Assembly: GCA_945834475.1 (NCBI GenBank)
Contig: CAMAHK010000003.1
Coordinates: 900 to 64,899 of the forward strand
Direction of reading: 5' to 3'
DNA: 64,000 nt
Origin: an uncultured Verrucomicrobiota bacterium
Lineage (GTDB): Bacteria; Verrucomicrobiota; Kiritimatiellia; RFP12; UBA1067
Shown here: positions 1 through 64,000 of the stretch, one piece after another
How the letters are laid out: each line of letters starts with the position of its first letter
How positions within the stretch are numbered: the stretch's first letter is position 1
The notes under the pieces: model-generated
Databases searched by the model: none
What the model was told of the DNA's origin: nothing
What the model saw: the letters and a program-made list of their open reading frames with translations, nothing else
Made by a program: the position numbers and the translations under genes

Positions 1-739
1 ACGACTGCGTCTCGCCCCGCTCGTTCTGCCAGCGCACGACATAGCCCCACGGACACATCGTGTAGCAGCAGATGTCCGGCCCGAGTCCGCACGAGCGCGC
101 GAACGCGACGTACGCGTCAAAGATCGAATAGTCGAACTGCCAGGTTCCGTCGTCCTTCTTGATCCGGCCAATCATCGTGCCATACGCGTCATAGCACTGA
201 TGGTCCCACGCCTCGGGCAGGATCGTCGTCGTAATCGTCTTCTGTCCGGCCGTCGCCAGAAGCTCCCAGACGGGACGCATCCGGCGGTAATGTTCAGGCG
301 AGAACGGCGCCACGCCGAAATAGCGGGAGACCGCCCACGGGTGCTGCCAGAGATCGAGGAAGTACTTCCAGTCCTTCGCCGGCGGCAGAACCCGATCGAC
401 GACACGGATATTCATGAGTCCGCACGCATAAATACCGGGCTTTGCATCGGCCGGCACGGACACCTCCACGACGCGCGGACCGTCCCCGTCCTTGCCCCAG
501 ACGACACGGTCATAGGCCTCGAGCCGCTTGAGACTCTTCACCCTCGGCGCGTACTTCACCGTCTCCAAGACGCCCACGCGCACGCCGATGCCGTCCGGCG
601 CATCCCCGAGCTCGGCGAAGTCCTCGACCAGCGCCGCGACCGTCTCGCCACGCCACGCCGCAATTTCAAAGGTCCGTGCCTGAAGTGTAAAAGATCCCGC
701 GAGAGCGACGAGCGACACCACCTGCTTGCTGATACTCAT
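1..739 (-). CDS. Secreted DUF4091/GH123-like glycoside-hydrolase family protein, N-terminal part (gene runs off the left edge)
   Basis: Not in the ORF track because it is open at the window edge. My translation from the ATG at 739 gives MSISKQVVSLVALAGSFTLQA (signal-like) ... KDWKYFLDLWQHPWAVSRYFGV ... TILPEAWDHQCYDAYG ... CYTMCPWGY, with no stop down to base 1. A GGGGA SD-like sequence lies upstream. The family call is from memory of DUF4091 motifs. Confidence 0.5.
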   Translation of the reverse strand, partial: MSISKQVVSLVALAGSFTLQARTFEIAAWRGETVAALVEDFAELGDAPDGIGVRVGVLETVKYAPRVKSLKRLEAYDRVVWGKDGDGPRVVEVSVPADAKPGIYACGLMNIRVVDRVLPPAKDWKYFLDLWQHPWAVSRYFGVAPFSPEHYRRMRPVWELLATAGQKTITTTILPEAWDHQCYDAYGTMIGRIKKDDGTWQFDYSIFDAYVAFARSCGLGPDICCYTMCPWGYVVRWQNERGETQS

Positions 740-754
740 TTTGACGAATCCCCC

Positions 755-2566
755 TTAATGTTCCTTGATCGTGCCCTTCAGGACGGCGATGAATGCCGAC
801 TGTGGCACGTTGACATGACCGAATTCCTTCATGCGCGCCTTGCCGCGCTTCTGTTTCTCGAGAACCTTCATCTTGCGCGTCACGTCGCCGCCGTAGAGCT
901 TGGCGAGAACGTCCTTGCGGAACGGACGGATGTCTTCGCGCGCAATGATCTCGCGGCCGATCGCGGCCTGCACCGGAATCTTGAACTGGTGCGGCGGAAT
1001 CGTGTCGGCGAGCGCCTTGCACATCTGGATACCGCGGTTGCGGGCTTTGTCACGGTGAACCATCGTCGCAAACGCGTCGACCGTCTCGCCGTTAAGAAGA
1101 ATGTCCATCTTCACGATGTCCGAGACCTGATAGCCCGCCGGTTCGTAGTCCATCGACGCATAGCCGTGCGAAATGGACTTGAGCGTGTCATGGAAGTCGA
1201 TCAGGATCTCGTTGAGCGGCAGCTTGCAGTGGAGCATCACGCGCTTCGCGTCGATCGTCTCCGTCCCTTCCACAAAGCCGCGGCGATCCATCACGACGCG
1301 CATCACATCGCCAATCGACTCGGACGGCGTGATGATGCGCGCTTCGAGAATCGGCTCGGAAATCGTCTCGAGAACGGACGGATCGGGCATCTGGAGCGGA
1401 TTGTCGAGTTCCTTCTCCTCGCCGTTCTTGAGCTTGAGCTTGTAAACGACGCCTGGGGCCGTTGAGATGATGTCGAGACCGAACTCGCGGCGGAGACGCT
1501 CCTGAACGATCTCCATGTGGAGAAGCCCGAGGAAGCCGCAGCGGAAGCCGAAGCCGAGCGCGAGGGACGACTCGTGGTGGAAAGTGAAGGCAGAATCGTT
1601 GAGATGAAGCTTTTCAAGCCCCGCCTCGACTTTCTGGAATTCGTCCGTCGACATGGGGTAGATGCCGCAGAAAACCGTCGGACGCAGTTCCTGGAAACCG
1701 GGTAGCGCCTCGGTCGCGCCGAGCTTCTGCGTCGTCACCGTATCGCCGATCTTAATCTCGCTCGGATCCTTCACCGTGCCGACGATGTAGCCGACTTCGC
1801 CCGCGGTGAGCGCGTCGACCGGCTTTTTCGTCGGCGAGAAGATGCCGACCTCATGCACCGTCGTCGTGACGCCAGACCCCATGAACTTCACGGTCTGGCC
1901 CGCCGCAAGCGAGCCGTCCATCACGCGCACATACGTGATCACGCCGCGGAACTCGTCGAAGACCGAGTCAAAGACGAGTGCGCGAAGCGGCGCGTCGGTG
2001 CCCTTCGTCTCGGGCGGCGGAATGCGCTTGACGATTGCTTCGAGAACATCAGGGCATCCGACACCCGTCTTCGCCGAAACGAGCAGCGGATCGTCCATCG
2101 GAATCGCGAGAATGTCCTCGACTTCGCGCGAAACCTCCTTCACGTCCGCACCCGGGAGATCGACCTTGTTGAGGACCGGCACGATCTCGAGCTGCGCGTC
2201 TTGCGCGAAATAGGTGTTCGCGACCGTCTGCGCCTCGACGCCCTGCGCGGCGTCGACGACGAGGAGCGCCCCTTCGCACGCGCCCATCGAACGGGAGACC
2301 TCGTAGGCGAAATCGACGTGGCCGGGCGTGTCGAGGAGATTGAAGAGATACGTCTTCCCGTCCTTCGCCGTGTAGTGCATCGACACCGGATGGGATTTGA
2401 TGGTAATGCCGCGTTCGCGCTCGAGGTCCATCGCGTCCAGCGTCTGTTCCTTCAGTTCGCGCGCACTGATGGCGTTGGTGAGTTCGAGAATGCGATCCGA
2501 CAGCGTCGTCTTGCCGTGGTCAACGTGGGCGATGATGCAGAAATTGCGGATGTGGTCAAGCGTCAT
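755..2566 (-). CDS. lepA: Elongation factor 4 (LepA)
   Basis: 603-aa ORF with ATG start. It has the GTPase motifs AHVDHGKTT, DTPGHVDF and NKVD and a LepA-type C-terminal region. Confidence 0.97.
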   Translation of the reverse strand: MTLDHIRNFCIIAHVDHGKTTLSDRILELTNAISARELKEQTLDAMDLERERGITIKSHPVSMHYTAKDGKTYLFNLLDTPGHVDFAYEVSRSMGACEGALLVVDAAQGVEAQTVANTYFAQDAQLEIVPVLNKVDLPGADVKEVSREVEDILAIPMDDPLLVSAKTGVGCPDVLEAIVKRIPPPETKGTDAPLRALVFDSVFDEFRGVITYVRVMDGSLAAGQTVKFMGSGVTTTVHEVGIFSPTKKPVDALTAGEVGYIVGTVKDPSEIKIGDTVTTQKLGATEALPGFQELRPTVFCGIYPMSTDEFQKVEAGLEKLHLNDSAFTFHHESSLALGFGFRCGFLGLLHMEIVQERLRREFGLDIISTAPGVVYKLKLKNGEEKELDNPLQMPDPSVLETISEPILEARIITPSESIGDVMRVVMDRRGFVEGTETIDAKRVMLHCKLPLNEILIDFHDTLKSISHGYASMDYEPAGYQVSDIVKMDILLNGETVDAFATMVHRDKARNRGIQMCKALADTIPPHQFKIPVQAAIGREIIAREDIRPFRKDVLAKLYGGDVTRKMKVLEKQKRGKARMKEFGHVNVPQSAFIAVLKGTIKEH

Positions 2567-2571
2567 GTTGA

Positions 2572-3432
2572 TTAGAACAAGGGCTTCGATCCCGAGTTAT
2601 TGATAAGGCTCTTGAACTTCTTGTCTTCCTGCCACTTCGCCTTGCGACGCTGCAACTTGAGGTAGTCAATTTTGTTCGCGTAAAGGTCGGCGCAGATCGG
2701 CGGCGTCAGATAGACCAGGCCTGCGGCTCGGGCTGCGGCAAGCACGTCGTCTGCGGAAGTGCTCTGTTTAAGGATATCCGGAAGCGCGGACAGAACCTGC
2801 TCGGCCGAATGCGTATCAGCAGACACACGCGCATAGCGGTCGCCGAAGATAAGAATGCCACCCTTGAGAAGCGTGGCGTTAAGGTCGGTCCGTATTTTGT
2901 TGACTCGAGCGACAAGAGCCTTGGCGGCATCGTTCATGACGAAATCGCCGTCCAGCACATACGAAACGGTTGTCGTCGGCTTCGGGGGACGCTTTTTGGC
3001 GACTTTTTTCTTCTTGGTCGGCTTCTTCACGGCCTTCTTGGCCGGCTTCGGATCGTCGTCAAAGAGGTCGTCGAGCGAGCTATAGGTGTCATCCTCTTCT
3101 TCCTCCTCTTCCTCGACCTCCGGCTCCGGTTCGGGTTCGGCCGCCGCCGGCGTGGACTCCGTCTTCGTGACCTTCACGCCGGACTGCGTCTTGAGGAAGT
3201 CCGACCAGTCAACGATCTGACCGATGACCGGCGTGCCATTGATCCGGATTCCCGTGCCCCAACGTTCGACAACATACGGCGGCTCAAGGTACTTACCGTT
3301 GATAAACACGAGGCCTTCGGAGAAAGCCCGTCCCCTCGACACCCCCAAAGCCTTGCCGCTCGCCTTCGGAATCTCAATCGCCGAAGCAATCGAAATCACC
3401 ATCGCCGCCAGTACCATCAGAATTGTCCGCAT
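2572..3432 (-). CDS. Secreted hypothetical protein with an acidic/lysine-rich low-complexity linker
   Basis: The track ORF starts at a TTG at 3435. I prefer the ATG at 3432 (MRTILMVLAAMVISIASA, signal-like), which has a GGAAGGA SD. The linker reads EPEPEPEVEEEEEEEDD ... KKAVKKPTKKKKVAKKRPPK. I recognise no family. Confidence 0.6.
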   Translation of the reverse strand: MRTILMVLAAMVISIASAIEIPKASGKALGVSRGRAFSEGLVFINGKYLEPPYVVERWGTGIRINGTPVIGQIVDWSDFLKTQSGVKVTKTESTPAAAEPEPEPEVEEEEEEEDDTYSSLDDLFDDDPKPAKKAVKKPTKKKKVAKKRPPKPTTTVSYVLDGDFVMNDAAKALVARVNKIRTDLNATLLKGGILIFGDRYARVSADTHSAEQVLSALPDILKQSTSADDVLAAARAAGLVYLTPPICADLYANKIDYLKLQRRKAKWQEDKKFKSLINNSGSKPLF

Positions 3433-3450
3433 CAATCCAAATCCTTCCTC

Positions 3451-3482
3451 GCTTATCGCTAATCACTTATCGCTTATCGCTT
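3451..3482. repeat. GCTTATCGCT-type short tandem repeat in the 5' region of the gene at 2572-3432
   Basis: GCTTATCGCTAATCACTTATCGCTTATCGCTT. It is related to the GATAAGTG array at 15121 but in the opposite orientation relative to its gene. Confidence 0.7.
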
Positions 3483-3552
3483 AAAAAGTCCCACATTGCC
3501 GTAGTGTCGAGTCCTCGGAACCCAAGTTCCAAACCGGTGGGCTTGCGCCCCC

Positions 3553-3581
3553 TATTTAAAATGTCGGCCGAGAAATGTCAA
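3553..3581 (-). promoter_or_regulatory. Candidate sigma70-type promoter (TTGACA-17 nt-TAAATA) for the gene at 2572-3432
   Basis: The minus strand reads TTGACATTTCTCGGCCGACATTTTAAATA in the 180-nt pheT-downstream spacer. Confidence 0.35.
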
Positions 3582-3615
3582 CTGAATCCGCGAGCAACAC
3601 AGGACCCACGCTTTC

Positions 3616-6081
3616 TTAACTCTCGCGGACTTCGACGCCGGCCGTCCCCTTCAGCGCATCGACGATACGCTGGAAGACCCGTCCGACCTCGTCATCCGTC
3701 AACGTCTTCTCGGCCGAGCGGAACTCGAGCGAGTAGGCGCGAGACGTCTTGAAGATATCAAAGAGCATCACCTTTGTCAACTCCTTGCCGCCGTTCTTGC
3801 GGATGACGTCCACGACCTGGTCGTTCGTGACACCCGTGCCGACGGTGATCGCGATGTCACGCTTCACCGACGGGAACTGCGGAACCGGCGAGACGCGACC
3901 CGTCTCGTTCGTCTTCTTGAGCAGCATCTTCGCCTCAAGCTCGCAGAGTGCCATCTGCGTCGTCAGACGGAACGGATGGCGAAGCTTCGCCGAGACCGCG
4001 CCGAGAACGCCGATCGTCTTGCCGTTGAGCTTGACCGAAAGCGCCGCCGCGAAGGCGGAATGGTCAACGGGCGCAAACTCGACGCGCCCCGCATGGAGCT
4101 TCGCGATGAGTTCCTCGACAATGCCCTTCATCCAAAGGACCGCTTCCTCTTCCGTCACCGCCGCGCGACGGCGAAGCGCCTCGCGTCCCACGGGACCGAC
4201 AAGACCGAGGGAGAGCATCTCCTTCTCGCAGGGAATGGAAGTCGGCGCCGTGTTTTGCTGGTCAACGCCGCGGCCGGGGACGGCTCGCGGTACGGTGTAG
4301 AACACCTTGCCCAATTCGAAGAGCATCGCCGACTCCTCGTGCGCCGCGTTGCGGCCGAGGGTCTGGTAGAGCTGCGGCAGCAGGCTGTCGCGCATGACAC
4401 CGTATTCCGCCGAGACGGGATCGGGAATGATGAGACGCGTGTCGCTCGCCCCCGCGAAGTCCTTGAGCTCCTTCTCCGAGAGGAACGAATAGTGCATCGC
4501 CTCCGAGAAGCCAAGCCCCATCGCAATCTCGCGCACCTTCGCCTTCGCGCGGAACGGTGCGTCGGAAAGCGGCGAGACGGACGGCGCGGACGGCATCGTA
4601 TCGGGAATGTTGTCGAGCCCGTAGAGACGTGCGATCTCCTCGACGAGATCGGCCTCCATCGTCAAATCCCAGCGCCAGGACGGAATCTCGAACGCAACGG
4701 ACTTCTCCGCCGCAAAACGGTCGAGCGTCGACAGCACCTTGAGGCCCAGCGACTGCAGGATGAACACCATCGCGTCGTTGCCGATGTCGATGCCGATCAG
4801 CTTGCGCGCGCGGTCAAAGTCGAGCGTGACGGGCTCGTTGGTGCCGTGCTCGCCCTTCACGCGATTGTCGATGTCAACGAGGCCCTTCGCGATCTTCGCG
4901 TGGCCGTACTGCTGCAGGAGGTGCGCGGCACGACGCGAAGCCGTGTCGGCGATGTCCTTGTCGACGCCGCGGATGTAACGGTAGGAGGATTCGCTGCCAA
5001 GGCCGAGCGTCGTCGCCGTCGCCTTGATCGTCGTCGGCTCGAAGAGTGCGCTCTCGAGCATCACCGTCTTCGTGCCGGGCGCAATGCCCGAGTTCTCGCC
5101 GCCCATCACACCCGCGACGGCGTTCGGCTTCTCGGCATCGCAGATGACGAGCATTGACGGATCGAGCTTGCGCTCGACGCCGTCCAGCGTCATCATCTTC
5201 TCGCCTTCCTTCGCGTCGCGCACGACGATCGTACGGTCCTTCAGCGTCGTGTGGTCAAAGGCATGCATCGGCGCACCGAGCTCGAGCATCACGTAGTTCG
5301 TGACGTCGACCGCAAGACCGAGCGAACGGACGCCGCAGAGCTCGAGGCGCTTGGCCATCCAGTCCGGACTCGGCGCATCGGGCGTCATCTCGGTGACGAC
5401 GCGGGCGGTGTACCGGAGGCACTTCGCGGGATTCTCAACAACGACCTTGACCTCCGAGTTGACGTCCGTCGCCTCTTCGGTGAAGTCGGTCGGCGGGAGC
5501 GTCAGCGGACGGTTCAGGATCGCCGCGTATTCGCGGGCGAGGCCGACGATCGAGAGCGCGTCGGGACGGTTCCACGTCACTTCAATATCAAAGACGACCT
5601 CGGGCTTCTCGAGCTTCGCAATGTCACGGACGAGCGCGCCGGTCGGGGTTTCCGCCGGATACTCGATGATGCCGTCCGCACCCTGGCCGATGTGGAGTTC
5701 CTTCTCGGAGCAGCACATGCCGTTGGACTCAACGCCGCGGAGCTTGCCCTTCTTGATCTTGAACTCGCCTTCGGGGATCAGCGCGCCGATCTTCGCGAAC
5801 GCCGTCTTGATGCCCTTGCGCATGTTCGGCGCACCGCAGACGACCTGATACTCGGTCGTGCCGTCCGTCACCTTGCAGACCTGGAGGTGATCCGAATTCG
5901 GATGCGCCTCGCATTCGAGAACCTCGACGACGACAATGAGATCCGAGAGCGGATCGCCGCCGACCGTGTCGATGGACTCCACCTGGAGTCCCGCACGCGT
6001 CAGCTTCTCCGCCAGTTCCTTCGGGTCGATGTCATCGACCTTCACATAATCATTCAGCCACGACAGGGGCAACTTCATCAT
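3616..6081 (-). CDS. pheT: Phenylalanine--tRNA ligase beta subunit
   Basis: 821-aa ORF with N-terminal MMKLPLSWLNDYV, a tRNA-binding domain, and B3/4, B5 and FDX-ACB-like regions. The alternative start at 6078 is equally possible. It carries a solo repeat arm at 4267-4293. Confidence 0.95.
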   Translation of the reverse strand: MMKLPLSWLNDYVKVDDIDPKELAEKLTRAGLQVESIDTVGGDPLSDLIVVVEVLECEAHPNSDHLQVCKVTDGTTEYQVVCGAPNMRKGIKTAFAKIGALIPEGEFKIKKGKLRGVESNGMCCSEKELHIGQGADGIIEYPAETPTGALVRDIAKLEKPEVVFDIEVTWNRPDALSIVGLAREYAAILNRPLTLPPTDFTEEATDVNSEVKVVVENPAKCLRYTARVVTEMTPDAPSPDWMAKRLELCGVRSLGLAVDVTNYVMLELGAPMHAFDHTTLKDRTIVVRDAKEGEKMMTLDGVERKLDPSMLVICDAEKPNAVAGVMGGENSGIAPGTKTVMLESALFEPTTIKATATTLGLGSESSYRYIRGVDKDIADTASRRAAHLLQQYGHAKIAKGLVDIDNRVKGEHGTNEPVTLDFDRARKLIGIDIGNDAMVFILQSLGLKVLSTLDRFAAEKSVAFEIPSWRWDLTMEADLVEEIARLYGLDNIPDTMPSAPSVSPLSDAPFRAKAKVREIAMGLGFSEAMHYSFLSEKELKDFAGASDTRLIIPDPVSAEYGVMRDSLLPQLYQTLGRNAAHEESAMLFELGKVFYTVPRAVPGRGVDQQNTAPTSIPCEKEMLSLGLVGPVGREALRRRAAVTEEEAVLWMKGIVEELIAKLHAGRVEFAPVDHSAFAAALSVKLNGKTIGVLGAVSAKLRHPFRLTTQMALCELEAKMLLKKTNETGRVSPVPQFPSVKRDIAITVGTGVTNDQVVDVIRKNGGKELTKVMLFDIFKTSRAYSLEFRSAEKTLTDDEVGRVFQRIVDALKGTAGVEVRES
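4267..4293. repeat. Class-1 palindromic element, solo arm (in pheT)
   Basis: GCCGCGGCCGGGGACGGCTCGCGGTAC matches the right arm of the argS copy at 25 of 27 positions. It is translated as TVPRAVPGRG. Confidence 0.6.
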
Positions 6082-7555
6082 TCTTCTCCTCTTCAGAAAT
6101 CAAATTCGTACCGTCGTGCGTCCCCGCCGACGGCGCGGTAACAGCCGCAACCTCAGTCTCCTCCGTTTCAGCGCCGCGGGCGAGACGCACCGCGGTACGG
6201 TCTTCGGCCTTCCGCTTCTTCCACTGCGGACCGTACTTCGGATTCTTCTCGACAGCCGAGTAGACGCCGTTCGTAAACGAGACCGCATGACCCGTCGAGA
6301 CGAGCCACTGGAGGTGCTTCTCAAAGTCCGCAATCTCCGCCGGGAACTCCGACTTGTCAAGGCACGGATGCGCATCGAGATACTTCGAAACGGCCGCGAG
6401 CTCGGGAATCGCGTGCTCGGCGTCAAACGGCTTCAATTCGGCCGCGACGACAAACTCGGGACCACGCGCCTCGTTCGCACGGAAGATATTGAGCTTGCGG
6501 TGATGGAATGCGCCGCGGAGAGCGTAGATCATCGCGTACGGTGCGCGGCGTTCGGCCGCAATCGCGTCGTTGACCGCCCAGACGAGCGGCTTCGCCGGCG
6601 ACGTCGCCGCGACGCTCGCCTTGATCATGAGGTGCTTCGGCTTGTCGACAAGCGACGGCAGGACGACACGCTTGAACTCGCCCTCGGCCTGTTCACGCGT
6701 CAGTTGCGCCGCGCCTTCGGTCTCGGCCTCGCCCTTGTGGAAGAAGACCGTCTTCTTGACCGCGCTCGCCCGCCACGCTTCGATGGACTCCGTATCCCGC
6801 ACCATCTCGATGCGGGAGCGATAGTCCGCCTCGGACATGTTCGGATACTTCGTGCGGATCATCTTCTTGACGACCGCGTTGAACTCATGGATGTTCGGCG
6901 GCCCCAAGAGGATGCCCGAAAGCCCGCACTTCGCGACGCACGTGAAATTGCCCTTCGGCGGCTCGCAGTCGATCTCCTTCGCATCGTAGTACTCGCCGAG
7001 ATGCGCCGAGAGGACGTGTTCGAGAACATCCTCTTCCTTCGTGGACGCAAAACCGCAGACTTTACACTGATAAAAAGAGGTTGAGGTCGAAGGTTGAGGT
7101 TGAGAACCCTGTGGAGCCTTAGGAGAAATCTTCAGGAGGATCGACTCGGGATTGTCGAGGAAGAAGTACGCGAGGTCCTTGAGCTTGTACGCGTGCGTGT
7201 CGCCCTGGATCTTGCGGATGATCGTGCCAAGCGCCTTCGTCTCGGGCAGGATCTTCACTTCGCACGCGAGCGGCTGCGGCTTCTCGAAACTCGGACGGTC
7301 GAAGCGCGGCTTATCGCCAAAAGACTTGCGCGGACGGTCCCCCATCGGCTTGCGCTCGCCAAAGGGCTTTCGGCCCTCGCCAAAGTTCCGACGCGGCTTG
7401 TCGCCACCGCCAAAACCCGAACGCGGCCGATCGTCCTCAACGCGTCCACGGCCGCCCTCGACCGTGACCTTCTCGTCTTTCTTGGCCCAAGCCGGCGTAA
7501 AGTCAAACGCCCCCAGAGAACCCAAGTCAATCGCATTAGTCTTTTCTTCGCTCAT
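6050..7555 (-). CDS. Hypothetical protein with an Arg/Gly/Pro-rich N-terminus and one classical C2H2 zinc finger
   Basis: I prefer the internal ATG at 7555 (MSEEKTNAIDL). The RG-rich stretch reads GGGDKPRRNFGEGRKPFGERKPMGDRPRKSFGDKPRFDRP. The finger is YQCKVCGFASTKEEDVLEHVLSAH (about 7001-7066). The 3' end overlaps the pheT start by about 30 nt. Confidence 0.7.
   Translation of the reverse strand: MSEEKTNAIDLGSLGAFDFTPAWAKKDEKVTVEGGRGRVEDDRPRSGFGGGDKPRRNFGEGRKPFGERKPMGDRPRKSFGDKPRFDRPSFEKPQPLACEVKILPETKALGTIIRKIQGDTHAYKLKDLAYFFLDNPESILLKISPKAPQGSQPQPSTSTSFYQCKVCGFASTKEEDVLEHVLSAHLGEYYDAKEIDCEPPKGNFTCVAKCGLSGILLGPPNIHEFNAVVKKMIRTKYPNMSEADYRSRIEMVRDTESIEAWRASAVKKTVFFHKGEAETEGAAQLTREQAEGEFKRVVLPSLVDKPKHLMIKASVAATSPAKPLVWAVNDAIAAERRAPYAMIYALRGAFHHRKLNIFRANEARGPEFVVAAELKPFDAEHAIPELAAVSKYLDAHPCLDKSEFPAEIADFEKHLQWLVSTGHAVSFTNGVYSAVEKNPKYGPQWKKRKAEDRTAVRLARGAETEETEVAAVTAPSAGTHDGTNLISEEEKNDEVAPVVAE
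6108..6198. repeat. Class-1 palindromic element, 91-bp doublet (in the C2H2 protein gene)
   Basis: GTACCGTCGTGCGTCCCCGCC ... GCCGCGGGCGAGACGCACCGCGGTAC. The spacer (GGCGCGGTAACAGCCG ... CTCCGTTTCAGCGCC) resembles the spacer of the 92-bp subfamily. It is translated as RTAVRLARGAETEETEVAAVTAPSAGTHDGT. Confidence 0.8.
7077..7104. repeat. GAGGTT-type simple repeat inside the C2H2 protein gene
   Basis: GAGGTTGAGGTCGAAGGTTGAGGTTGAG on the plus strand, translated on the minus strand as QPQPSTSTS. Confidence 0.7.
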
Positions 7556-7564
7556 AACCTGTAT

Positions 7565-7573
7565 ATTATAGCA
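7565..7573 (-). promoter_or_regulatory. Extended -10 box TGCTATAAT, 9 nt upstream of the ATG at 7555
   Basis: The minus strand reads TGCTATAATATACAGGTT-ATG with no SD. Confidence 0.5.
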
Positions 7574-7619
7574 CAATCCTGTGCGAGAGTGTCAAAGTAG
7601 ACGCAAGTCTCATCTTACG

Positions 7620-7802
7620 TCAGCCACCGGAAACGACTCGAAAAATTTCGATTTTTGCATTCTCGACATAGGGGACGGACGCCAGATCGGAGCCTGGCGG
7701 ATAAATCGTTCCCTGATAATCGACGATCGCCGTCTTGAGATCAACGCCCTTCGCGTCCAGAACATCTTTCAGCGAGCGAGCAGCCGTCTTCTCTCCATCC
7801 AT
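7620..7802 (-). CDS. ThiS/MoaD-family ubiquitin-like sulfur-carrier protein (putative)
   Basis: 60-aa ORF ending in ...KIEIFRVVSGG, a C-terminal diglycine. Length and hydrophobic pattern resemble ThiS. A GAGGTG SD lies 7 nt upstream of the ATG. Confidence 0.55.
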   Translation of the reverse strand: MDGEKTAARSLKDVLDAKGVDLKTAIVDYQGTIYPPGSDLASVPYVENAKIEIFRVVSGG

Positions 7803-7850
7803 ATTTTACACCTCATTCTTTGACACTGAAACCATCAGCGATGTAGTATA

Positions 7851-9062
7851 TCAAATTAAGGCGCATCGCGCGCTTGTTGCCGAGACGCGCCAGTCGCCAA
7901 TAAGAAGTCCCCGCGCAAGCCGACCTTCGGCTCCCGTGGGGAACGACTGCGTTTCGAGCCACGCCGCGACTTTCGACGGACTCAGTATGCGGCTTTTGCG
8001 CACTTCCGTCGCCTTGATCTTGTCCCAAGCCTTGTTATAGAGCTCCATCGCCGCGTCATCGAGCGGCTTGATGACATGGCCGTGCTTGATCGTCTCGTCG
8101 TCGAGGACGAGGAGATTGCGGTAGTCCTCGTCGAGTGCGTCAATGCCGGGCTTGACGGGCGACGGCCCCATGATGTACTCCATGTTGACCTTCGCGTTCT
8201 CGCCGTCGTAGACGTAGTTCATGAACGCATACGCAAGGTCCGGATTCGGCGCATCCTTCGCGAGCACCATCTCGTCGAACGCAATCGAGAAGCCCTCCTT
8301 CGGAAGCGCGAAACCGATGTCCTCACGCGGCGCAAGGCCTTCCTCCTCGTCGCCGACGATGACCTGCGTCGTGTCGGTCGAATAGCCGTGGCCGATCCAC
8401 GTCGCGCCCGAGGCGACCTCGGTCTTGTAGCTCTCCGCGTCGAACTTGCGGATGTTCGCGCGCCACTTGAGGACCGTCTCAACGGCCTTCTCGATCTCGG
8501 CCGGATTGGACGACGAACCGCTGAAGCCGTTCACCATAAGGCCCGCGCCGATCACCTCGCGGATGTCATCGAGGAGCGTCACCTTGCCCTTGACCGCCGG
8601 ATTCTCGAGGATCGTCCAGCTGTTGACGTCCGCCCCTTCCGGTACCTTGTCCTTCAAATACATGAAGCCCGTGTACGTCACGGCATACGGCACGTTGTAC
8701 GTGAGCGACGCATCGAGGATCTGGCTCGCGAAGCGCGGATCGAAGTTCGCCTTGACGTTCGGCATCTTCGAATGGTCGAGCTTGACGATGAGGTCTTCCT
8801 TCGCCATCGTCGCGACGAGATACGAGCTCGGCATGATGATGTCGTAGCCCTTGCCGCCCGCCTTGAGCTTCGCGTACATCGTCTCGTTCGAGTCGAACGT
8901 GTCCACGACGACCTTGCAACCGTACTCGGCCTCAAAGCCTTCGATCACCTCGGGGGAGATGTAGTCGCTCCAGGTGTAGATGTGTAGCTCGGGCTTGGAG
9001 TCGCATCCGGCGAACGCGAGGGCCGCCGCAGCGGCAAGAGCGGAGAGTCGGAGGGTCTTCAT
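7851..9062 (-). CDS. potD: Spermidine/putrescine ABC transporter substrate-binding lipoprotein (PotD/PotF-like)
   Basis: Internal ATG at 9062 gives MKTLRLSALAAAAALAFAGCDS (lipobox). It continues ELHIYTWSDYISPEVIEGFEAEYGCKVVVDTFDSNETMYAKLKAGG. An unusual tail of about 50 aa follows WDKIKA. Confidence 0.85.
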   Translation of the reverse strand: MKTLRLSALAAAAALAFAGCDSKPELHIYTWSDYISPEVIEGFEAEYGCKVVVDTFDSNETMYAKLKAGGKGYDIIMPSSYLVATMAKEDLIVKLDHSKMPNVKANFDPRFASQILDASLTYNVPYAVTYTGFMYLKDKVPEGADVNSWTILENPAVKGKVTLLDDIREVIGAGLMVNGFSGSSSNPAEIEKAVETVLKWRANIRKFDAESYKTEVASGATWIGHGYSTDTTQVIVGDEEEGLAPREDIGFALPKEGFSIAFDEMVLAKDAPNPDLAYAFMNYVYDGENAKVNMEYIMGPSPVKPGIDALDEDYRNLLVLDDETIKHGHVIKPLDDAAMELYNKAWDKIKATEVRKSRILSPSKVAAWLETQSFPTGAEGRLARGLLIGDWRVSATSARCALI

Positions 9063-9088
9063 GTTGTCGTGGTTCTTTCGGTTACGTG

Positions 9089-9964
9089 TTAGATGAGATT
9101 GAGGGACTTGAGCGTCGCCGACATCTGCGCGAGATTCGCGTCGGTCGTCTCGCAGAGCGGCAGACGGAAGACGCGTCCGCACTTGCCGCGCAGGGCCAGC
9201 GCCTCCTTCACCATCACGGGATTTGTGTCGATGAAGAGGTCGTGGAAAAGCGGATAGTACTTCTGGTGGTACGCACGAGCCTCAACGAACTTGCCGCCAA
9301 GCGCGAGACGCACCATATCGCCCATCTCCTGCGGGATCACGTTCGACGCGACCGAGATGACGCCTTCCGCACCGACCGAGATCATCGGCAGCGCGAGCGA
9401 GTCGTCGCCCGAGAGAACGGTGAAGTCGGGACAGCGGCTCTTGATCGCCGAGACACGCTCGACCGAACCGGCCGCCTCCTTGATCGCGACGATGTTCGGA
9501 TGCGCCGCGAGACGCACGACGACGTCGAGCGGAATCTCCTTGCCCGCGCGGCCCGGCACATTGTAAAGGATCACTGGAAGCCCCAGATCGGCGACCGTCA
9601 TGAAGTGGCGATAGAGCCCTTCCGCGTTCGGCTTGTTGTAGTACGGCGTCACCTGCAGGCACGCGTCGGAACCGCCCGCCGCAATCGCCGCCTTGGTGAG
9701 CGAGATCGCCTCGGCCGTCGCGTTCGCGCCGGTTCCTGCAATGATCTTGCACTTGCCCGCCGCGAATTCAATCGTCTTCTCGATGACCTTGTGATGCTCC
9801 TCATGCGAGAGGGTCGGCGACTCGCCCGTCGTCCCGACGGAGCAGATGCCTTCAATGCCCGCCGCCGTCTGCTCCTCGACAATCGCCTTGAGAGCGCCGT
9901 AATCGACCGAACCGTCCTTCGCGAACGGGGTGACCAGCGCCGTAATCGTACCTGAAATTTTCAT
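9089..9964 (-). CDS. dapA: 4-hydroxy-tetrahydrodipicolinate synthase
   Basis: 291-aa ORF with TALVTPF, GTTGESPTLSHEEH and TPYYNKP motifs. Confidence 0.95.
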   Translation of the reverse strand: MKISGTITALVTPFAKDGSVDYGALKAIVEEQTAAGIEGICSVGTTGESPTLSHEEHHKVIEKTIEFAAGKCKIIAGTGANATAEAISLTKAAIAAGGSDACLQVTPYYNKPNAEGLYRHFMTVADLGLPVILYNVPGRAGKEIPLDVVVRLAAHPNIVAIKEAAGSVERVSAIKSRCPDFTVLSGDDSLALPMISVGAEGVISVASNVIPQEMGDMVRLALGGKFVEARAYHQKYYPLFHDLFIDTNPVMVKEALALRGKCGRVFRLPLCETTDANLAQMSATLKSLNLI

Positions 9965-9971
9965 GCCGCGT

Positions 9972-9980
9972 ATTATATCA
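9972..9980 (-). promoter_or_regulatory. Extended -10 box TGATATAAT, 7 nt upstream of the dapA ATG
   Basis: The minus strand reads TGATATAATACGCGGC-ATG with no SD. Confidence 0.55.
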
Positions 9981-10001
9981 TTTTTTATCCGCGCCGCGCT
10001 G

Positions 10002-10010
10002 TGCTATAAT
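10002..10010 (+). promoter_or_regulatory. Extended -10 box TGCTATAAT, 11 nt upstream of the GT2 ATG (divergent from the dapA box)
   Basis: TGCTATAATACACGGCAACA-ATG. Confidence 0.5.
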
Positions 10011-10021
10011 ACACGGCAACA

Positions 10022-10921
10022 ATGATCGTTTCCGTCATCATTCCCGTCTACAACGTCGCCCCGTATCTCCGCGCCGGCCTTGATTCGGTGCGCACCGCAG
10101 CCGAAAACCAGTCCGCGGCGACAGTCGAGATCATCTGTGTCGACGACGGGTCGACGGACGGGTCGACCGGAATCCTCGACACATCCCCCTCGCCTGCCGT
10201 CCCGCACACGCTCAAGGTCCTGCATTGTCCCCACCGGGGCGTTTCCGCCGCGCGCAACGCCGGATTAGACGCTGCCACGGGCGATCTCATCCTCTTTGCC
10301 GATCCCGACGACATGGTTGCTGCCGATTGGATCGCGAACCTGATCCGCGCAGCGGCCAACGCCGATCTCGTCTGGACGGGATACGCGCAGGACGGCATCC
10401 GCCACGAGCCCTCCGACGTCAACCAGACTTACGTCGGCGACGCAATCCGTCGCCGTCTCTGGCGCGCCGTCTTCGGCTACCGACTGCGCGATCTCGCGAA
10501 ACTGTTCCTTCCCGGAGGACTTTGGACGCGCTGCAAACGCGAAATGGCGGGCGTCTGGCGTTGTGCCGTCCGTCGCGAGACCCTTGGAGGTCTCCGCTTT
10601 GACCCAAGCCTGAGTCTTTACGAAGACGCGATGTTCATCACCGAACTGGCGACCCGCGCCCGCCGTCTCGGCGTTGTCGGGGACTGCGGCTATGACTGGC
10701 GCGTTCGCCCGACCGGCGCGATGTCCCGCGAATTCCGCGAGCGCGCCGTCGTCCACAAATTCGCCGTCCGCAACGTCCGCGCCCGGATCGACCCGAAGAA
10801 GACCCACTGGCGCGGCACATTCCTGCTCTCGGCTCTTGAGATCCTCAAGACCGCCGGCTTCGCCTGCGCGATCCGTTATCTCACGGGGAAAGACCCCGAC
10901 CTCACTTGCCGCCGAGCTTGA
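10022..10921 (+). CDS. Family 2 glycosyltransferase
   Basis: MIVSVIIPVYNVAPYL ... CVDDGSTDGS ... DPDD pattern typical of GT2. This is the only plus-strand gene I accept. Its 3' end overlaps the convergent gene by 20 nt. Confidence 0.8.
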   Translation: MIVSVIIPVYNVAPYLRAGLDSVRTAAENQSAATVEIICVDDGSTDGSTGILDTSPSPAVPHTLKVLHCPHRGVSAARNAGLDAATGDLILFADPDDMVAADWIANLIRAAANADLVWTGYAQDGIRHEPSDVNQTYVGDAIRRRLWRAVFGYRLRDLAKLFLPGGLWTRCKREMAGVWRCAVRRETLGGLRFDPSLSLYEDAMFITELATRARRLGVVGDCGYDWRVRPTGAMSREFRERAVVHKFAVRNVRARIDPKKTHWRGTFLLSALEILKTAGFACAIRYLTGKDPDLTCRRA

Positions 10922-13900
10922 GCCAGACGCGGAGAAGTTCCGAGTCGCTCCAGGCCTGAGCCGTGCAGCCCTTCTGGGCATGCGGCGCATCGCCGTCGGC
11001 GTTCTCGCTCACGTGACAGAGACAGCCCGCGTTGACGTTCTCGACGGCCGTCGCGAGAAGCTGCAGCGCAACCTCCTTCGAACAGCTCTTCGTCATCGCC
11101 AGGGCCTCCGCATAGAGCGGGAACGGCCACGCCCAGATCGTCCCGTTGTGATACGCGGGCTTCCGGCATGTGTCCTCGTCGCCCGCATAGACGCCGCGAT
11201 ACATCGGATGCTCCGCGTTGAGCGAACGGACTCCGCCCGGCACGAGCAGTTCCTCGGTCGCCGCGAGGATCGACTTGTCGTCGAGCACGCCCAGCGTGAT
11301 GAGAAAGAGCTGGTTCGGACGGATCGTGTCCTCCGGCTTCGCCAAAGCCGCAGGCTCCCCATTCGGTGCCGCGAGACAATCGTAGTACCCCGTACCGCGG
11401 TGCGTCTCGCCCGCGGCGTCTCCAAGCCCCTCTCCCCCAACCTTGAAATACTTCGTGACGCTGGCCAGCGCCTTCTCGGCGAGTTCCGTGCGTCCGAGGA
11501 AGCGAAGCGCCGAGATCCAGAGCGCCTGAATCTCGACCGGATACCCGATGCGCGGCGTACAGGCTGGATAGTTCGTATCCATCCACGTGAAGTGCGACGG
11601 CGACCAGATCAGCGCCGACTCCGGATCCATGTGAATCCCGTTCGGCGTCCCCGAGATGTAATGGTCGACAATCGACTCGCAAGTCTTTTTGAGCGTGGAT
11701 ATAGTACCCGGCGTGACCTCACGCCGAGGCGTGGTATCAGCCGACTGACTCAAGGCTTCCGTGTCAGCGCCACGGCGTGAGGTCACGCCGGGTACTTGAG
11801 ACACCTCTTGCACACAGCGGATGAACCAGAGCTGGGCGTCGGTCGTGTCGCGGTTGCCGGCCGTCTTGCCGTAGATGATGTTGGGAAGCGTCCCGTTCTC
11901 CTCGAACGCGGCGAACGCCTGAAGGATGCGCACGGAGTCCTCGATCTTCCCCGCGGCAATCATACCGCGCATGAAGATGAACGTGTCGCGTCCCCAGTCG
12001 AGGAACCACGGATACCCCGCGATCACGGTTTTCAAATCATCGCGTTTGACAATGAAGAGGTCCAGCGACTGCGCGAGCGCAGTCGCAAAAGACACCGTAC
12101 CGCGAGCGGCCTTCGGCTGCGTCGCTTCGCTCGGCTGTTTCTCGGCCGCGGCACTCTCCAAGACGCCTGTTGCCACGCCGCCGGCGAGGACGCTCGGCGG
12201 TACGGTGTTCAGCCCCCCTAGTATCTCCGCCGTCTCGCCGACCTTGAGGTCGGCCGAGATCCAGCCGGGCGAATAGAGGTCGCCCGAGCCGTCCTGTCCG
12301 CGCGCCGCCTCCTCGGCGTGCGACACGTTGTAGATCCACTCGGGCTCGTGGTGGTACGCGCCATTGACGACGCGCATCGCGAACGTCTCCCCATACGGCG
12401 CGAAGTCAAACCCCGCCGACGTACCCGCAGCCGTACCGCGGTGCGTCTCGCCCGAACAGCCGAGCGAAGCGAGACAGCCGCAGGCCGCGTCTCCAAGCCC
12501 ATCCCCGTTACCCGCCGCGGGCGAGACGCACCGCGGTACGGTTTTCTCCCTGAACAGCCCTTCCGCCCCACCATACGCCTTCGTCGTCGCATGGAAGCTG
12601 CGCCATTCGATGTCGGGACGGAACACAAGGCGAACCTGATCGCCGACATCGTCCTCGCCTGCGTCGCCGCGCGTCACGGTAAGCCGCGCGACATTGCCCT
12701 TCTCCAGCGCGAGTGTGAACGCAAAGGCAGTCTCACGGCCCATGCCGCACGGCACACGGAAGTCCCACGTCGCGAAGCGTCCCGCCGGATCGGCCGTAAA
12801 GCGCGTCACACACTTCATGTCGAGTTCGCGCACATAGCCCTCGCGCTGCAGCCAGCACCGTGTGCGCGCCCAGAGGTTGAGACGGTCGGACGGTACATCG
12901 GGATTCGGATTCGCCGCGAGCGTCGCGTCGTACTGGCTCGCAATCGAGCCCCAGGCGACGCGCAGCTGCGCCGCGGCCCCCTCGCCGTTCGAGAGGATCG
13001 TGCGCATCAGCGGATTCTTGCGCACCTCCTCACCCATCAGCGACAGCTTCACCTTCGCCTGACGCGAGCGCGGCGGGATCAAGAGTTCGGAGACCGTCCG
13101 CGTCGTCGCATGCGCGGCATAGACCGTCATTTTGAAGACCAGTCGCCGACACGCCGTGCCGTCGCCCTTATAGTGCGGCGCGTCAAAGGTAATGAGGTTG
13201 AGGTTAGAGGTTGAGAGATTGGTTGAAGACGAGAGGTTGGCGGGGACGGAGCGATAGGCGCGGATCGTCTTGCCGGTCGCCGGATCGACAATCTCGAGGC
13301 GGAAACGATGCGGCGCCGAAACCTCCAGAAGCTGGTTCTCCGGCACGCAGACCTGCCGCCGCGCGTCCCGCGGATACACCCAATGGAAGGTGTGACGAGT
13401 ACCCGGCGTGACCTCACGCCGAGGCGCGGTAACAGCCGACTGACTCAAGACCTCCGTGTCAGCGCCACGGCGTGAGGTCACGCCGGGTACTTCTTCCACG
13501 CACAGCACTTCGCCCGGCTTGAGGAACTCCTTGCCCGACAGGTAGCGCCGTTCTCCCGTGATGAGATCGGTGACCTCACCCCCCGGGAACTTCGCGGCGT
13601 CCCACGCGATCGTCGCGCCATTGGCGCAGTCGAGATTGGCGAGAATGAGAACCTTGTCAGCGCCTGTCGCCGAGACGGCGACGGTACGGACGACGGCAAG
13701 CGTATTACCCTCGCCGCGCGTCACGACCTCGAGGTGACTCGCGTTCGCGAAGCTCGGATGTGTCGAGAGAATCGCATTGAGCCGCGAAATGAGCGGCACC
13801 ATGTTGTTGGACGCGCCCCAGTTGAGGTCGTTCTTGCCGTGGACGTCGATCTTCTCGGTCGCGTACCACTCGACGCCATTCGCCATACCCCACGCGCCCT

Positions 13901-15116
13901 GCCACGAGAGCAGCGCGGCGAGCTGGACGCGCAAGCGCGCGTAAGTGACGCCGCTCTTCGCGAGGCGGTCGTTGTCGTGCGTTTCGGCGAAGTGGACGAG
14001 CGTGCCGAACTTCTCGGACCGCGCAATCGCTCCGGGCAGATACCACTCGAACGCGCCGCGGTCGTAGGTCTGGAAGATTTCCGAATACGCCCAGTCGAGA
14101 TTCGCCTCGGCGAGAAGCGCGTCCGTCACCTCGAGCTTGCCGCCGAGGCCCTCGAGCATGAAGACCGTGTCGGGATACTCCTCGCGGACACGCGCGACGA
14201 TGTATTCCCAGGTCTTGAGCGGGATCATGTACCCCGCGTCACAGCGGAAGCCGTCCACGCCATTCCGGCACCAGAAGAGGAAGACATCCGCCATGTAAGC
14301 GCGGAGTTCCGGCTTCGAATAGTCGAGCTCGACAAGGTCCGCCCACTTGACACCCCACGCGCCCGGCGAATGGAAGCGTCCGTCGGCCTCATGCGAGAAC
14401 CAGTCCGGATGATGCGTCTGCAGCGTCGATGCCCAGCCCGTGTGGTTCGCCGGCAGGTCAACGAAGAAGAGTCCCTCGCGGGCATGGACGGCGTCCACAA
14501 GCTCGCGGAACTGATCGAGCGGCGTCGCGAACTCGTCGAACTCGGCCATCGCCGGATCGACCGAGAAGAAGTCCGTCGCGGCGAACGGACACCCATACTC
14601 GCCCATCACCGCGTACGTCGTCGGCACGGGGAACGGCGGCAGCGTCTGAATGATCTTGAAGCCCATGTCGCCCATGATGAAGTCGAGCTTGCGGGCGACG
14701 GCACGGAACGAGCCAAACTGACGCGGGAAGACCGTGTAGATCGAGTTGTTCGTGCGCGTGTCGGCGCTCTCGACCTTGACGTGCGTGTTCGGACCCTCCG
14801 GCCACTCGGGTACGTTCGAGCCCTCCGGGAAGAAACAAGCCTTGCCAGAGAAGATACCGACCTCATTGAGCGGAATCGTCACGTGAAAGACGCCCGGCGC
14901 CGTCTCGGCCATCGGGATATCGGTCCACGCCCGCGCGAGCGGCGTCTCGCCGCGCTCGGTCTCGGCGATGATCTCGCGACGGCGGATGCGCGCGTTGCCG
15001 AGGTTCGTACGGAACGCGGCGCGTCCCTTCCGCGGCGCATCGAGGGTCAGGGTCACGTCAAGGGAATCACCGCGCCATTTGAGAATGAAGTCGTTAGTCG
15101 AGGGGAACTGGGTCAT
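10902..15116 (-). CDS. Bifunctional-type glycogen debranching enzyme (N-terminal GH13 alpha-amylase-family domain plus C-terminal GH133 amylo-alpha-1,6-glucosidase/GDE_C domain)
   Basis: 1404-aa ORF. GH13 signatures are GFRCDAGYMIP, FMLEGLGG and FAETHDN. GDE_C signatures are GYPWFLDWGRDTFI and GTIWAWPFPLY. It is interrupted in-frame by at least five palindromic repeat copies and one simple-repeat array. Confidence 0.85.
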   Translation of the reverse strand: MTQFPSTNDFILKWRGDSLDVTLTLDAPRKGRAAFRTNLGNARIRRREIIAETERGETPLARAWTDIPMAETAPGVFHVTIPLNEVGIFSGKACFFPEGSNVPEWPEGPNTHVKVESADTRTNNSIYTVFPRQFGSFRAVARKLDFIMGDMGFKIIQTLPPFPVPTTYAVMGEYGCPFAATDFFSVDPAMAEFDEFATPLDQFRELVDAVHAREGLFFVDLPANHTGWASTLQTHHPDWFSHEADGRFHSPGAWGVKWADLVELDYSKPELRAYMADVFLFWCRNGVDGFRCDAGYMIPLKTWEYIVARVREEYPDTVFMLEGLGGKLEVTDALLAEANLDWAYSEIFQTYDRGAFEWYLPGAIARSEKFGTLVHFAETHDNDRLAKSGVTYARLRVQLAALLSWQGAWGMANGVEWYATEKIDVHGKNDLNWGASNNMVPLISRLNAILSTHPSFANASHLEVVTRGEGNTLAVVRTVAVSATGADKVLILANLDCANGATIAWDAAKFPGGEVTDLITGERRYLSGKEFLKPGEVLCVEEVPGVTSRRGADTEVLSQSAVTAPRREVTPGTRHTFHWVYPRDARRQVCVPENQLLEVSAPHRFRLEIVDPATGKTIRAYRSVPANLSSSTNLSTSNLNLITFDAPHYKGDGTACRRLVFKMTVYAAHATTRTVSELLIPPRSRQAKVKLSLMGEEVRKNPLMRTILSNGEGAAAQLRVAWGSIASQYDATLAANPNPDVPSDRLNLWARTRCWLQREGYVRELDMKCVTRFTADPAGRFATWDFRVPCGMGRETAFAFTLALEKGNVARLTVTRGDAGEDDVGDQVRLVFRPDIEWRSFHATTKAYGGAEGLFREKTVPRCVSPAAGNGDGLGDAACGCLASLGCSGETHRGTAAGTSAGFDFAPYGETFAMRVVNGAYHHEPEWIYNVSHAEEAARGQDGSGDLYSPGWISADLKVGETAEILGGLNTVPPSVLAGGVATGVLESAAAEKQPSEATQPKAARGTVSFATALAQSLDLFIVKRDDLKTVIAGYPWFLDWGRDTFIFMRGMIAAGKIEDSVRILQAFAAFEENGTLPNIIYGKTAGNRDTTDAQLWFIRCVQEVSQVPGVTSRRGADTEALSQSADTTPRREVTPGTISTLKKTCESIVDHYISGTPNGIHMDPESALIWSPSHFTWMDTNYPACTPRIGYPVEIQALWISALRFLGRTELAEKALASVTKYFKVGGEGLGDAAGETHRGTGYYDCLAAPNGEPAALAKPEDTIRPNQLFLITLGVLDDKSILAATEELLVPGGVRSLNAEHPMYRGVYAGDEDTCRKPAYHNGTIWAWPFPLYAEALAMTKSCSKEVALQLLATAVENVNAGCLCHVSENADGDAPHAQKGCTAQAWSDSELLRVWLKLGGK
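11392..11429. repeat. Class-1 element, solo arm plus GTCTCCAAGCCC tail (in the debranching enzyme gene)
   Basis: GTACCGCGGTGCGTCTCGCCCGCGGCGTCTCCAAGCCC, translated as GLGDAAGETHRGT. Confidence 0.85.
11704..11795. repeat. Class-1 related 92-bp nested palindrome, copy 1 (in the debranching enzyme gene)
   Basis: Perfect 23-nt terminal inverted repeats GTACCCGGCGTGACCTCACGCCG / CGGCGTGAGGTCACGCCGGGTAC. Each arm is itself a palindrome (GGCGTGA-CC-TCACGCC). It is translated as VPGVTSRRGADTEALSQSADTTPRREVTPGT. Confidence 0.9.
12097..12203. repeat. Class-1 element, 107-bp doublet, type 2 (in the debranching enzyme gene)
   Basis: GTACCGCGAGCGGCCTTCGGCTGCGTCGCTTCGCTCGGCTG ... GCCGGCGAGGACGCTCGGCGGTAC. 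The first 55 nt are identical to the copy at 15374. Confidence 0.9.
12433..12539. repeat. Class-1 element, 107-bp doublet, type 1 (in the debranching enzyme gene)
   Basis: GTACCGCGGTGCGTCTCGCCC ... GGGCGAGACGCACCGCGGTAC are perfect 21-nt inverted termini. The internal module CAGCCGAGCGAAGCGAGACAGCCGCAGGCCGC is the inverse of the module in the type 2 copies. Confidence 0.9.
13194..13240. repeat. GAGGTT-type simple repeat inside the debranching enzyme gene
   Basis: GAGGTTGAGGTTAGAGGTTGAGAGATTGGTTGAAGACGAGAGGTTGG, translated as ANLSSSTNLSTSNLNL. Confidence 0.7.
13399..13490. repeat. 92-bp nested palindrome, copy 2 (in the debranching enzyme gene)
   Basis: It matches the copy at 11704-11795 at 88 of 92 positions by hand alignment. 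It is translated as VPGVTSRRGADTEVLSQSAVTAPRREVTPGT. Confidence 0.9.
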
Positions 15117-15120
15117 GAGA

Positions 15121-15151
15121 GTGTTAAGTGATAAGTGTTAAGTGATAAGTG
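15121..15151. repeat. GTGTTAAGTGATAA tandem repeat (2.2 units) immediately upstream of the debranching-enzyme start
   Basis: GTGTTAAGTGATAAGTGTTAAGTGATAAGTG begins 5 nt from the ATG at 15116. Confidence 0.75.
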
Positions 15152-15165
15152 GCGGTGGGAGATTC

Positions 15166-16119
15166 TTATTGCCAAAGGGATTTGAGATAGGCGAGGCCTG
15201 CGGCGAGTTCGGGTTCGGTGATGCCGGCGTGGGGTTCGAAAACGATGTGGCGCACCGTTTCGGCAAGCGGTTTCAGCGCGGCAAAATCGACCTTGCCCTG
15301 TCCCGGCGCGAGATGGTCATCGCCTCCGACCGAGTCGTTGATGTGCAAGCCCAACACCGTACCGTCCAGCCCCGTACCGCGAGCGGCCTTCGGCTGCGTC
15401 GCTTCGCTCGGCTGTTTCTCGGCCGCGGCGTCTCCAAGCTCCCCCGTACCAGCACCGCGGGCGAGGACGCTCCGCGGTACGAAGTTATGCCGAACAAAGT
15501 CATGCCCCGTGTCAAACCAGGGCTTCACCCAGTCGCCGCAAAGCTGACCGATCTCCCATTCGGCGGGGAAGCCCTCGAGATACGGCAGGTTCTCGAGCCC
15601 GAGCGTCACCTTGTTCGCCTCGAGGTCAGGCACAAGCGCGGCGAGTTCCTTCTTCGCAATGTCAATCATCTTGAGGCCGCGCTTCACGCGGCGACTGAAG
15701 TCCCAACGCGAGAAGCACCCGCGGCACATCACACGGCCGAGATGCAGGACAAGCGCGTCGGCCCCCATCTCCGCAGCAAAGCGGATGTTCTTGCGAATCT
15801 GGAACTGAGCCATCTTCCGCGCCTCCTCGTCGAACGAGGCGAGGTGGTAAAGTTCGGGATACCCCTGCGGTGCGGAAATCGGGACGGGACAAAATGCGTG
15901 CACAGACCCGACAGGCATCTCATCGAGCCGCGCCTTGAAGCCCTTCACTTGGAAATCCGTCGTATGGAAGCCGAGCTCCAACGCCTTGAACCCCAGACGG
16001 AGCGCCATATCGACAATCTCCTCCCCGGACTCCAGACGCCGATTGCACCAATTAGTCGAGAGCGCGAACGTCGCGCTCCACCGATTAATCGTCCCATTCG
16101 TCTTCCCGCTTTCTGTCAT
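15166..16119 (-). CDS. Sugar phosphate isomerase/epimerase (xylose isomerase-like TIM barrel)
   Basis: 317-aa ORF with ALELGFH ... ADALVLHLGRV ... LGLENLPY pattern. It carries a 107-bp repeat element at 15374-15480. Confidence 0.75.
   Translation of the reverse strand: MTESGKTNGTINRWSATFALSTNWCNRRLESGEEIVDMALRLGFKALELGFHTTDFQVKGFKARLDEMPVGSVHAFCPVPISAPQGYPELYHLASFDEEARKMAQFQIRKNIRFAAEMGADALVLHLGRVMCRGCFSRWDFSRRVKRGLKMIDIAKKELAALVPDLEANKVTLGLENLPYLEGFPAEWEIGQLCGDWVKPWFDTGHDFVRHNFVPRSVLARGAGTGELGDAAAEKQPSEATQPKAARGTGLDGTVLGLHINDSVGGDDHLAPGQGKVDFAALKPLAETVRHIVFEPHAGITEPELAAGLAYLKSLWQ
15374..15480. repeat. Class-1 element, 107-bp doublet, type 2 (in the TIM-barrel isomerase gene)
   Basis: It has the same GTACC...GGTAC termini and the same internal module as 12097-12203. 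It is translated as VPRSVLARGAGTGELGDAAAEKQPSEATQPKAARGT. Confidence 0.9.
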
Positions 16120-16128
16120 CAGGCGAAT

Positions 16129-16137
16129 ATTATATCA
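16129..16137 (-). promoter_or_regulatory. Extended -10 box TGATATAAT, 9 nt upstream of the ATG at 16119
   Basis: The minus strand reads TGATATAATATTCGCCTG-ATG with no SD. Confidence 0.5.
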
Positions 16138-16254
16138 AATCATCGCCGCATCAGAAACGAAGGCTCGGGCGAATCTCGGAACGATACATTCGCTGGGCAA
16201 CTCCACCACCCAAGCCCCACCACTAATGTCCGACCCCGACAACACCCTAACGAT

Positions 16255-18759
16255 TTACTTCTTCGCCTTGACGCCGAGGTCGGAGAGCTTCATCGAGATG
16301 ACGCGCGAGACGCCCTTCTCCTGCTGGGAGACGCCGTAGACGAGATCGCTGCCCGCAATCGTGTGCTGGTTGTGGGTGATGATCAGGAACTGCGACTGGG
16401 CGAGGAACTCCTGCAGCTGCGCGACGAAGCGGCCGATGTTCGCGTCGTCAAGCGCCGCGTCGAGCTCGTCGAGCATACAGAACGGCGCCGGCTTGATCAT
16501 GAAGATCGAGAACAACAGCGCGACGGCCGTCATCGTGCGCTCGCCGCCCGAGAGGAGCGTCACGGACTGCGGACGCTTGCCCGGCGGACGGGCGATGATG
16601 TCGATGCCGCATTCAAGCGGATCCTCTTCGTTCTCCAGCAGCACGAGGCGCGCCTCGCCGCCGCCGAAGAGCTTCGTGAACATCGTCTGGAAGTTCTTGT
16701 TCGCCGTCTCGAACGTCGAGCGGAACATCTGCCCCGACGTGTCGTTCAGGTTGCCGATGAGCTCCATGAGCTGCGCCTTCGCGGCGAGGAGATCTTCTTC
16801 CTGAGCCTTCTCGCGGGCGTAGCGCTCCTCGAGCTCGCGGCACTCATCGATGGCGACCATGTTGACGGGACCGAGCGCGGCGATTTCCGCCTGCAGGCGG
16901 CCGACGGTGCCCTCGAGCTCGTCCATCGGCGGCACGACGCCGCCCTTCCACTCGGGATCGGGCTCGCGCATCGCGGCGTCGGCGAAGAGGCCGTACTCGT
17001 CCTGCAAATGCTCGAAGACATTCTGGCGGCGCATATTCGCCTCGGTCGCCTGGACCTCGAGCTTGCCGCGGAAGTCACGCGCCTGGTCGAGCGCGCCGCG
17101 CTTCTGCGAGACCTGGGCATCCGCCGCCGTAATGCGCTGCAGCATCTCGGCGCGCTTGCCGCGCTCGTCGTTGATCGCGTCGACGTAGCTCTCGGCCTTC
17201 TGCTTGAGCTCGTCGAGCTGATCGAGGAGATCGCCGCTCTCTTCCGTCAGGCGGGCCATCGCGTCCTCATACTCGTTGATCGTCGCCTCACGTCCCTTGA
17301 TCACACGTTCGAGCTCGTCGTGACGCAGCTGGGCGGACGCCTCCTGCTGTCCGATGAACGAGAGCTCCTGCTCCATCTGGCTCGTCGCGATGCGGCATTC
17401 GGTCAGCTTCTGCGACGCGGGGATGTGCTGCATCTCCGCCGCACGGAGCTCGTCCTCGGCCTGCGTGACGACGGCCATCAGGTCCTCGCGCTTCATCATC
17501 GTCGTGACGCTCGTGCCGGCGCGCCAGGTCTCGACCGCGCCGTTGCGATTCACCTCGCTGTCGTTGACGAGCGTGCCCGTGCGGGTCGTCTCGGCGACTT
17601 CGCGGCGCCGCGCGGCGACCGCTTCGCGCTTCTGGTCGATCGTCTGCTGGAGGTTGTAGAATTCCTCTTCGGCGCGCGCGAGGGACTCCTTCTGCGCGGC
17701 GAGGGATTCCGTAAGGAAATGGGTCTTCTGGCTGAGCGACTCGGCCTGCATCCGCACCTCTTCGAGCTGCTGGTGCGACGCCGCAATCTCGGCCTTGTCA
17801 CGCGCGATGTACGTGCGGTATTCCTCGACACGCGTCGCATTGACGCCGATCACCTCGCGGCTGCGCTGGTACGCGCTCTCGGCCTGGGCCTGCTCGGCGG
17901 CGAGCTGCTGGAGACGGTCCTCAAGGGCGTGAACCTGCGCGTGGAGGTCCTGCGCCGTCTGCTCGGCCTCGGCGACGGTCTCCTGCGCCTCGGCGATTGC
18001 CTTGTCGATCTCGTTGCGGTTGATCGCGTTCTGCTCGAGTTCCTGATCGAAGGCGTGGATCTTCTGCTTCGAAACGTAAATGTCGAGCCCCTTGAGCTGG
18101 TCGCGGAGTTCCTTGTACTTCTGGGCCTTGCCGACCTGGCGCTGGAGGGATGCGATCTGCCGCTTCATTTCGCGGAGGACGTCCGCCTCGCGGAGAAGGT
18201 TCTGCTCGGTCTGCTCAATCTTGCGCAGGGCCTCCTTGCGATCCATCTTGAACTTCGTGATGCCGGCGGCCTCTTCGAAGACCGCGCGGCGGTCTTCGGG
18301 CTTGGACGAGAGAATCGCGTCGATCTGGCCCTGGGCCATCACCGAGTAGGAGCTTGTGCCGATACCCGTGCCCATGAAGAGATGCTGGACATCTTTGAGA
18401 CGGCTCTGCTGCTTGTTGATGAAATACTCGCCCGAGCCGTCGCGATAGACGCGGCGGGTGATCGTCACCTCATGATAGTCGGTGCCCAGTTCCTTCTCGC
18501 AGTCCGCAAACGTAATCGACACTTCCGCCGCGCCGAGGGGCTTGCGCGTGTCGGTTCCGTTGAAGACGACATCCGCTAGCTTCGAGCACCGAAGCGCCGT
18601 CGGCTTCTGTTCACCGAGCACCCACCGAATCGCATCCGAAACGTTGGACTTGCCGCACCCGTTCGGACCGACGATGGCAATCAACCCCGGATCAAAGTCG
18701 AGCCGCGTCTTGTCCGCGAACGACTTAAAGCCGAGAATTTCTAGTTGTTTCAGATACAT
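16255..18759 (-). CDS. smc: SMC-family chromosome segregation ATPase, short form without a recognisable hinge
   Basis: The N-terminal head is MYLKQLEILGFKSFADKTRLDFDPGLIAIVGPNGCGKSNVSDAIRWVLGEQ. The C-terminal head has LSGGERTMTAVALLFSIFMIKPAPFCMLDELDAALD. The ORF is only 834 aa. Confidence 0.85.
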   Translation of the reverse strand: MYLKQLEILGFKSFADKTRLDFDPGLIAIVGPNGCGKSNVSDAIRWVLGEQKPTALRCSKLADVVFNGTDTRKPLGAAEVSITFADCEKELGTDYHEVTITRRVYRDGSGEYFINKQQSRLKDVQHLFMGTGIGTSSYSVMAQGQIDAILSSKPEDRRAVFEEAAGITKFKMDRKEALRKIEQTEQNLLREADVLREMKRQIASLQRQVGKAQKYKELRDQLKGLDIYVSKQKIHAFDQELEQNAINRNEIDKAIAEAQETVAEAEQTAQDLHAQVHALEDRLQQLAAEQAQAESAYQRSREVIGVNATRVEEYRTYIARDKAEIAASHQQLEEVRMQAESLSQKTHFLTESLAAQKESLARAEEEFYNLQQTIDQKREAVAARRREVAETTRTGTLVNDSEVNRNGAVETWRAGTSVTTMMKREDLMAVVTQAEDELRAAEMQHIPASQKLTECRIATSQMEQELSFIGQQEASAQLRHDELERVIKGREATINEYEDAMARLTEESGDLLDQLDELKQKAESYVDAINDERGKRAEMLQRITAADAQVSQKRGALDQARDFRGKLEVQATEANMRRQNVFEHLQDEYGLFADAAMREPDPEWKGGVVPPMDELEGTVGRLQAEIAALGPVNMVAIDECRELEERYAREKAQEEDLLAAKAQLMELIGNLNDTSGQMFRSTFETANKNFQTMFTKLFGGGEARLVLLENEEDPLECGIDIIARPPGKRPQSVTLLSGGERTMTAVALLFSIFMIKPAPFCMLDELDAALDDANIGRFVAQLQEFLAQSQFLIITHNQHTIAGSDLVYGVSQQEKGVSRVISMKLSDLGVKAKK

Positions 18760-18767
18760 CGGTGGAT

Positions 18768-18776
18768 ATTATATCA
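18768..18776 (-). promoter_or_regulatory. Extended -10 box TGATATAAT, 8 nt upstream of the smc ATG
   Basis: The minus strand reads TGATATAATATCCACCG-ATG with no SD. Confidence 0.55.
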
Positions 18777-18778
18777 AA

Positions 18779-18811
18779 ATTCCATGATTGTGCCTGGCAC
18801 AATCATGGAAT
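18779..18811 (-). terminator. Probable intrinsic terminator after the GH84 gene (16-bp perfect hairpin followed by a T-run), abutting the smc -10 box
   Basis: ATTCCATGATTGTGCC-T-GGCACAATCATGGAAT. On the minus strand the hairpin is followed by TTTTG. Confidence 0.55.
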
Positions 18812-18826
18812 GTGGATGGAATTGCA

Positions 18827-20689
18827 TCACTTGTCGACGAGCGCCTCGAGGAGTGCGTCGACGGAATTGATCGCGCCCGTCACGTCTACCCGGAAGAGGT
18901 TAAGCTTGACGTCAACAGGCTTGTCGGAAACATTGCGGACACGCACCCGCTTCCAGTTTCCAGCCGGAATCGTCTGCGCCAGAAGGCGTCCCTCGGTCCG
19001 CACGACATTCGGCACGTTCTGCCAGGTCTTGCCGTCAGCCGAAACCTCAAGGACGCAGGCTTCCCGCGCCGTCACGCTGCCGAGGCGGACGTCAATCGTT
19101 CTGACGGCGACGCCGTCTGGGAGCTGTAGCCCCAGCCATTCGTCCGAAGCGAACTGACGCTGCTCGAAGACGCGTTCGAGGCCCACCGAAGATTCTTCCT
19201 GATACAGCACGGGCTTCGGGAAGGCCACCGCGCCGGTCAGGGCCTTCAGGCCGAAGACGTCGGCGAAGTCGCATCCCTTCTGCACCCGATACTCGCGCGC
19301 CAACGAGAACCGCAGGAGGTCAATGACCATCGGCAAAATCTCCTTATCAGCCGTATGCGGCGGCTTGATGTAACGACGGTCGTTCTCGAATGTCGCGGCG
19401 CGGAACTTCGCCATGTGATTCTGCTGGGTCAGCTTCTGGAAGTGGCGTCCCTTGTAGAGTCGATTGACGGCCTTCTGGCAGTGGCGGTGATCGCGGTTCT
19501 CCAAGAGGTCGAGTACGATCATGCCGCAGTCCATCATGTGCATCTGGTCGAGAAGCCAGCCCTCAAGCTCCCAGAACATCTCGGGATTCTCCGCCGGCAG
19601 CTTCCGGACGAGCGTGAATGTTGCGTTGTCGAGTTCAAGGAAGAGTTTGTAAAGCTTGTCACGCGTCTCTTCCGAAAGGTCGCCATACTTCTTCAGTTCG
19701 GTGCGCACCGCATGACAGATCGGTGCCGCGGCGACGCTCTCCTCGCGATGATAACCATGACCGTTCGGGCCCTGGTCAGAGTTGTGGAGCGCAAAGATGC
19801 GCATCGCGGCGGCGACCTCGGGATCGGTGAAGATCTGCGCGAAGCCCTCGTCCCAAGCCTTCTGCGAATCGAATCCCGACGGATTCTTGCACCATTCGCC
19901 AAAGCTATGGATCGCGATCTTGTTGAGCTCGCAGTTCTCCATCGGATTCAGCACCACGCCCGCGTAGGTGCAGGCATCAAGACCATAGAGGCGTCCGAGA
20001 AGCACCTTCGAGCGGCAGTAGTCGTTCACCGGCCAGTTCCACCAGATGAACGGGGGACGCCGGAAGTCGGCCGTGATCTTCGCGACGTCCTCGGCGCGGA
20101 TGTCGGAGCAGATCGCACGACCCGTCCACATGATCATCGCCGTCTTGTCGAGCTTCTCGCCGAGCTGCTTCTGGTACGGGTGTCCGAAACCCCAGTAGAC
20201 GTTCGGACAGACGAGCAGCGGTGCACAGTCGCCCTTCTTTTGAAGAAACTCCCCGATGACACGGTTGCCGATCGTCGCGTGGAGATCCGCGTCCGCCGCG
20301 CCAAAGTCGTCGAAGAAGACCGCGAACGAGCGCACGCCGAGCGCATACATCGCCTCGAGCTTACCGAAGAGCGCGACATACTCATCCTTGAAGTTGCCAA
20401 GATGGATCGCCCAGTAGAAGTTGATGCGATTCGCCTGGGCGACCTTCAGGAGCTTTTGGAAGTCCGCCGCCTCCTTCGCGGGATACGGCTCGCGCCACTT
20501 CGCGTGATGGTACGGATCGTCCTTCGGCCCGTAGATGAAGGTGTTAAGGTCGCGCGATCCCATAAAGTTCATCAGCGAGACACGGCCGTCGGTTCCCCAC
20601 GGACGCCCGTAATAGCCTTCAACCACACCACGATATTGCGGCGCGGAGATTGTCGATGCTGCCAGAAACACGGCACTCAAGAATGTCAT
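18827..20689 (-). CDS. GH84 beta-N-acetylglucosaminidase (O-GlcNAcase/NagJ-like) with a C-terminal discoidin-like domain
   Basis: It has a signal peptide. Motifs are YRGVVEGYYGRPW ... FIYGPKDDPYH ... FAVFFDDF ... WTG. Confidence 0.85.
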   Translation of the reverse strand: MTFLSAVFLAASTISAPQYRGVVEGYYGRPWGTDGRVSLMNFMGSRDLNTFIYGPKDDPYHHAKWREPYPAKEAADFQKLLKVAQANRINFYWAIHLGNFKDEYVALFGKLEAMYALGVRSFAVFFDDFGAADADLHATIGNRVIGEFLQKKGDCAPLLVCPNVYWGFGHPYQKQLGEKLDKTAMIMWTGRAICSDIRAEDVAKITADFRRPPFIWWNWPVNDYCRSKVLLGRLYGLDACTYAGVVLNPMENCELNKIAIHSFGEWCKNPSGFDSQKAWDEGFAQIFTDPEVAAAMRIFALHNSDQGPNGHGYHREESVAAAPICHAVRTELKKYGDLSEETRDKLYKLFLELDNATFTLVRKLPAENPEMFWELEGWLLDQMHMMDCGMIVLDLLENRDHRHCQKAVNRLYKGRHFQKLTQQNHMAKFRAATFENDRRYIKPPHTADKEILPMVIDLLRFSLAREYRVQKGCDFADVFGLKALTGAVAFPKPVLYQEESSVGLERVFEQRQFASDEWLGLQLPDGVAVRTIDVRLGSVTAREACVLEVSADGKTWQNVPNVVRTEGRLLAQTIPAGNWKRVRVRNVSDKPVDVKLNLFRVDVTGAINSVDALLEALVDK

Positions 20690-20715
20690 TTGTTTTCCCC
20701 TTATTTCTTAAAAAA

Positions 20716-21573
20716 TCAATCTCCGACCATCGCGGCGTGGATGTCCGTCTCGCCCAAAAGCGCGGCAATCAGACGATCGACGCCCAGCGCCACGCCCGAG
20801 GCGCTTTTCATCAACGGCACAAGCGACAGGAACTCCTCGTCGATCGGATAGTCACTCTCGCCCAAGGTCTTGCGCTCCTCCCGGGCCGCGACAAAGCGCC
20901 GCCGCTGCTCGCCTTCGTCACAGAGCTCCGTGAAGCAATTCGCGAGCTCGATGCCGTCCAGATAGAGTTCCCACCGCTCCGCCACGCCGTCCCGAACGAC
21001 GGCTAGGGACGACGCCTGCGGCGGATAATCCCACAGCGAGACGAGTCCCGCGCCGAGGGACGGCTCGATCTTCGTCGCCATATCGTAGTCGAAACGATCC
21101 TGATCCCAATCCGTCCACGGATCCCACCCCGCGACGCGGCGGTAGGCATCGCGCACCTTCAGTTCGCGGAAAGCCGTGTCCGTCCGCGATGAGCAACGCG
21201 ACAGCAGACGCGTCAGGAGCCCCTTCATGTCGCGATAGATGTCGCGATAGTCGGCGTTCCGCCGATACCACTCGATCATCGTAAACTCGGAATTGTGCCG
21301 CGCGCCGAATTCGCCTTCGCGAAAGCAGGGACCGATCTGATAGATTCGGTCCATGCCCGCGGCCAGCAGCTTTTTCATCTGCAATTCAGGGGACGCCCGC
21401 AGATAGGAGACTTCACCCCCCCTGACGACGGTCGGACAGTCAATGTGCGGCTCCGGCGCCGGCGCTGCGATCCGTACGGGCGTCGTCACCTCGACGAAGT
21501 CCTCCGCGTCAAAAAACGCACGAATCTCGCGAACGATCCGCGAGCGCTTTTCAAGATTCGCGATGAGGTCCAT
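20716..21573 (-). CDS. epmA: EF-P lysine aminoacylase (EpmA/GenX/PoxA, class II LysRS paralogue)
   Basis: 285 aa with FVEVTTP, GPCFREGEFGARHNSEFTMIEWY and GVALGVDRL class II aaRS core motifs. It has no anticodon-binding domain. Confidence 0.85.
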   Translation of the reverse strand: MDLIANLEKRSRIVREIRAFFDAEDFVEVTTPVRIAAPAPEPHIDCPTVVRGGEVSYLRASPELQMKKLLAAGMDRIYQIGPCFREGEFGARHNSEFTMIEWYRRNADYRDIYRDMKGLLTRLLSRCSSRTDTAFRELKVRDAYRRVAGWDPWTDWDQDRFDYDMATKIEPSLGAGLVSLWDYPPQASSLAVVRDGVAERWELYLDGIELANCFTELCDEGEQRRRFVAAREERKTLGESDYPIDEEFLSLVPLMKSASGVALGVDRLIAALLGETDIHAAMVGD

Positions 21574-21668
21574 TACACGAAGCGGTACTCGAACTTGAAG
21601 TACTTGACCTTAGCTCCGCCGCACAACAGGAAAGCGACAGCAGCCAGTAGTGTTTTGATTTTGCTCAT
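21573..21668 (-). CDS. Possible 31-aa lipoprotein/small peptide (MSKIKTLLAAVAFLLCGGAKVKYFKFEYRFV)
   Basis: This is an internal ATG of the track ORF 21573-21836. An AAGGAA SD lies 8 nt upstream. It has an LLCG lipobox-like site, and its stop overlaps the epmA start (TAATG). A TGGTATAAT box lies 51 nt upstream. Confidence 0.3.
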   Translation of the reverse strand: MSKIKTLLAAVAFLLCGGAKVKYFKFEYRFV

Positions 21669-21719
21669 TTGTGTTTTCCTTGTCTGTTGTACGACATATC
21701 GTGCGATTCTCCAGCAAAT

Positions 21720-21728
21720 ATTATACCA
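21720..21728 (-). promoter_or_regulatory. Extended -10 box TGGTATAAT upstream of the small ORF/epmA unit (51-nt leader)
   Basis: The minus strand reads TGGTATAAT in the AT-richer spacer after the M16 peptidase stop. Confidence 0.45.
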
Positions 21729-21789
21729 CACTCCCGAGCAATCACACAACCGCCTGTCTAACGAGTTCTTGGACTCCTCCGGTAGGCAG

Positions 21790-23112
21790 TCATTCACGCC
21801 CGTTTGACATCGTTTTCGGCAAAACCAAACTGACACTCGCGTTTTCGGGACGGAAGATTTCCGCCGCCACGGCCTGGACGTCGGCGGCTGTCACGCGCTT
21901 GATGGCCTCGACCTGTTCTTGCGGCATCACCAGGCGGTCAAACGAGAGCGCGGTGTTGCCGTAGAAGAAGAGCTTCGACGTCACCTTCTCGTGCGAGAGC
22001 CGGAAATTGCCAACAAGGAACTCCTTGATGCGCTTGAGCTCCGTCACCGAGACACGCTTCGCCACCAGCTTCTGCAACTCCCGGTCGATCGTCGCACGGG
22101 CCTTGTCGCCCTTCGCGGCGTCGAGTCCCGCCGTGATCGAGAGAAAGCCCGCATCCTGAAAGAACTGCATCCGCGAGGAAATGTCATAACTGAGTCCGCG
22201 CTTCTCGCGCACTTCCTGAAAAAGCCGGCTTGACATGCCACGTCCGAGGATCGCGTCCAGCACCGTCGCCGCGTACTTGCGCTCGTCGTGGATGCCGAAC
22301 GTGCGATACCCGAGCGCGAGCTGCGCCTGATTGACATCCTTGCGCGCGACGACTTCGGGGGTCGGAGGAAGGAGAACTGCGGAAGAAATGTTTTTATTCC
22401 GACGCGACAGGAGTGTCGCGTCCCCGGCTGGCGTGGACAATGGGGACGCGACACTCTTGTCGCGTCGCAACAAAGATTTCCCACCTCTTTCCCCCAGAGC
22501 CCGCGCGACGACGTCAAGCGCCATCTCGGGCTCGAATGCGCCGACGACGACGGCTATCGTGGCCGTCGGCAGGTAGTGCGCCTTGATATACTGGCGCAAG
22601 TCGTCCGGCGTCAGCGGTCCGAGCGACTTCGCACTGCCGGCGACGGGACGCCCGAGAGGATGCTTCGGGAAGAGCGCGGCCTGCAGGTTCTCCATCGCGA
22701 CGCAGTCCGGCTCGTCCGCATACATTTTGATTTCCTCGATCACGACATCCTTCTCGCGTGCGAACTCGTCAGCGGGAATCGTCGCGTTGAGGTACATGTC
22801 GGAAATGATGTCGACCGCCTCCTCCAGATACTCGCTCGGCAAATGCACGAAGTAGCAGGTCGATTCCTCGCCCGTACAGGCGTTGAAGTTGCCGCCACGT
22901 CCTTCGATCGCCCGCGTGATGTCGATCGGGCGCCGCGTGGGCGTCCCCTTGAAAAGCATGTGTTCGATGAAATGCGAAATGCCAGCCGTCTTCGCCGTCT
23001 CATGGCGCGAGCCGGACGCAATGAAGAGTCCGAACGCAACGGACTCCGCTTCACAGGGAACCAGCACGACTCGAAGGCCGTTGGATAGAATGTGTTGCTG
23101 AGGACGATTCAT
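21790..23112 (-). CDS. M16-family (pitrilysin-like) zinc peptidase
   Basis: HFIEHMLFKGT zinc-binding motif (HxxEH) in a 440-aa ORF. It is interrupted by a 68-bp palindromic element at 22400-22467. Confidence 0.9.
   Translation of the reverse strand: MNRPQQHILSNGLRVVLVPCEAESVAFGLFIASGSRHETAKTAGISHFIEHMLFKGTPTRRPIDITRAIEGRGGNFNACTGEESTCYFVHLPSEYLEEAVDIISDMYLNATIPADEFAREKDVVIEEIKMYADEPDCVAMENLQAALFPKHPLGRPVAGSAKSLGPLTPDDLRQYIKAHYLPTATIAVVVGAFEPEMALDVVARALGERGGKSLLRRDKSVASPLSTPAGDATLLSRRNKNISSAVLLPPTPEVVARKDVNQAQLALGYRTFGIHDERKYAATVLDAILGRGMSSRLFQEVREKRGLSYDISSRMQFFQDAGFLSITAGLDAAKGDKARATIDRELQKLVAKRVSVTELKRIKEFLVGNFRLSHEKVTSKLFFYGNTALSFDRLVMPQEQVEAIKRVTAADVQAVAAEIFRPENASVSLVLPKTMSNGRE
22400..22467. 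repeat. Class-2 68-bp nested palindrome (in the M16 peptidase gene)
   Basis: CGACGCGACAGGAGTGTCGCGTCCCC ... GGGGACGCGACACTCTTGTCGCGTCG. Each arm contains GCGACA..TGTCGC. It is translated as RRDKSVASPLSTPAGDATLLSRR. Confidence 0.9.
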
Positions 23113-23951
23113 AAAACCTTAACAAGGCCGACCGCCGCGGAGTAGCCCGCACCGAAGCCGGCGATCAAGGCTGTGGCTCCGCCGGTCGGGATGCGGTCCG
23201 TGTTCGTCGCAAGCGTCAGCGGAATCGAACAGCTCCCCGGATTCTTGAGCGCGGGATCGAGCGTCAGGAGTTGCTCCGTGAGGCCGAGAGCTTTCGCAAG
23301 CTGGCGGACCATGTAGGGGTTCGCCTGGTGGGGGATGAAGAGCGCCGCGCCCGAGGCTGGCCGCGGTACGGCGCTGGTCACGAAGCGATCCAGCATCGCC
23401 TTCACTTCGGTCGCCACGAAGGTGAAGACCTTCATGCCATCCATATGGATCGGACCCGTCGCCGAGCAGGTCAGCGCATCGTCGGCGCGCGAGAGAAAAT
23501 CGAAATAGCTCTTCTCCGTCGCTGTCGCATCGGACGAGATGACGCTCACGGTCATCGCGTCGGAAAAGATCTCGCCCGTCGCGTGATCGGCGCGATCGAC
23601 GAGCGGCGTCTGGCAGTCGCCGTTGACGACAAGCACCTTCTTGCCCGTATCCGCCGCGAGGCGTCCCGCGAGATAGACGGCGTACGGATACGCGCTGCAG
23701 GCCATCTGCAAGTCAAACGCCGGCGTTGAAGGCGAAAGGCCGAGCTCCGCGGCGACGCGCACCGCCAATGAGGGAAAGCGCTCGGGATTCGAAAACGTCG
23801 CGGCAATCACCCCGCCGACGTTCTCGACGGGCCCGAGGGACTGAAGGGCTTCACGAACAAGGGCAAGATGGCCTGGAGACGCCGCGGGCGAGGCGCACCG
23901 CGGTACGGAATAAGAAACCTTCTCAATGACAACAAGAGGAACTTCCACCAT
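23109..23951 (-). CDS. KAS-III (FabH)-like condensing enzyme, short form
   Basis: Cys (MACSAY), His (IPHQANP) and Asn (NPGSCSIP) triad context plus C-terminal GFGAGYS. ATGA overlap with the M16 peptidase gene. A repeat arm lies near the N-terminus. Confidence 0.7.
   Translation of the reverse strand: MVEVPLVVIEKVSYSVPRCASPAASPGHLALVREALQSLGPVENVGGVIAATFSNPERFPSLAVRVAAELGLSPSTPAFDLQMACSAYPYAVYLAGRLAADTGKKVLVVNGDCQTPLVDRADHATGEIFSDAMTVSVISSDATATEKSYFDFLSRADDALTCSATGPIHMDGMKVFTFVATEVKAMLDRFVTSAVPRPASGAALFIPHQANPYMVRQLAKALGLTEQLLTLDPALKNPGSCSIPLTLATNTDRIPTGGATALIAGFGAGYSAAVGLVKVL
23875..23906. repeat. Class-1 element, solo arm (in the KAS-III-like gene)
   Basis: GGAGACGCCGCGGGCGAGGCGCACCGCGGTAC, translated as VPRCASPAASP. 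Confidence 0.8.
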
Positions 23952-23952
23952 T

Positions 23953-23988
23953 CTTCAACTTCAACTCAACACTTCAACTTCTCTCAAC
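23953..23988. repeat. (CTTCAA/CTCAAC)n array filling the whole ptsI to KAS-III-like spacer
   Basis: On the coding strand it reads GTTGAGAGAAGTTGAAGTGTTGAGTTGAAGTTGAAGA directly before the ATG at 23951. Confidence 0.75.
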
Positions 23989-25776
23989 TCAAATCACAAT
24001 ATTGTCGAAGTCGGGGATCCGCGCACGCATCCAGTCGCGGCAGACGGCTTCGAGCTCGGCGGCCGTATGGTTGTCGCCGGCCGCCTCGACCGTGCGCCGA
24101 TAGTCGTCGAGATCCTCGCGCGTCAGTTTGGAGAAGATCTTGGACATGACGGGAATGTACGTCGCGGACATCGAGAGCACCGTCGCCCCCATCGCAGCCC
24201 AAAGTGTTCCGACGATCGGATCGGCCGCCGTCTCGCCGCAGACGCTGACGGGGATGCCGGCAGCCTTCGCGGCCTCGATGGCGCGTCGTACCAAATAGAT
24301 GACGGAAGGATGCGTCGGCTGGTAGAGATGGGCGACGGCATCGTTGACGCGGTCGGCCGCCATCACATACTGGATGAGGTCATTCGTGCCGAGCGAAATG
24401 AAATCAACGTGACGGGCAATGGCGGTCGCGGCGATTGCCGCGGCGGGGACCTCGATCATCGCACCGATCGGAATCTGCGGATCGAAAGGAACGCCCTCTT
24501 CCGTCAACTTGACCCGCACCTCGTCGAGAATCGCCGCCGCTGCGCGAAGTTCCTCGACGCAGGAGATCATCGGATAAAGAATACGGATCTTGCCGTAGGC
24601 CGACGCCCGAAGAATCGCGCGGAGCTGCGTGCGGAAGACGTCGGGGTGCGACAGGAGATAGCGGATCGAGCGGTTGCCGAGGAACGGGTTCGACTCAACC
24701 TGATGCGTGTCGTTCAGCTGCGAGATGCCCTTGACGATCTTGTCGCCGCCGATGTCGAGCACGCGGATCGTGACGGAAGCCGTCGGCGAGACTTCCTTCG
24801 CGAACTCGGCGACCGCGCGATAGGCCTCGAACTGCTGTTCTTCGGACGGCTCACCCTCTTCGTTCAGCCACAGGTACTCGCTTCGATAAAGCCCGATGCC
24901 ACGTGCGCCGAGATCGCGCACTTCCTTGAATGGCGCACCAGGATGAAGGTTGGCGTAGAGCAGGATCTCGCCGCCCGACTTGAGCGTGCCGGCGGGTGCG
25001 CCGAAGACGACTTCCTCCGAAAGTTCTTTCTGCCGCTCAATGAGGTCACGGAAATCGCGAATCGCCGTCGCCGTCGGGGCAATCGTCACCTCGCCGCCCG
25101 TGCCGTCCAGCAGGATCGTCTCGCCCGGCTCGACGCGCGAGGTGATGTCCCCGAGCCCCGCCACCGACGGAATGCCCATCGACCGCGCCAAGAGCGCGAC
25201 ATGGCTCGTCACCGAACCGCCGTTCGTCGCGAAACCAAGGACGAGTTCGCGCGGAATCTGGATCGTCTCGCCCGGCGTCAGGTCGTCCGCCACGATGATC
25301 GACGGCGTCTTCAGTTCCTGAAGCGGATTGACCGCAAAGCCGAGAAGGCACTTCAGGAGACGGCGCTCGACGTCGTCGAGGTCGCGCACGCGTTCGCGGA
25401 AATACGGGTCGTTCATCCGCTGGAACACGGAACGAGCAGAATCAAACGCCCGGCGGACGGCCGATTCGGCGTTGACGCGGTTCTCAAGGATCTGCTTTTC
25501 GACCTGACCGATGAGAACCGGGTCTTCCATGAGCATCTGATGACACTCAAAGACCTTCGACTCAGTCTGGCCGTTGCGCTCGTAGAGCGCGGAAATCAGG
25601 GTCTCAAGGTCGCGCTTCGCTTCGTAAAGCGCACGCTTGAACCGCAGGAGTTCGTCGCCGTCGCACCCAGGCTCGACGACATATTCGGGAATCGGGATCG
25701 CCCCGCTTCCGCGAAAGACGAAGACCGGGCCGACCGCGAAACCGCGGGCGGCGGCCAGTCCTCGGACCGTTTCCAT
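23989..25776 (-). CDS. ptsI: Phosphoenolpyruvate-protein phosphotransferase (PTS enzyme I)
   Basis: GGSVTSHVALLARSMGIP phosphohistidine region, and SLGTNDLIQY and CGE motifs in the PEP-utilising TIM barrel. I prefer the start at ATG 25776 (METVRGLAA). The track ORF starts at 25830, and 25794 is an alternative. Confidence 0.9.
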   Translation of the reverse strand: METVRGLAAARGFAVGPVFVFRGSGAIPIPEYVVEPGCDGDELLRFKRALYEAKRDLETLISALYERNGQTESKVFECHQMLMEDPVLIGQVEKQILENRVNAESAVRRAFDSARSVFQRMNDPYFRERVRDLDDVERRLLKCLLGFAVNPLQELKTPSIIVADDLTPGETIQIPRELVLGFATNGGSVTSHVALLARSMGIPSVAGLGDITSRVEPGETILLDGTGGEVTIAPTATAIRDFRDLIERQKELSEEVVFGAPAGTLKSGGEILLYANLHPGAPFKEVRDLGARGIGLYRSEYLWLNEEGEPSEEQQFEAYRAVAEFAKEVSPTASVTIRVLDIGGDKIVKGISQLNDTHQVESNPFLGNRSIRYLLSHPDVFRTQLRAILRASAYGKIRILYPMISCVEELRAAAAILDEVRVKLTEEGVPFDPQIPIGAMIEVPAAAIAATAIARHVDFISLGTNDLIQYVMAADRVNDAVAHLYQPTHPSVIYLVRRAIEAAKAAGIPVSVCGETAADPIVGTLWAAMGATVLSMSATYIPVMSKIFSKLTREDLDDYRRTVEAAGDNHTAAELEAVCRDWMRARIPDFDNIVI

Positions 25777-25783
25777 TGTACGG

Positions 25784-26068
25784 TTATTGCTCATCCGGGA
25801 TGTCGAACTTGCGCCCGACAAGAGCCTCAAGCTCGTCCAGAGCTTCCTTCGCCTGCGCCCCGGTCGCCGTCACCTTCAGCACCGTGCCGCACACGGCCTC
25901 CAGCGTCATGAGCGCCATGATTGACTTGCCCGAGACGACGTTGCCGTCCTTCTCAACGCTCACCTCGCAGTCGTAGCGACTCGCCAGCTTCGCAAAGAGG
26001 CCGGCCGGCCGCACGTGCATGCCGTACTTGTTGAGCAGCTTCATTTCCCGCGTCAGTTTCTCTGCCAT
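25784..26068 (-). CDS. ptsH: Phosphocarrier protein HPr
   Basis: 94 aa with GMHVRPA (His15 context) and GKSIMALM (Ser46 context). Confidence 0.9.
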   Translation of the reverse strand: MAEKLTREMKLLNKYGMHVRPAGLFAKLASRYDCEVSVEKDGNVVSGKSIMALMTLEAVCGTVLKVTATGAQAKEALDELEALVGRKFDIPDEQ

Positions 26069-26080
26069 GATTTTACTTCC

Positions 26081-27073
26081 TCACTTCTTGTTCGTATTCA
26101 AATTGCCTTGTTCCGCGCGCAGGCGCAGGTGCTCCGACAGCGCAAAGACGGGATCGATCCCCGACAGGATAAGCTTCTGCTGCAGGGCCGCCGTCTCCAC
26201 GAGATTGACGAGATCGCGCCCTTCCGAGACAGGAATGACGATATTCGGAACATCGACCCCGAGAATTGTCTTTGCGCGCCGCGTCTGCCCGATGCGGTCG
26301 ATTTCGCCGCGCACGTCGTGCAGACGCTTGAAGGTGATGATCAACTGCAGCCGCTTCTCGCCACGGACGGCGGAAATGCCGAAGAGACTCGGCACGTGCA
26401 TGATACCGATGCCGCGAATCTCCATATAGCCCTCGGTCGATTCGGACGCCGAACCAAAGAGGAGATTGTTGCCGACATCCTTGCGGATGCACGTGAGATC
26501 GTCGGCAATCAGCGCCGACCCATGCTTGATGAGACCGAGCGCCGTCTCGGACTTGCCAAGCCCCGGGTCGCCCTCGAACAGGACGCCGAGCCCGTAGACC
26601 TCGACCATCGTACCGTAGATCGTCGTCGTCGGTGCCGCGAGCTTCTCCAGCAGGAACGCGCTCTGGTTCGCGAAGACGCGCGTCTTGAGCGGTGACGTCA
26701 TGATCACGAGGTTACGCTCTTCGGCCAGGCGAACGATCGCCGCGTCGGGCTTCTGTCTGTTGGTAAAAATGTAGAAGAACGCCTTCCGGTCGGCCAACTC
26801 GCGAAAACGCGCGAGCCGCTCCTCCGGCGACAGCGACTTCAGGTACGCCATTTCGCCCTTGCCGATCAGCTGAATCCGCCCGGGTGCGAAATGTTCGTAG
26901 AAACCCGTGAGCGCCAGACCGGGCCGGTTCATGATCGGTTCCTCGATCTGACGCTCCAGATTCTTTCCGCCGGCAATGACAGAGAGAGACAACTTCTCGC
27001 GGCTGGCTTCCAGGAAGTCAGCCACGGAGAAGCGGTTCCCCTTCGCGCTGTTTTTCGACGGCAGGTTCTTCAC
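26081..27073 (-). CDS. hprK: HPr kinase/phosphorylase
   Basis: GVLFEGDPGLGKSETALGLI P-loop and IRGIGI motif. GTG start. Confidence 0.9.
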   Translation of the reverse strand: MKNLPSKNSAKGNRFSVADFLEASREKLSLSVIAGGKNLERQIEEPIMNRPGLALTGFYEHFAPGRIQLIGKGEMAYLKSLSPEERLARFRELADRKAFFYIFTNRQKPDAAIVRLAEERNLVIMTSPLKTRVFANQSAFLLEKLAAPTTTIYGTMVEVYGLGVLFEGDPGLGKSETALGLIKHGSALIADDLTCIRKDVGNNLLFGSASESTEGYMEIRGIGIMHVPSLFGISAVRGEKRLQLIITFKRLHDVRGEIDRIGQTRRAKTILGVDVPNIVIPVSEGRDLVNLVETAALQQKLILSGIDPVFALSEHLRLRAEQGNLNTNKK

Positions 27074-27090
27074 AACACGACCTCGTCGCC

Positions 27091-27426
27091 TCAGTTCTTG
27101 GCGGACGCCGCGCGCTGCTCGCGAACGGTTCCCTTGCGGGCCTTCACGCGCATCTTGAGGAGCTGACGCTCGGCGTGGGCCGCCGCACCGTCGATCACGC
27201 TCTTCGCGGACTCCGAGAACTGCTGCGCGCCGACGGCGACCTCGCCAAGGCGGTTGCAGACGACTTCGGCCATGTACATGTGCTTCTTGACGTCAATGTC
27301 GATGACGATCTGCGCCTTCGTCACCTTCGGAAACTTCGCCTTGAGCTGCGCCATGCGCTTCTCCGCGTATTCCTTCAAGGACTCAATGCGGACGTCGCTG
27401 TGCCGCATCGTAACTTCAATGCTCAT
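27091..27426 (-). CDS. hpf: Ribosome hibernation promoting factor (HPF/RaiA family, short form)
   Basis: 111 aa with the MSIEVTMRHSDV ... pattern of sigma54-modulation/S30AE proteins. AAGGAGAA SD. Confidence 0.85.
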   Translation of the reverse strand: MSIEVTMRHSDVRIESLKEYAEKRMAQLKAKFPKVTKAQIVIDIDVKKHMYMAEVVCNRLGEVAVGAQQFSESAKSVIDGAAAHAERQLLKMRVKARKGTVREQRAASAKN

Positions 27427-27450
27427 CTACTTTTCTCCTTTCGTTTTGTT

Positions 27451-28230
27451 TTACATTCTGAAATTCTCGCCGAGATACTTCTCGCGAACCTCGGGATCGT
27501 TGACCAATTCTTCGCTCGTGCCCTCGCGGAGGAGCTTCCCGTTGTAGACGAGATACGCGCGGTTCACGACCGACAGCGTCTCGCGCACGTTGTGGTCGGT
27601 AATGATGATGCCGAGACCCTGCGCCGCGAGCTTGCGGACGATGTCTTGAATCTCGTTGACGCTCAGCGGATCGACGCCCGCGAACGGCTCGTCGAGCATG
27701 AGGATCGCCGGATTGCGGACAAGAGCACGGGCGATCTCGAGCTTCCGGCGTTCGCCGCCCGAAAGCGTGTACGCCGGCTGTTTTGCAACCTTCATGAGAT
27801 CGAACGGCGCAAGCAGTTCCTCGGCACGCTGTTTGCGCTCCTTGCGCGACATCGGCAGCGTCTCAAGAATGGCCATCACGTTGTCCCAGACCGAGAGCTT
27901 GCGGAAGATCGACGGTTCCTGCGCGAGATATCCGAGGCCCTTGCGGGCGCGCTGATAGACCGGCAACTTCGTCACGTCCTCGCCACGGAACGTCACCGAG
28001 CCCGATTCGGGCTTCACCAAGCCGACAACCATGTAAAACGTCGTCGTCTTGCCGGCGCCGTTGGGGCCGAGAATGCCGACGATCTCGCCGCACGAACACT
28101 TCACGTTCATGCCGTTGACGACCGTGCGGTCGCCGTAGGCCTTTACCAGGCCCCGAGCCTCAAGGTCGGGCGCGGACACGCCCTTCTCCGCCGCCATCGC
28201 ATTCATCGCATCGATCACAGGATCTGTCAT
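27451..28230 (-). CDS. lptB: LPS export ABC transporter ATP-binding protein
   Basis: GPNGAGKTT Walker A, LSGGERRKLEIARAL signature and LMLDEPFAG Walker B. Synteny with kdsA and the lptA-like gene. Confidence 0.9.
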   Translation of the reverse strand: MTDPVIDAMNAMAAEKGVSAPDLEARGLVKAYGDRTVVNGMNVKCSCGEIVGILGPNGAGKTTTFYMVVGLVKPESGSVTFRGEDVTKLPVYQRARKGLGYLAQEPSIFRKLSVWDNVMAILETLPMSRKERKQRAEELLAPFDLMKVAKQPAYTLSGGERRKLEIARALVRNPAILMLDEPFAGVDPLSVNEIQDIVRKLAAQGLGIIITDHNVRETLSVVNRAYLVYNGKLLREGTSEELVNDPEVREKYLGENFRM

Positions 28231-29234
28231 AGTTTCTTCAATTCTCCTTTGCCCTGCGTCTTGATCGTCAACACGGAATCAACGACCTCGACCTGCTCTC
28301 CATCAAGCCAAATCTTGATGCAACGACCGTCGACCGCATTACCCGCCGCCTCCTCCAGATGCGCCCGGTCGCCGCCCGTCTTGCCGTACATCTCAATCTC
28401 GCCCGTCTTCCGGCGGAAGACCACGCGGTCGCAGGCACCACTGCGCACGTCGTTCGTCAGCGTGACGTTTCCGAACGCCACCAGCCGATTAAGGCCGTCG
28501 CCATCCAGGAAAGCATAGAGATTCTCACCTGTCATCTGGTAGTCGGGCACGTAGTCGACCTGCACGGCCCCCTCGAAGACGACCACGTTTTCAGCGCGGT
28601 CGAAGTCTCCCGCGCGTGACCGGATCTTGACCGACTCGCCCGCCGGCCGATGGGTCGGCAGGGATGTCTTGGCGACCGCCGTAGGCATCTTGCCCTCGAG
28701 CGCCGCGCCAGAGAGCATGTCGGCCGAGTCGATCTGCAGACGGCGGAAAGCCATCAGATACTGCTCGGGTGACGAAAAGAAGAGGTCTTCGCCGGTAAAG
28801 ACGGTCTTGCCGTGGCGGAACCGCGCCGCACCCTGCGCCCACCCGCTCTTCGTCGTGCGGTCGATGAGGCATTCCTTCGCATCGATGCGCGTCGTCTCGG
28901 AACCGTCCTCGGCATAGTTGAAGATCGACACGTCCGAACCGAGGACATAGCCCTCGTCGACGAAGACACACGCCTTCTTGGCCTCGATTTTGAGCTTGAC
29001 CGAACCGTCGGGATGCGTCTCGAGAGGAACGGCCGCATCTTCGGACGGCTGCGCGGCACGAGCCGTGAAATTCGTAAACGCCACCGCCAGACGATGCGCC
29101 TCTTCCTTCAGCACGGCTCGCTTCAGCGACCAGGCCTCAAGGTCGAACGACGTCGAAACACGGTCGGCCGCTTCGTCAGACGGAGCGGTGAAGGCTAGCG
29201 CGGCCAAGACGAGACTGTTAACGAACAATGCCAT
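28227..29234 (-). CDS. Periplasmic OstA/LptA-family LPS-transport protein (putative)
   Basis: Internal ATG at 29234 gives MALFVNSLVLAALAFTA (signal). The sequence is beta-rich. ATGA overlap with lptB. Position between kdsA and lptB supports the call. Confidence 0.5.
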   Translation of the reverse strand: MALFVNSLVLAALAFTAPSDEAADRVSTSFDLEAWSLKRAVLKEEAHRLAVAFTNFTARAAQPSEDAAVPLETHPDGSVKLKIEAKKACVFVDEGYVLGSDVSIFNYAEDGSETTRIDAKECLIDRTTKSGWAQGAARFRHGKTVFTGEDLFFSSPEQYLMAFRRLQIDSADMLSGAALEGKMPTAVAKTSLPTHRPAGESVKIRSRAGDFDRAENVVVFEGAVQVDYVPDYQMTGENLYAFLDGDGLNRLVAFGNVTLTNDVRSGACDRVVFRRKTGEIEMYGKTGGDRAHLEEAAGNAVDGRCIKIWLDGEQVEVVDSVLTIKTQGKGELKKL

Positions 29235-30036
29235 TGATTTGAACGAGGGTCTTCCAAAGTTTCTCGACTTCGGCAAACTTGATTGCGTTCGCGGCGTCCG
29301 ACTTCGCAACGGCTGGATTCACGTGCGTCTCCATGAAGACGCCGTCGACCGAGCCCGTCGCCACGGCCGCACGCGCAATGAGCGGCGCGTACTTGCCATC
29401 GCCGCCCGAACCCGTACCAAGACCGCCTGGACGCTGCACCGCATGCGTGACATCCATCACGACCGGATAGCCAAGCTCGCGCATGATCGGCAGCGAACGC
29501 ATGTCGACGACGAGATTGCGATAACCGAACGACGTGCCGCGATCACAGAGGACGATTCGCCTGTTGCCGGTCGACTCGATCTTCTTCACAACCTGCGCCA
29601 TGTCCTCCGGCGCCATGAACTGGCCCTTCTTCACGTTGATCACCGCGCCCGTCTCGCCCGCCGCAACGACGAGGTCGGTCTGGCGCGCGAGAAACGCGGG
29701 AATCTGCAGAACGTCGCACACTTCCGCGACCGGCTTCGCCTGCCAGGGTTCGTGAATGTCGGTGAGGACGGGCACATCGAACGTCGCGCGGATCTCGGCG
29801 AGGATCTCAAGCCCCTTCTCCAGACCGGGCCCGCGAAAGGAATCGACGCTCGTGCGATTCGCCTTGTCGAAGCTCGCCTTGAAAATGTAGGGAACCTTCA
29901 GCTTTTTCGAAAGTGCCGTCAGCCTCTTCGCGAGATCAAGCGCCATCTCGCGGGACTCAATGACGCAAGGCCCCGCGATAAAAACGAGGTCCTTGCGTCC
30001 AAACGAAACACCTTTGTCAACGAGTACATCCTTCAT
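29218..30036 (-). CDS. kdsA: 2-dehydro-3-deoxyphosphooctonate aldolase (KDO-8-P synthase)
   Basis: 272 aa with FIAGPCVIES, FKASFDKANRTS and VTHAVQ motifs. Confidence 0.93.
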   Translation of the reverse strand: MKDVLVDKGVSFGRKDLVFIAGPCVIESREMALDLAKRLTALSKKLKVPYIFKASFDKANRTSVDSFRGPGLEKGLEILAEIRATFDVPVLTDIHEPWQAKPVAEVCDVLQIPAFLARQTDLVVAAGETGAVINVKKGQFMAPEDMAQVVKKIESTGNRRIVLCDRGTSFGYRNLVVDMRSLPIMRELGYPVVMDVTHAVQRPGGLGTGSGGDGKYAPLIARAAVATGSVDGVFMETHVNPAVAKSDAANAIKFAEVEKLWKTLVQINGIVR

Positions 30037-30043
30037 GGTGAAG

Positions 30044-30052
30044 ATTATACCA
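30044..30052 (-). promoter_or_regulatory. Extended -10 box TGGTATAAT, 7 nt upstream of the kdsA ATG
   Basis: The minus strand reads TGGTATAATCTTCACC-ATG with no SD. Confidence 0.55.
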
Positions 30053-30084
30053 AAAAGACATGCCGATATGAAAGGTGCAAGATT

Positions 30085-31086
30085 CTATGTCGTAATAGGC
30101 GACAGCGTGACGATCGTGCGCCCGGACGCGACACCGATCGTCAGATCGATGCCCAGGCGACGCGCCCGGGCTTTCATACCCTCGAGACCGAAATGGCCTT
30201 CCGAAGGTCCTGGTGCCGTTTCCGGCTCGTAGGGCTTACCGTCGTTCGAGATGCGCAACTTCCAGCCCTTCTTGCCAACGGGATCAGCGACGATCGCGAT
30301 TTTGTGCGCCCCGCCGTGCTTGATCGCATTGCCGACGGCTTCGCGGATGATCAGCGAGAGGTCGCGCATGGCGGACGCCTCCAGACGCTCGGGCAAGCCC
30401 GTAAGCCGCGTCTCAACACGGCAGACACCCTTCTTCGTCTCGGCCTTTGCGTAGTTGTGAATCATCTCGCTCGGCGTCAGTCGCATCATGTCGTCGTTTT
30501 TGAGGCCCCAGACGATGTCACGCATCTCGCGCTTCGCACGGACGAGAATCTCCCGCGCCTCGTTCGTCTTGCCGATTTGCAGGAGCATTCCAGCCCCGAC
30601 GAGATGCTGTTCGATCGTATCATGCAGGTCGTCCGCCATGCGCTTGCGCTCGGTCATCAACGTGCGTGTCTTGAGCTGCCGACGGGAAATGAACGAGAGA
30701 TAGATGACGAGCAGCAGAACGAGAACGCCCAGCGTGAACGGGTTGAGGAAGAACCGTCCGTCGGGACGGAATACAAGATCCTTCACCGACCTTGGACGAA
30801 TTCGCAGGCCGACGACACCCTCTTTCTGTCCCGACGCCGTCGAACCGTAAACCTGCTCCAGCGTTCCCGTCACCTCCACGAGCGGCTGAGTGATCGAGCA
30901 GGCCTTCAGATAGACGGGACGCTCCTCGACGATGACGGTGAGCGGCACGTCGTCAACTTTGATCGCAAAACCTGACTCCGTAAAGCCGATCGCCCGTCCT
31001 TCGACCGTGATCGCCTGTCCGTCGAAATCGCCCTCCATCAGTTCCACGCCCGACACCAACGCAGCCAAGACAATTCCAAGAATCAT
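30085..31086 (-). CDS. Sensor histidine kinase, HisKA_3 (NarX/DegS-type)
   Basis: I prefer the ATG at 31086 (MILGIVLAALV), which gives an ATGA overlap with the upstream kinase. H-box is ADDLHDTIEQHL. The ATPase has REAVGNAIKHGGA ... DGKP ... GLEGM. Confidence 0.8.
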   Translation of the reverse strand: MILGIVLAALVSGVELMEGDFDGQAITVEGRAIGFTESGFAIKVDDVPLTVIVEERPVYLKACSITQPLVEVTGTLEQVYGSTASGQKEGVVGLRIRPRSVKDLVFRPDGRFFLNPFTLGVLVLLLVIYLSFISRRQLKTRTLMTERKRMADDLHDTIEQHLVGAGMLLQIGKTNEAREILVRAKREMRDIVWGLKNDDMMRLTPSEMIHNYAKAETKKGVCRVETRLTGLPERLEASAMRDLSLIIREAVGNAIKHGGAHKIAIVADPVGKKGWKLRISNDGKPYEPETAPGPSEGHFGLEGMKARARRLGIDLTIGVASGRTIVTLSPITT

Positions 31087-32168
31087 ACAGACCTCCGCAA
31101 CGTCAACGTGAACACACAACCCTTCGGCTCATTCGCCGCAACCGTCAGATCGCCACCCATCAAGCGGGCAAAGCTCCGCGCATTCGCCAAACCGATGCCA
31201 AAACCGCCCTTGCCGCTCTGCGAGGTGCGCTTTGCACGGTAGTAGCGGCGGAAGATCTTCCGTCGTTCGCCAGCCGTCAACCCCGGCCCCTCATCGACAA
31301 AACTGACGCGCACACAAGTCCGATCGGACGCAAAACGGACGCGCACGAGTCCGTACGGCGCGGCGTACTTCATTTCGTTCGCGAGTAGATTCCAAAGGAT
31401 CTGGACGGTTTTCGTGCGGTCGGCCAAGACCTCCAAACGTTCAGGACATTCGACCGCCACGTCCTTGCCGTCGAAAAGGAATCGGAAGTCCTCCTTGAAC
31501 AGCGCGTAAGCCTCTTCATAAGCCGCGCGCAAGTCAAAGGCCTCTGTCTGCAGGCGATGTCGACGCCCATCCACAAGCGTGAGGGAATCCGTCAGATTCT
31601 TGACGAGCCGCATCATCCGTTCGGAAACGCGCACCGCCTCCCCGGGTTCGCGACGAATGAGTCGACGCAGCGCCACAAGAGGCGTCGTCAGATCGTGGGC
31701 GGTCGCAGCAATAAAGTCGTCGCGTTCCTTCACCGACCTGTAAAAGAGCCAACAGCCTGCGATCGTCACGCACCAGAAAACCACCAGTGCAATGCCGAGC
31801 GTCGGTAGGATGAGCGAACTGAACGGCAGACGATCAGGATGCGGCACATCAACGACCTGCATCCGCTTGTTGTTCAGATACCAGACTGTGATTCGGTCAT
31901 CATATTCGACATACCCCCAACGTCCCTTTCCGATAGAGTAGGCGTTCTTCCAGCCTTCGGGACGCTCGGGACGCTGTCTTCCAACGCCCTTTTCAGGGTG
32001 ATCCCGCAAATCCTCAACAGCCTCTCGGCATTCCGCCTTGAGTTGCGCCTGTTCACGCTCCTCGTAAATCGGCAAAAGCCGACGACAGGCCCGAACAGAC
32101 AGATACGTCGCCAGCAGCGCCGGCAAGCAAATGCAGTAGATTCCGCCAATGATCCGCCTGTCGATCAT
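31083..32168 (-). CDS. Sensor histidine kinase, HisKA/HATPase_c (classical type)
   Basis: H-box is FIAATAHDLTTPL. It also has NLLANEMKY, DEGPGL and GGFGIGL boxes and two predicted TM segments. Confidence 0.85.
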   Translation of the reverse strand: MIDRRIIGGIYCICLPALLATYLSVRACRRLLPIYEEREQAQLKAECREAVEDLRDHPEKGVGRQRPERPEGWKNAYSIGKGRWGYVEYDDRITVWYLNNKRMQVVDVPHPDRLPFSSLILPTLGIALVVFWCVTIAGCWLFYRSVKERDDFIAATAHDLTTPLVALRRLIRREPGEAVRVSERMMRLVKNLTDSLTLVDGRRHRLQTEAFDLRAAYEEAYALFKEDFRFLFDGKDVAVECPERLEVLADRTKTVQILWNLLANEMKYAAPYGLVRVRFASDRTCVRVSFVDEGPGLTAGERRKIFRRYYRAKRTSQSGKGGFGIGLANARSFARLMGGDLTVAANEPKGCVFTLTLRRSV

Positions 32169-33139
32169 AACCCCATCAGCTTTTTCGCCGCCGCAAATTG
32201 CGCGGACAGATCGACCTTGCGCGATCCGTCGACATAGCCGTCAGCGCGCAAGTTCTCGACGAAGCGACGAAACTTGTGCGAACCCGGATTCAAGTTGTCG
32301 AGCGCCACAACCTCGGCCGAACCAAAGGTACAGGCCTCCGAGAGCATCCCCGTCGACTCGGCCGTCACGTAAAGCCGCTTCGCGAGTTTCACGAACGCCG
32401 GAATCGGATTGAAATGATCCTTCGAATAGAGAAGCTTGTAGTCCCACGGATACGAGTCGATCAGCGCCTCGATCTCCGGCGGCGTCCGGCGCGAGGTTGT
32501 GACACAACGGAGAATTGGCGAATTGCCGAATTGGCGAATTGCCGAATCGGCGAAGATTGCATCCAATTCGCGTTTCATCCAGTCGACGGACATCGTCGAG
32601 CACTTATTGGGGCCGCCGACGATCACGGCGACGAGCGGACGCGCCGCGACCTGGTCGGCGGTGAAGCCGCTGTGGTTGTAGAACGCCGCGACGCCCTTCT
32701 CGTAGAACGCCGCATCGGCCGCGACGAGGTTCGCCGGAATCTCGATCACGTTCGGCGCCGCCGCGGGACGGTCGAACGCCGGCGCGAGCACGCAGTCGAA
32801 CGACGCGATGTCATACCCGCGCGGATAGAGAACGGCGCCGCACGTGACGCCCAGCTTCTTCGCCAGCGCCTTCGCGGCATAGAAGGTTCCCGACCCGGTG
32901 CCGATCACGGCGACAAACGCCGTACTGCGGCGCGTCTCGCCCGCGACGCTCTCCCACCCCCTCACCAGACCAAGCGCCCTAATGCCCAGGCGGTCGCACG
33001 CATACGAGAGCGCCTTGTGGAACTTGGACTTGAACTGCACGGGAACGATCTCGAACTCACAACCAAGCGCACGGGCAAAGGCCTTGGACTGGTTTTCGTG
33101 TCCGGCCTTGCCGTCAGTCAGAATCAGAACCTTAGACAT
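32165..33139 (-). CDS. ELM1/DUF1022-family protein (putative glycosyltransferase-like)
   Basis: I prefer the ATG at 33139 (MSKVLILTDGKAGHENQSKAFARALG). The track start is 33157. It contains the octamer-repeat insertion at 32511-32560. The family call is from memory. Confidence 0.65.
   Translation of the reverse strand: MSKVLILTDGKAGHENQSKAFARALGCEFEIVPVQFKSKFHKALSYACDRLGIRALGLVRGWESVAGETRRSTAFVAVIGTGSGTFYAAKALAKKLGVTCGAVLYPRGYDIASFDCVLAPAFDRPAAAPNVIEIPANLVAADAAFYEKGVAAFYNHSGFTADQVAARPLVAVIVGGPNKCSTMSVDWMKRELDAIFADSAIRQFGNSPILRCVTTSRRTPPEIEALIDSYPWDYKLLYSKDHFNPIPAFVKLAKRLYVTAESTGMLSEACTFGSAEVVALDNLNPGSHKFRRFVENLRADGYVDGSRKVDLSAQFAAAKKLMGL
32511..32560. repeat. Octamer tandem array (AATTGGCG/AATTGCCG)n (in the ELM1-like gene)
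   Basis: AGAATTGGCGAATTGCCGAATTGGCGAATTGCCGAATCGGCGAAGATTGC with 8-nt periodicity. It is translated as IFADSAIRQFGNSPILR. Confidence 0.85.
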
Positions 33140-34181
33140 TCCGCTCTTCACCTTCATCCTTTACCTTCACCTCGGTCTTCAACCGGCCCTTCAGCAAATC
33201 CTTGACCGCCGCACGCATCTGGCGCTTCGCCGTCGCGAGCGGGGCCTTGATCGTGCAGCCGGCCGCCTTGCGATGTCCGCCGCCGCCGAACTTGCCGGCC
33301 AGAACGGTCGCATCCCAGTCGCCGCGCGTACGGATCGAGCACCGTGTCTCCTTCGTGCGGTCCGGAATCTGATAGAAAAAGAGCGCGATCTCATTTCCAG
33401 CGACCGAGCGAGGAATCTCGATGACATCCTCCGCCTCGGCCTTCGTGCCGCGGACTGCCCGGAAGTCGTCGCGCGTCAACGTCACCTCGGCGACCTTGCG
33501 GTTCTTCCAGATGTGGAGCGACCGCCAGGCGAGACGCTTGAGCTCGATCGCCTTGCGGGAGAACATCCCGTAGATGATGTCATTGATATAAGCCGTCCGT
33601 ACGCCGTACTTGAGCAGGTCTCCCGCCGCGCGAAGCGTTCGTTCGGAGGTCGAATCGTACGCGAAGCGTCCCGAATCCGTGATCAGCGCGACCCAGAGGG
33701 CCTCGGCAATTGCGCGATCCAGGCTCCACTCGTTCCACTTCGCGAATCGCCAGATGATCTCGCCTGTCGACGAGGCCGTCGGGTCGACGATCTGGACTTG
33801 TCCGAACGTGCCGTCATTCGTGACATGATGGTCGATGCAGATCGCCGGGAGTTTCTCGGCGACCGCCTTGACTTCTGGCGGCATGCGCGTAAAGGACGAG
33901 TTGTCGACGGCGATGAAGAGATCGAACTTCGCACGCTTCGCCCTGCTCTTGAGTTTACGCACCGGAATGAGATCTTCGACACCCTCTAGAAAACCAGGCT
34001 TGCCAAGGGCATTGAGATCGGCCGTCGCAAAGGACTCCTTGCCCGCGCCCTTCAGCAGGCGGGCCAACGCAATCATGCTCCCCAAGGAATCCCCATCGGG
34101 ACTCAAGTGCCCCGAGATCAGAACCCGCCGTGATGCGGCAATCAATTCCATCGCCGCCTGATAGTCTTGCCACTTCTCCAT
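33132..34181 (-). CDS. nrnA: DHH/DHHA1 phosphoesterase (NrnA-like oligoribonuclease/pAp phosphatase)
   Basis: HLSPDGDSLGS, DHH context and GGGHRKAAG motifs. Confidence 0.85.
   Translation of the reverse strand: MEKWQDYQAAMELIAASRRVLISGHLSPDGDSLGSMIALARLLKGAGKESFATADLNALGKPGFLEGVEDLIPVRKLKSRAKRAKFDLFIAVDNSSFTRMPPEVKAVAEKLPAICIDHHVTNDGTFGQVQIVDPTASSTGEIIWRFAKWNEWSLDRAIAEALWVALITDSGRFAYDSTSERTLRAAGDLLKYGVRTAYINDIIYGMFSRKAIELKRLAWRSLHIWKNRKVAEVTLTRDDFRAVRGTKAEAEDVIEIPRSVAGNEIALFFYQIPDRTKETRCSIRTRGDWDATVLAGKFGGGGHRKAAGCTIKAPLATAKRQMRAAVKDLLKGRLKTEVKVKDEGEERNV
33146..33173. repeat. (CACCTTC)n-like array at the nrnA 3' end / ELM1-like 5' region
   Basis: The coding strand reads GAGGTGAAGGTAAAGGATGAAGGTGAAG upstream of the ATG at 33139. 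It also encodes the NrnA tail EVKVKDEGE. Confidence 0.7.
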
Positions 34182-34221
34182 GTCTCAACCAATCATTGCA
34201 AATCCAATATCCCTCTGCAAC

Positions 34222-35436
34222 CTAGACAGCGTCTTTCCTGAAGGTCACCATTCGCGCGAAAAAGACGAGCACCGCACCCGCCAGGGCGAAAACCGCCAGC
34301 GAGGCAAACGACGTGCGAATCGTGAAATGATCGTTCATGAACCCCATCACGCCGGGACCAAACGCGCCGAAAATACACCCGCCGCACCCGAAGAGCCCCG
34401 TCGCCACCGCCCGGTAGCGCGGATTGATGACGTCCATCAGCGCCGCGTAGAGGTTCGAGTCGTAAATGCCCGTCGTGAAGCCGAACGCAAACACGGCCAC
34501 AATCATCAGCGGCAACGACCCCGCCCAGGCTGTCATCAGGAGGCACGGAACGGAGAGGAGAACCGCGACGATCTCGACCTCCAGGCGAACGGCCGTCCGC
34601 CGCGCCTTGAGCCGGTCGCTGACGAGTCCGCCAAGGAAGACACCGACGACCGCGCCCAGGTAGAACCAGAACGAAGAATGAAACGCCGCAGATGTCTTCG
34701 ACAGGTCGAATGTCGTTAGGAAGAGTTTCGGCACCCACTGTTTGTAGCCATAGAGCAGATAGAAATAACACCCGAGCGCCAGCATCAACGTAATTGCCGT
34801 CGGCTTGGAGAAGAAGGCGGCAAACGCCTCGCGCAGCGTCGGCTTGTCCCCGCCCCCGGCTTCCTGTTGCGTGTCGCGGAGCTTCAGGGTTGCGACGAGC
34901 GCCCAAGCGATGCCAATCGCACCAAAAAGGAGAAAAGCCGTTTTCCACCGTCCGGGGCCAAGGTCGGAAAGATAGCCCGCGACGATACAGCAGATGATAC
35001 TCCCCGCGTAGATCGCCGCCTGATAAACCGCGAATGCCGTCCCGCGCGTCTCGACGTGCATCTGGCTGATGAGGGACGAATTGGACGGCGGGAGCATCGC
35101 CTGACCGAAGGCGTTGGCGATGCCGTAACAGAGCACAAGCATAGCCAAACCGTCCGCAAAGCCGACACCCAGGATACCGGCCGAGAAGACAAGCGTCCCC
35201 ACGACGATCATCCACTTGCGCCGGAAGAAGTCGGCCGCCAAACCCGAGAAAAACAAAACGACGCCAAAAACGAGCGTAAAGGCCGAGGCGACGGACCCAA
35301 TTTGCGCGTCAGTGAGAGCGAAGTCGATGCCGATCTGCGGCGAGACGGCACTGTAAACCTGACGGACACCCTGCGCCAGAAAATACGTCAGCGAGACGAT
35401 GCCCAGCATAATCCACTTGTAATCGACTTTCGTCAT
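34222..35436 (-). CDS. MFS transporter
   Basis: 404 aa with about 12 hydrophobic segments. It has a DFFRRKW-type loop between TM2 and TM3. GGGGGAG SD. Confidence 0.85.
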   Translation of the reverse strand: MTKVDYKWIMLGIVSLTYFLAQGVRQVYSAVSPQIGIDFALTDAQIGSVASAFTLVFGVVLFFSGLAADFFRRKWMIVVGTLVFSAGILGVGFADGLAMLVLCYGIANAFGQAMLPPSNSSLISQMHVETRGTAFAVYQAAIYAGSIICCIVAGYLSDLGPGRWKTAFLLFGAIGIAWALVATLKLRDTQQEAGGGDKPTLREAFAAFFSKPTAITLMLALGCYFYLLYGYKQWVPKLFLTTFDLSKTSAAFHSSFWFYLGAVVGVFLGGLVSDRLKARRTAVRLEVEIVAVLLSVPCLLMTAWAGSLPLMIVAVFAFGFTTGIYDSNLYAALMDVINPRYRAVATGLFGCGGCIFGAFGPGVMGFMNDHFTIRTSFASLAVFALAGAVLVFFARMVTFRKDAV

Positions 35437-35445
35437 GTCTCCCCC

Positions 35446-37962
35446 TTAGAAAAACGTCATCTGCCCTGGGAGTTCCGAAAGTCGCTTGCGGGGCTTCTTC
35501 ACGACCTTGGGTCGGTTCACATCGAGTTCATTCGCCTCGAGGTTCTTGAGAATCTCCTCGGCGCGGCCGACGACCTCCTGCGGGAGCCCCGCCATCGCGC
35601 CGACGTGAATGCCGAAGCTCTTCTCGGCGATGCCCGGGACGATTCGCCGCAGGAACACGACGCGTCCGCCCTCGTCCTTCACCTTCACCGTGTAGTTCTT
35701 GATGCCCGGGAACGTGTCCGCGAGGTCGGTGAGCTCGTGGTAGTGCGTCGCGAAGAGCGTCTTCGCCTTCGCGCTCGCCTTGCCGTGCAGATACTCCGCG
35801 ACCGACCAGGCGATCGAGATGCCGTCGAAGGTCGAGGTGCCGCGGCCGATCTCGTCCAGGACGATCAGCGACTTCGGCGTCGCATTGTTGAGGATGTTCG
35901 CCGTCTCCTGCATCTCGACGAGGAACGTCGAACGTCCGCGCGCGAGGTCGTCCCCGGCGCCGATGCGCGTGAAGACACGGTCCAGAACGCCGAGCCGCAT
36001 CGCCGCCGCCGGCACGAACGAGCCCATCTGCGCCATCACCGCGATTGTCGCAACCTGACGGATGTACGTCGACTTGCCGGCCATGTTCGGCCCCGTGATG
36101 AGGATGATCTGGTCCGTCGTCGTGTTGAGGAACGACGAGTTCGGCACGAACGGCTCCGCATCGGGGAGCTGCTCGATAATTGGATGGCGTCCGTCGACGA
36201 TTTCAAGAACATCCGAGTCGTCGACCGTCGGCCGCACGTATCCCGCCGCCAGCGCACGGTCCGCCAGCGCCAGCGTCGCGTCGAGCGCCCCGAGCGCAAG
36301 CGCTGTCTCCTGAATCTCGACCGTCTTTGCCGCAATCGTCTCGAGGACGCCGCGAAAGAGCGTCTGCTCGATCGCGATCGCCTTGTCCTGCGCCCCGACG
36401 ACCTTGCGCTCGTATTCCTTCAGCTCCTCCGTGACGTACTGTTCGCCCGTCGTCAGCGTGCGGCGCCGCACATAGTCGGCCGGCACCTGGGGGATGAACG
36501 ACTTCGGCACTTCGATCATATAGCCGAACGCCGGCACGCGCTTCACCTTGAGCTTCGAAATGCCCGTGCGCTGCTGTTCGCGCGCCTGGTACTCGGCAAG
36601 CCACTGATGCCCTTCCGCCGCAATCGCGCGCAGCTCGTCAAGCTCTCCATTGTAGCCCGAGGCAATGTACCCGCCGTCCGCGAGCATCACCGCAGGGTCT
36701 TCGCAGATGGCCTTGTCGATGAGATCGACAAGAGCGGATTGTGGCGTTAGATTTTGAACAAGCGATCTGGAGATCGCTTCCCCTGTACCGCGGTGCGTCT
36801 CGCCCGCGGCACTCTCCAAGCCCCCCAAAATCTCCGGGATCGGCCGCAAGCTCGCCGCGAGGGCCTTCACATCGCGCGGATTCGCGCGGAAGGCGTCGAC
36901 CTTCTGGATGAGCCGCTCCAAATCCCTGACCCCCGACAGCAATGTGCGCAGCGACGCGAGCGCTCCGCGGTTCTCGACAAACGCCTGCACGGCGTCGAGC
37001 CGCGCGTTGACGTCCGCCGCCCGTGCGAGCGGCCGCAGAATCCAGTTGCGCATCGTGCGCGCACCCATCGGCGTCTTCGTGACGTCGAGAACGCCGAGAA
37101 GCGACGCCTCCTTCGGCACGTCGCCGACCGGAATGAGCTGCAGGTGGCGGAGCGTTCCAACGTCGAGAACCAGCACGTCGTCCGACTGCCGCAGCTGAAT
37201 CTTGCGCACGTGCTCGAGCGAATGATGGAGCGTCGTCCCGACATAATAGAGAAGCGCCCCCGCCGCCGAGATGAGATCGGTCTTGTCCGTAAGTCCGAAG
37301 CCATCAAGCGACAGGACCTTGAAGTGCCGCGTCAGGCAATCGAGTGCCGCATCAACCGAAAACGTCCAACTCTCAATGGGCGTCGCCTGGCGCGACAAGA
37401 GTGTCGCGCCCCCGTTATCCGTCCCAACCGGGGACGCGACACTCTTGTCGCGTCGGTCAGGAACAATCACCTCTGCCGGATGATACCGCTCCAGCGCCTC
37501 GTCGAGCTTTTCCTGCGCGGCGAACTGTTCGACGATGAACTCGCCCGTCGAGAGATCGAGAAGCGCGAGCCCGAGACCCGACACCGCCGCGGCGTACGTG
37601 TTCGTCGTCTCGTCGAGAAGCCCGTCCTCCGTCACCGTACCCGGCGTCACGATGCGCGTCACTTCGCGGCGGACAAGTCCCTTCGCCGTCTTCGGATCCT
37701 CGACCTGATCGCAGAGAGCCGCCGTCTTGCCGGCACGGATCAGCTTCGCGAGATACGAGTTGAGCGCGTGATACGGCACGCCGCACATCGGCTGGTCACC
37801 GCGGTGCGTGAGCGTCGCGCCTAGGATCGGCGAGGCGATCACCGCGTCCTCGCCGAACATCTCGTAGAAGTCGCCGAGGCGAAACATCACAATGGCCCCC
37901 GCCGGCACCTCGCGCTTGATCGCGAGGTACTGGCGCATCAGCGGTGTCAGTTCGGCGGCCAT
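35446..37962 (-). CDS. mutS: DNA mismatch repair protein MutS
   Basis: 838 aa with TPLMRQYL, GPNMAGKST Walker A, DEIGRGTST and HYHELT. It carries two in-frame repeat insertions (36785-36823 and 37391-37455). Confidence 0.97.
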   Translation of the reverse strand: MAAELTPLMRQYLAIKREVPAGAIVMFRLGDFYEMFGEDAVIASPILGATLTHRGDQPMCGVPYHALNSYLAKLIRAGKTAALCDQVEDPKTAKGLVRREVTRIVTPGTVTEDGLLDETTNTYAAAVSGLGLALLDLSTGEFIVEQFAAQEKLDEALERYHPAEVIVPDRRDKSVASPVGTDNGGATLLSRQATPIESWTFSVDAALDCLTRHFKVLSLDGFGLTDKTDLISAAGALLYYVGTTLHHSLEHVRKIQLRQSDDVLVLDVGTLRHLQLIPVGDVPKEASLLGVLDVTKTPMGARTMRNWILRPLARAADVNARLDAVQAFVENRGALASLRTLLSGVRDLERLIQKVDAFRANPRDVKALAASLRPIPEILGGLESAAGETHRGTGEAISRSLVQNLTPQSALVDLIDKAICEDPAVMLADGGYIASGYNGELDELRAIAAEGHQWLAEYQAREQQRTGISKLKVKRVPAFGYMIEVPKSFIPQVPADYVRRRTLTTGEQYVTEELKEYERKVVGAQDKAIAIEQTLFRGVLETIAAKTVEIQETALALGALDATLALADRALAAGYVRPTVDDSDVLEIVDGRHPIIEQLPDAEPFVPNSSFLNTTTDQIILITGPNMAGKSTYIRQVATIAVMAQMGSFVPAAAMRLGVLDRVFTRIGAGDDLARGRSTFLVEMQETANILNNATPKSLIVLDEIGRGTSTFDGISIAWSVAEYLHGKASAKAKTLFATHYHELTDLADTFPGIKNYTVKVKDEGGRVVFLRRIVPGIAEKSFGIHVGAMAGLPQEVVGRAEEILKNLEANELDVNRPKVVKKPRKRLSELPGQMTFF
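36785..36823. repeat. Class-1 element, solo arm (in mutS)
   Basis: GTACCGCGGTGCGTCTCGCCCGCGGCACTCTCCAAGCCC, translated as GLESAAGETHRGT. Confidence 0.85.
37391..37455. repeat. Class-2 nested palindrome, second copy (in mutS)
   Basis: CGCGACAAGAGTGTCGCGCCCC ... GGGGACGCGACACTCTTGTCGCGTCG. The spacer looks inverted relative to the copy at 22400. It is translated as RRDKSVASPVGTDNGGATLLSRQ. Confidence 0.9.
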
Positions 37963-37964
37963 GG

Positions 37965-39059
37965 TCAGACGACGGGACGGATGTAAGTCGACTTGACGGT
38001 GCGCCAGAGGACGACGCAGAACGCCGAGAGCGGAATCGCCAGGAGAAGGCCGAGAAGCGGCCCCAGAACCGTCGGCCAGAAGATGAAGCTGAAGATCACG
38101 CCCGCGAAGCCGAGTCCCGTCTTGTCACCCTGCACCTTCGGCGTGATCACATAGCCGTCAAGCACCTGTCCGCAGAGCCAGACAACGAGGACGAGCACCA
38201 ACCGCATCACAGAACCTCCCGCCCCGAAATACGCGAGCGGCAGGGCAACGGGAAGGCAGATGACCGTGCCGAAGAGCGGCACGAGGTTGAGAAGCCCAAG
38301 CATAAACCCGATTAGGAAGCCATAGGGAAGCCCCACAACCAAGAAGCCCACCCCGTAAAGACAGCCCTCAATCAGGCAGATGACGGTCTGACGCTGAAAG
38401 AAGGAAACGAGGATGTCGACGAACGTGTCGATCTGTGTCGCCAGGAAGTTGCGCGTCTCATCCTTCAAGAACGGCATCTGCCCGACGATCTCGCTGCCTC
38501 GGCGATCCTTCGTCATCAGGAAGAAGACGAGGAAGAGAAGCGACAGCAGAAGAACCAAAACACCCGACAGGCACTTGAGCGCACCCGAACCCGCCTTCAC
38601 CGCCGTCGCACCGTACTTGGAGACAATATCACCAAGTCCTTCGTCCACAAGGCCTGTCTGCGAGAGGAATGCGTGAAGACGCGGGAAGGTCGCGGCGAAC
38701 CAGTCCGCCACGTGATGAATGAGCTGCGGTCCTTGCGCAATCAGGTTGATCGCCTGATCGATCAAAACTGCCCCCGCGTACCACAAGATGCACCCGAACG
38801 GCACAAGAACTGTCGCCAACATCAGCACGACCGCGAGCGTCGGATTCTTCACAAGTCGCTTCCACCAATTGTAGTAAGGCTTAAAGAAGAGCGAGAGAAA
38901 GAATCCAAAGAAGACCGGCACGAGCGCCGAAGCCGCAAAGGAAACGAGTTTCAGAACCCCCCAGGCGACCGCACTGACGAACGCAAACGTGAGTGCCAGG
39001 CAAAGGACCGTAATTCCCCCCGCAATTGTCTTCTTCTGTGTCGGTGAAAAATCAATCAT
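37965..39059 (-). CDS. AI-2E family transporter (PerM/UPF0118)
   Basis: Multi-TM protein with the conserved C-terminal region. The track start at 39086 is a TTG. I prefer the ATG at 39059, which sits 7 nt downstream of a TGATATAAT box. Confidence 0.85.
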   Translation of the reverse strand: MIDFSPTQKKTIAGGITVLCLALTFAFVSAVAWGVLKLVSFAASALVPVFFGFFLSLFFKPYYNWWKRLVKNPTLAVVLMLATVLVPFGCILWYAGAVLIDQAINLIAQGPQLIHHVADWFAATFPRLHAFLSQTGLVDEGLGDIVSKYGATAVKAGSGALKCLSGVLVLLLSLLFLVFFLMTKDRRGSEIVGQMPFLKDETRNFLATQIDTFVDILVSFFQRQTVICLIEGCLYGVGFLVVGLPYGFLIGFMLGLLNLVPLFGTVICLPVALPLAYFGAGGSVMRLVLVLVVWLCGQVLDGYVITPKVQGDKTGLGFAGVIFSFIFWPTVLGPLLGLLLAIPLSAFCVVLWRTVKSTYIRPVV

Positions 39060-39066
39060 ATTATGT

Positions 39067-39075
39067 ATTATATCA
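39067..39075 (-). promoter_or_regulatory. Extended -10 box TGATATAAT, 7 nt upstream of the ATG at 39059 (AI-2E transporter)
   Basis: The minus strand reads TGATATAATACATAAT-ATG. Confidence 0.5.
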
Positions 39076-39124
39076 AAACCTTTCAACCCTCGCGATACCT
39101 CAAAGCGCTCGAATCGGCGACAAA

Positions 39125-39703
39125 CTAGGGATCGTGCCGCAGCCAGGCTGTGCGCATGAACTTCACGGCCCGGGAAAAGATCTGATCGACATTGCCGGCG
39201 GACGAGATCTCAAGGAAGTCCTTCACCTCCGCGCTCGAGAGATGGAATCGCGTCTTCAGGATGTGCACGTAGGCCTTTTCGGGATCGTCCATCCAGAGAT
39301 CGTGGAAGCAGTAATGCGTCGTGATCCAGATGTCCTTTGAAATGACCTTCTTGTCCTGCACCGGCACGTCCATCCCCGTCGCGCCGTCCTCGTCGTCGGG
39401 ATGCGCATTCTCGAGCGAGACCACGCCGTGCTTGTTCGGATTCGCGTTCAGCACGTACCCGCGCACGTAGCGCTTGAGCCAGCCCTCGAAGCTACCTTCG
39501 CCGCGAAAGAGGTCGATCTTGCCGCGAGCGATCATCTCCTCATAAAGAAGCCCCATCAGGTCGCCGCCGGTGAGCGAATAGCGCTTCATCATCTCGGCGG
39601 ACCGCAGCGACACGGCCTCGGGCGCGACGACGCGCTCCCAGACCAGCTTCCAGCCGACGTCCTCGCCGGCCTTGACACTCTCGAACCATTCGGCGTCTGT
39701 CAT
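39125..39703 (-). CDS. Divergent sigma-70/ECF-like factor (putative)
   Basis: Region-2-like FEGWLKRYVRGYVLN and a C-terminal HTH-like LSSAEVKDFLEISSAGNVDQIFSRAVKFMR. The assignment is weak. Confidence 0.5.
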   Translation of the reverse strand: MTDAEWFESVKAGEDVGWKLVWERVVAPEAVSLRSAEMMKRYSLTGGDLMGLLYEEMIARGKIDLFRGEGSFEGWLKRYVRGYVLNANPNKHGVVSLENAHPDDEDGATGMDVPVQDKKVISKDIWITTHYCFHDLWMDDPEKAYVHILKTRFHLSSAEVKDFLEISSAGNVDQIFSRAVKFMRTAWLRHDP

Positions 39704-40017
39704 TCAAACGTCAATGCGCCCGGCACAGGCGGCATTCCCTTGCGATGGAGCCAGATTCCCCCGTCATGCTTGCCGCGGACGAAATCGCCGCACCGCAGCG
39801 CGCCGCGTCCCGCCGTGACGGGAATCGTCGTCCCGGCGTATTCGAACCCACCCGCCGCGATCGGTGTCCCCTCCCCGTCGGCGATGTCGAGCACCGCCTC
39901 CGAGTTGTCCGTCGATCCCGGCGCAAAGGTAAGGTGGGCCTTCCAACGCTGCTTCGCATCCTTCATCGGATGCGAATACAACGTAAAGACGATCGTCTTG
40001 TCGACGGGCGTCCTCAT
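39700..40017 (-). CDS. Hypothetical 105-aa protein
   Basis: ATGA overlaps at both ends tie it translationally to the DUF1080 gene upstream and the sigma-like gene downstream. I recognise no family. Confidence 0.5.
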   Translation of the reverse strand: MRTPVDKTIVFTLYSHPMKDAKQRWKAHLTFAPGSTDNSEAVLDIADGEGTPIAAGGFEYAGTTIPVTAGRGALRCGDFVRGKHDGGIWLHRKGMPPVPGALTFE

Positions 40018-40970
40018 TTCGCGGGACGCAGAATCATGTTCTTGAAGTCCGCATCGGAGTGGTCACCCTGCAGGTAGATCGGCCCCGGCACGAACTCGTC
40101 CGCATCAATCGCACCGCCGGTGATACCGACAACGGGCGCGTCCTCAATGATCGTCTCGCCGTTGAGGACGACCGTCAAGTGGCGCTTGTAGAGCGTGACG
40201 GAAACATGCTGCCACTCACCCGGCGCCTTCTCGGCGGCGACGCACGGCACCACGCGGCCGTAGTACGCGGCCATGTTGTGCTCGTTGACCTTCTCGCCGT
40301 AGCTGTCGACAACCTGGCACTCGTAGCGGCCGCGGAGGTAGACGCCCGAGTTGGAGGCCTTCGGCACGCGCACGTCGTACTCGAGGTTGAAGTCATAGAA
40401 GTCGGCACGCTTGGACATGAGATTCGCGCCGCCACCTGCCCATTTCCCGTCCGGCGTGAGCCCGAGGCTGTTCGAGAGGACGCCGTCCTTGAACGACCAG
40501 CCGAACTTCGCCTTCTCGTCCATCGATTTCCAGCCGTCGAGGCCGTCCTTCAGGAGGTCAATCGGCTCGCCGAGGACCGCGTCCTTCGTCGAGGCCGGCT
40601 CGATTTCGGAATTTTTCCAGCCCGTGACACTCGTCTCGCCAAGGCCGTTCTTCTTGATCGCAACCGCCTTGAGCGTTCCGGCTGTCACCGTGCCCTTCAC
40701 CGTGAAGCCCCACGGATGCGTGAAGCTGAAGTCACGTCCGTCGACGACGACATCCTTCATCGGGATCGGCGACGCCCAGCGCCAGAGCACGGTCGCCTGC
40801 GGCTGGCCGTCCGCATCGCGGGACATGATCATGTGACCCGCATTCATCGACTCGTAGCCGAGCTTCAACCCCCAATTGCCCATCACGGGATCCGTGCAGC
40901 AGGTCTTCTTCGCGCACACGCAGCCCGACAGAGCCGCCACGGCTAGGGCCGACAACATCATCTTGTTCAT
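40014..40970 (-). CDS. DUF1080 (3-keto-disaccharide hydrolase-like) lipoprotein
   Basis: MNKMMLSALAVAALSGC lipobox. Also SNSGVYLRGRYECQVVDSYG ... GPIYLQGDHSDADFKNMILRP. Confidence 0.8.
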   Translation of the reverse strand: MNKMMLSALAVAALSGCVCAKKTCCTDPVMGNWGLKLGYESMNAGHMIMSRDADGQPQATVLWRWASPIPMKDVVVDGRDFSFTHPWGFTVKGTVTAGTLKAVAIKKNGLGETSVTGWKNSEIEPASTKDAVLGEPIDLLKDGLDGWKSMDEKAKFGWSFKDGVLSNSLGLTPDGKWAGGGANLMSKRADFYDFNLEYDVRVPKASNSGVYLRGRYECQVVDSYGEKVNEHNMAAYYGRVVPCVAAEKAPGEWQHVSVTLYKRHLTVVLNGETIIEDAPVVGITGGAIDADEFVPGPIYLQGDHSDADFKNMILRPAK

Positions 40971-41007
40971 CAGTATGTTCCCTTTATGGTTATTCGTGTT
41001 TCAAAAC

Positions 41008-41751
41008 TCAAGGCTTGAAATAAAGGCGGCAGTGACAGAGTCCATGGTAGTTTGGATCTCGGAGCTGGCCCTTGAACTCGTCGCAGGGGCAGAAGAACTC
41101 CGGCAGTTTCTGCAGCCGGCACGGACAGAACGCGTTCTTGCGCACGACGCCCTGCCGCACCATCGCCGCGAGCTTCGCGTCTGGATTGAGCGTCACGCCG
41201 TTCTTCGCAAAAAGCTCACGGATCTCCGTTGACGACTCCTTCGTCCGGGGATACGCCTTAAACGTCACCAGCTTCTTCAGCTCGTCAATGTCCTTCCACT
41301 TCGGCAGTCCCTCGACCGAGTCCTCGCCGATGATTAAGTAGAGGTGGAGAGAAGAGGTGGAGGTGGACAAAGGAGCATATTCTTCCTTGATTTCCCGCAC
41401 GGTGTCGATCGTGTACGAGACGCCGCCGCGCTTCAACTCGCGGTCGTCGACCACCACGCGCGGATCGTCGGCAAACGCCGCCTTCACCAGCTCCAGCCGA
41501 TCCCAGGGGAACTCCGTACCGCGGCCCGCGGCGTTGTCTTCCGTACCGCGGTGCGTCTCGCCCGCGGCGTCACCAAGCCCGCTGTTACCCGCCGCGGGCG
41601 GGACGCACCGCGGTACGGTCTTGAACGGACTCACGTTCGCCGGAATGACGATGAGCTTATCGAGCTTCAGCTCCTCAAGCGCCTTGCGGGCGACCGTCAG
41701 ATGCCCGAAGTGAATCGGATTGAAGCTTCCCCCGTAAATGCCAATGTTCAT
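41008..41751 (-). CDS. nadD: Nicotinate-nucleotide adenylyltransferase fused to a C-terminal ferredoxin:thioredoxin-reductase-catalytic-subunit-like Cys motif
   Basis: I prefer the ATG at 41751 (MNIGIYGGSFNPIHFGHL). It has ESSTEIR (ISSTxIR-like). The C-terminal part is FCPCRLQKLPEFFCPCDEFKGQLRDPNYHGLCHCRLYF (41029-41127). It carries two repeat insertions. Confidence 0.85.
   Translation of the reverse strand: MNIGIYGGSFNPIHFGHLTVARKALEELKLDKLIVIPANVSPFKTVPRCVPPAAGNSGLGDAAGETHRGTEDNAAGRGTEFPWDRLELVKAAFADDPRVVVDDRELKRGGVSYTIDTVREIKEEYAPLSTSTSSLHLYLIIGEDSVEGLPKWKDIDELKKLVTFKAYPRTKESSTEIRELFAKNGVTLNPDAKLAAMVRQGVVRKNAFCPCRLQKLPEFFCPCDEFKGQLRDPNYHGLCHCRLYFKP
41338..41368. repeat. GAGGTGGA-type simple repeat inside nadD
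   Basis: GTAGAGGTGGAGAGAAGAGGTGGAGGTGGAC on the plus strand, translated as STSTSSLHLY. Confidence 0.7.
41516..41616. repeat. Class-1 element, composite of about 101 bp (in nadD)
   Basis: GTACCGCGGCCCGCGGCGTTGTCTTCC + GTACCGCGGTGCGTCTCGCCCGCGGCGTCACCAAGCCCGCTGTTACCCGCCGCGGGCGGGACGCACCGCGGTAC. It is translated as VPRCVPPAAGNSGLGDAAGETHRGTEDNAAGRGT. Confidence 0.9.
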
Positions 41752-41767
41752 ACGCCAATCTCCTCGT

Positions 41768-41785
41768 TCTCCACCTCTACACGGC
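41768..41785. repeat. 18-mer GCCGTGTAGAGGTGGAGA (reverse orientation) just upstream of the nadD ATG
   Basis: The same 18-mer occurs at 60226-60243 inside the FAD oxidoreductase gene. Confidence 0.7.
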
Positions 41786-41793
41786 CCCAAAGC

Positions 41794-42576
41794 TCACGCC
41801 AACTCCTTCGAGCGCTTCGCGGCGGCAGCGAGCGTCGCGGCGACCATCTTCTTGAAGGCGGGCTTGTCGAGCTTCGTCATGCCCGCAGCGGTCGTGCCCC
41901 CCTTCGTGCAGACGCCGTCGATGAACGGACGAAGCGCCATCTGCGACTCGCGCAGGAACTTGGCCGTGCCGTACATCGTCTGCTCCGCGAGGAGCCGCGC
42001 GACCTTCGGGTCGAGTCCGAGCGCGACGCCCCCTTCCATCATCGCCTCTTCCATGTAGGCGAAGTAGGCGGGACCCGAACCCGAGAGCGCGGTCACCGCG
42101 TCGAAGTGCTTCTCGTCCAGGACGACCGTCTCGCCCGCGCCGCCGAGGATCTTCTCGACGAGCTTCACGTCGGCCTTCTTCGCGTTCGGCGCGGCGCAGA
42201 TCGCACACATGCCGGCGTTCGCGCGGAGCGCGAGGTTGGGCATCACGCGGATGAGCTTCACCTTCTCGCCGAAGGCGGCGCGCAACTTCGCGAGCGTCTT
42301 GCCGGCGACGATCGAGACGAGCGTCTGTGCGCTCGTGAGAAGCGGCGCGACTTCCGCCGCGACGGCGTCGACGTCCTGGGGACGCACCGCGAGGAAGATC
42401 GTCTTCGCCGTCAGCGCGACGGTCTTCACGTCCTCGGTCGTCACGACCTTGTACTTCTTCACGAGCTCGACGGCCCGCGCCTCGACCTTCTCGGCCATGA
42501 TGACCGAGGTCTTGTCCTCAATCGCCGAGAGAATCCCCTCGGCCATCTTGCCCGCACCAAAAAATCCGATTTTCAT
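41794..42576 (-). CDS. proC: Pyrroline-5-carboxylate reductase
   Basis: MKIGFFGAGKMAEGI Rossmann start, and RVMPN and GGTT motifs. Confidence 0.92.
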   Translation of the reverse strand: MKIGFFGAGKMAEGILSAIEDKTSVIMAEKVEARAVELVKKYKVVTTEDVKTVALTAKTIFLAVRPQDVDAVAAEVAPLLTSAQTLVSIVAGKTLAKLRAAFGEKVKLIRVMPNLALRANAGMCAICAAPNAKKADVKLVEKILGGAGETVVLDEKHFDAVTALSGSGPAYFAYMEEAMMEGGVALGLDPKVARLLAEQTMYGTAKFLRESQMALRPFIDGVCTKGGTTAAGMTKLDKPAFKKMVAATLAAAAKRSKELA

Positions 42577-42586
42577 TCACCACCTC

Positions 42587-42622
42587 GCAATTCGCCAATT
42601 CGTCAATTCGTCAATTCGCCAA
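42587..42622. repeat. Octamer tandem array (GCCAATTC/GTCAATTC)n, intergenic between the S1 gene stop and the proC start
   Basis: GCAATTCGCCAATTCGTCAATTCGTCAATTCGCCAA is the reverse complement of the unit at 32511. Confidence 0.85.
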
Positions 42623-43408
42623 TTACAACTTATCAAACGCTCCCGTCCCGAAGCCCGCGTTCTTCTTCGCGTTGTCCTTCATCCACGCGGCGACCTCCTC
42701 GGCGGACTTCGCGGCCGCCTCGTCCTCGGGCGTACGCCTGAACGTCCGCGCCATGCACTCCTTGCGCGAAAGCGTCACCTTGCCCTCCTCGCGGTCGATG
42801 TGCAGGATCTTCACCGTAATCGCATCGCCGCTCTTGAGAATCGTGTTGAGGTCGTCGACGCGCTCCCACGCGACTTCACGCGCGGGGACGAGTCCCTCGA
42901 CGCCGCCGAGGTCGACGAACGCGCCGAAGTTCATGACGCGCGTCACCGTGCCGTTCAGCGTCTCGCCTTCGGTGAGCTCGTTGAGGACGGCCTCCTTGAG
43001 CGCCTCGGCCTGGAGCTCCAGGAGCTGACGGCGAGAGACGACGACGTTGAGTCCGCGGTCGTCGACCGAGTAATCGGTGACGAGAAACTCGAACTTGCGT
43101 CCGACGTACTCCGCGGCGTCCTTCTTGAACTTGTCGATCTGGCTAAAGGGACAGAACGCGCGCTGGCCGGCGATCGTCACTTCGTAACCGCCCTTCGTCT
43201 CCTTGTCGACGACGCCCGCAATCGCCTCGCCCTGCTCGAACGCCGTCTTGATCGCCGCGTTGTCATTCGAGTCGACGACGAGCGTCTTCTTCTCGGGGCG
43301 CACGAGGGACTTGTCCTCGTTGAACGCCTTGCCGAACTTGTAACCCTTGCGGATGCCGCCGAACTGAGCGTCAAGCATCGCACCGAAATCGAAAGAATTA
43401 TTATCCAT
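42623..43408 (-). CDS. S1 RNA-binding domain protein (two S1 repeats)
   Basis: GEAIAGVVDKETKGGYEVTIAGQRAFCPFSQ and GETLNGTVTRVMNFGAFVDLGGVEGLVP S1 signatures. Confidence 0.8.
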   Translation of the reverse strand: MDNNSFDFGAMLDAQFGGIRKGYKFGKAFNEDKSLVRPEKKTLVVDSNDNAAIKTAFEQGEAIAGVVDKETKGGYEVTIAGQRAFCPFSQIDKFKKDAAEYVGRKFEFLVTDYSVDDRGLNVVVSRRQLLELQAEALKEAVLNELTEGETLNGTVTRVMNFGAFVDLGGVEGLVPAREVAWERVDDLNTILKSGDAITVKILHIDREEGKVTLSRKECMARTFRRTPEDEAAAKSAEEVAAWMKDNAKKNAGFGTGAFDKL

Positions 43409-43410
43409 TG

Positions 43411-43437
43411 TTCACCTTCACCTTAAACCTTGACCTA
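43411..43437. repeat. (CACCTT)n-like array between the trkA stop and the S1-protein start
   Basis: The coding strand reads AGGTCAAGGTTTAAGGTGAAGGTGAACA-ATG. Confidence 0.7.
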
Positions 43438-43443
43438 ACGGAC

Positions 43444-44100
43444 TCACGCCAGTGAGTCCAACTTCTTCGTCTCCCCGAAGAGAATGAGCCTGTCGCCTTC
43501 GTTGATCATGTCATCCGCCTGCGGAATGATGACCTTGCGCGGCTTCTTCGGATCGGCATCGGGACGCCGGATGCAGAGCACCGTCAAGTTCTTCTTCTTG
43601 CGAAGATCCGCCTCGGCGAGCGTCTTGCCGACGATGGACTCCGGCGCGGCGACTTCGGCGATCGAATAACCGTCGGAGACCTCGTAGAAGTCGAGCACGT
43701 TGTGGTTCGCGATCGACATCGCGAGACGATGTGCGCTGTCACGGTCGGGATAGATCACCTGGTCCGCGCCGATACGTTTGAGGATCTTGCCGTGCAGCTC
43801 GCTCGTCGCCTTCGCGACGACGTTCGGGATGCCCAGCTCCTTGCAGTTCGCCGTCGTCATGACCGAGGCCTCCATGTTGGACCCGATCGCGACCACGACG
43901 ACGTCACATTCGCCGAAGCCGGCCTCTTCCAGCACGTGCGGCTGCGTGGCGTCGGCCTGCAGCGCCGTCACGAACTCGCCCGCCTGCTGCATCGCGGGAC
44001 GGTTGCGGTCGATGAGCACCACCTCCGCGCCCGCATTCGCGAGCGACTCCGCGAGGGATATGCCGAAGCGTCCCGCGCCGACGATTCCGATTCGTTTCAT
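43444..44100 (-). CDS. trkA: TrkA/KtrA-type RCK potassium-uptake regulatory subunit
   Basis: MKRIGIVGAGRFGISLAESL NAD-binding start and a C-terminal RCK_C (GDRLILFG). Confidence 0.85.
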   Translation of the reverse strand: MKRIGIVGAGRFGISLAESLANAGAEVVLIDRNRPAMQQAGEFVTALQADATQPHVLEEAGFGECDVVVVAIGSNMEASVMTTANCKELGIPNVVAKATSELHGKILKRIGADQVIYPDRDSAHRLAMSIANHNVLDFYEVSDGYSIAEVAAPESIVGKTLAEADLRKKKNLTVLCIRRPDADPKKPRKVIIPQADDMINEGDRLILFGETKKLDSLA

Positions 44101-44900
44101 TCAAGCTCCATTTTCTTCGCTTCGCCGACCAAGCTCTGCGAGTACGGGTGGGTGGGATGAGCGAAAAAGGCCGCCGGATCATCCGACGTCTCGATGACGC
44201 GCCCGTTCTTCATGACCGCGAGCTTCGTCGCCATCTGCGAGACGACGCCGAGGTCGTGCGTGATGAGGAGCACACCGCTGTTCGCCTGGTGAAGGTCCTT
44301 CATGAGCTTCAGGACCTGCGCCTGCACCGTCACGTCGAGCGCCGTCGTCGGCTCATCGGCGATGACGAGATCGGGACCGAGCATCAGTCCCATCGCGATC
44401 ATCACGCGCTGCTGCATGCCGCCCGAAAGCTCGTGCGGATACGCCTTCGCCCACGTCACGGGATCCATCGTCGAATTGCCGCGCACCTTGCCGAGCCATT
44501 CGAGCGCCATGTCGCGCGCCGCTTGCTTCGAGACCTTTTCGTGCAGAAGCACCGTCTCGACAAGCTGGTCGCCGATGCGATGCAAGGGCGAGAGCGAGTC
44601 CATCGGGTCCTGGAAGATGACGCCGATCTTCTTGCCGCGCAGCTCGCGGAGTCGCGGCAGCGGCATCGACAGAATCTCCTCGTCGTCAAGGAAGATCTTC
44701 CCCTTCGGATAAAACGCCGGCGGACTCGGCAGAAGCCGCGCGACGGACAGCGACACGGTCGACTTGCCCGAACCCGACTCGCCGACGATGCCGAGGACCT
44801 CGCCGCGCTCCAGCGTCAGATTCACATTCCTCGCCGCCGCAGTGACTTCCCCTTCGTCGTTCCGATACGACACGTCCAGGTCTTCAATTCTCAGTAGCAT
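44097..44900 (-). CDS. Oligopeptide/dipeptide-type ABC transporter ATP-binding protein (OppD/DppD-like)
   Basis: I prefer the ATG at 44900 (MLLRIEDLDVSY). It has GESGSGKST, LSGGMQQRVMIA, IADEPTTALD and a C-terminal HPYS motif. ATGA overlap with trkA. Confidence 0.85.
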   Translation of the reverse strand: MLLRIEDLDVSYRNDEGEVTAAARNVNLTLERGEVLGIVGESGSGKSTVSLSVARLLPSPPAFYPKGKIFLDDEEILSMPLPRLRELRGKKIGVIFQDPMDSLSPLHRIGDQLVETVLLHEKVSKQAARDMALEWLGKVRGNSTMDPVTWAKAYPHELSGGMQQRVMIAMGLMLGPDLVIADEPTTALDVTVQAQVLKLMKDLHQANSGVLLITHDLGVVSQMATKLAVMKNGRVIETSDDPAAFFAHPTHPYSQSLVGEAKKMELE

Positions 44901-44914
44901 GCAAAATCCTTTGT

Positions 44915-44949
44915 CAACCTCAACCTTCGACCTCAACCTTGAACCCACC
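44915..44949. repeat. (CAACCT)n-like array between the argS stop and the ABC ATPase start
   Basis: The coding strand reads AGGTGGGTTCAAGGTTGAGGTCGAAGGTTGAGGTTG upstream of the ATG at 44900. It is nearly identical to the array at 7077-7104. Confidence 0.75.
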
Positions 44950-46755
44950 TCAGATATGCGCCGGCGTCTCAATGCCCAGAAGTCCGAGCCCCGTCTTCAG
45001 CACGTTGCCGAAAAGCGCACAGAGATGGAGTCGCGCGTTCTTCACGGACTCTTCGCTCTTTAGGATCGGCGAATTCTGGTAGAACGAGCTGTAGAGCTGC
45101 GCCGTCTGGAAGAGATAGTCCGCCAAGACGGACGGCTTGTACGCCTCCGCCGCACGAACGACCGCCCCCGGAAATTCCAGAAGCTGCAGCGCCAAACGCT
45201 TCTCCGACGGCGTCGTCACCGCGAATGCTCCCGTACCGCGGTGCGTCTCGCCCGCGGCGCTGGCCAGCCTGCTGTTACCCGCCGCGGCCGAGGGCGGCTC
45301 GCGGTACGTTCCCGCCTTCTCTAGGAGCGAGCAGACGCGCGCGTACGCGTACTGCAGGTACGGACCCGAGTTGCCCTCGAGCGCCAGCGCCTTGTCCCAG
45401 CTGAAGTCGATGTCGGTAATCGGATCGTGCGAGAGATCCGTGTACTTCACCGCGCCATACCCAATCGCCTCCGCCAACGCATCATTCCCCGTACCGTCGC
45501 TGTCCTCAGCGACAGGCGCGGTAACCGCAACCCCACCCGCCGGCTGCTGACGCGACTCGACGATCGCCAGCGACCGCTTCTTCGCCTCGGCGAGCAGCTC
45601 GTCGAGCTTGATGAGGTTGCCCTCGCGCGTCGAGATCGCCTTGCCCTGGAAGCTCATGAGCCCGAACGGCACGTGCACAAGCTTCGCCGTGACACCCATC
45701 TTGCCCGCGATATTGAACCACTGCTTGAAATGGAGCTGCTGACGCGCATCCGTCACGTAAATGATGCGCTCGGGATCGTATTCCTTCACGCGCATCTCGA
45801 CGCACGCAAGATCGCTCGTCGTGTAGTTGAAACCGCCGTCCGACTTGCGGACGATTGCGACGCCGAGTTTCTCCTCTTCGAGATTGACGACAAGCGCCCC
45901 TTCGGACTCGACGGCAAGGCCCATCTCCTGCAAACGCTTCACGACGCCCGGCATCGTGTCGTTATAGTACGACTCGCCGCGGTAGGTGTCGAACTTGACG
46001 CCCAACTTCGCGTACATGCGGTTGAACTCGGCGATTGAAATGTCGATAAACTTCCTCCAGAGCGCCAGGTTGTCGGGATCGCCCTGCTGGAGCTTCACGA
46101 GCTCCGCCTTGCAGGACTCCTTCCAGACGCCGTCCTCTTCCTTGGCCTTCGCCGCCGAAAGGACATAGCACTTCTCGAGATACGGCACCGAGAGGTTGTC
46201 GCGCTCCTCCTGCGTGAGAAGCTCGCGGTAGCCCTTGATGAGGATGCCGAACTGCGTGCCCCAGTCGCCGAGATGGTTGTCGGCGATGACCTCGTAGCCG
46301 AGCGAACGGAAGATGCGGTCGATCGCATTGCCGATCACCGTCGAGCGGATGTGGCCGATGTGCATCTGCTTGGCCGCATTCGGGGACGAGTAGTCGATGA
46401 CGATCTTCTTGCCCGCGCCGGACTGCGGAATGCCGCACTTCGACTGCGCGTTCAGCGTGGTCAGCTGGGCGTTGAGCCAGTCCGTCGAAACCGTCAGGTT
46501 AAGGAAGCCGGGCCCCGCGATCTCGACCTTCGCAAACGGGGAAGCGACGTCCACGTCGCTTGTAGGAAGACAAGCCACCACCTTCGCGGCGACCTCGCGC
46601 GGATTCGCGCGGAATTTCTTCGACAGCTTCAGCGCGTCGTTGCATTGGTAATCGCCAAACTTGGGGTCAGTCGCGGGGAGGACGCGGACAAACGAAAAGT
46701 CCTCGCCCGGGTACGCCTTCTCAAAGGCGGCCTTGATAATGTCTGTGAGTTCCAT
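44950..46755 (-). CDS. argS: Arginine--tRNA ligase
   Basis: 601 aa with SPNAAKQMHIGH (HIGH) and a C-terminal DALR anticodon-binding domain. It carries a 75-bp repeat insertion at 45233-45307. Confidence 0.97.
   Translation of the reverse strand: MELTDIIKAAFEKAYPGEDFSFVRVLPATDPKFGDYQCNDALKLSKKFRANPREVAAKVVACLPTSDVDVASPFAKVEIAGPGFLNLTVSTDWLNAQLTTLNAQSKCGIPQSGAGKKIVIDYSSPNAAKQMHIGHIRSTVIGNAIDRIFRSLGYEVIADNHLGDWGTQFGILIKGYRELLTQEERDNLSVPYLEKCYVLSAAKAKEEDGVWKESCKAELVKLQQGDPDNLALWRKFIDISIAEFNRMYAKLGVKFDTYRGESYYNDTMPGVVKRLQEMGLAVESEGALVVNLEEEKLGVAIVRKSDGGFNYTTSDLACVEMRVKEYDPERIIYVTDARQQLHFKQWFNIAGKMGVTAKLVHVPFGLMSFQGKAISTREGNLIKLDELLAEAKKRSLAIVESRQQPAGGVAVTAPVAEDSDGTGNDALAEAIGYGAVKYTDLSHDPITDIDFSWDKALALEGNSGPYLQYAYARVCSLLEKAGTYREPPSAAAGNSRLASAAGETHRGTGAFAVTTPSEKRLALQLLEFPGAVVRAAEAYKPSVLADYLFQTAQLYSSFYQNSPILKSEESVKNARLHLCALFGNVLKTGLGLLGIETPAHI
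45233..45307. repeat. Class-1 element, 75-bp doublet (in argS)
   Basis: GTACCGCGGTGCGTCTCGCCCGCGGC ... GCCGCGGCCGAGGGCGGCTCGCGGTAC, translated as YREPPSAAAGNSRLASAAGETHRGT. Confidence 0.9.
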
Positions 46756-46767
46756 AACTAGTTGAAT

Positions 46768-46776
46768 ATTCTATCA
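46768..46776 (-). promoter_or_regulatory. Extended -10 box TGATAGAAT, 12 nt upstream of the argS ATG, overlapping the dus stop codon
   Basis: The minus strand reads TGATAGAATATTCAACTAGTT-ATG. Confidence 0.45.
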
Positions 46777-47829
46777 TATTGCCGCGCGAAGTTCATCAAC
46801 CGAGCGGCAGATTTTGAGGAGATTCCAACGGCGCGACCAGTACGGGATTTCCTTCCAGTAGGAAAGGAGCTCCTTCATCCGCCCCAAAACGGGCCTGTCC
46901 CCCGAAAGTTCGCGCTGCGACGCGGCAATGTAACGCAAGAGCAATTCGCGCGAATCCGGCCGCGCGCCGAGCGCACGAACAAACGACCGACCGATCATCC
47001 TCCCCGTACCGCCGCCCGTCTCGGGCGAACAGCCGAGCGAAGCGACGCAGCCGAAGGCCGCGCTTCCAAGCACCACCTCCAGATCCCCGTTCAGCACGAC
47101 AGGCACACGCGCAGCGGCCACCACCTTCTCGCCGGCCGTCCAATCACACGCCCCTTCGTACATCTGCTTGGCCGTGCGGGCATGGATCGTGAGATGGCGG
47201 AGCGGAAATTCGTTGATGAGCGGCATCAGCTTCAGGAGTTCGTCCGTCCGATCGACCCCGAGCCGCGCCTTGATGGAGAAGTTCCCGGGACCCATCACCT
47301 CACAACCGACTTCCATCATCTGTCGAAGCACATTCGGCGTCCGCAAAATCCCCGAGCCGCGTCCCTTGTTCCGCACCATCGGAAACGGACACCCGCAGTT
47401 GAGGTCGGCAGTCGTATACCCGACGGACTTAATCCGCTTCAAACAATACCGAAGCGCCCCCGGATCCTTCCCAATAAACTGCGGCGTCACCAACACCGTA
47501 CCGCGATGCGTCTCGCCCGCAGCGCCCCCCAGCACCGTACCGCGGTGCGTCTCGCCCGCGGCGTCTCCCAGCCCCGTACCGCGGTGCGTCTCGCCCGCGG
47601 CACTCACCAGGCCCTCTCGCCCACCGCTCATTCGTCCATTCGCCAACTCGCCAATTAGCCAGTTCCCTATCTCCCGATCCTTCAGCGGATCGACTCCCGC
47701 ATTCGCGGTGATAAACGGTGTCACGGCTTCCGTGAAACCCGCCGCGGCGATCTCCGCCGCAAACGTTTCCCGAAAGCATCGAATGGTCACCCCGCGAAGC
47801 GGCGCCAGAATCAACGAACCCTCCGTCAT
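46774..47829 (-). CDS. tRNA-dihydrouridine synthase (Dus family)
   Basis: I prefer the ATG at 47829 (MTEGSLILAPLRGVT) with a GGAAGGAG SD. It has LNCGCP and IHART motifs. It is interrupted by three repeat blocks. Confidence 0.85.
   Translation of the reverse strand: MTEGSLILAPLRGVTIRCFRETFAAEIAAAGFTEAVTPFITANAGVDPLKDREIGNWLIGELANGRMSGGREGLVSAAGETHRGTGLGDAAGETHRGTVLGGAAGETHRGTVLVTPQFIGKDPGALRYCLKRIKSVGYTTADLNCGCPFPMVRNKGRGSGILRTPNVLRQMMEVGCEVMGPGNFSIKARLGVDRTDELLKLMPLINEFPLRHLTIHARTAKQMYEGACDWTAGEKVVAAARVPVVLNGDLEVVLGSAAFGCVASLGCSPETGGGTGRMIGRSFVRALGARPDSRELLLRYIAASQRELSGDRPVLGRMKELLSYWKEIPYWSRRWNLLKICRSVDELRAAI
47006..47070. repeat. Class-1 element, truncated copy with one arm and the internal module (in dus)
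   Basis: GTACCGCCGCCCGTCTCGGGCGAACAGCCGAGCGAAGCGACGCAGCCGAAGGCCGCGCTTCCAAG, translated as GSAAFGCVASLGCSPETGGGT. Confidence 0.75.
47498..47614. repeat. Three tandem 39-bp class-1 arms (in dus)
   Basis: Units start at 47498, 47537 and 47576, each GTACCGCG[A/G]TGCGTCTCGCCCGC[A/G]GC plus a 13-nt tail. They are translated as AAGETHRGTGLGD-AAGETHRGTVLGG-AAGETHRGTV. Confidence 0.9.
47627..47665. repeat. Degenerate octamer array (in dus, adjacent to the tandem class-1 arms)
   Basis: CTCATTCGTCCATTCGCCAACTCGCCAATTAGCCAGTTC, translated as GNWLIGELANGRMS. Confidence 0.7.
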
Positions 47830-47906
47830 TAAATCTCCTTCCCCACGCTTGATCCCCAGCATAATGAGAACCGCAAACGGCCCCGTACAGGTAATGGCGT
47901 GAGTGA

Positions 47907-47964
47907 TCAGTCTCATAAATCGAGATTAAAGGTCAGACCTTTTGTCTCATATTTATGAGACTGA
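47907..47964. other. AT-rich nested inverted repeat between the SWIM gene and dus
   Basis: The 14-nt perfect arms TCAGTCTCATAAAT / ATTTATGAGACTGA are separated by 30 nt. The spacer contains the palindrome AAAGGTC-A-GACCTTT (47928-47942). Confidence 0.6.
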
Positions 47965-48082
47965 CTCCACCCGACGTCGCACAATCTTCCACATTAACCG
48001 ACCATCGCGCGAGCAAGCGAATCCCAAAGCCATTAAGAATCTCTTTCTCTAGCAAGAGTATATCAAATCCAATCACCTACCT

Positions 48083-49024
48083 TCAGCGCAAGGCGAGGAG
48101 CGGCTTGATGAGAAACGCGGCTTTGTTCACGCACTTCCCTCGTTCAATCAGGCTGATTGTCGTTTGATTCGTGTCAAGTCGCCTTGCAAGCTCGAACTGC
48201 GAGAGTCCGAGTTGCTTACGAATCGCCTTGAACTGTGCGGCCAAATTGTCTTGGAGTTTGACTTCAGGGACAACGCTCTCGGACACCTCTTCGTCAAGAG
48301 AGATGCCGAAGACATCGCCGAGATCCGACGCTTCAATTTCGCTTGACGCGTCCGCCGTAAGCGAATCGACAACAGCCTCTGCCGAAACAATAGACTTCGG
48401 ATCAACCCCGCGCAACGTAAAGAAAAGCTCCGGCTCGTCATCGAGCCGCGCCCCGATGCCGTAAAGAACGGCAGCGACATGCTTGCAACAGCTCGCCCCG
48501 TCGGGGCAGCTACAGGAGAAGTCAATCTCTCTGGGATTGGGGAAGAGTCCCGTTTCTGTATTACAGAAGTCGGACAGCAATTCCTTCGGCAACTTGCCCG
48601 CCGCCAACGCCATCAGCGACGAGATCTTGCCCGTCATCCGCGCCACGAGGGCCTGCCATTTATCTGCGGGCATCGGCTTGATCTCAACCGTGACAGTGTA
48701 CGGATTCCGTCCGCTTCCGCAGACAAGCGCCTGCACATACCCTTTCTCGATCGAAAGATCAATGACGGAGCCACACCTCACGTACTTGCGTCCACGCTCG
48801 AGCCGATAGGCGTAGTCACGATACGACTCGATGTTGTCACACCACGCCTTACCCCAGAAGGTCTTCGCAATCGTCCGCCCAGCCAGCTTCACGCCGTGCA
48901 GCACACGTTTCTCCTTCTTGGCAATCCGCGCCGCCGTTTGCTCGGCCTTCGCCCCCAGCTCTGCCACCGAGACATACGGCGCAAATCCGCCCCAGCCTCG
49001 ACCTCGACTTGAATACCAGCCCAT
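48083..49024 (-). CDS. SWIM zinc-finger protein with a C-terminal XRE-type HTH domain
   Basis: I prefer the ATG at 49024 (MGWYSSRGRGW) with an AAGGAG SD. The track start at 49039 is a TTG. The SWIM motif is FSCSCPDGASCCKHVAAVLY. The C-terminal part is IRKQLGLSQFELARRLDTNQTTISLIERG. Confidence 0.8.
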   Translation of the reverse strand: MGWYSSRGRGWGGFAPYVSVAELGAKAEQTAARIAKKEKRVLHGVKLAGRTIAKTFWGKAWCDNIESYRDYAYRLERGRKYVRCGSVIDLSIEKGYVQALVCGSGRNPYTVTVEIKPMPADKWQALVARMTGKISSLMALAAGKLPKELLSDFCNTETGLFPNPREIDFSCSCPDGASCCKHVAAVLYGIGARLDDEPELFFTLRGVDPKSIVSAEAVVDSLTADASSEIEASDLGDVFGISLDEEVSESVVPEVKLQDNLAAQFKAIRKQLGLSQFELARRLDTNQTTISLIERGKCVNKAAFLIKPLLALR

Positions 49025-49035
49025 TTTAGCTCCTT

Positions 49036-51690
49036 TCAATCCTCTTGCGGCGTCTCGGAAAGACGCACGAGATCCATCAACTCTGCATCACTCATCTCGG
49101 TTACGAGCTTTTCGCCACCGTCAGCGAAGAGCGCATCCGCAAGACCCTGCTTGGCCTTGATCATTTCATCAATGCGCTCCTCCAGCGTGCCTGGCGTCAC
49201 GAACTTATGAATGAGGACATTGCGCTTCTGTCCAATACGATACGCACGATCGGACGCCTGATTCTCGACGGCGGGATTCCACCAGCGGTCGAAATGCACC
49301 ACGTGGTTCGCCGCTGTCAGCGTGAGACCCGTTCCCGCGGCCTTGACCGACAGCACAAAGAACGGTGGACCCATCGGTTCCTGAAATTGTTTCACCAGCT
49401 TGCCGCGTGTCGCTACCGGCGTTCCGCCATGGAGAATGAGTCCCTCGCGTCCAAAGACCGTCGCGAGATAATCCGCCAGCGGTTCGCACATCTCGCGATA
49501 CTGCGTAAAGACCAACATTTTCTCCTGACGAGCGGCGACTTCGGTGGCGCGTTCGCCGAGAACCAGGAACTTGCCGGAATCCTCAGGACGATACACATCC
49601 GTCCCCAAATACAGTGCCGGATGATTGCAGATCTGCTTGAACTTAAGCATATAGGCAAGGATGAGTCCCTTGCGCTTGATCGTCGAGCCCTCGCCTGTCG
49701 TCTCATCAAGCGCCTTGCGGAGCTCCTCGACCGTTCGGGCGTAGAGAAGTGTCTGCTTGCGCGAAAGCGCCGTCGCCACATCAAGTTCCGTCTTATCCGG
49801 CAGATCGGAGATGATCGACTTGTCGGTCTTCAGTCGACGCAGAATAAACGGACGCGTCAGGCGGCGCACGACAGAATAGTCCGTACTCTTGTCCGTCGCC
49901 TTCCGGAACGCCGTGAGACCGCCAAGAAGTCCCGGATTCACAAAATCGAAAATACTCCACAGATCTGTGAGGCGATTCTCGACCGGCGTACCCGTCAAGG
50001 CGAGTCGGCGCGGCGAGACAACCGAACGCACGGCCTTGCTCTGACCAGAACCCGGATTCTTAATCGCCTGTGCCTCATCCGCAATCACCGCATGGAACGG
50101 CAACTTCGCCAGTTCCTTCAATCGCGTGAACTGTCCATACGTCGTCAGCACCAAATCGTAGCGCGTGACATAGTCCGTTAGGGACGCGGCAGTTGGCGTT
50201 TTCAGGGACGCAAACTCGCGCCACGGCGCATCGCTCGGATGAATCGCCCCCACCTTGAGGTCGGGCGTGAATTTCGCCGCCTCGGCGCGCCAGTTCGAAA
50301 GCAACGAAGCGGGCATGACGATGAGCACAGGATTCGTCGCAAGATCACCCTGCTGCTTCCAGAGATCGATAAGCGTCAGCACTTGGAGCGTCTTGCCGAG
50401 ACCCATGTCATCCGCAAGACACGCGCCGAGTCCCGCCGCAAGCGTCCGACGAAGATAGTCGACGCCCGCCTTCTGGTACGGACGCAGAATGCCGCCGAGT
50501 CCGTTCGGCCAGTCTCCTCCTGCATCGGCTGTGGGTTGCGTAAGCGATTCCAAGAGTTCCTTCAGCTCACCATTCGCCCGCACCTCGACATCGTCCTTCG
50601 CGCCCGACTCCGCCGCGAGGGAATCGAGTCCGCCGCCCGCCAACAGCCGCAGTGCCTGCGCCATTGTGACGCCATCCCCGACGAGCCGCTTCGCCTCTTT
50701 CCAATGCGCGAGCAATTCCTGGATCTTCTCAGGATCCGCCATCACCCATTCGCCGCGGATGCGAACGAGTCCGTCGCGTGATTCGGCTAGCATCCGCAAT
50801 TCTTCCTCAGAGAGCATCTCGCCGTCCAACGATACACCAACCGAGAAATCGCAGAGCGCCATACCGTTGAGTCCACCGCCGGGCGTCTTACCAACCGTGA
50901 CCGAGACCTTCGCCTTCGGCGGCGCCTTCGCCCACAGGCGACCCGTCCGCACGAGAAGTCCCGCCGTCTCGTATCCGGCAATCCCCTTGAGGAAGCCATA
51001 AGCCTCGCCCACGGTGAGCGCACACGGCTGAAAGATGCGCCGCGTCTCGAGGAGCGACGACAAGAAGCCATCTTCTCTTGCGGCGGCTTCCAGAGGCGCG
51101 AGAATCCGTCCAAGCGCGGCGGGACGGCTCGCATAGGCCTTCAGTGCGGCCGAAAGCGGCAAATGACGCATCTTGCCGTCGGCATCTGCGCGATTGACAA
51201 AGGTCGCGAGAAAAGCAAACGGACGGCTACCGCTCTTATCGCCCTTGTTCTCTGCCAGATGGAGCGACACCTTACCGAGATCGCGCCAGCCGGATCCAAA
51301 AGTCTGAATATGAGCGAAGAGATCGCCGCCTGCGGCTTCGACCTCCAACGCCAGCGCCTGCTCAAACTGCGCATAGAGCGAAACAAGAACCTCGTCGCGC
51401 CAATACTCGCCGCCCGTCATCGGCGGAACAGACGCGAGCAGGCCGAGTCGCTCCATCGCATCGGGACGGCAACGCGCACAAACTTCTTTCGAGGGCATCC
51501 GTCCATCTTCCGATGCGGCGACCAGTTTGCGCACATGATCAGAGAGGAGGTGGCGCACCCAGAGTGCCGCCGCCGTAAGGTCCGGCGAACTTGTCTTGAC
51601 CAATTCGAGAAGAGCATTACCGGTTTCTACATTCCCCTCGGCGAGATCAAGAACGCCATCCGGCCTGAGTCTCACGTCACCACAACTCAC
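49036..51690 (-). CDS. SNF2-family helicase with a bacterial SNF2-associated N-terminal region
   Basis: LADDMGLGKT, VIADEAQAIKN, LTGTPVENRL, GGTGLTLTAANHVVHFDRWWNPAVENQASDRAYRIGQ, and an N-terminal VRIRGEWV region. The GTG start immediately follows the upstream stop (TGAGTG). Confidence 0.9.
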   Translation of the reverse strand: MSCGDVRLRPDGVLDLAEGNVETGNALLELVKTSSPDLTAAALWVRHLLSDHVRKLVAASEDGRMPSKEVCARCRPDAMERLGLLASVPPMTGGEYWRDEVLVSLYAQFEQALALEVEAAGGDLFAHIQTFGSGWRDLGKVSLHLAENKGDKSGSRPFAFLATFVNRADADGKMRHLPLSAALKAYASRPAALGRILAPLEAAAREDGFLSSLLETRRIFQPCALTVGEAYGFLKGIAGYETAGLLVRTGRLWAKAPPKAKVSVTVGKTPGGGLNGMALCDFSVGVSLDGEMLSEEELRMLAESRDGLVRIRGEWVMADPEKIQELLAHWKEAKRLVGDGVTMAQALRLLAGGGLDSLAAESGAKDDVEVRANGELKELLESLTQPTADAGGDWPNGLGGILRPYQKAGVDYLRRTLAAGLGACLADDMGLGKTLQVLTLIDLWKQQGDLATNPVLIVMPASLLSNWRAEAAKFTPDLKVGAIHPSDAPWREFASLKTPTAASLTDYVTRYDLVLTTYGQFTRLKELAKLPFHAVIADEAQAIKNPGSGQSKAVRSVVSPRRLALTGTPVENRLTDLWSIFDFVNPGLLGGLTAFRKATDKSTDYSVVRRLTRPFILRRLKTDKSIISDLPDKTELDVATALSRKQTLLYARTVEELRKALDETTGEGSTIKRKGLILAYMLKFKQICNHPALYLGTDVYRPEDSGKFLVLGERATEVAARQEKMLVFTQYREMCEPLADYLATVFGREGLILHGGTPVATRGKLVKQFQEPMGPPFFVLSVKAAGTGLTLTAANHVVHFDRWWNPAVENQASDRAYRIGQKRNVLIHKFVTPGTLEERIDEMIKAKQGLADALFADGGEKLVTEMSDAELMDLVRLSETPQED

Positions 51691-53253
51691 TCAAAAGTCC
51701 CTCTTGAATTTCGACAGAAACAGTCCGATTCGTTCATCCTCGGACGGATAAGCATCCCTGAAGTCCATCCTGTCATGCAGCTTTTGAAGCGCAACGACCC
51801 AGTCAAGGCATTTCGAAGAAGGCACCTCGTTCGTCGGAACCGAGAAACGGTCAATCACCTCAACGGCATCTGTGAGTCTCCCCTCGTTCACATACCACTC
51901 CAGAAGGACACCCGCCGCACGAACATCATCAGGATGACGAACACAAAACGATTCTAGCAATCCCACGGCAAGATCTTTGTCATGTCTGAACAACATGCCG
52001 AAATACGCGAGATTAACATAAGCCGAGCGCGGATGAGCGGCCACTAGCTCGCGCATCACGTTTTCAAACTGACTGTAGTCGTCACTCGCCGGGTCGACCT
52101 CCGACAACACCAGTTCATCCGCCTCGCAAACCAAATCGTCTTCCTCTTCAGTCAACTCACGAATTTCCAGCTCCAGCGGATAGACATAAAACGGCATACG
52201 CGGACACCCCTTCGCATCCACGTCGGCCTGTAGCTCAGCCTTCTCTTGAGCCACACAGTCTTCCTCCGACTTGACCATACGTTCCAGAACCGTTGCCATC
52301 CGCCGGGCGCGCTCGCTTGACAATTTACGCACCAGCGTCAGCGCGTCCTCCGTCGCAAGCGAATTGTCCGCGAGCAGAAAAGCGATGCAATCCTCGGCAA
52401 GAACCTTCGGACAACGAACGAAAGGGTCGACTCCGTTCGTAACATCATCAGAAAAGTTTCGGGCGGGCCTGAAGTTCAACCGATCGAAGTAGGGCCATTC
52501 ATCGCCATCCGCCGTCCACGGCAACACGTCATCCGCTAAAGCGTCCAGATAGCGAGCCGGAATCAGGGAATGCTGCGAATCACCGGTTTTCATAAGGTCA
52601 AGCGTCGCCTGCCCCGTCTCGTCAAGATTCGCATGGGCAATGCCCGTGTAGAAAGCCAGACGATCCGAGTCGGCCATGCCAGATTTCGCCACATACGCGA
52701 TGATGTCGCGGTGCCGATGATAAAGCGCAAGGGCAAAGCAGACTTCAAGTGCGCCATAGACGGAAATCGGCGGGACGGCGAGTGCGGCATCCAGCGATCT
52801 AATCGCCTCATCCTCATGTCCCGTCACATGCGCATAGACCGCCAGACGGGCAAGTCCAAACGAATCGACGGCACTCATCTTCGCGTTTCCCTCACGCTGG
52901 ATGTCGCACGCCGCCGCGTAGTCACCCATCTCCCAGGCGCAACTGGCCTCGTTGTTCCATGACGCGCTGTGCGTCGGATCGATTTCGCGGGAACGCTTGA
53001 ACAATTCGCGCGCCTTGGCGAAATCCAATGCCTTCATGGCGTCAATCCCCTTGTCATGAAGGTGCTCGGACTTGGGATCGAACGAAAGTTCTCCCGACTT
53101 GATGCCCGACTTCTCGCAGCGCACAAGCTGTGTGACCTCCGCAAGCGTCATGCCGTCGACCAACTTACTGCGATATTCCTTAAAGCAGCAGAACTTGAAC
53201 TTCTTGCCGCTCCCGCACGGACACGGCGCATAGATTATCTCCTGACCAAGCAT
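51691..53253 (-). CDS. SEC-C motif plus TPR-like repeat protein
   Basis: N-terminal CPCGSGKKFKFCC (SEC-C metal-binding motif) followed by helical repeats. It is the first gene of the SNF2 operon. Confidence 0.75.
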   Translation of the reverse strand: MLGQEIIYAPCPCGSGKKFKFCCFKEYRSKLVDGMTLAEVTQLVRCEKSGIKSGELSFDPKSEHLHDKGIDAMKALDFAKARELFKRSREIDPTHSASWNNEASCAWEMGDYAAACDIQREGNAKMSAVDSFGLARLAVYAHVTGHEDEAIRSLDAALAVPPISVYGALEVCFALALYHRHRDIIAYVAKSGMADSDRLAFYTGIAHANLDETGQATLDLMKTGDSQHSLIPARYLDALADDVLPWTADGDEWPYFDRLNFRPARNFSDDVTNGVDPFVRCPKVLAEDCIAFLLADNSLATEDALTLVRKLSSERARRMATVLERMVKSEEDCVAQEKAELQADVDAKGCPRMPFYVYPLELEIRELTEEEDDLVCEADELVLSEVDPASDDYSQFENVMRELVAAHPRSAYVNLAYFGMLFRHDKDLAVGLLESFCVRHPDDVRAAGVLLEWYVNEGRLTDAVEVIDRFSVPTNEVPSSKCLDWVVALQKLHDRMDFRDAYPSEDERIGLFLSKFKRDF

Positions 53254-53312
53254 GAATTATCGTTCCCCTTTCATTGCTGTAAAATCTGCCTCTGGAAATT
53301 CCTCTTACGCGC

Positions 53313-53321
53313 ATTATACCA
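53313..53321 (-). promoter_or_regulatory. Extended -10 box TGGTATAAT upstream of the SEC-C/SNF2/SWIM operon (59-nt leader)
   Basis: The minus strand reads TTTTGGTATAATGCGCG. An AAAGGGGAA SD precedes the ATG at 53253. Confidence 0.5.
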
Positions 53322-53345
53322 AAAGGCACGGCGCGGCGGGGAGAA

Positions 53346-53522
53346 TTATCGGGCGAGGCGCAGCTCGCGCACGGCGGCGACGAGCGCGGCGTAGGGCAGG
53401 AACCAGGCGGCCTTGCCGAGAAGCTTCGTGAGCAGCGTCGCTTCGGACGAGGCGAGGTGCGCGACGAGGGCAACGGCGATGGCGGTGCATGCAGCGGCGA
53501 TGATGACGGACTTCTTGTTCAT
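53346..53522 (-). CDS. Possible 58-aa membrane protein
   Basis: Internal ATG gives MNKKSVIIAAACTAIAVALVAHL. A strong AAGGAG SD lies 7 nt upstream. It has two hydrophobic stretches. Confidence 0.4.
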   Translation of the reverse strand: MNKKSVIIAAACTAIAVALVAHLASSEATLLTKLLGKAAWFLPYAALVAAVRELRLAR

Positions 53523-53586
53523 GGTTTGTTCTCCTTTCTTGTTGTTCTTGCCCTCCGTAGCCCGTGGCGCAAGAGGGTCGGGTGTT

Positions 53587-53643
53587 GATCCGAAGGACGG
53601 AGAACTCGCTTTTTGCAAAAAGACACCCACCGTCGTTCGGATC
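53587..53643. other. Inverted repeat in the 323-nt spacer upstream of the 58-aa ORF
   Basis: GATCCGAAGGACGG ... CCGTCGTTCGGATC pair at 13 of 14 positions. They enclose the palindrome CTTTTTGCAAAAAG (53609-53622). Confidence 0.5.
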
Positions 53644-53845
53644 AAAATCCAAACGGCGTGAAACGTTTCGTAGGTCCCTTTGCGAATAAGCTTGGCGGCG
53701 TATGACCTATTTCATCCGGGTCAGTGACTCCTGTGCATTCGCGAAGTTCGGCCCGAAGGCCTAGTGCTTCTCATCGATTCACTGACGCACAGTATACGCT
53801 TCTTGAGGCCAAAGGTCAAGAGGGCGAGACATTGAGAATTCGACT

Positions 53846-54829
53846 TTACCAGGCCTGGGCGTCAAGAGCATCAACCAGAAGCCGACGCGCGTGTTCATCG
53901 CGGATCTCCGAACCGCCCTTGACGACGCGACCCTTCGCGTCGAGCTGCGAATCGGAACCGAGCACAACGACGATGACGCGCTTGCCCTTGCGGGTCCCCG
54001 TCAGGACGACGGAGCTTCCGCCCGCATCGATGTAGCCCGTCTTGAGACCGTCGACACATTCCTTGCCGTCCGGGCCAATCACCTTCTGCTTGTCCTTCAC
54101 CATAATGTTGTTGTGGTTTCGGAGGTTCTTCACAAGCGACTCGCCCGGGGCAAACTTCGTTTCGCGCAAGGGACGGTTCACCTGACGCGTCACACTAACA
54201 CGGAAACCGGTCGGCGTCTTGACGAGGGCGGCTGTCTTGACGGACGTGAATTCGAGAATCTCGGAATACTTGAGCAGCTGCACGGCCAGCTTGAGCTGAT
54301 CCGCCGCCGTTGAGACGTTAAAGTTCTTCCACGGATACCGCTTCGCCTTGTTCGGCGGCAGCCCGTTCGGATTATAGTACGTCGTCGCGTTCATCCCGAG
54401 CTCCTTCGCCCGGGCGTTCATCTTCGCGACAAAACCGTCGAACGAGCCCGCAGAATGGATGCCGAGCGCAATCGCCGCGTCGTTGGCGCTTTCGACCATC
54501 AGCGCCAGCAACAGGTCGCGCACCGTCATCTGCTCGCCCGGCTTGATGCCGACCCAGCTCGGTTCGCACCGGTAGACATCGGGCGTTGCCGTGACCTTGT
54601 CGAAGAACGTGTACTTCTTCGCGCGCACGTCCTCCAGCACCAAGAGCGCTGTCATCAGCTTCGTGACGCTCGCCGGATAGGCGGGACGGTCGGCGTTGTC
54701 CGCGAAAAGGACGCGTCCCGACGCATCGGCCGAGATCGCACCCCGATACGGCGCGCACTTCATCGATGCCGCGACTGCGGAAGCCGCGGTCGCCAGGGCG
54801 ACGAGACCGACAAAGAGGAGACGCTTCAC
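53846..54829 (-). CDS. dacA: D-alanyl-D-alanine carboxypeptidase (S11, PBP5/6-like)
   Basis: SVTKLMT (SxxK), SAND-like (ESANDAA) and KTG (LKTGY) motifs. I prefer the GTG at 54829 (GTGA overlap with the upstream stop). The track start is 54856. Confidence 0.85.
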   Translation of the reverse strand: MKRLLFVGLVALATAASAVAASMKCAPYRGAISADASGRVLFADNADRPAYPASVTKLMTALLVLEDVRAKKYTFFDKVTATPDVYRCEPSWVGIKPGEQMTVRDLLLALMVESANDAAIALGIHSAGSFDGFVAKMNARAKELGMNATTYYNPNGLPPNKAKRYPWKNFNVSTAADQLKLAVQLLKYSEILEFTSVKTAALVKTPTGFRVSVTRQVNRPLRETKFAPGESLVKNLRNHNNIMVKDKQKVIGPDGKECVDGLKTGYIDAGGSSVVLTGTRKGKRVIVVVLGSDSQLDAKGRVVKGGSEIRDEHARRLLVDALDAQAW

Positions 54830-55656
54830 TTGACCGTCGCTCGCGTGGCTTTGCACAGCGCCTTCCAGAGCGCTGCGGAATCGGTCGCTTCAAGGACGGA
54901 TTTGCGGTTTGCCTCCTTCTCGAAGGACTGCATGAGACCCGACATGAGACGAAGGTAGAACGCCGAGACGGCGACCGGAATCGCCGACAGGAAGACGATG
55001 TTCACCTTGTTCTCGCCGTCCCAGTCGATGCCTTCCTTCGAGATACCGAGCGCCAGCGTGAGCGCACCGCCCTCGACGCCGCGAACGTGCGGGAACGCAA
55101 GCCCCTCGCCCATCGCCGTCGACATCACGTTCTCGCGGTCCATCGCCGCGGAAATAAGGCTGTCTGAATTCTTGATGAAGTTGTTACGCTCCATCGCCAT
55201 CGCCAGCGCCGCAATCGCGCCGACGCGGTCCGTCGTCTGAAGATCGACGACCATCAGTTCCTCGGCGCTGAAACGCGAAATGCCGACCTTCGGCTCTTCG
55301 GTCTTTTCGACCTCGGCAATATTCTGCGCCGCATCCTCGGGATTCGCGAAGAGGATACGCCCACAGCTTGAGCAACTCACGAGATGCTGGGCGAGGCGAA
55401 CCTGCTGCACCTGCGAGATCGGCACCTGCATGCCGCAGACCGCACAACAGTTGTTCGTCATCGCCGACATGACGATGTGACTCTTCTTGTAAAGACGCTG
55501 ATAAATCGCCGCAACCTGGGGATTCAACTGATCCTGCAGGGCGAAAATCGAATCATTCAAACGGTCGAGATGGTCGACCTGTCCGGCCTGGTTGAGTTCA
55601 TCACGCGTCAGCACGAGTTCCTGGAGCTGGCGCAGGGTATTGATCTGGCTCTTCAT
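54826..55656 (-). CDS. Fusion protein of a C4 zinc-ribbon/coiled-coil (COG1579-like) N-domain and a PTS EIIA(Ntr/fructose-type) C-domain
   Basis: I prefer the ATG at 55656 (MKSQINTLRQLQ). The zinc ribbon is CCAVCGMQVP ... CSSCGRILF. The EIIA part has GEGLAFPHVRG (phosphorylatable His context). ATGA overlap with the mntR stop. Confidence 0.75.
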   Translation of the reverse strand: MKSQINTLRQLQELVLTRDELNQAGQVDHLDRLNDSIFALQDQLNPQVAAIYQRLYKKSHIVMSAMTNNCCAVCGMQVPISQVQQVRLAQHLVSCSSCGRILFANPEDAAQNIAEVEKTEEPKVGISRFSAEELMVVDLQTTDRVGAIAALAMAMERNNFIKNSDSLISAAMDRENVMSTAMGEGLAFPHVRGVEGGALTLALGISKEGIDWDGENKVNIVFLSAIPVAVSAFYLRLMSGLMQSFEKEANRKSVLEATDSAALWKALCKATRATVK

Positions 55657-56027
55657 TTGTTTGTTTTCTCGGTATAGCTGCGAATCTTGTCTAGAGTTTC
55701 CGCAGAAAGGATATGTTCCATCAGGCACGCATCCTTGTCCGCGTTCTTCTGGGAAACGCCCAACATCATCAGAAATTTCCTCAGGAGCGTATGCCGCCCC
55801 AGGACGTGCTTCGCCAAGCGCTCCCCTTTCGCCGTCAGTTCGATCGGCGAATAGGGCTGTTGCGTCACGAGCTCAAGCTTCTTCAGCTCATGAATCGCCT
55901 TGACAACGGACGGCATCTTCACGTCGAGGAGCTTCGCCACGTCGCGGACCTGCGCCGGCTTCCCGTCGGCGATCAGCATGTAGATCGCCTCGAGATAGTC
56001 TTCCAAGCTCTGCGTCATCGTCGTCAT
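55653..56027 (-). CDS. mntR: DtxR/MntR-family metal-dependent transcriptional regulator (no SH3-like domain)
   Basis: MTQSLEDYLEAIYML ... VRDVAKLLDVKMPSVVKAIHELKK ... RHTLLRKFL. Confidence 0.85.
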   Translation of the reverse strand: MTTMTQSLEDYLEAIYMLIADGKPAQVRDVAKLLDVKMPSVVKAIHELKKLELVTQQPYSPIELTAKGERLAKHVLGRHTLLRKFLMMLGVSQKNADKDACLMEHILSAETLDKIRSYTEKTNK

Positions 56028-56034
56028 CTGGGAA

Positions 56035-57108
56035 TCACTTTCCGAACGGACTCGTCTTCTTCATGAGGTGGGCGAACTTCACCGTCTCGATGGCGTCATC
56101 GACCGTGATCGGGAACGGTGCCGCCGTGCGGACCGTGTCGTAGACGTGCTTCCAAAACGCCGACGGCCCCGTGAGAGACCCCTTCGGCAGTTCGACCGTG
56201 AAGGTCTTCACCGGCACGTTCTCGTGCATGTCAACGAGCTCGGGCGTACGAACCGACGAGCGGCGGCGCGGAAACTTGAAATCGGGATCAATCACCGTCA
56301 GCACGCCCTCGGACGCGCCCGGCTGAACCTTGAACGTGCCGCGCTCGGCGCGAATCACAAACGACGGCGCTCGGTCTTCGGGGAGCACACCGCCCGAAAA
56401 CTCAACGTCGGCCGTGATCGGTTCGCGCGTCTTCAGGTTGACGTGCGCGTAATCCTCCGCATCGCCGAGCGAAGCAATGCGCTTCAGGTCGCTCCACATC
56501 TGGATCGGCGGCACGGGCAGGAGCTTGAGCGTCTGGAGGATGAGATCGGGCATCGCATAGTAGGCCGCGCCGCCGCCGAGACGCTTCACGCACTGCCAGT
56601 CGTCACGACGGATGAAGTCTTCGCGGCGCACGCGGACCTGGTAGATCATGCCGAGCCGCGGATCGCCCATCATCTGCTTCGTCAGCAGAAAGTCAGGCGC
56701 GAACATGCCGCGATGCAGAAAGAGCAGACGGTTCTTCGCCTTGATCGCCGCACCCTTCAAAACCTGCGCGTCGTCCGGCGTCAGAGCCATCGGCGTCTCG
56801 AGAAGCGTCCAGAACCCGCGCCCGAGCGACTCGAGCGCGTGGGACACATGATCGACGGACGGCGTCGCGATGTCAACAAGGTCGATGTCGGACTCGTCCA
56901 GCATGTCGGAGAACTGGCGGAACATGCGGCACTCGGGAAAGTCCTTCGCGATGATGTCACGGCGCTCCTTGCGGAGGTCGCACGCGCAGATGACCTTGAA
57001 GAGCGCGGGATGGGCCTTGAAGACGGGATAGTGCGTCTCGAACATCGAACGGCCCAATCCCATGAGCGCCACGCGAATCGGCGGACGCTGATATTCGACA
57101 GTCTTCAT
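56035..57108 (-). CDS. Gfo/Idh/MocA-family oxidoreductase
   Basis: IRVALMGLGRSMFETHYP Rossmann start and typical C-terminal alpha/beta domain. ATGA overlap with nrdR. Confidence 0.85.
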   Translation of the reverse strand: MKTVEYQRPPIRVALMGLGRSMFETHYPVFKAHPALFKVICACDLRKERRDIIAKDFPECRMFRQFSDMLDESDIDLVDIATPSVDHVSHALESLGRGFWTLLETPMALTPDDAQVLKGAAIKAKNRLLFLHRGMFAPDFLLTKQMMGDPRLGMIYQVRVRREDFIRRDDWQCVKRLGGGAAYYAMPDLILQTLKLLPVPPIQMWSDLKRIASLGDAEDYAHVNLKTREPITADVEFSGGVLPEDRAPSFVIRAERGTFKVQPGASEGVLTVIDPDFKFPRRRSSVRTPELVDMHENVPVKTFTVELPKGSLTGPSAFWKHVYDTVRTAAPFPITVDDAIETVKFAHLMKKTSPFGK

Positions 57109-57548
57109 TTGCGCACGATCTCCGTTATGGCGGAAAGGAATTCCGCGACGTCCTTGAACTGACGGTAGACGCTCGCGAACCGGATGTACGCGACTTCGTC
57201 CACCTTGTGAAGTTCGTCCATGACGAGCTCGGCGATCTTCGTCGACAGGATCTCGTCGCCCTCGAGCTTCGCGACGACGTTGTCGATCATCGTCTTGATC
57301 TGCTCACTAGAGATCTTCCGCTTGCCGCACGCCTGGCGAATCGCCTTCTCGAGCTTCTGGCGGTCGAAGGTCTGCCGTGTGCCGTCACGCTTGACAACCT
57401 GGACCTCGTCGCGATTGATTTCCTCATACGTCGTGAACCGATGCCCGCACGTCACGCACTCGCGACGACGGCGTATGGCCGCCCCCTCGCGCGCACTGCG
57501 CGAGTCCAAGACCTTGTCATCGTCAGCTCCACATCTCGGACACTTCAT
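57105..57548 (-). CDS. nrdR: Transcriptional repressor NrdR
   Basis: I prefer the ATG at 57548. MKCPRCGADDDKVLDSR ... CVTCGHRFTTYE zinc ribbon plus an ATP-cone. Confidence 0.93.
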   Translation of the reverse strand: MKCPRCGADDDKVLDSRSAREGAAIRRRRECVTCGHRFTTYEEINRDEVQVVKRDGTRQTFDRQKLEKAIRQACGKRKISSEQIKTMIDNVVAKLEGDEILSTKIAELVMDELHKVDEVAYIRFASVYRQFKDVAEFLSAITEIVRK

Positions 57549-57620
57549 TTCAAACTCACCGATGTATGATTCACACTCGGTTGAATTATACACCAAGCAA
57601 CGAGAAAAAAGCAAGCGGAA

Positions 57621-58733
57621 TCAGAGCTTCTTGAGGACGTTCCGGATCGAGCGTTCGCGGGCTTCGACGGATTCGCAGAGGCGGAACTGGACACGCGCCC
57701 GGTTCAGGTTCTGCTCGGGCATCTTCGTTTTGAAGTAGACGTTGCCATTGAGGTAGTCCTGGAAGAAGCGAAGCCCGAGCTCGAATGGCAACAGGCGGAT
57801 CGAGTCGTAGAGGTACGCCCGGTCGGCGTCTGTCAGGAACGAGCCCGCCTCGCGCATGTAGCCCTTGCAGAACGCCGTGCAGAGGTCTTCGTCGAAGACG
57901 ACCTTCGCAAGGTTCGTCTCCTCCTCGCCGGCAGGATTACAGATCGAGCGAAGCGCATCACCGAAGTCAAGGTGGATGAGTCCCGGCGAGACGGTGTCGA
58001 GATCGATCATGGCCGTACCCTTGCCGGTCACGTCGTCGATCATAATGTTGTTCACCTTCGGATCGCCGTGGAAGAGACGCTTTTTGATCTCGCCCTTCTT
58101 CTGCGCCTTCTCAAGGCAGAGCGCGAGGTCGCGGCGCTCTTCGATGAACTTCGCCAGACGCTTCGCCTCCATCGAGCTCTTGATCAGCTCCTTCGCGGCC
58201 GCCGTCTTGAGCGTCTTGTCGTAGGCCTTGAGGTAGCCGGAGGTGATGTGGAAGCCCGGGAGCGGATCCTTGATGCTCTTCGGATCCATGTCCGAGATCA
58301 GATAGTGGAAGTGCCCGAGCGCGGCGCCGCACTCCATCGCATGCTCCGGCCCCTGCGCGACATCGAAGGCATGCGCGCTCATGATGCGCGTGATGACGCG
58401 CCAGACCTCGCCCTTGTCGTCAACGACGTAGTCCTTCGAATCCTTCGCCTTAATGATGCGCGGCATCTGCCAGACGCGGTCGTCACTACCCTTCGCCGCA
58501 TCATCCTCAAGCTTCTCGTGACAGTGCTTCGTCACCTCGTGCATATTCGCCATGATCGCCTGCGGGTCCGGGAAGACATTCCGGTTCACGCGTTGGAGGA
58601 TCACCTGCGTCTCAGTAAACGTGTTGCGGTAGATCGCCAGAAACGTGTCGTTGATGTTGCCGTTGCCGAACGGCTGAAGCGACACGAGGCGTCCCTTAAC
58701 ATTGAACTTGTTGATGAGAATCGAGAGTTCCAT
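57621..58733 (-). CDS. APH-family phosphotransferase, NahK-like sugar kinase (putative)
   Basis: LFHGDPKVNNIMIDD catalytic loop and IDLDTV motif. 370 aa. Confidence 0.7.
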   Translation of the reverse strand: MELSILINKFNVKGRLVSLQPFGNGNINDTFLAIYRNTFTETQVILQRVNRNVFPDPQAIMANMHEVTKHCHEKLEDDAAKGSDDRVWQMPRIIKAKDSKDYVVDDKGEVWRVITRIMSAHAFDVAQGPEHAMECGAALGHFHYLISDMDPKSIKDPLPGFHITSGYLKAYDKTLKTAAAKELIKSSMEAKRLAKFIEERRDLALCLEKAQKKGEIKKRLFHGDPKVNNIMIDDVTGKGTAMIDLDTVSPGLIHLDFGDALRSICNPAGEEETNLAKVVFDEDLCTAFCKGYMREAGSFLTDADRAYLYDSIRLLPFELGLRFFQDYLNGNVYFKTKMPEQNLNRARVQFRLCESVEARERSIRNVLKKL

Positions 58734-58828
58734 TTTTGATCATAACCTTTCCGATAGACTGACCAATACATGCTGTCTGTTTCACGAGTCCCGTATATCC
58801 TACCAAAAGCTCACGCCGTCCGCAAGGC

Positions 58829-60757
58829 TCAAAGACGGCTCGATAGCTCACTGAATTTGCACGAGCCCTGATTATACGTCTGCGGCGGTTGTTTTTTGCC
58901 GAGGCCAACGCCCTTCGTCATCAGGGCCTTGAGCTCGTCCAGATGATCCGTGTACACACCGCGCGGATCACAGCCGTGCTTCTTGCAGATCGACGCCGCC
59001 ATGCCGACGACTTCGCCCATCATGCCGTGCGTGCGCATGACGCGCGTCGTCCCGAGCGCGACATGCGTGACCGAGATGTCGCGTCCCGCCATGAAGAGGT
59101 TCGGCACGTTCCGCGAGTAGAAACAACGGTACGGAATCGGATACGGATAGTGCTTGTCGTGCGTGCAGATCGACCGAAACGGCTCGCCGTCGTAGTTGCG
59201 TTGATTGGCCGGCATCGGATAATGGAGGTCGATCGCCCACGTCGTGCAGCATGTGCCGTCCGGATAAGGACGCTCCTCGAAGACATCGTCGTAGGTGAGA
59301 ATGTGGTCGCCCATCAGCCGCCGCGTCTCGCGCTTGCCCGCAACATACGCGACCCACGCAAGTTCGGCATCGGCGAATTCATTCTTACGGGGCCCGATGT
59401 TCTTCACGTGATTCCAGTTCGAATACGCCACCAGCATCGCATAGTCGCGCACCGTCTCGAAGTCATTGAGCTGGTCGCGGAACATTCCTGTCTCCCAGTT
59501 CCAGTCCCCATGCAGCGTATAGTCGACCGCCTCCTCATTGAACCGAATCATCCACGGCTCGTTCGGGAACACCACCGTATCTTCTCCACCTCCACCTCTT
59601 TTCTCCACCTTCGCATTCCTCACCGCATACCACTGGCAGGAGGCGCCGAGAATCTGCTTGTCGGCGACATCGACAGCGTCCTTCTCGCCCGTCTCCGCCT
59701 TCGACTCGCGCCCGAGCCGCCAGTCCGCGCCCGCCAGCGCCCCGACGCACCCGTCGCCCGTGCAGTCGACGAAGAGCGGCGCGACAAACCGCGTCCGAGC
59801 CCCCGTCACCACGTCGCGCCCGATCACCGCCAAGATACGTCCCTGCGCCGTACCGCAGGCCGTCTCCGGCCGCGGCGCCGTCTCAGCTCCCACCACCCGG
59901 CAGTTCAGCACGAGCGTGATGTTCTTCTCCGCCTTCACCGCCGCCATCTTGCGGTCGTCCTCGTAGCGTTCCGCCGGCTGCGCGTTGCCGCCCTTCGCGG
60001 GACCGATCTCCGCGACGACGTCGCCGAGCCGCGGATACGGCCCGAGATTCTGATAGCCGCCCAAGTGCACGCGCACCTCCGACGAGTTCGCGCCGCCCAG
60101 CACGGGACGGTCCTGCACGAGCGCGACCTTGAGCCCGAGCCGCGCCGCCGAAATCGCCGTACAGATGCCCGCGATACCGCCGCCCGCGACGACGAGGTCG
60201 GCGTGACAGTCCGTAGTCGCTGTTGGCCGTGTAGAGGTGGAGAGCGTGTAGAGTTTGTCCGGGCTCTCGGATTTCTCCGTCGTCACGACAATCGCATCGC
60301 AACGGCCGTCAAAGCCCGTCAGGTCTTTGAGCCGGAGAAAATATCTCGTATTCGCGGCGAACTTCCGAACGCCCGCCTTTTGCCAATGCCAGGACGAATT
60401 ACCGTCCGTACCCATTGGCTCCGACAGCCACGGCGAGCGATTCCGCATCGAAAGGACTTCGATTTCGAGTTGGAACTTTCCGGCAGAGCCCTGCTTGGCC
60501 CATTTCGCCGTCCAGTCCATCGTGCGCACCCAAATCGCATATTCGCCGCCTTTCTTGACTTCGAATGTCGTCGACGCATCGGCGACGGGATGCCCAAGTC
60601 CGTGTGCGAGAAGATAGCTTGACCCCATCTCGTCGATGAACTGCGAATCGACCGACCACCCGCCATGGTTCGCGAACTGCTCGCACTCGAGCACAACCGT
60701 CTCCGCCCAGGCCGAAGACAACCCCATCAGCAGCACACCAGCAATTAGTCTCTTCAT
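58829..60757 (-). CDS. Secreted FAD-dependent oxidoreductase (FAD_oxidored family) with an N-terminal beta-sandwich domain
   Basis: Signal peptide. DLVVAGGGIAGICTAISAARLGLKVALVQDRPVLGGANSSE dinucleotide-binding motif. Confidence 0.8.
   Translation of the reverse strand: MKRLIAGVLLMGLSSAWAETVVLECEQFANHGGWSVDSQFIDEMGSSYLLAHGLGHPVADASTTFEVKKGGEYAIWVRTMDWTAKWAKQGSAGKFQLEIEVLSMRNRSPWLSEPMGTDGNSSWHWQKAGVRKFAANTRYFLRLKDLTGFDGRCDAIVVTTEKSESPDKLYTLSTSTRPTATTDCHADLVVAGGGIAGICTAISAARLGLKVALVQDRPVLGGANSSEVRVHLGGYQNLGPYPRLGDVVAEIGPAKGGNAQPAERYEDDRKMAAVKAEKNITLVLNCRVVGAETAPRPETACGTAQGRILAVIGRDVVTGARTRFVAPLFVDCTGDGCVGALAGADWRLGRESKAETGEKDAVDVADKQILGASCQWYAVRNAKVEKRGGGGEDTVVFPNEPWMIRFNEEAVDYTLHGDWNWETGMFRDQLNDFETVRDYAMLVAYSNWNHVKNIGPRKNEFADAELAWVAYVAGKRETRRLMGDHILTYDDVFEERPYPDGTCCTTWAIDLHYPMPANQRNYDGEPFRSICTHDKHYPYPIPYRCFYSRNVPNLFMAGRDISVTHVALGTTRVMRTHGMMGEVVGMAASICKKHGCDPRGVYTDHLDELKALMTKGVGLGKKQPPQTYNQGSCKFSELSSRL
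59583..59612. repeat. CCACCT-type simple repeat inside the FAD oxidoreductase gene
   Basis: TCTCCACCTCCACCTCTTTTCTCCACCTTC, translated as KVEKRGGGGED. Confidence 0.65.
59850..59884. repeat. Degenerate class-1 arm (in the FAD oxidoreductase gene)
   Basis: GTACCGCAGGCCGTCTCCGGCCGCGGCGCCGTCTC resembles GTACCGCGGTGCGTCTCGCCCGCGGCGTCTCC. It is translated as ETAPRPETACGT. Confidence 0.45.
60226..60253. repeat. GCCGTGTAGAGGTGGAGAGCGTGTAGAG repeat inside the FAD oxidoreductase gene
   Basis: It shares the 18-mer with 41768-41785 and is translated as LYTLSTSTRP. Confidence 0.65.
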
Positions 60758-60795
60758 GACAATATCCTCAACGAGTTAATTTCCGATTCTGAATT

Positions 60796-62454
60796 TTACC
60801 AAATCTTACCGATGCGAACCCAGACGAAATCGAGCTTCTCATCAACCTTAACCTTAAGCCTTAGTCCATCGGCAACCGCAGTTCCCCGCGGAGACAGCAC
60901 CTCGCACATTCCGGTCGGGACCGGACTTCTGGCGATCCCGACCGCACCCACAAACAGACGCAGATCAACCTCATAATCCGTCTCGTCATTCAGTTCGCGA
61001 AAAAGGATCACGTCCAGTTCCCCATCTTCCTGCGCGACAACAAACCCCGTCCAGGCGACGCCGTCGGGCTTCGCGCCGATCGGATGCACGACGCCCGCGT
61101 GCAGCCGCGTGCGATGCCGTTTCCACGTCGCGACGAACGGCTTCAGCCGCGCGACCGTCGCCGCATCGAGTCCGCTCGCCTCGAACCATCCGAGCGGCGA
61201 ACCGAGCATCACGCTCGCGAAGACACTCTCGATCGGCCAGGCCGCGGGGGCGAGCGGATCGTTCGCATACTTCTCGCGGTTGCGGAGTGGATTCAGGATC
61301 TCCATCCGCAGCCGCACGGGATCGACCACGTCGCAGAGCGCCCAGAATTGCCGCAACGTCTGATGCGGCCAGTACTTGTGCCAGTCGGTATAGCGGTTCT
61401 CGACGAAGACTGGGCCGATCTCGGGAAGGCCGAAATACCCTGGACGCCGCTCCGCCGTTACGTCCAAATCGAAGACGACCTTCTGCGCCGACCCCTTCAG
61501 CACCTTGTCGAAGAGCGCCGCCTGACGCTTGAGCGACAACTCGCTCCGCGTCTTCAGCGAATCGATCTTGAAATAGTCGACGCCCAGCGTCCGATGATAA
61601 TCGAGCAACAAGTCCGCATCACGCTCCCAATTCGCCGCGTCGTGCGACGAATCGGGACCGAACCAGAGCCCAAGCTTCATCCCGTGCGCGGCGAGCCCCT
61701 CGAGGATGGGCTTGAGTCCGTTCGGGAACCGCACCGGATCGGGCGACCAGAATTCCGGATCACTCGCCCAATAGCCGTCCCACACGCCCTTCCCCTTCGC
61801 CGCCGTCGAATTGGCCGTACGTCCCTTCTGCCAGCCGTCGTCAATCTGCACGACGTCGACGCCCAGCTCCGCCGCTGCCGCGATTTCCCGCATCAGGAAC
61901 GCCTCGCAGATGCGCGCGTCGCGGTTGCGGTCGCCCCACGTGTTCGAGAGGAAGAGTCCGTCGCGACCCGCGACGTAGGGACGCAGCTCGCGCTGCGCCT
62001 TCATGAGTGCCGTGCGTCGTCCGACCGTTCCGCCCGCGTACGGCAGCTTCAACGTGCGACACGGACGCTCGATGACCTCAACGCCGTCCACCGAACCGGG
62101 CTTCGTCCTGAAGTCGGAACCCTCCCAGTTCCGCGAACCAGGCAATGGCGAAAGCCGCAAATACACCGTCCCCGCGCCCGTCACAACATCCTGCACATCG
62201 ACGACATTCGCCGTGATCTCAACGGGGACTGTCCCCGGCAAGAGCAGCCACTCGCGCGTCTGCACCAGCTCCCCGACCCCGTCTGTCTGGTCCTTTAACT
62301 CCCACGCCGTCACCTTCAGATGCGACTGAGAACTGGCGCGAGGTGCCTGACACTCCGCGCCACTTTTTGCATCCGGATCCGTCTCGATGCCGGTCGCTCC
62401 GAAACACACACCGATCGTCCACACCGCCAAAAATAAAATCATCCGAGCCATCAT
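60796..62454 (-). CDS. Alpha-galactosidase-like glycoside hydrolase (GH36/GH27 clan, putative)
   Basis: Signal peptide. VDVVQIDDGWQKGR and YFKIDS motifs typical of melibiase-type enzymes. The family assignment is tentative. Confidence 0.6.
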   Translation of the reverse strand: MMARMILFLAVWTIGVCFGATGIETDPDAKSGAECQAPRASSQSHLKVTAWELKDQTDGVGELVQTREWLLLPGTVPVEITANVVDVQDVVTGAGTVYLRLSPLPGSRNWEGSDFRTKPGSVDGVEVIERPCRTLKLPYAGGTVGRRTALMKAQRELRPYVAGRDGLFLSNTWGDRNRDARICEAFLMREIAAAAELGVDVVQIDDGWQKGRTANSTAAKGKGVWDGYWASDPEFWSPDPVRFPNGLKPILEGLAAHGMKLGLWFGPDSSHDAANWERDADLLLDYHRTLGVDYFKIDSLKTRSELSLKRQAALFDKVLKGSAQKVVFDLDVTAERRPGYFGLPEIGPVFVENRYTDWHKYWPHQTLRQFWALCDVVDPVRLRMEILNPLRNREKYANDPLAPAAWPIESVFASVMLGSPLGWFEASGLDAATVARLKPFVATWKRHRTRLHAGVVHPIGAKPDGVAWTGFVVAQEDGELDVILFRELNDETDYEVDLRLFVGAVGIARSPVPTGMCEVLSPRGTAVADGLRLKVKVDEKLDFVWVRIGKIW

Positions 62455-63971
62455 TTTCCCCGTGGCGAGCCCAGCGTTACGCCCTTGTCGTATTGCGTCT
62501 TGTGTTCACAGTTCTTAAATTCATTGCCCTCGACGACGTTGTTCCACGGCGCAAAGGGATCCGTTTCAAGTGCGGACGCGAGCCCCGGATATGCCGCGCG
62601 CCATGCGTCATTGAAGGGACAAAACTCCGCGAAGGCCTTTGTGAACCAATCGGGATGCTCCGTCCACTGCCTCCACGTCGTCCCTCGTGAATCGATATGA
62701 ATACCGATCTTACAGTCCGCAAACGTATTACCTTCAATCCGGAAAAGATTCCCGCCCCCAAGCAGTACGCCGCGTCCGAGCCGCTCGAAGCGATTCGAGA
62801 TAACGCTATCCCCCCAATCACAATCGTCAAAATAGACAGCGCTTGTGTAATCACGCTTCGTCGGATCGCCGAGATCGTGGAAGTAGTTGCCGCAGATCAT
62901 CGTCCCCATTTCGCTCGGATTGCGCCCCGTGTAAATCGCCCCGGCGTCGCCCGTCTCCATCAGCACGCGGTCGAACTCGTTGCCTTCGATCAGATGGTCG
63001 TTCCCCTTGAAGAGAATCGCGTTGTGCGGCGCGTCACGGAAAACACAGTTGCGCACAACCTGTCCGCACCCCTGCATCAACACCCCCGGCGTATAGGTGC
63101 GCAGGAAACGCGCCCATCTGCGGAACTGACATCCGTCGATGACGATATTCGACTTCTTCAGCGTCTTGCGGTTCCCACCCGCCAAAATGATCGCACCCTT
63201 TCCGAGGTTGCCGAAGCGACACTTGTCGACTCGCGAATTGTCGCCCGTGAGCTGAAGCGCCGTCCCGCCCAGATTGACGAAGTCACACGCGGTCAGCCGA
63301 ACGCCGTCAACATGATCGAGTTGCACGGCCGTGTTCGCATGAGAATACTCGAAGACAATTCCCTCGAAGGCAAAATCGGTGAGACCGTCAGCCTTTATAA
63401 AAGGCACCGTTGAGGTCGCCAGAACGTAGTGCGCCTTCTCCTCGTCCGCCTGCGGCACGACCAGGAGACGCTTTTTCGCGCGATCGAGATACCATTCGCC
63501 CGGCGCATCGAGTTCGGAAAGCGCATTGTAGACACAATAGCGCCGACCCTTAAAGCCCCACGTCTTGCCGCCGAGTCCATACTGATGGCGTCCGCTGAAC
63601 GACAGGGTCTTCGTTACGGGATCAAACGCCGCACCCTTGATGAAACTTTCGGACCAGTCATGCCGCCAATACCCGTAGAACCAGATGCCGGCAGAAAAAT
63701 CCCAGTCCTTCGCGCGCACTTCGTTGCAGACGATGGCAGTCGCCTTCTCGGGATTCGCCGCGCCGTCTTGCGCAGCCTCACCTGCCGTAACAACAGAATT
63801 TTCGAACGTCAGCCATTCTGATCCGTTCGGAAACCGTGCAATCTCCAGCGGCTTGCCATTACGATAGAGCCATGGCCCCGGGGGCACACGAAACGAATCG
63901 GGCCAGTCCGCAAGCTCGCCCGCGACAAGCGCCGATACGTTCGCCGCACACACGTCAACGCCTTTGCGCAC
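62451..63971 (-). CDS. Right-handed parallel beta-helix repeat protein (pectate-lyase fold)
   Basis: Repeated GxxxxNxxF/I turns (NCVFRDAPHNAILF, GNEFDRV, NRFERLGRGVLLGGGN, GNTFADC). The upstream reading frame may continue beyond 63971 toward the window edge. Confidence 0.65.
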   Translation of the reverse strand: MRKGVDVCAANVSALVAGELADWPDSFRVPPGPWLYRNGKPLEIARFPNGSEWLTFENSVVTAGEAAQDGAANPEKATAIVCNEVRAKDWDFSAGIWFYGYWRHDWSESFIKGAAFDPVTKTLSFSGRHQYGLGGKTWGFKGRRYCVYNALSELDAPGEWYLDRAKKRLLVVPQADEEKAHYVLATSTVPFIKADGLTDFAFEGIVFEYSHANTAVQLDHVDGVRLTACDFVNLGGTALQLTGDNSRVDKCRFGNLGKGAIILAGGNRKTLKKSNIVIDGCQFRRWARFLRTYTPGVLMQGCGQVVRNCVFRDAPHNAILFKGNDHLIEGNEFDRVLMETGDAGAIYTGRNPSEMGTMICGNYFHDLGDPTKRDYTSAVYFDDCDWGDSVISNRFERLGRGVLLGGGNLFRIEGNTFADCKIGIHIDSRGTTWRQWTEHPDWFTKAFAEFCPFNDAWRAAYPGLASALETDPFAPWNNVVEGNEFKNCEHKTQYDKGVTLGSPRGK

Positions 63972-64000
63972 ACCCGCACGAAAGGCCGATTTCGGAATCT

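Follow-up and report, generated by a model that had tools for sequence, protein, structure and literature searches.

In-frame REP/REPIN-like palindromic elements in housekeeping genes of an uncultured pig-gut Kiritimatiellae bacterium

Introduction

Selfish palindromes inserted in frame in essential genes have mostly been treated as peculiar to Rickettsia, where the usual explanation is weak selection and drift in a small intracellular population. The Rickettsia palindromic elements (RPEs; Ogata et al. 2000, 2002) are palindromic selfish DNA residing in frame in conserved housekeeping genes, at sites where the fold tolerates them and where orthologues lack them. Each encodes a recurring peptide, and several families can share a genome. 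For the guanylate kinase of R. conorii, versions with and without the insert have been compared in activity and stability. RPEs are 105-146 bp long, AT-rich, and limited to a genome-reduced alphaproteobacterium with an obligate intracellular life; only about 43% of the RPE-1 copies (19 of 44) are located in genes.

Intragenic REPs with GTAG or CGTC tags have also been published (Di Nocera et al. 2013, PMC3733652); the largest numbers were reported for Opitutus terrae (Verrucomicrobia, PVC) and Rickettsia conorii. They consist of a short hairpin with a terminal tetranucleotide and occur as singles, dimers and grouped units. Dimers within ORFs encode 20-30 aa, a gene may carry several inserts, tRNA synthetases and repair genes are among the hosts, and different REPs can occupy the same site of orthologous genes. 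Most copies of the published families are nevertheless intergenic. REPIN/RAYT systems (Pseudomonas, E. coli and others) combine inverted REP hairpins and a spacer with singlets and compensatory change, and are extragenic. Finally, the in-frame MITEs (the 107-bp Correia elements, ERIC/IRU and YPAL; Delihas 2007/2008) are small ORF-bearing palindromes that can be fused to host ORFs, but they duplicate a TA target and are mostly intergenic. Precedents for intragenic REPs and RPEs are thus available (PMC3733652, PMC10969869, PMC2229807).

Here we describe palindromic elements in a 64-kb stretch of DNA, the whole of which was analyzed and is called the window. They are a dense new case of a phenomenon that is rare and known from Rickettsia and Opitutus, and in this gut-associated Kiritimatiellae host the local density equals or exceeds that in Rickettsia. 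Apart from the tag and the mostly intergenic location, the properties of the intragenic REPs listed above recur, and the PVC superphylum is shared with Opitutus. The elements are structure-conserved imperfect palindromes of 20-40 nt, present as singlets, inverted dimers and clusters, as expected for REPs and REPINs. However, they lack the terminal GTAG or CGTC; their tag is GTAC, which the published degenerate forms (GYAG, GYRG, GTRG, GTMG, GTGG; PMC3733652) exclude, and they are intragenic rather than predominantly extragenic. Like RPEs they are inserted in frame at permissive sites, but they are GC-rich and 39-107 nt long. No sequence relationship to RPEs is expected, and by their host (Kiritimatiellae, not Rickettsia) they fall outside RPE-1 to RPE-10. 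In comparison with the in-frame MITEs, they have terminal inverted repeats of 27-29 bp, but no target-site duplication; solo units are common, and the organization is REP-like.

Copies in the window

The window stems from an uncultured pig-gut bacterium of the class Kiritimatiellae (61% GC). Its coding fraction is 95.7%, leaving about 2.7 kb of intergenic DNA. The final ORF at the right end runs off the window. Rfam and tRNA scans of the window returned nothing.

The 26-mer GTACCGCGGTGCGTCTCGCCCGCGGC was found 12 times in 64 kb with at most 3 mismatches, 7 times exactly, against an expectation of 0 (no match in 100 dinucleotide-preserving shuffles of the window). Counting diverged arms, the main family occupies about 19 sites, and a second palindrome family adds 2 more. 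By architecture, we distinguished about 11 solo sites, 8 doublets and one 3-unit tandem. Together, the elements account for about 2% of the DNA and are carried by 12 of about 51 genes (about a quarter), one of which has five. A preliminary description had proposed such a family, and a repeat search together with self-BLAST recovered every copy that it listed. The positions it gave for doublets, solo arms, the 92-bp pair and the tandem arms were correct with one exception. The nadD doublet had been placed at 41516-41616, but only 41543-41616 belongs to the insertion; the adjoining 41516-41542 is arm-like host sequence that aligns with the NadD orthologue. Copies at 32918-32969, 23344-23369, 45491-45516 and possibly 13663-13687, and the second family (22393-22474 and 37391-37456), had been overlooked. 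The features are the following, with strand where one applies:

4267-4293, minus strand: solo arm variant GTACCGCGAGCCGTCCCCGGCCGCGGC in pheT (3616-6081), read VPRAVPGRG; PheT domains identified by Pfam
6108-6198: doublet of 91 nt that falls within the final 50 codons of ORF 6050-7576, lying 27 nt ahead of the pheT start
11392-11429, plus strand: solo unit of 39 nt (38 nt plus 1), debranching-enzyme gene (10902-15116), read GLGDAAGETHRGT; missing in 12 orthologues
11704-11795: 92-nt subfamily doublet with arms GTACCCGGCGTGACCTCACGCCG, debranching-enzyme gene; adds a clean 31 aa compared with orthologues and folds at -44 kcal/mol (z -10)
12097-12203: 107-nt doublet, debranching-enzyme gene, with a nested 33-34-nt module (12106-12139) in the loop of one arm
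12433-12539: 107-nt doublet, debranching-enzyme gene, with consensus arms and an oppositely oriented 33-nt module; its 36 codons are missing in 12 orthologues, fold -41.7 kcal/mol (z -6.8)
13399-13490: second copy of the 92-nt subfamily, 96% identical to 11704-11795, in a hypervariable linker of the debranching enzyme
13663-13687, minus strand: possible old, diverged solo arm GTACCGTCGCCGTCTCGGCGACAGG (uncertain) in a variable loop of the debranching enzyme
15374-15480: 107-nt doublet with nested module in a xylose-isomerase-like TIM-barrel gene (15166-16119)
22393-22474: second-family palindrome with arms GGGGACGCGACACTCTTGTCGCGTCG in an M16 peptidase gene, read RRDKSVASP...GDATLLSRR
23344-23369, minus strand: diverged solo arm in the KAS-III-like gene, read VPRPASGAA
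23875-23906, minus strand: single-mismatch solo arm covering codons 16-26 of the KAS-III-like gene (23109-23951) and read VPRCASPAASP
32918-32969, plus strand: diverged solo unit with 3 mismatches in an ELM1-like gene (32165-33157)
36785-36823, plus strand: solo 39-nt unit in mutS (35446-37962), read GGLESAAGETHRGT
37391-37456: doublet of the second family in mutS, sharing 88% identity and the reading frame with 22399-22464
41543-41616: minimal 74-nt doublet in nadD, net gain of 26 codons relative to the orthologue; -44.6 kcal/mol (z -11)
45233-45307: 75-nt doublet in argS (44950-46755), in the loop preceding the DALR domain
45491-45516, plus strand: diverged solo arm GTACCGTCGCTGTCCTCAGCGACAGG in the second variable loop of argS, read PVAEDSDGT
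47006-47070, plus strand: solo arm plus 33-nt module in dus (46774-47916); orthologues lack the insert
47498-47614, plus strand: three tandem 39-nt units in dus, read as three times ..AAGETHRGT; orthologues lack the insert
59850-59884, plus strand: diverged solo arm in an FAD-oxidoreductase gene (58829-60757), read ETAPRPETACGT; also present in L171-L173

All copies lie inside minus-strand ORFs with intact frames and coding-type GC3, and none of the approximately 19 main-family sites falls in the approximately 2.7 kb of intergenic DNA, in contrast to classical REPs. In the doublet at 6108-6198, compensated changes (CCGTCG/CGACGG) mark the left arm, and the 5' arm uses a non-standard frame. The length of this doublet is not a multiple of three, and it may therefore have originated as a gene-end insertion.

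Structure and mobility of the elements

Each 39-nt unit opens with the GTAC tag, continues as an 8-9-bp hairpin (CCGCGG-T-GCG / TCT / CGC-CCGCGG) and closes with a short tail. Units are arranged singly, as inverted doublets of 74-107 nt, or as tandem groups. Some contain the nested 33-nt module, which does not form a hairpin alone (z +1.1). We distinguished 16 arm variants, all with an invariant GTAC and all folding as GTA followed by the hairpin (-12.5 to -16 kcal/mol), even though the peptides they encode are dissimilar (VPRCVSPAA, VPPSVLAGG, VPGVTSRRG and others). In the variants, 79.7% of cells were paired, compared with 71.3% in shuffles, and double-change cells numbered 11 compared with 5.3; each value was reached by 1 of 500 shuffles. 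The hairpin is thus kept by compensatory changes, and the constraint acts on the DNA and not on the peptide, in agreement with the earlier view of the conserved unit as a DNA palindrome.

The elements are probably selfish palindromic repeats of the REP/REPIN type that have recently expanded in one pig-gut Kiritimatiellae lineage and inserted in frame. Their mobility is suggested by the identity of the copies and their distribution. A RAYT-type transposase of the Y1/HUH class, encoded elsewhere in the genome, would recognize the single-stranded hairpin plus tag and copy units around the chromosome. Since about 96% of the DNA is coding, most landings fall inside genes. The surviving insertions have in common that they lie in loops or linkers variable among orthologues, have whole-codon length and use a near-neutral frame, which selection would explain. 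From the site, length and frame shared by the survivors, it follows that the inserts are most probably translated and tolerated as surface loops.

The strongest competitor, which we nevertheless consider unlikely, is that the doublets are conventional MITEs, i.e. internally deleted derivatives of DDE-type insertion sequences moved in trans via terminal inverted repeats of 27-29 bp, with solo arms as decay products. The doublets do have near-perfect terminal inverted repeats: the arms of 27-29 bp pair perfectly, and the doublets fold as one long hairpin (about -44 kcal/mol, z about -11). In addition, a TA lies within the termini (G-TA-C), a feature shared with many bacterial MITEs (PMC2229807), and no RAYT is found near the elements. 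However, solos are as frequent as doublets, and every arm is a hairpin of its own with compensatory changes within the arm. A single doublet can pair different arm variants (12097-12203, 6108-6198), and tandem groups mix them as well. The flanks of doublets prolong the palindrome (CC|GTACC...GGTAC|GG) instead of forming a direct repeat, so that no target-site duplication is visible and the conserved bases extend beyond TA (CCGTACC...GGTACGG). A TA duplication would imply net inserts of 70, 88 and 103 nt, all 3n+1, and would therefore break the frames that are seen intact. TA-duplicating MITEs were rejected on this arithmetic.

Reading frame and translation

Of the arms that close an insert on its 3' side, 17 of 17 are read as ...GGT|ACN, and of those on the 5' side, 9 of 12 as GTA|CCG. 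The statement that copies are read through in more than one frame therefore holds marginally, for the three remaining 5' arms, and as one frame dominates, the argument formerly built on several frames is weak. Such single-frame use is not described for the published families of intragenic REPs. It holds even though 5 of the 6 combinations of frame and orientation are open. The frame in use gives a peptide rich in Gly, Ala, Pro and Thr (VPRCVSPAAG...LGDAAGETHRGT) with a net charge of -1 to +1, whereas the other open frames give Arg-rich peptides with charges of +7 to +13. The use of one near-neutral frame and avoidance of the charged ones point to selection on the translated insert. Most probably, then, the inserts are translated and the proteins tolerate them as additional surface loops, like the Rickettsia palindromic elements, and predicted peptides across the junction of host and insert include SPFKTVPRCVPPAAGNSGLGDAAGETHRGTEDN.

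Near-exclusive use of one frame would also be expected if the unit were a functional peptide or linker module (VP...GT) under protein-level selection, spread by recombination, with incidental palindromy. The peptides are indeed linker-like (rich in Gly, Ala, Thr and Pro), and the inserts are fixed in every strain seen. We regard this explanation as very improbable, because the identical 26-mer is present in seven copies in five unrelated genes without synonymous drift, opposite orientations yield unrelated peptides (VPRCVSPAA versus AAGETHRGT), and variants preserve the hairpin and not the peptide. Moreover, the hosts are functionally unrelated and their orthologues work without inserts.

It is, by a small margin, even harder to believe that the elements stay untranslated, being removed from the mRNA or bypassed by the ribosome, so that the host proteins are unaltered. 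The mRNA hairpins would be very stable (up to -44 kcal/mol), and GTAC at either end could serve as a take-off and landing pair. Yet every insert preserves the frame, is free of stops and uses the benign frame, which would be needless if it were skipped, and no Rfam family or intron-like RNA was found in the window. The offset from GTA to GTA is 3n+1, and a hop would therefore shift the frame, on which ground a translational bypass element was rejected. Inteins and introns were rejected separately, as the elements are too short and match no RNA family.

Beyond selfish spread with tolerated translation, the REP family may itself have adapted to genes, offering, in a genome of which only about 4% is intergenic, a stop-free, neutral and flexible peptide in one frame and amplifying mainly in coding DNA, with the same happening across gut Kiritimatiellae, in which the same protein loops repeatedly house different REP families. 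We regard this as a rather unlikely possibility. Alternatively, insertion itself may be frame-aware or coupled to transcription. If gene adaptation were true, selfish palindromes would be a major and continuing source of protein loop insertions in a gut-associated bacterium, outside the obligate intracellular parasites, and small-population drift would be hard to invoke.

Host genes and orthologues

That the hosts are intact, unrelated ORFs was borne out for most of them by Pfam, which identified PheT, the debranching enzyme (GDE), the TIM-barrel protein, the KAS-III-like protein, NadD, Dus, the FAD oxidoreductase and the ELM1-like protein. ArgS was confirmed separately, and the identity of MutS is based on its conserved N-terminal motif only. 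The supposed C2H2 protein had no Pfam match. Inserts increase the length of host proteins by 7-20%.

Nine insertion sites were compared with orthologues from related Kiritimatiellae (ArgS 1, NadD 1, Dus 2, debranching enzyme 5). The insert was missing from the orthologues at 9 of 9 sites, and all nine are variable loops, as predicted for lineage-specific insertions. In an alignment to solved structures, the NadD insert lies between conserved blocks. The AlphaFold model of ArgS (15-sequence alignment) had a mean pLDDT of 53, too poor to place the insert; residues 484-508 and 404-422 were modeled as low-confidence coil.

The insert at 45233-45307 of argS is missing in the shortest orthologues, and other REPs occupy the site in other species, including GTAG-tagged REP hairpins in frame at the equivalent loop of related species. 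Different REP families thus recur at equal positions in ArgS loops across many related species, and the clade therefore supplies many natural before-and-after pairs. These pairs are suited to the study of protein responses to random loop insertions, whether tolerated or exploited, and of the filtering of REPs by frame, and the clade is suited to the study of REP/RAYT behavior when intergenic space is nearly gone. For genomes of this kind, orthology calls, domain boundaries and structure prediction will all be disturbed by the inserts.

Occurrence beyond the window

Matching inserts were found in contigs from other pig-gut samples at 99.0-100% identity, namely L003 (SPAdes, 99.35%), L169 (MEGAHIT, 100%), L171 (99.8%), L172 (99.0%) and L173 (Logan). 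An artefact or chimera of metagenomic assembly, conceivable for metagenome-derived DNA with repeats that can mislead assemblers, is practically excluded by the recurrence of the inserts across different samples and different assemblers and by the intactness of every reading frame. Contigs of this MAG are available from the pig-gut samples ERZ978717, ERZ11474010, ERZ11448878 and SRR5666092. Presence/absence polymorphism, sought as a source of empty sites and target duplications, was not seen, as 6 of 6 overlapping contigs retained every element.

Copies elsewhere in the genome had been anticipated, and were found: a further gene outside the window carries some, and L184 contains a 2-unit tandem of different arm variants. 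The window contains 23 arms with the GTACC hairpin, and L003, a 12.8-kb contig of the same population, contains 7, compared with at most 1 in any of 80 loci from related species; the exact 26-mer had 0 matches among 185,579 GTDB species representatives. This distribution is what a lineage-specific burst of amplification would produce. Two matches of a 22-mer core in JGI metagenomes were chance hits: they lie in unrelated coding sequence and lack the GTAC tag. A search of the element-encoded peptide against 5.8 billion proteins returned just two small proteins and missed the window's own proteins, and is therefore unusable as a census.

No RAYT or other transposase was detected in the window, no Y1 transposase in the overlapping contigs of the lineage, and no insertion sequence with the termini of the elements in 2.19 Mb of related loci, where the only Y1 transposase was that of a REPtron in a relative. 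Among 9 RAYT loci in a GTDB scan, 0 were flanked by GTAC-tagged arms. In the related Kiritimatiellae loci L050 and L174-L177, REP doublets lie on both sides of a Y1_Tnp (RAYT) gene, which forms a REPtron with them; a tBLASTn search of the window and the 2.19 Mb of related loci, with the RAYT of L050 as query, matched its own locus only. The hairpin apex GGCG(A/G)GACGC is identical in the REPs of these loci and the window arms. Because the tag of the window arms and the GTAG of the relatives are on opposite sides when seen from the asymmetric loop (GAGAC versus GTCTC), the similarity is only suggestive of homology. Mobilization of the window elements by a RAYT, proposed already in the preliminary description, would be in line with this arrangement.

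One second-family copy is intergenic in L184. The 33-nt module also occurs in another Kiritimatiellia MAG, within a different and apparently intergenic repeat.

Copy number and genomic setting

The 26-mer GTACCGCGGTGCGTCTCGCCCGCGGC of the main family matched the 64-kb window 12 times at up to 3 mismatches (7 matches exact), and had no match in 100 dinucleotide-preserving shuffles. All copies listed in the preliminary description were recovered in place by a repeat search, direct reading and self-BLAST, confirming that the family is real. A scan for GTA followed by a hairpin extended the family with diverged arms: 23344-23369, 32918-32969, 45491-45516 and, less certainly, 13663-13687. A second palindrome family, unrelated to the main one, has arms GGGGACGCGACACTCTTGTCGCGTCG and is present at 22393-22474 and 37391-37456. 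In total, about 1.4 kb of the window (2%) is repeat sequence.

ArgS homologues and 160 fetched loci placed the source among uncultured gut or rumen Kiritimatiellae, the nearest GTDB species representatives being only about 79% identical in ArgS. Overlapping contigs from several other samples, built with SPAdes, MEGAHIT and Logan and in one case labelled pig metagenome, were 99.0-100% identical to the window. Since these independent samples and different assemblers all yielded the same elements, an assembly artefact is excluded. No strain without an element was found among the overlapping contigs. GTACC-hairpin arms numbered 23 in the window, 7 in L003 (a 12.8-kb overlapping contig of the same population) and no more than 1 per locus in 80 loci of related species, and the 26-mer had no match in GTDB representatives. 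As judged from these searches, the main family is lineage-specific. Copies also lie in another gene beyond the window: a tandem pair of 39-nt units, in frame, on two short contigs of other samples, one of which additionally carried an intergenic copy of the second family right after a stop codon.

The window has 61% GC and is at least 95.7% coding, with 50 of its approximately 51 genes on the minus strand. This bias over 64 kb and a plus-strand GC skew of -0.07 suggest that the stretch is probably co-oriented with replication. Residence inside intact ORFs of unrelated proteins, as first described, was found for every copy: all lie in minus-strand ORFs with coding-type GC3, and the frame is unbroken through each. 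Twelve genes are hit.

Host genes of the inserts (all minus strand)
pheT
unannotated Cys/His-containing ORF (the "C2H2 protein" of the preliminary description), no Pfam match
glycogen-debranching enzyme, 1404 aa, five inserts
TIM-barrel protein
M16 peptidase
KAS-III-like protein
ELM1-like protein
mutS, two inserts
nadD
argS, two inserts
dus, two sites
FAD oxidoreductase

Arm structure

An arm consists of GTAC followed by the hairpin CCGCGG-T-GCG / TCT / CGC-CCGCGG. All 16 distinct arm variants have this fold (-12.5 to -16 kcal/mol), and the GTAC tag shows no variation among them. Compensatory stem changes occur at 6108 (CCGTCG/CGACGG), at 12203 (CCGCCG/CGGCGG) and in the 92-nt subfamily (CCCGGCGTG/CACGCCG). 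In a MAFFT arm alignment that is partly out of register, pairing cells made up 79.7% versus 71.3% after shuffling, and double-change cells numbered 11 versus 5.3; each value was matched by 1 of 500 shuffles. The encoded peptides are widely unlike (VPRCVSPAA, VPPSVLAGG, VPRPASGAA, VPGVTSRRG). Retention of the hairpin while the peptides differ indicates constraint on nucleic-acid structure rather than protein, in agreement with the original claim that the conserved unit is the DNA palindrome and not a protein motif.

Element classes
39 nt, solos in either orientation
74-75 nt, inverted doublets
107 nt, doublets with an extra 33-nt module, at two positions and orientations within an arm
92 nt, subfamily
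tandem groups of units

The folding energy of doublets is about -44 kcal/mol (z about -11). No target-site duplication was visible at the elements; the flanks just prolong the palindrome (CCGTACC...GGTACGG). The GTAC-to-GTAC size classes of 74, 92 and 107 are all 3n+2, and adding two conserved flanking bases per side, which are shown for the main family only, gives whole codon numbers.

The nested 33-34-nt module, AACAGCCGAGCGAAGCGACGCAGCCGAAGGCCGC, is by itself not a hairpin. A further Kiritimatiellia MAG (JAZLMR01) has it as well, within an apparently intergenic repeat of about 350 nt.

Sites of the 33-34-nt module
12106-12139, window
12455-12488, window
15383-15416, window
47028-47061, window
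7260-7287, fetched locus L007
203-230, fetched locus L008

Reading frame and insertion status

Read-through in more than one frame had been proposed. This holds for 3 of the 12 arms at the 5' ends of inserts, but one frame dominates: the remaining 9 read GTA CCG, and 3'-end arms read ...GGT ACN in 17 of 17 cases. With random frame use, the chance of 15 independent sites agreeing is roughly 10^-7. A shortage of open frames is not the cause: in the main family, 5 of 6 frame/orientation combinations are free of stop codons. The used frame encodes a Gly/Ala/Pro/Thr-rich peptide with a net charge of -1 to +1; the open alternatives would bring in 8-13 arginines (net charge +7 to +13). This is most simply explained by translation of the inserts together with selective loss of insertions whose frame is basic. 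The 92-nt subfamily has only one open frame, so its frame constancy is trivial. All five asymmetric doublets have the same orientation relative to the gene, a number too small for interpretation.

Alignment with orthologues, as the preliminary description had suggested, identified the segments as insertions at each of the 9 testable sites, and every site is a position of length variation among the orthologues themselves. The NadD, ArgS and both Dus segments are missing in the syntenic locus L005 (78-84% amino acid identity) and other relatives. All five debranching-enzyme inserts, three of them clean insertions and two within hypervariable linkers, are missing in 12 orthologues. The NadD insert separates two blocks alignable to solved NadD structures (39 residues versus 11 in the structures). 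The doublet previously placed at 41516-41616 was narrowed to an insert at 41543-41616 (26 codons net), 41516-41542 being homologous host sequence.

This host segment, GCCGCGGGCCGCGGTACGG, corresponds to a REP arm without the 9-nt apex. It is 27 nt away from the true insertion and is matched by ordinary residues in the orthologue; target mimicry, gene conversion or coincidence could account for it. Residues ~192-259 of NadD (nadD, 41008-41790, minus strand) form a Cys-rich C-terminal extension (CPCRLQKLPEFFCPCDEF...HGLCHCRLY), conserved in L005, with a weak match to the ferredoxin-thioredoxin reductase catalytic beta chain (PF02943, 22.6 bits).

Relation to REP elements

The elements have the architecture of REPs and REPINs: hairpins that carry a tetranucleotide tag and are found singly, as inverted dimers and in groups. 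No transposase was detected in the window, nor in 2.19 Mb of related DNA apart from the relative L050 (= L174; close copies L175-L177), which encodes a Y1_Tnp protein of 226 aa (Pfam 26.8 bits against a cut-off of 23). At L050 4980-6180, REP doublets lie on both sides of this gene (TGACTGGGGGAAGCGGCGTCTCGCCGCTTGCTAC...AAGCGGCGGGACGCCGCTTCCCCCAGTCA), making the locus a classic REPtron. L050-type REPs and window arms have in common a 10-nt hairpin apex, GGCGAGACGC (variant GGCGGGACGC). However, the GTAG tag of the former flanks the asymmetric loop on the opposite side, which leaves homology no more than suggestive.

In other species, GTAG-tagged REP hairpins are read in frame in the same ArgS loop (L078, L081, L028, L010), and 20 of 80 species have an insert of at least 6 aa there. 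These examples suggest that in-frame REPs appear to be a clade trait, with permissive loops reused.

ArgS loops after window residues ~403-425 and ~485 contain differing, species-specific REP-like hairpin inserts in many related species (L009-L088). Several are CTAC/GTAG-tagged and some are tandem (L028, L078; protein P0032 has 3 x SRSDCGGAGRSALPTGDVGFGF).

REPs inside genes have been described in several species, with intragenic dimers encoding 20-30 aa, double inserts in some genes, tRNA synthetases and repair genes among the carriers, orthologous recB genes with different REPs at one shared position, and degenerate tags (positions 2-3 altered, or GTGG) (Di Nocera et al., 2013, PMC3733652). 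The Rickettsia palindromic elements are the classic in-frame case. The window family resembles both in mechanism and consequence, and is another example of already known intragenic palindromes. It differs from published intragenic REPs in its GTAC tag, the intragenic position of all copies seen, its high local density and its single reading frame, and departs from the formal REP definition in two respects (GTAG tag, extragenic location). The original observation holds with minor corrections, and the REPIN/RPE-like in-frame interpretation is supported: these are most probably selfish palindromes of the REP/REPIN type, translated as additional loops in housekeeping proteins. Taken alone, the step that involves a cognate RAYT, the central hallmark of REPs, is only slightly favoured. 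The finding would be of wider interest if a whole-genome census showed a family all but restricted to coding DNA and read in a single frame, and if this pattern held across gut Kiritimatiellae.

Other repeats in the window

An 8-nt tandem repeat (GCGAATTG/CCGAATTG)n is present at 32509-32547 and 42587-42624 in opposite orientations; the window and L003 (99.35% identical) are one unit apart in copy number. A degenerate version at ~47615-47670, seemingly in frame in Dus (IGNWLIGELANGRMSGGR) and missing in orthologues, lies just upstream of the three tandem REP units. An exact 26-nt repeat, AGGTTGAGGTCGAAGGTTGAGGTTGA, is shared by two unrelated genes (7078-7103 and 44914-44939). Similar (GGTTGAG)n tracts code for S/T/N/L-rich stretches in the debranching enzyme (NLSSSTNLSTSNLNL, about 13190-13240) and NadD (LSTSTSS) that exceed those of orthologues in length. 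Such repeats may represent an additional class of short in-frame repeat. AT-rich near-perfect palindromes, candidate operators or terminators, occupy two of the few intergenic gaps (18779-18811 and 47907-47964). The motif GTCTCATAAATGAGAC is found again in an unrelated contig from this population (L183, about 150-175), where it precedes a gene.

Follow-up and report, generated by a model that had tools for sequence, protein, structure and literature searches.

Two palindromes within a Kiritimatiellia debranching enzyme gene are probably REPIN-like doublets of a RAYT-linked repeat

Why should a single open reading frame, encoding a debranching-type enzyme, hold two near-identical 92-bp palindromes? 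The question is posed by a 64,000-nt stretch of DNA (the window) from an uncultured Verrucomicrobiota bacterium (Kiritimatiellia; RFP12; UBA1067; assembly GCA_945834475.1, contig CAMAHK010000003.1), in which a sequence-only reading had reported the pair, perfect 23-nt terminal inverted repeats on both and a further palindrome within each arm. All of this held up (Table 1). The copies match at 88 of 92 positions, both end in the perfect 23-nt repeat GTACCCGGCGTGACCTCACGCCG, and each arm closes on itself through an 8-bp stem (CGGCGTGA-CC-TCACGCCG). The window contains the 23-mer exactly four times, versus none expected from 100 shuffles, and the arms stay complementary, at 97%, over 29-30 nt. 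Between copies the arms are unchanged, and the four differences, a divergence of 4.3%, fall in the spacer. Folding of both RNA and DNA allows one long hairpin or two small ones, as had been proposed. A single arm forms a DNA hairpin of -9.6 kcal/mol, and the two whole elements reach -68.8 and -72.0 kcal/mol as one long RNA hairpin (z -10.0 and -8.5) and -44.2 and -45.6 kcal/mol as DNA (z about -10.3). An Rfam scan of the whole window returned no family at gathering score. A terminator or promoter role found no support: the sole terminator-like match within an element is antisense and occurs at background frequency.

Table 1. Coordinates of the debranching gene and of repeat-derived sites in the 64,000-nt window.
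Feature	Coordinates	Strand	Context or reading
Host ORF	10902..15116	-	1404 aa, fused alpha-amylase + GDE_N + GDE_C (amylo-alpha-1,6-glucosidase type)
Copy 1, 92-bp A-type REP doublet (REPIN-like)	11704..11795	-	encodes aa 1108-1138 of the GDE protein
Copy 1 arms	11704-11726 and 11773-11795		GTAC tags at the outer ends
Copy 2, 92-bp A-type REP doublet	13399..13490	-	encodes aa 543-573
Copy 2 arms	13399-13421 and 13468-13490
Single B-type REP unit (GTACCGCGGTGCGTCTCGCCCG + tail)	11392..11430	-	read as GLGDAAGETHRGT
REP doublet, variant arms (GTACCGCCGAGCGTCCTCGCCGGCGG ... CCGCTCGCGGTAC)	12097..12203	-	read as TVPPSVLAGG...AAAEKQPSEATQPKAARGT
B-type REP doublet, 24-nt perfect arms	12433..12539	-	read as VPRCVSPAAGNGDGLGDAACGCLASLGCSGETHRGT
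Single GTAC-hairpin unit (GTACCGTCGCCGTCTCGGCGACAG)	13664..13687	-	read as TVAVSATGA, variable loop
91-bp doublet, B-type or L073-like arms	6108..6198	-	near C-terminus of a 501-aa hypothetical protein
B-type doublet	41543..41616	-	CTP_transf_like gene
REP-superfamily site	4266-4294		PheT
REP-superfamily site	15374-15480		AP endonuclease
REP-superfamily site	23885-23906		FabH
REP-superfamily site	32922-32943
REP-superfamily site	36785-36806		MutS
REP-superfamily site	45233-45306		ArgRS
REP-superfamily site	47004-47071
REP-superfamily site (three tandem 39-nt units)	47498-47614		Dus

Pfam matches to Alpha-amylase, GDE_N and GDE_C bear out the debranching assignment of the host, and both copies are indeed read through, as VPGVTSRRGADTE[A/V]LSQSA[D/V]T[T/A]PRREVTPGT, with GADTEALSQSADTTPR a stretch of the peptide predicted from the 92-mer. 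Only one of the six frames of the 92-mer is free of stop codons, and both copies use that frame; the stops in the other five account for their common orientation and frame. The insertion points were mapped on AF2 models, as the sequence-only reading had proposed, and both inserts were modelled as coil with pLDDT<50 between ordered elements, that is, as predicted disordered loops. The copy 1 insert has no modelled secondary structure and lies between model helices 404-417 and 447-466 (full-length aa 1093-1106 and 1136-1155). In copy 2, residues 546-573 fall below the same pLDDT value between strands 537-542 and 577-580, at the linker joining the amylase C-terminal beta domain to GDE_N. On these models the 31-residue inserts are likely to be disordered loops; no protein function is evident for them, and three of the four nucleotide differences between copies change an amino acid. 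They are presumably translated and harmless.

The picture of two palindromes in one ORF was right about both and too narrow, as the ORF holds four further REP-derived inserts, bringing the total to six and the REP-derived share of the protein to about 150 aa (~11%). The closest insert-free ortholog (P0002) has 1276 aa. The single B-type unit is missing from orthologs at 88% identity or less, and the single GTAC-hairpin unit has two mismatches to the REP flanking RAYT P0135. The variant-arm doublet has a near-identical counterpart inside the neighbouring AP-endonuclease gene; its insert in the protein (model residues 290-316) and that of the B-type doublet (180-207) again have pLDDT<50 in AF2 models, and the latter doublet folds at -77.6 kcal/mol. 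At least ten window genes besides the debranching ORF contain relatives of the element. The superfamily occupies about 17 sites in the window, all within called genes, and no extragenic copy was found there. Thirteen B and four A arms were counted in the 64 kb, versus none expected. The B arm has a 6+3-bp stem (-11.1 kcal/mol, DNA fold), and both arm types form the short GC-rich stem-loop of a REP. At eight of nine independent sites the reading frame of the B-type arms is the same (GETHRGT/VPRCVSP), and the arm itself is stop-free in every frame; the doublet at 6108..6198 is read in a different frame from the other B-type sites.

That doublet had been linked to the 92-bp pair through a shared spacer. 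The spacer ends, GCGGTAACAGCCG and CTCCGT(G/T)TCAGCGCC, are indeed common, but the central ~12 nt differ, leaving ~28 of 41 matches by eye. Even so, the proposal that the two arm types belong to one superfamily is supported by a common GTAC tag, hairpin position, element length and tail modules. What that proposal had missed is the REP/REPIN nature of the superfamily and its cognate RAYT transposase. Each REP unit consists of the tetranucleotide GTAC, an 8-9-bp hairpin and a short tail, and units are found singly, in a tandem run of three (39 nt each) and as inverted doublets with spacers of 34-46 nt. Because the arm of the 92-mer is a REP unit matching repeats that flank RAYT genes, we consider the element very probably a REPIN-like inverted doublet of a REP-type unit, linked to a RAYT.

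The evidence for this link comes from related genomes. A search of 185,579 species genomes with the arm 20-mer gave 60 stretches, of which 49 (102 matches) lie in one MAG, Kiritimatiellia LOHA43_bin.016; the window's own species was not among the GTDB representatives matched. The fetched pieces of this MAG contain 159 A arms at three or fewer mismatches. They also encode a RAYT-like protein (L054, 5904-6689, minus strand) with HLH and YxxxNP motifs, which scores 23.4 bits against Pfam Y1_Tnp (cutoff 23) and 63 bits (E 2e-17) against NCBIfam REP_Tyr_transpos, below the curated cutoff of 80. Its only PDB match is 4ER8, the E. coli TnpA-REP, to which it aligns at both the HUH (HLH) motif and the catalytic Tyr (YVWANP). 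This gene is bracketed on both sides by AGTACCCGGCGTGACCTCACGCCGTGGCGCTGAC, a 33-nt unit that, read from its GTAC, is identical to coding-strand nucleotides 1-33 of the window element. A second RAYT (P0124, 67% identical) is flanked by CGCCACGGCGTGAGGTCACGCCGGGTACTT, which equals window positions 11767-11796. Six more homologs (49-57% identical) each have their own co-varying hairpin and GTAC repeats, and one of these loci carries the GGCGCGGTAACAG tail found in window spacers. In all, eight RAYT loci from the clade come with hairpin-plus-GTAC repeats of their own, and the A-type unit directly flanks a Y1/HUH gene at L054 and L066/L067. Searches for a RAYT gene within the 64-kb window (tblastn best E 0.35) and for a RAYT flanked by an exact B-type arm found neither, the closest to the latter being the REP of P0135.

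The family as a whole has the many dispersed copies expected of REPs, as singlets, clusters and inverted dimers, and the 92-bp element has the inverted arms, short spacer and long hairpin of a REPIN, with a spacer common to its two copies. In LOHA43 none of the 159 A arms forms an inverted pair within 160 nt, and only same-strand singlets and tandem arrays are seen. The doublet form is known only from the window lineage and one fragment (P0163), and these two window copies and the fragment suggest that the doublet may be mobile as a unit. The tag is invariant across all arm types and the eight RAYT loci, but it is GTAC rather than the canonical GTAG; published degenerate tags are GYAG, GTRG, GTMG and GTGG, with GTAC not among them (PMC3733652). 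The window copies also depart from the extragenic location typical of REPs, and the same unit in LOHA43 and L077 is mostly extragenic or at gene ends, in L077 lying 3 nt past a stop codon. In a JGI metagenome scan the spacer GGTANCAGCCGACTGACTCAAG had no match and the full arm had one, an extragenic singlet; the window population is essentially absent from that collection. Viral contigs scanned for both arm types gave no match, and nothing therefore points to a phage source. When the 31-aa peptide was doubled and used as a protein query, a single 75-aa fragment came back and P0001 was missed, which makes the search uninformative on copy number.

Comparison of orthologs and strains bears on when the copies arrived. 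The 31-aa segments, whose presence in distant homologs would have spoken for an ancestral origin, occur in none of the 15 aligned orthologs at 88% identity or less, and the alignments mark them as lineage-specific insertions, not ancestral sequence. A strain with about 98% nucleotide identity over 24 kb (L001; 1.5% divergence) carries copy 1 exactly, and at the copy 2 site it holds a different GTAC-bounded B-type REP composite. Its FabH gene also bears an additional doublet, and another element differs by 30 nt. Copy 2 is therefore, by this strain comparison, the younger or more labile of the two. This agrees in part with the suggestion of recent spread or gene conversion; that copy 1 was duplicated directly and very recently is not the simplest account, because the copies have diverged more than the strains. 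A comparison with ortholog DNA at 79% identity (L002) defined no empty site or target duplication, as the orthologous loops are too divergent.

Selfish palindromes of ~100 bp in housekeeping genes, RPE-1 and its relatives, were reportedly described from Rickettsia by Ogata et al. in 2000, and we know of no dedicated transposase for them. They share with the present elements in-frame insertion, translation, tolerance at the protein surface and presence or absence between close relatives. In contrast, RPEs are AT-rich, carry a CGTC tag (PMC3733652) and inhabit an obligate intracellular alphaproteobacterial host. Intragenic REPs with GTAG or CGTC tags also have a precedent; they are often dimers that encode 20-30 aa, some ORFs contain two, and the PVC bacterium Opitutus terrae has the largest number (Di Nocera et al. 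2013, PMC3733652). The resemblance to the latter is close: a PVC host, singlets, dimers and groups inside ORFs of known function, dimers of 20-30 aa, some ORFs with two inserts, and DNA-repair or tRNA-related hosts, here MutS, ArgRS, PheT and Dus. The window differs in its GTAC tag, stems and class, Kiritimatiellia, and in the much heavier load on a single enzyme. With the REP/BIME/REPIN and RAYT systems of E. coli and Pseudomonas (Nunvar 2010; Bertels & Rainey 2011, PMC3116915) our elements share a tetranucleotide tag beside a 7-9-bp GC-rich hairpin, singlets, tandem clusters and inverted doublets that fold into one long hairpin, and a Y1/HUH gene bracketed by cognate repeats whose stem co-varies with the transposase. 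Unlike those systems, the tag is GTAC, the doublet tags face outward, the window copies are all intragenic and in frame, and the Kiritimatiellia RAYT clade is distant from the E. coli RAYT (E 8.6e-5) and below the NCBIfam cutoff.

Among the explanations that compete with a RAYT-linked doublet, an assembly artefact, in the form of a repeat-induced chimera, can be practically dismissed. The family does break assemblies, and many LOHA43 matches and RAYT contigs end in it; yet three other assemblies, produced by different assemblers (ERZ11448883, ERZ8810629 and, from a pig metagenome, ERZ978717), contain the 1404-aa protein and the two 92-mers without a change, with 18 SNPs elsewhere within the 6.2-kb locus of the ERZ978717 contig, and the reading frame of the host ORF is unbroken across both copies. 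At the assembly level, this answers the worry that reads might fail to support the two. Scarcely more credible is the idea that the 31-residue segments are selected protein modules, such as linkers or binding motifs, duplicated at the protein level with incidental DNA palindromy. The segments are in frame, hydrophilic and in loops, as such modules would be, but the symmetry belongs to the DNA and not to the peptide, most differences between copies alter a residue, the same unit is non-coding around RAYT genes and past the stop codon in L077, and the orthologs at 88% identity or less all do without the segments. We also regard classical MITEs, deletion derivatives of DDE-transposase insertion sequences moved via the 23-nt terminal repeats, as improbable. 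Perfect terminal inverted repeats, a length of 92 bp with no coding content of its own, and copies that invariably start and end in G-TA-C would suit them, the TA being a possible duplicated target as in IS630/Tc1-mariner; furthermore, in-frame QMITEs, likewise short, non-autonomous inverted-repeat elements that add residues, are known from Coxiella burnetii (PMC5896051). MITEs, however, derive from DDE elements and move as whole terminal-repeat units with target duplications, whereas here the arm is an autonomous hairpin unit, also found alone and in tandem. Half-elements, tandem same-strand units and 40-nt arm arrays are common and would not be made by a transposase dependent on terminal repeats, the G and C on either side of the TA never vary and belong to the repeat, the arm hairpin is that of the repeats bracketing Y1 (RAYT) genes, and neither the window nor the related loci showed a DDE transposase or insertion sequence. 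Target duplications were not seen either, in a comparison where the divergent loops did not let one be defined.

The most serious competitor concerns the mode of spread and not the identity of the element: recombination or gene conversion may have replaced a resident REP at the copy 2 linker, with copy 1, another genomic copy or a divergent strain as donor and the GTAC-hairpin arms or gene flanks as homology. It is a possibility we take seriously while doubting it. The other GTAC-bounded composite lies at exactly that site in L001, and next to all three REP polymorphisms that separate the strains, substitution rises over 50-100 nt to 12-41 mismatches per 100 nt (versus 1.5% overall), the appearance expected of imported recombination tracts; elsewhere, only two intergenic regions have patches of this kind. 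Perfectly conserved arms around a spacer with all four differences fit as well. The divergence of the copies, higher than that of the strains, makes direct recent conversion from copy 1 unlikely, and recombination leaves unaccounted for both the reach of the family to at least 17 sites in unrelated window genes and the identical units bracketing RAYT genes.

Returning to the RAYT-linked doublet, we assign the elements to a GTAC-REP superfamily specific to a Kiritimatiellia clade and paired with a clade of RAYTs (REP-associated tyrosine, HUH/Y1). By analogy with E. coli TnpA-REP and IS200/IS605, a RAYT would recognise hairpin and tag on single-stranded DNA, then cut and rejoin, and in this way singlets, tandem units and doublets could spread or be swapped. 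A RAYT presumably moved the present copies, and the window genome may still encode one. Only about 2-6% of the DNA of the pig-gut host bacterium is intergenic, and genes thus offer most of the landing sites. Surviving insertions would be those that keep the frame, lack stops and fall in surface loops or inter-domain linkers, in line with the modelled loop positions and the single open frame of the 92-mer. More speculatively, and on balance rather unlikely in our view, the superfamily may have specialised for life inside genes in this compact-genome lineage, with coding-compatible units evolving, resident loop REPs serving as landing pads for RAYT or recombinational cassette swaps between near-identical strains, and REP turnover diversifying the loops and linkers of housekeeping enzymes. 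The copy 2 site would be an example of such a swap.

The 92-bp element is a fresh example of the known intragenic REP phenomenon, not a new class. For annotators and builders of protein families, it means that repeat-derived, lineage-specific "loops" of 10-40 residues are to be expected in these MAGs. Repeats of this family fragment assemblies, and their presence or absence between 98%-identical strains offers a fine-scale strain marker. Overall, the finding adds Kiritimatiellia to the range of the REP/REPIN-RAYT system, here with another tag and with RAYTs that form a clade of their own, and provides an unusually dense example of selfish palindromes inside essential enzymes, with six in the debranching enzyme and others in MutS, ArgRS, PheT, FabH and Dus.

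The two 92-bp palindromes within one debranching-enzyme gene (copies 1 and 2 in the table) are identical at 88 of 92 positions and carry the perfect 23-nt terminal inverted repeat GTACCCGGCGTGACCTCACGCCG at their ends, as the sequence-only reading had described. In the window this 23-mer is found at exactly four places, each of them one of the arms, where shuffles expect none, and inverted-repeat complementarity of each 92-mer reaches 29-30 nt. Each arm, here called A-type, consists of a GTAC tag and a hairpin and is itself palindromic, the 8-bp hairpin CGGCGTGA-CC-TCACGCCG having a DNA fold of -9.6 kcal/mol. The whole 92-mer folds into a single long hairpin both as RNA (-68.8 and -72.0 kcal/mol; z -10.0 and -8.5) and as DNA (-44.2 and -45.6 kcal/mol), and the 31-residue peptides proposed for the two copies are indeed their translations. 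The host protein and both exact 92-mers were found again in contigs of three other assemblies, including a pig metagenome, so an assembly artefact is ruled out for both copies. Over window 25446-47962 one more assembly shows 100% identity. The enzyme has its closest homologs in Kiritimatiellia MAGs.

Features of the debranching-enzyme gene, short repeats in the window and the RAYT-like gene at locus L054
Feature	Position	Strand	Remarks
Debranching-enzyme ORF	10902-15116	minus	1404 aa; Alpha-amylase, GDE_N, GDE_C
REP unit in debranching gene	11392-11430		
Copy 1 of 92-mer in debranching gene	11704-11795		
REP unit in debranching gene	12097-12203		
REP unit in debranching gene	12433-12539		
Copy 2 of 92-mer in debranching gene	13399-13490		
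REP unit in debranching gene	13664-13687		
AGGTTGAGGT-type repeats	7078-7103, 13185-13230, 44914-44939		
AGGTGGAG-type repeats	41342-41367, 59585-59610		
AATTGGCGAATTG-type repeats	32512-32547, 42587-42624		
RAYT-like gene	L054 5904-6689	minus	A-type units on both sides

The 92-bp elements are insertions. We aligned the enzyme with 16 homologs, and both 31-aa segments, whose presence in homologous enzymes would have spoken against the sequence-only reading, were absent from all 15 orthologs at <=88% identity (70-88% in alignments A1-A3). Many lineages hold their own unrelated insertions in the same alignment columns. The six repeat units of the gene together encode ~150 residues, which accounts for the 128 residues by which the enzyme exceeds its nearest insert-free ortholog (1276 aa). 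The ORF also contains NLSSSTNLSTSNLNL, an example of the short oligonucleotide repeats, and orthologs P0072 and P0095 (alignment A1) carry repeat-like peptides of their own in the same variable loops (NRPIDQSTNPTNRPIDQS, PHLSSLTSH and AGNVC repeats). It appears that such loops generally act as sinks for repeat DNA of individual lineages.

For the 92-mer, the best-supported reading is that of an inverted, REPIN-like doublet of a REP, a short hairpin repeat associated with a RAYT (REP-associated tyrosine, Y1/HUH, transposase). Scanning a 20-mer of the A arm against one genome per species (185,579 species) gave 60 stretches, 49 of which (102 matches) lie in a single MAG, Kiritimatiellia LOHA43_bin.016, the others being single or double matches scattered across unrelated taxa. 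LOHA43 contains the unit as same-strand singlets and as 40-nt tandem arrays, and none of its A units form inverted doublets. The RAYT-like gene at its locus L054 encodes HUH (MPNHLHIL) and YxxxNP tyrosine motifs; the product scores 23.4 bits against Pfam Y1_Tnp (cutoff 23) and E 2e-17 against NCBIfam REP_Tyr_transpos (63 bits, below the curated 80), and its sole PDB match, E. coli TnpA-REP (4ER8), aligns at both motifs. Counted from its GTAC, the flanking unit AGTACCCGGCGTGACCTCACGCCGTGGCGCTGAC is 33 nt long and matches, base for base, the 33 nt with which the window element begins on the coding strand. Several of the 42 database homologs bear the JGI label RayT, and most lie on contigs of ~1 kb, which would be the outcome of repeats breaking assemblies around RAYT genes. 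Seven more RAYT loci were fetched; each is bracketed by its own hairpin with GTAC directly after (7/7), and the stems co-vary with the RAYT protein. The 67% identical RAYT P0124 has CGCCACGGCGTGAGGTCACGCCGGGTACTT on its flanks, a sequence that window 11767-11796 matches exactly, and the REP of P0135, GTACCGTCGGCGTCTCGCCGACTGGCGCGGTAACAGGC, resembles both the B-type arm and the related 91-nt doublet at window 6108-6198, with a tail, GGCGCGGTAACAG, present in window spacers. The 64-kb window holds no RAYT gene.

The window contains the B-type arm GTACCGCGGTGCGTCTCGCCCG, a CCGCGG-type relative of the A-type arm, 13 times where 0 are expected, as singlets, inverted doublets and three tandem 39-nt units, and self-comparison with a GTAC-plus-hairpin scan added further variants. 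The proposed union of both types in one superfamily holds: RAYT-locus repeats and the P0135 tail show that they share tag, hairpin position, element length and tail modules. Of the spacer said to be common to the 92-mers and the 91-nt doublet, the ends are shared but the central ~12 nt differ (alignment A4). All superfamily sites of the window fall within called genes (among them those for PheT, a 501-aa hypothetical protein, the debranching enzyme, AP endonuclease, FabH, an Elm1-like protein, MutS, a CTP_transf_like protein, ArgRS and Dus), and none was seen at 48-64 kb. The window is very compact, with non-coding DNA of ~5.7% and ~2.2% (coding ~94-98%) by gene calls on two co-linear contigs. 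Almost all genes lie on the minus strand, so any preference of the repeats for one strand or orientation cannot be told apart from gene orientation here.

Stop codons close five of the six frames of the 92-mer: TGA within each arm blocks two frames on either strand, and a spacer TGA blocks the third plus-strand frame. Both copies use the sole open frame, which explains their shared orientation and frame. Tag to tag, the doublets measure 92, 107, 74 and 107 nt, all 2 mod 3, and thus add a whole number of codons with one flanking base; the exception is the 91-nt element, read in another frame. The B-type arm has no stop in any frame and is read as GETHRGT/VPRCVSP at 8/9 independent sites, which hints at additional filtering in favour of a benign Gly/Ala/Thr/Asp-rich peptide; because stops do occur in some alternative frames of full doublets, the statistic is only suggestive. 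Two AlphaFold2 models of moderate quality, built from 43-sequence alignments (each pTM 0.75, mean pLDDT ~72), place copy 1 (aa 1108-1138) in a predicted coil between two GDE_C barrel helices (pLDDT<50 at model residues 425-442) and copy 2 (aa 543-573) in a coil from the last amylase C-domain strand to the first GDE_N strand (pLDDT<50 at 546-573). Other REP inserts of the C-terminal half match low-confidence segments 180-207 and 290-316; some further such segments are unrelated to repeats. A loop or linker location of the inserts is supported, not proven, by these models.

Contig L001, from a close strain with about 98% nucleotide identity to window 951-25049, carries copy 1 exactly and, at the copy-2 site, another composite made of GTAC-bounded CCGCGG-type units. 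Two more repeat polymorphisms separate the strains, one an additional doublet in FabH near window 23351, the other a 30-nt difference in an element near 15458. Each REP difference (~23351, ~15458 and 13390-13602) has on one side a patch of 50-100 nt in which mismatches number 12-41 per 100 nt; elsewhere in the 24-kb alignment, high-substitution patches fall in two intergenic regions only. Recombination tracts, mutagenic insertion or excision, and fast-evolving loops are possible causes. The composite at the copy-2 site of L001 and the adjoining patches fit resident REPs acting as preferred targets, and they also fit replacement through recombination. Since the copies differ by 4.3% and the strains by 1.5%, copy 2 has probably not arisen very recently by direct duplication of copy 1. 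The observation of the sequence-only reading is confirmed, and its interpretation is supported in part. From the identity to RAYT-flanking repeats, with E. coli TnpA-REP and IS200/IS605 as the analogous systems, we infer that a RAYT moved the copies. REP doublets would have spread or been exchanged within a genome nearly without intergenic space, the survivors being rare insertions that keep frame and sit in loops.

Other repeats were observed alongside. In LOHA43_bin.016, A-unit arrays form the ends of many contigs, and at L007 4800-5560 the 40-nt arrays lie within a ~190-nt higher-order repeat that also holds a second GTAC hairpin, GTACCCGCAGCGCCCTCGCTGCGGG. An unrelated, unannotated 75-aa ENA fragment, P0163, contains VPGVTSRRGADKSGLDMPRREVTPGT, an A-type doublet whose spacer is shorter and which is read in the same frame as the window copies. 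A second, unrelated palindromic family (window 22393-22474 and 37391-37456; arms CGACGCGACA(A/G)GAGTGTCGCGTCCCC) lacks the GTAC tag, ends its stem in CGTC and lies in frame in Peptidase_M16 and MutS genes (peptide RRDKSVASP...GDATLLSRR). Closely similar peptides (RDRNVASPL, KGDATFLSRE) are each repeated in P0005 and P0012, GDE orthologs with 68-69% identity in which such peptides turn up several times; the family is therefore found across distant Kiritimatiellia. Three short oligonucleotide repeat families (see table) fill entire intergenic spacers in places (44901-44949, 42577-42622) and elsewhere lie within ORFs.

Among in-frame palindromes, the RPEs of Rickettsia are the classic case. REP/REPIN-RAYT systems are already well described (PMC3116915, PMC3337134). 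REPs can be intragenic, most numerously in the PVC bacterium Opitutus terrae, with two inserts in some ORFs and repair and tRNA genes among the hosts (Di Nocera et al. 2013, PMC3733652). Our literature search found no paper tying Kiritimatiellia to such repeats. The principle of intragenic REPs is already known; the GTAC tag, the RAYT clade, the host class and the insert density are new here, and the system would be of greater interest only if intragenic specialisation and the cassette-exchange reading hold true.

Follow-up and report, generated by a model that had tools for sequence, protein, structure and literature searches.

Putative REP-family palindromes in frame in the M16 peptidase and mutS genes of a Kiritimatiellae gut bacterium

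Two palindromic dimers and their host genes

The window, that is the whole 64-kb stretch of DNA analyzed here, carries two near-perfect palindromes of 68 nt each inside protein-coding genes on the minus strand (Table 1). Copy A resides in frame in the gene for an M16 zinc peptidase, where it encodes residues ~216-237 of the linker joining the M16 and M16_C halves. Copy B resides in frame in mutS and provides residues ~170-191, which fall within domain II (the connector; Pfam MutS_II match 130-252) and lie opposite E. coli residues ~176-203 in a gapped part of the alignment.

Table 1. Positions of the host genes, the palindromic dimers and their parts in the window
Feature	Position	Strand	Sequence or remark
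M16 zinc peptidase gene (host gene 1), 440 aa	21790..23112	-	Peptidase_M16 and M16_C domains
Copy A, 68-nt head-to-head dimer, in frame in M16 peptidase gene	22400..22467	.	CGACGCGACAGGAGTGTCGCGTCCCC-GGCTGGCGTGGACAAT-GGGGACGCGACACTCTTGTCGCGTCG
Copy A, encoded peptide		-	RRDKSVASPLSTPAGDATLLSRR
Copy A, unit 1 hairpin	22401..22422	.	GACGCGACA-GGAG-TGTCGCGTC
Copy A, unit 1 tag	22421-22425		TCCCC (reverse complement of GGGGA)
Copy A, 16-nt spacer	22426..22441	.	GGCTGGCGTGGACAAT
Copy A, unit 2 tag	22442-22446		GGGGA
Copy A, unit 2 hairpin	22445..22466	.	GACGCGACA-CTCT-TGTCGCGTC
Stretch of 63 nt (21 codons) missing in the 94%-identical M16 orthologue P0123/L096	22408..22470	-	
MutS gene (host gene 2), 838 aa	35446..37962	-	MutS domains I-V
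Copy B, 68-nt head-to-head dimer, in frame in mutS	37389..37456	.	GGCGCGACAAGAGTGTCGCGCCCCC-GTTATCCGTCCCAACC-GGGGACGCGACACTCTTGTCGCGTCGG
Copy B, encoded peptide		-	RRDKSVASPVGTDNGGATLLSRQ
Copy B, unit 1 hairpin	37389..37410	.	GGCGCGACA-AGAG-TGTCGCGCC
Copy B, unit 1 tag	37409-37413		CCCCC (reverse complement of GGGGG)
Copy B, 16-nt spacer	37414..37429	.	GTTATCCGTCCCAACC
Copy B, unit 2 tag	37430-37434		GGGGA
Copy B, unit 2 hairpin	37433..37454	.	GACGCGACA-CTCT-TGTCGCGTC

Both copies follow the same layout, in which an outer hairpin unit is separated from a second one by a C-rich 5-mer, the 16-nt spacer and a G-rich 5-mer, in this order. The repeat unit is a 22-nt hairpin with a stem of 7-9 bp and a 4-nt loop, together with a 5-nt tag, GGGGA or GGGGG, that faces the spacer. 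The stem is built on CGCGACA/TGTCGCG and extends to 9 bp in three of the four units, and the loops read GGAG, AGAG or CTCT. When the 23-nt arm GGGGACGCGACACTCTTGTCGCG was searched for with up to 3 mismatches, four matches were obtained in 64 kb, all of them at copies A and B; the value for shuffled sequences was 0.01 and none of 100 shuffles reached four. Hairpins with a CA-RGAG-TG core and at least 4 further paired bases around it likewise occur four times in the window as compared to 0.015 times in shuffles, and all four matches are units of copies A and B.

Over 66 nt the two copies are 88% reverse-complementary. Their spacers agree at 10 of 16 positions in reverse complement and at 5 of 16 in direct comparison, and copies A and B are therefore oppositely oriented. 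Since two inverted units surround the 16-nt spacer, the whole element can also fold as one long hairpin; for the single-stranded copies, folding energies of -54 to -59 kcal/mol are predicted (z -7.8 to -10.4). Of twelve possible reading frames across the two copies, eleven are free of stop codons. The peptide RDKSVASP...ATLLSR is encoded in frame by both, because the arms are symmetrical and both copies are read in the same frame relative to them.

A preliminary description of this DNA had already reported the two palindromes with their inverted termini, the further palindrome nested in each arm, the opposite orientation, the location in frame in the two genes, the common peptide as a consequence of arm symmetry and the lack of a GTAC signature, and it had called for secondary-structure prediction. 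All of this agrees with the data given above. It had also taken a nested palindrome of 65-68 bp for the element itself: the palindrome is real, but what repeats is one 22-nt hairpin plus its 5-nt tag, which is dimerized here. Furthermore, the palindromes had been termed unrelated to a class of GTAC repeats in the same window. This holds for the sequence, as no similarity between the two was detected, but by eye the GTAC repeats, too, give the impression of a hairpin with a tag, and they may be the same kind of element as the dimers.

The units conform to the stem-loop definition of REP elements (a unit of 20-40 nt with a stem of 5-13 bp and a short loop), and both copies have the form of REP inverted dimers, being arranged head to head and able to form a larger hairpin. 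At gathering score, no Rfam family matched anywhere in the window.

Unit number and tolerance at the two sites

An insertion specific to the lineage had been put forward, with orthologue alignment as the means to check it, and the alignments speak for it. Most MutS and M16 orthologues do not contain the segment, even at 80-90% identity. In an alignment of 22 MutS sequences (81-97% identity) the insert region of domain II varies in length, with the shortest relatives reading ...PNDDNRWTFS, and most orthologues lack the stretch that holds the insert or have a different one. Three units are present in P0002 (94% identical), two in the window, one each in P0003 and P0004, where the single unit has a GGAAT loop, and none in P0005. 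These unit-by-unit differences in mutS are borne out by DNA alignment.

The M16 site behaves in the same manner. A dimer as in the window is present in P0121 (99% identical), P0128 and P0133 contain one unit each, P0122 contains one unit and lacks a further 27 nt that belong to the host sequence, and the more distant P0126 (72% identical) contains three units with the GGAAT/ATTCC loop variant. The gap in P0123 (Table 1) is edged by a 3-nt microhomology, TGT on the coding strand, and of one hairpin unit the shorter allele retains the 3' half, TGTCGCGTCGG. This allele thus results from a deletion and does not represent an untouched site. In fact, no clean empty site was encountered among the compared alleles, the shortest M16 allele still carrying its half unit, so that what is observed is expansion and contraction and not de novo insertion. 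The reading frame is preserved in every unit-number variant at both sites. Neither the flanks nor the comparison with shorter alleles revealed a target-site duplication at either copy, which fits transposition of the HUH type and not of the DDE type.

The genes with their inserts recur in other assemblies. Proteins identical to those of the window, inserts included, are found in ERZ8810629 (MutS) and ERZ27292453 (M16), and ERZ13405076 contains near-identical versions of both with the inserts. Because the same insert-bearing genes are present in several independent assemblies, an assembly artefact does not account for them. One contig with the window genes originates from a pig metagenome, and the MutS relative P0059 (80% identical) is labelled as a Kiritimatiellae MAG in its source record.

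Alignment of the M16 peptidase with structure 3hdi falls into two blocks and leaves window residues 198-252, the linker between the halves, unaligned. Across 120 orthologues this linker measures 47-75 aa, and in most of them it is occupied by one or another family of palindrome-derived peptides, among them GEAASSPL...SGEDAASPLSG and GRGLRTRRGVPRTSRP. The AlphaFold model of the peptidase is of modest quality (mean pLDDT 64); it presents residues 210-273 as coil with pLDDT below 50 and, besides this insert region, has another low-confidence coil at 291-330. As judged mainly from the sequence comparisons, both insert sites are variable, tolerant regions, either loop or linker. Loops that take up such inserts are recurrent hot spots that are filled by different repeat families in different relatives.

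The position of the M16 insert exactly in the linker between the protein halves, the filling of that linker by some palindrome-derived peptide family in most orthologues and the very stable predicted hairpins could also be explained by a functional element at the RNA or translation level. The mRNA hairpin of about -55 kcal/mol would then itself be selected, either for slowing the ribosome during co-translational folding or for controlling mRNA processing or stability, and REPs have been reported to be active at the RNA level in other bacteria (PMC3733652). We regard this explanation as improbable. Many orthologues, including the close relatives P0123 and P0005, manage without the element and unit number varies freely. 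Moreover, the presence of several repeat families at one site is also expected if the site is simply permissive.

Dispersal of the hairpin and the question of its transposase

A scan for the hairpin CGCGACACTCYTGTCGCG in one genome per species yielded at least 79 loci. Many of the matches listed are single occurrences in unrelated genomes and probably due to chance, and no contig recognizably from the host organism is among them. Several genomes contain many copies, each preceded by a constant 5' tag: Ca. Hatepunaea meridiana from the FCB group has at least ~20 loci of the 18-nt hairpin with the tag AGTAGA, and MAG CAYWKU01 has at least ~10 loci with the tag GGTAGG. Among the matches listed, the same hairpin is accompanied by AAGGAG(G/C/T) in Verrucomicrobiales and Luteolibacter MAGs and by GGGGA, just as in the window, in a rumen 'Lentisphaerae' MAG. 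The position of the tag relative to the hairpin is constant across these multi-copy genomes. The 64-kb window itself contains two dimers (four units), both genic, and multi-copy status was seen for other genomes only. Two directly repeated units at the end of contig L005 were considered as a possible CRISPR, a reading that was set aside in view of ~10 dispersed single copies in the same genome.

The fetched loci, 706 kb in total, yielded 47 more hairpins that combine a CA-YTCY-TG core with other, perfectly complementary stems, as opposed to none in shuffled sequence. Since these other stems are still perfectly paired, it is the structure that is conserved and not the sequence alone. Such compensating stem changes are the pattern of REP sub-families. 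A metagenome scan for tag plus hairpin gave 11 loci, none of which derives from the MutS or M16 sites, and no viral contig matched the hairpin scan.

Further genes contain the element in frame. An ABC-F ATPase (L054; metagenome loci L084 and L088-L090) carries a heterodimer: GCGGCA/TGCCGC forms the stem of the partner unit, and a different frame is used for the second arm (SGKSAASP...GTRHSCRV). A copy that reads GEATLLSP...ARDKSVAAP is included in an 868-aa protein of a Verrucomicrobiales MAG (L033). The dimer spacers of M16, MutS and ABC-F have the motif GGACAAT/GGATAAC in common, and the spacer of copy A has GGACAAT in common with the ABC-F spacer of L084. This suggests that the dimer is copied as a unit.

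These genic copies also bear on the possibility that the 21-23 aa peptide RDKSVASP...ATLLSR is a selected protein module, that is a useful linear motif or flexible linker that has spread between genes. The occurrence of the same peptide in two unrelated proteins and the insertion of both copies in the same frame relative to the arms are in line with it. Nevertheless, we consider such a module highly improbable, as a shared peptide results automatically from the symmetry of the DNA and a one-in-three coincidence of frame. Furthermore, one arm is read differently in the ABC-F copies (GTRHSCRV), the arms are in reverse order in the L033 copy, unit number is variable and half units persist. A 30-column profile of the peptide, run against 1.84 billion representative proteins, returned two matches and no protein family with the peptide; both matches are frames composed of repeated short motifs and are probably translated repeat DNA. 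A 70-aa concatenation of insert peptides drew no matches at E<=10, not even the window's own proteins, and was thus an insensitive query. Most simply, the peptide is a by-product of translating the palindrome and not a selected protein module.

A GTAG tetranucleotide preceding a hairpin is the signature of REP elements recognized by RAYT transposases. The tag in the window is GGGG(A/G) and not GTAG, but the same hairpin is combined with AGTAGA or GGTAGG in two genomes and with GGAG in Verrucomicrobiales, and it is because this hairpin carries GTAG elsewhere that we tentatively place the window elements in the GTAG superfamily. Copies A and B are probably head-to-head, REPIN/BIME-like dimers that belong to a GTAG-type REP family whose tag has degenerated. 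Variable loops would tolerate them since they bring in no stop codon and their length is divisible by three. They are best filed as a new REP family, or as a sub-family of a known kind, that is found in frame in two housekeeping genes. Reading CGTC at the outer ends as the tag was also considered and was rejected, since CGTC belongs to the stem and other genomes do not conserve it.

From the class of element we infer mobilization by a RAYT. The single-stranded hairpin with its tag would be recognized and cut by this Y1 (HUH) tyrosine transposase, which would be encoded elsewhere by a single-copy gene and would spread the repeats in trans without target-site duplication. Copies arriving in coding DNA would survive only if their length is a multiple of three, if they lack stop codons and if they land in a tolerant loop or linker; all three apply at both sites. 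Once resident, the palindromes would be unstable, with units being duplicated or deleted by slippage or recombination, and in-frame outcomes alone would persist.

No Y1 transposase was found in the window among the precomputed annotations, which cover 25-48 kb, or by a Pfam search of 20 of the larger ORFs that lie on either side of this interval and up to ~58.8 kb. On the contig of a relative (L093), a RAYT-like gene for a protein of 277 aa is located at 6368-7201, 2.8 kb from mutS. Its product reaches 31.5 bits against Y1_Tnp, where the cutoff is 23, and 62 bits against NF047646 (NCBIfam REP_Tyr_transpos), the latter being under the cutoff of 80. Hairpins of the family described here are absent from the flanks of this gene, and tblastn with the encoded protein matched nothing in the window.

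The long inverted termini, the changes in unit number through local duplication and deletion and the lack of an identified transposase in the window would be compatible with a DDE-type MITE or with palindromes that arise by local template switching and are homogenized by gene conversion, in either case with no dedicated hairpin-recognizing transposase involved. This is in our view an unlikely origin. Target-site duplications are missing at both copies, the unit is a 22-nt tagged hairpin that is also found singly and in heterodimers, and several genomes have the same tagged hairpin at many unlinked places, a dispersal for which local template switching cannot account. No parent IS for a DDE-type MITE was seen.

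Beyond the assignment of copies A and B to a GTAG-type REP family, the intragenic dimers may belong to a live population of REPINs, which would co-evolve with its transposase. In a related lineage, the inserts of MutS (P0003/L093) and M16 (P0126/L097) have GGAAT/ATTCC loops as opposed to GGAG/AGAG in the window. In the few sequences at hand, this loop variant at two unlinked orthologous sites appears to be a concerted change, and one 18-nt hairpin is common to FCB-group and PVC bacteria with the tag alone changing. Both points are in favor of live REPINs, a notion that we nevertheless hold to be rather doubtful. They go slightly beyond the published picture, while the basic phenomenon, REP palindromes in frame, was already described in 2013 for Opitutus terrae (PMC3733652). 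A near-perfect 68-nt palindrome in mutS with a unit number that changes from strain to strain could moreover constitute an instability hot spot that modulates mismatch repair.

Our findings extend the few known cases of REP-type palindromes in frame in essential genes to a Kiritimatiellae gut lineage and to mutS. They are also of practical relevance, since inserts of this kind make proteins longer and disrupt alignments, and can lead annotation and homology-based binning astray. Both the variable unit number and the occurrence of one hairpin across phyla provide material on the persistence of REP populations.

Comparison with known palindromic repeats

GTAG-tagged and CGTC-tagged REPs have been described, and GTAG families are present in the PVC superphylum (Di Nocera, De Gregorio & Rocco, 2013; PMC3733652), to which group the host studied here belongs just as O. 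terrae does. The window units resemble REPINs and above all the GTAG-17/18/19 elements found within genes of O. terrae (PMC3733652; Bertels & Rainey, 2011; PMC3116915) in combining a short hairpin with a G-rich end tag of 4-5 nt. The GTAG tag is known to degenerate in some families, for example to GTGG in O. terrae, and a form such as GYRG is also accepted; GGGG is not listed (PMC3733652). Head-to-head dimers predominate among REPs and their spacers are conserved (PMC3733652). In agreement with the GTAG REPs of O. terrae, the elements described here form inverted dimers with the tags facing a short spacer of fixed length, fall into sub-families with compensating stem changes and lack target-site duplications.

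The parallel extends to the location within genes. Among the intragenic REPs that have been catalogued, O. terrae has the most; singles and dimers encode 7-30 aa, dimers or groups with 20-30 encoded aa make up over half, and a large number reside in genes for DNA synthesis or repair such as uvrA, DNA ligase, dnaE2 and recD (PMC3733652). Like these, the elements studied in this work occur in frame, as singles of 7-8 aa and dimers of 15-30 aa, in known proteins, DNA-repair proteins among them. On the other hand, the window tag is GGGG(A/G) instead of GTAG, the host is a Kiritimatiellae gut MAG and not Opitutus terrae, hairpin and peptides have no match in the O. terrae supplement of the 2013 study, and MutS is not one of the repair genes named there, the word occurring nowhere in its text (PMC3733652).

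The RPEs of Rickettsia are likewise selfish palindromes. They reside in frame in numerous housekeeping genes and provide the proteins with surface peptides without inactivating them. The classic RPE-1 elements are longer (~100-150 bp) and AT-rich. There seems to be no evident sequence relationship between RPEs and the window elements. RPEs are confined to Rickettsia, and RPE-4 and RPE-6 have been treated as CGTC-tagged REPs with no known dedicated transposase (PMC3733652). The short RPEs are recognized by a CGTC tag and by a stem that starts with A/T (PMC3733652), whereas in the window CGTC occurs only within the stem, in three of the four units. The first stem positions of the window units are G/C-rich, unlike those of the short RPEs, and CGTC is not kept in other genomes.

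The BIMEs of E. coli, with their TnpA-REP/RAYT, resemble the window elements in consisting of inverted REP units with short linkers. In these BIMEs, hairpin and tag are recognized by TnpA-REP/RAYT, and the elements are extragenic and mostly situated at the 3' ends of genes. In contrast, both copies in the window lie within coding sequence.

Palindromic repeats within coding sequences of the window

The mutS gene hosts two repeat families, since it contains, besides the head-to-head dimer, a copy of the GTAC-tagged repeat (CCCTGTACCGCGGTGCGTCTCGCCCGCGGCAC), the other palindromic repeat class of the window. Read as peptide (...AAGETHRGTG...), this copy occupies a second length-variable spot of MutS, located in domain III, where an alignment of relatives revealed quite different palindrome-like peptides (TQGHREAGAQPQTPTATPCLCASVF; KDAKTTKNDGRPCDLCVLCGF). 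The glycogen-debranching-type ORF remains uninterrupted across a pair of 95-nt palindromes with 96% mutual identity (AGTACCCGGCGTGACCTCACGCCG...) and across several units of the GTAC class, which suggests that multiple palindromic inserts reside in frame within this single gene. Short AATTGGCG/AATTGCCG arrays are present at two sites of the window and are mutually inverted with 91% complementarity.

Coordinates of the repeats, genes and related features
Feature	Location	Strand	Remarks
Glycogen-debranching-type ORF, 1404 aa	window 10902-15116	-	domains Alpha-amylase, GDE_N, GDE_C
Repeats within this ORF	window 11388-11439, 11703-11797, 12106-12214, 12431-12550, 13398-13492		
GTAC-tagged repeat copy	window 36781-36832		inside mutS, residues ~377-394
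Dimers with loop ACA(A/G)GAGTGT	window 22400-22467 and 37389-37456		in M16 peptidase gene and mutS
Host sequence directly after M16 dimer	window 22378-22407		
Short arrays	window 32509-32547 and 42587-42624		
Loop variant, MutS copy	L093 10510-10529		related lineage
Loop variant, M16 copies	L097 1082-1181		related lineage
Y1_Tnp/REP_Tyr_transpos-like gene	L093 6368-7201		277 aa; 2.8 kb upstream of mutS

The M16 linker

Among the orthologues P0121-P0240, the linker between the M16 motifs VGxF(D/E) and QAQLALGY comprises 47-75 aa, and most relatives have there a peptide that belongs to one of several further families derived from palindromes (GEAASSPL..SGEDAASPLSG; GRGLRTRRGVPRTSRPAEDN; GRAVPARRGGRG..GATRPT). 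Different repeat families recur in the M16 linker, which makes it a hot spot. The host sequence that adjoins the M16 dimer in the window (coding strand ...TCGCGTCGGAATAAAAACATTTCTTCC, peptide SRRNKNISS) resembles a decayed and A/T-enriched hairpin unit, with RRNKNISS compared to RRDKSVAS and about half of the bases judged identical by eye. The present dimer may be the successor of an older hairpin unit at this position.

Loop variant and transposase-like gene in a related lineage

The loop variant ACAGGAATGT/ACATTCCTGT occurs in a related lineage as the counterpart of the loop found in the two dimers of the window, in the MutS copy on contig L093 as well as in the M16 copies at locus L097. It looks as if the loop had changed in concert in mutS and the M16 gene, which are unlinked orthologous sites, with L093 and L097 possibly stemming from different genomes. 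The Y1_Tnp/REP_Tyr_transpos-like protein encoded on L093 scores under the NCBIfam cutoff, and a search for the hairpin in the flanks of its gene found none there.

The hairpin in other genomes

P0241, a predicted 'protein' of 230 aa from the representative library, consists of repeated GGATLLSR, ARHCCRAG and RRDIRVAQG motifs and has the appearance of a spurious ORF, called where related REP units are clustered in another genome. In the MAG CAYWKU01 (L014, L017, L024, L072, L078 and L079), a second repeated hairpin, GCCCGGCAGGAGTGCCGGGC, adjoins the GGTAGG-CGCGACA... units and has the same CA-GGAG-TG centre on a different stem. In locus L005 of this MAG, two direct copies, 56 nt apart, are situated at a contig end. 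The Verrucomicrobiales MAG JBDNIL01 (L008, L018, L022, L038 and L062) contains the hairpin within a longer repeat of at least 100 nt (...TTCCTCGAAT..CCGCCGGGGAAGAACAAGGAGG-hairpin-CGGCTAGCCCGGTCGGGC...), and here it is a component of a larger composite element.
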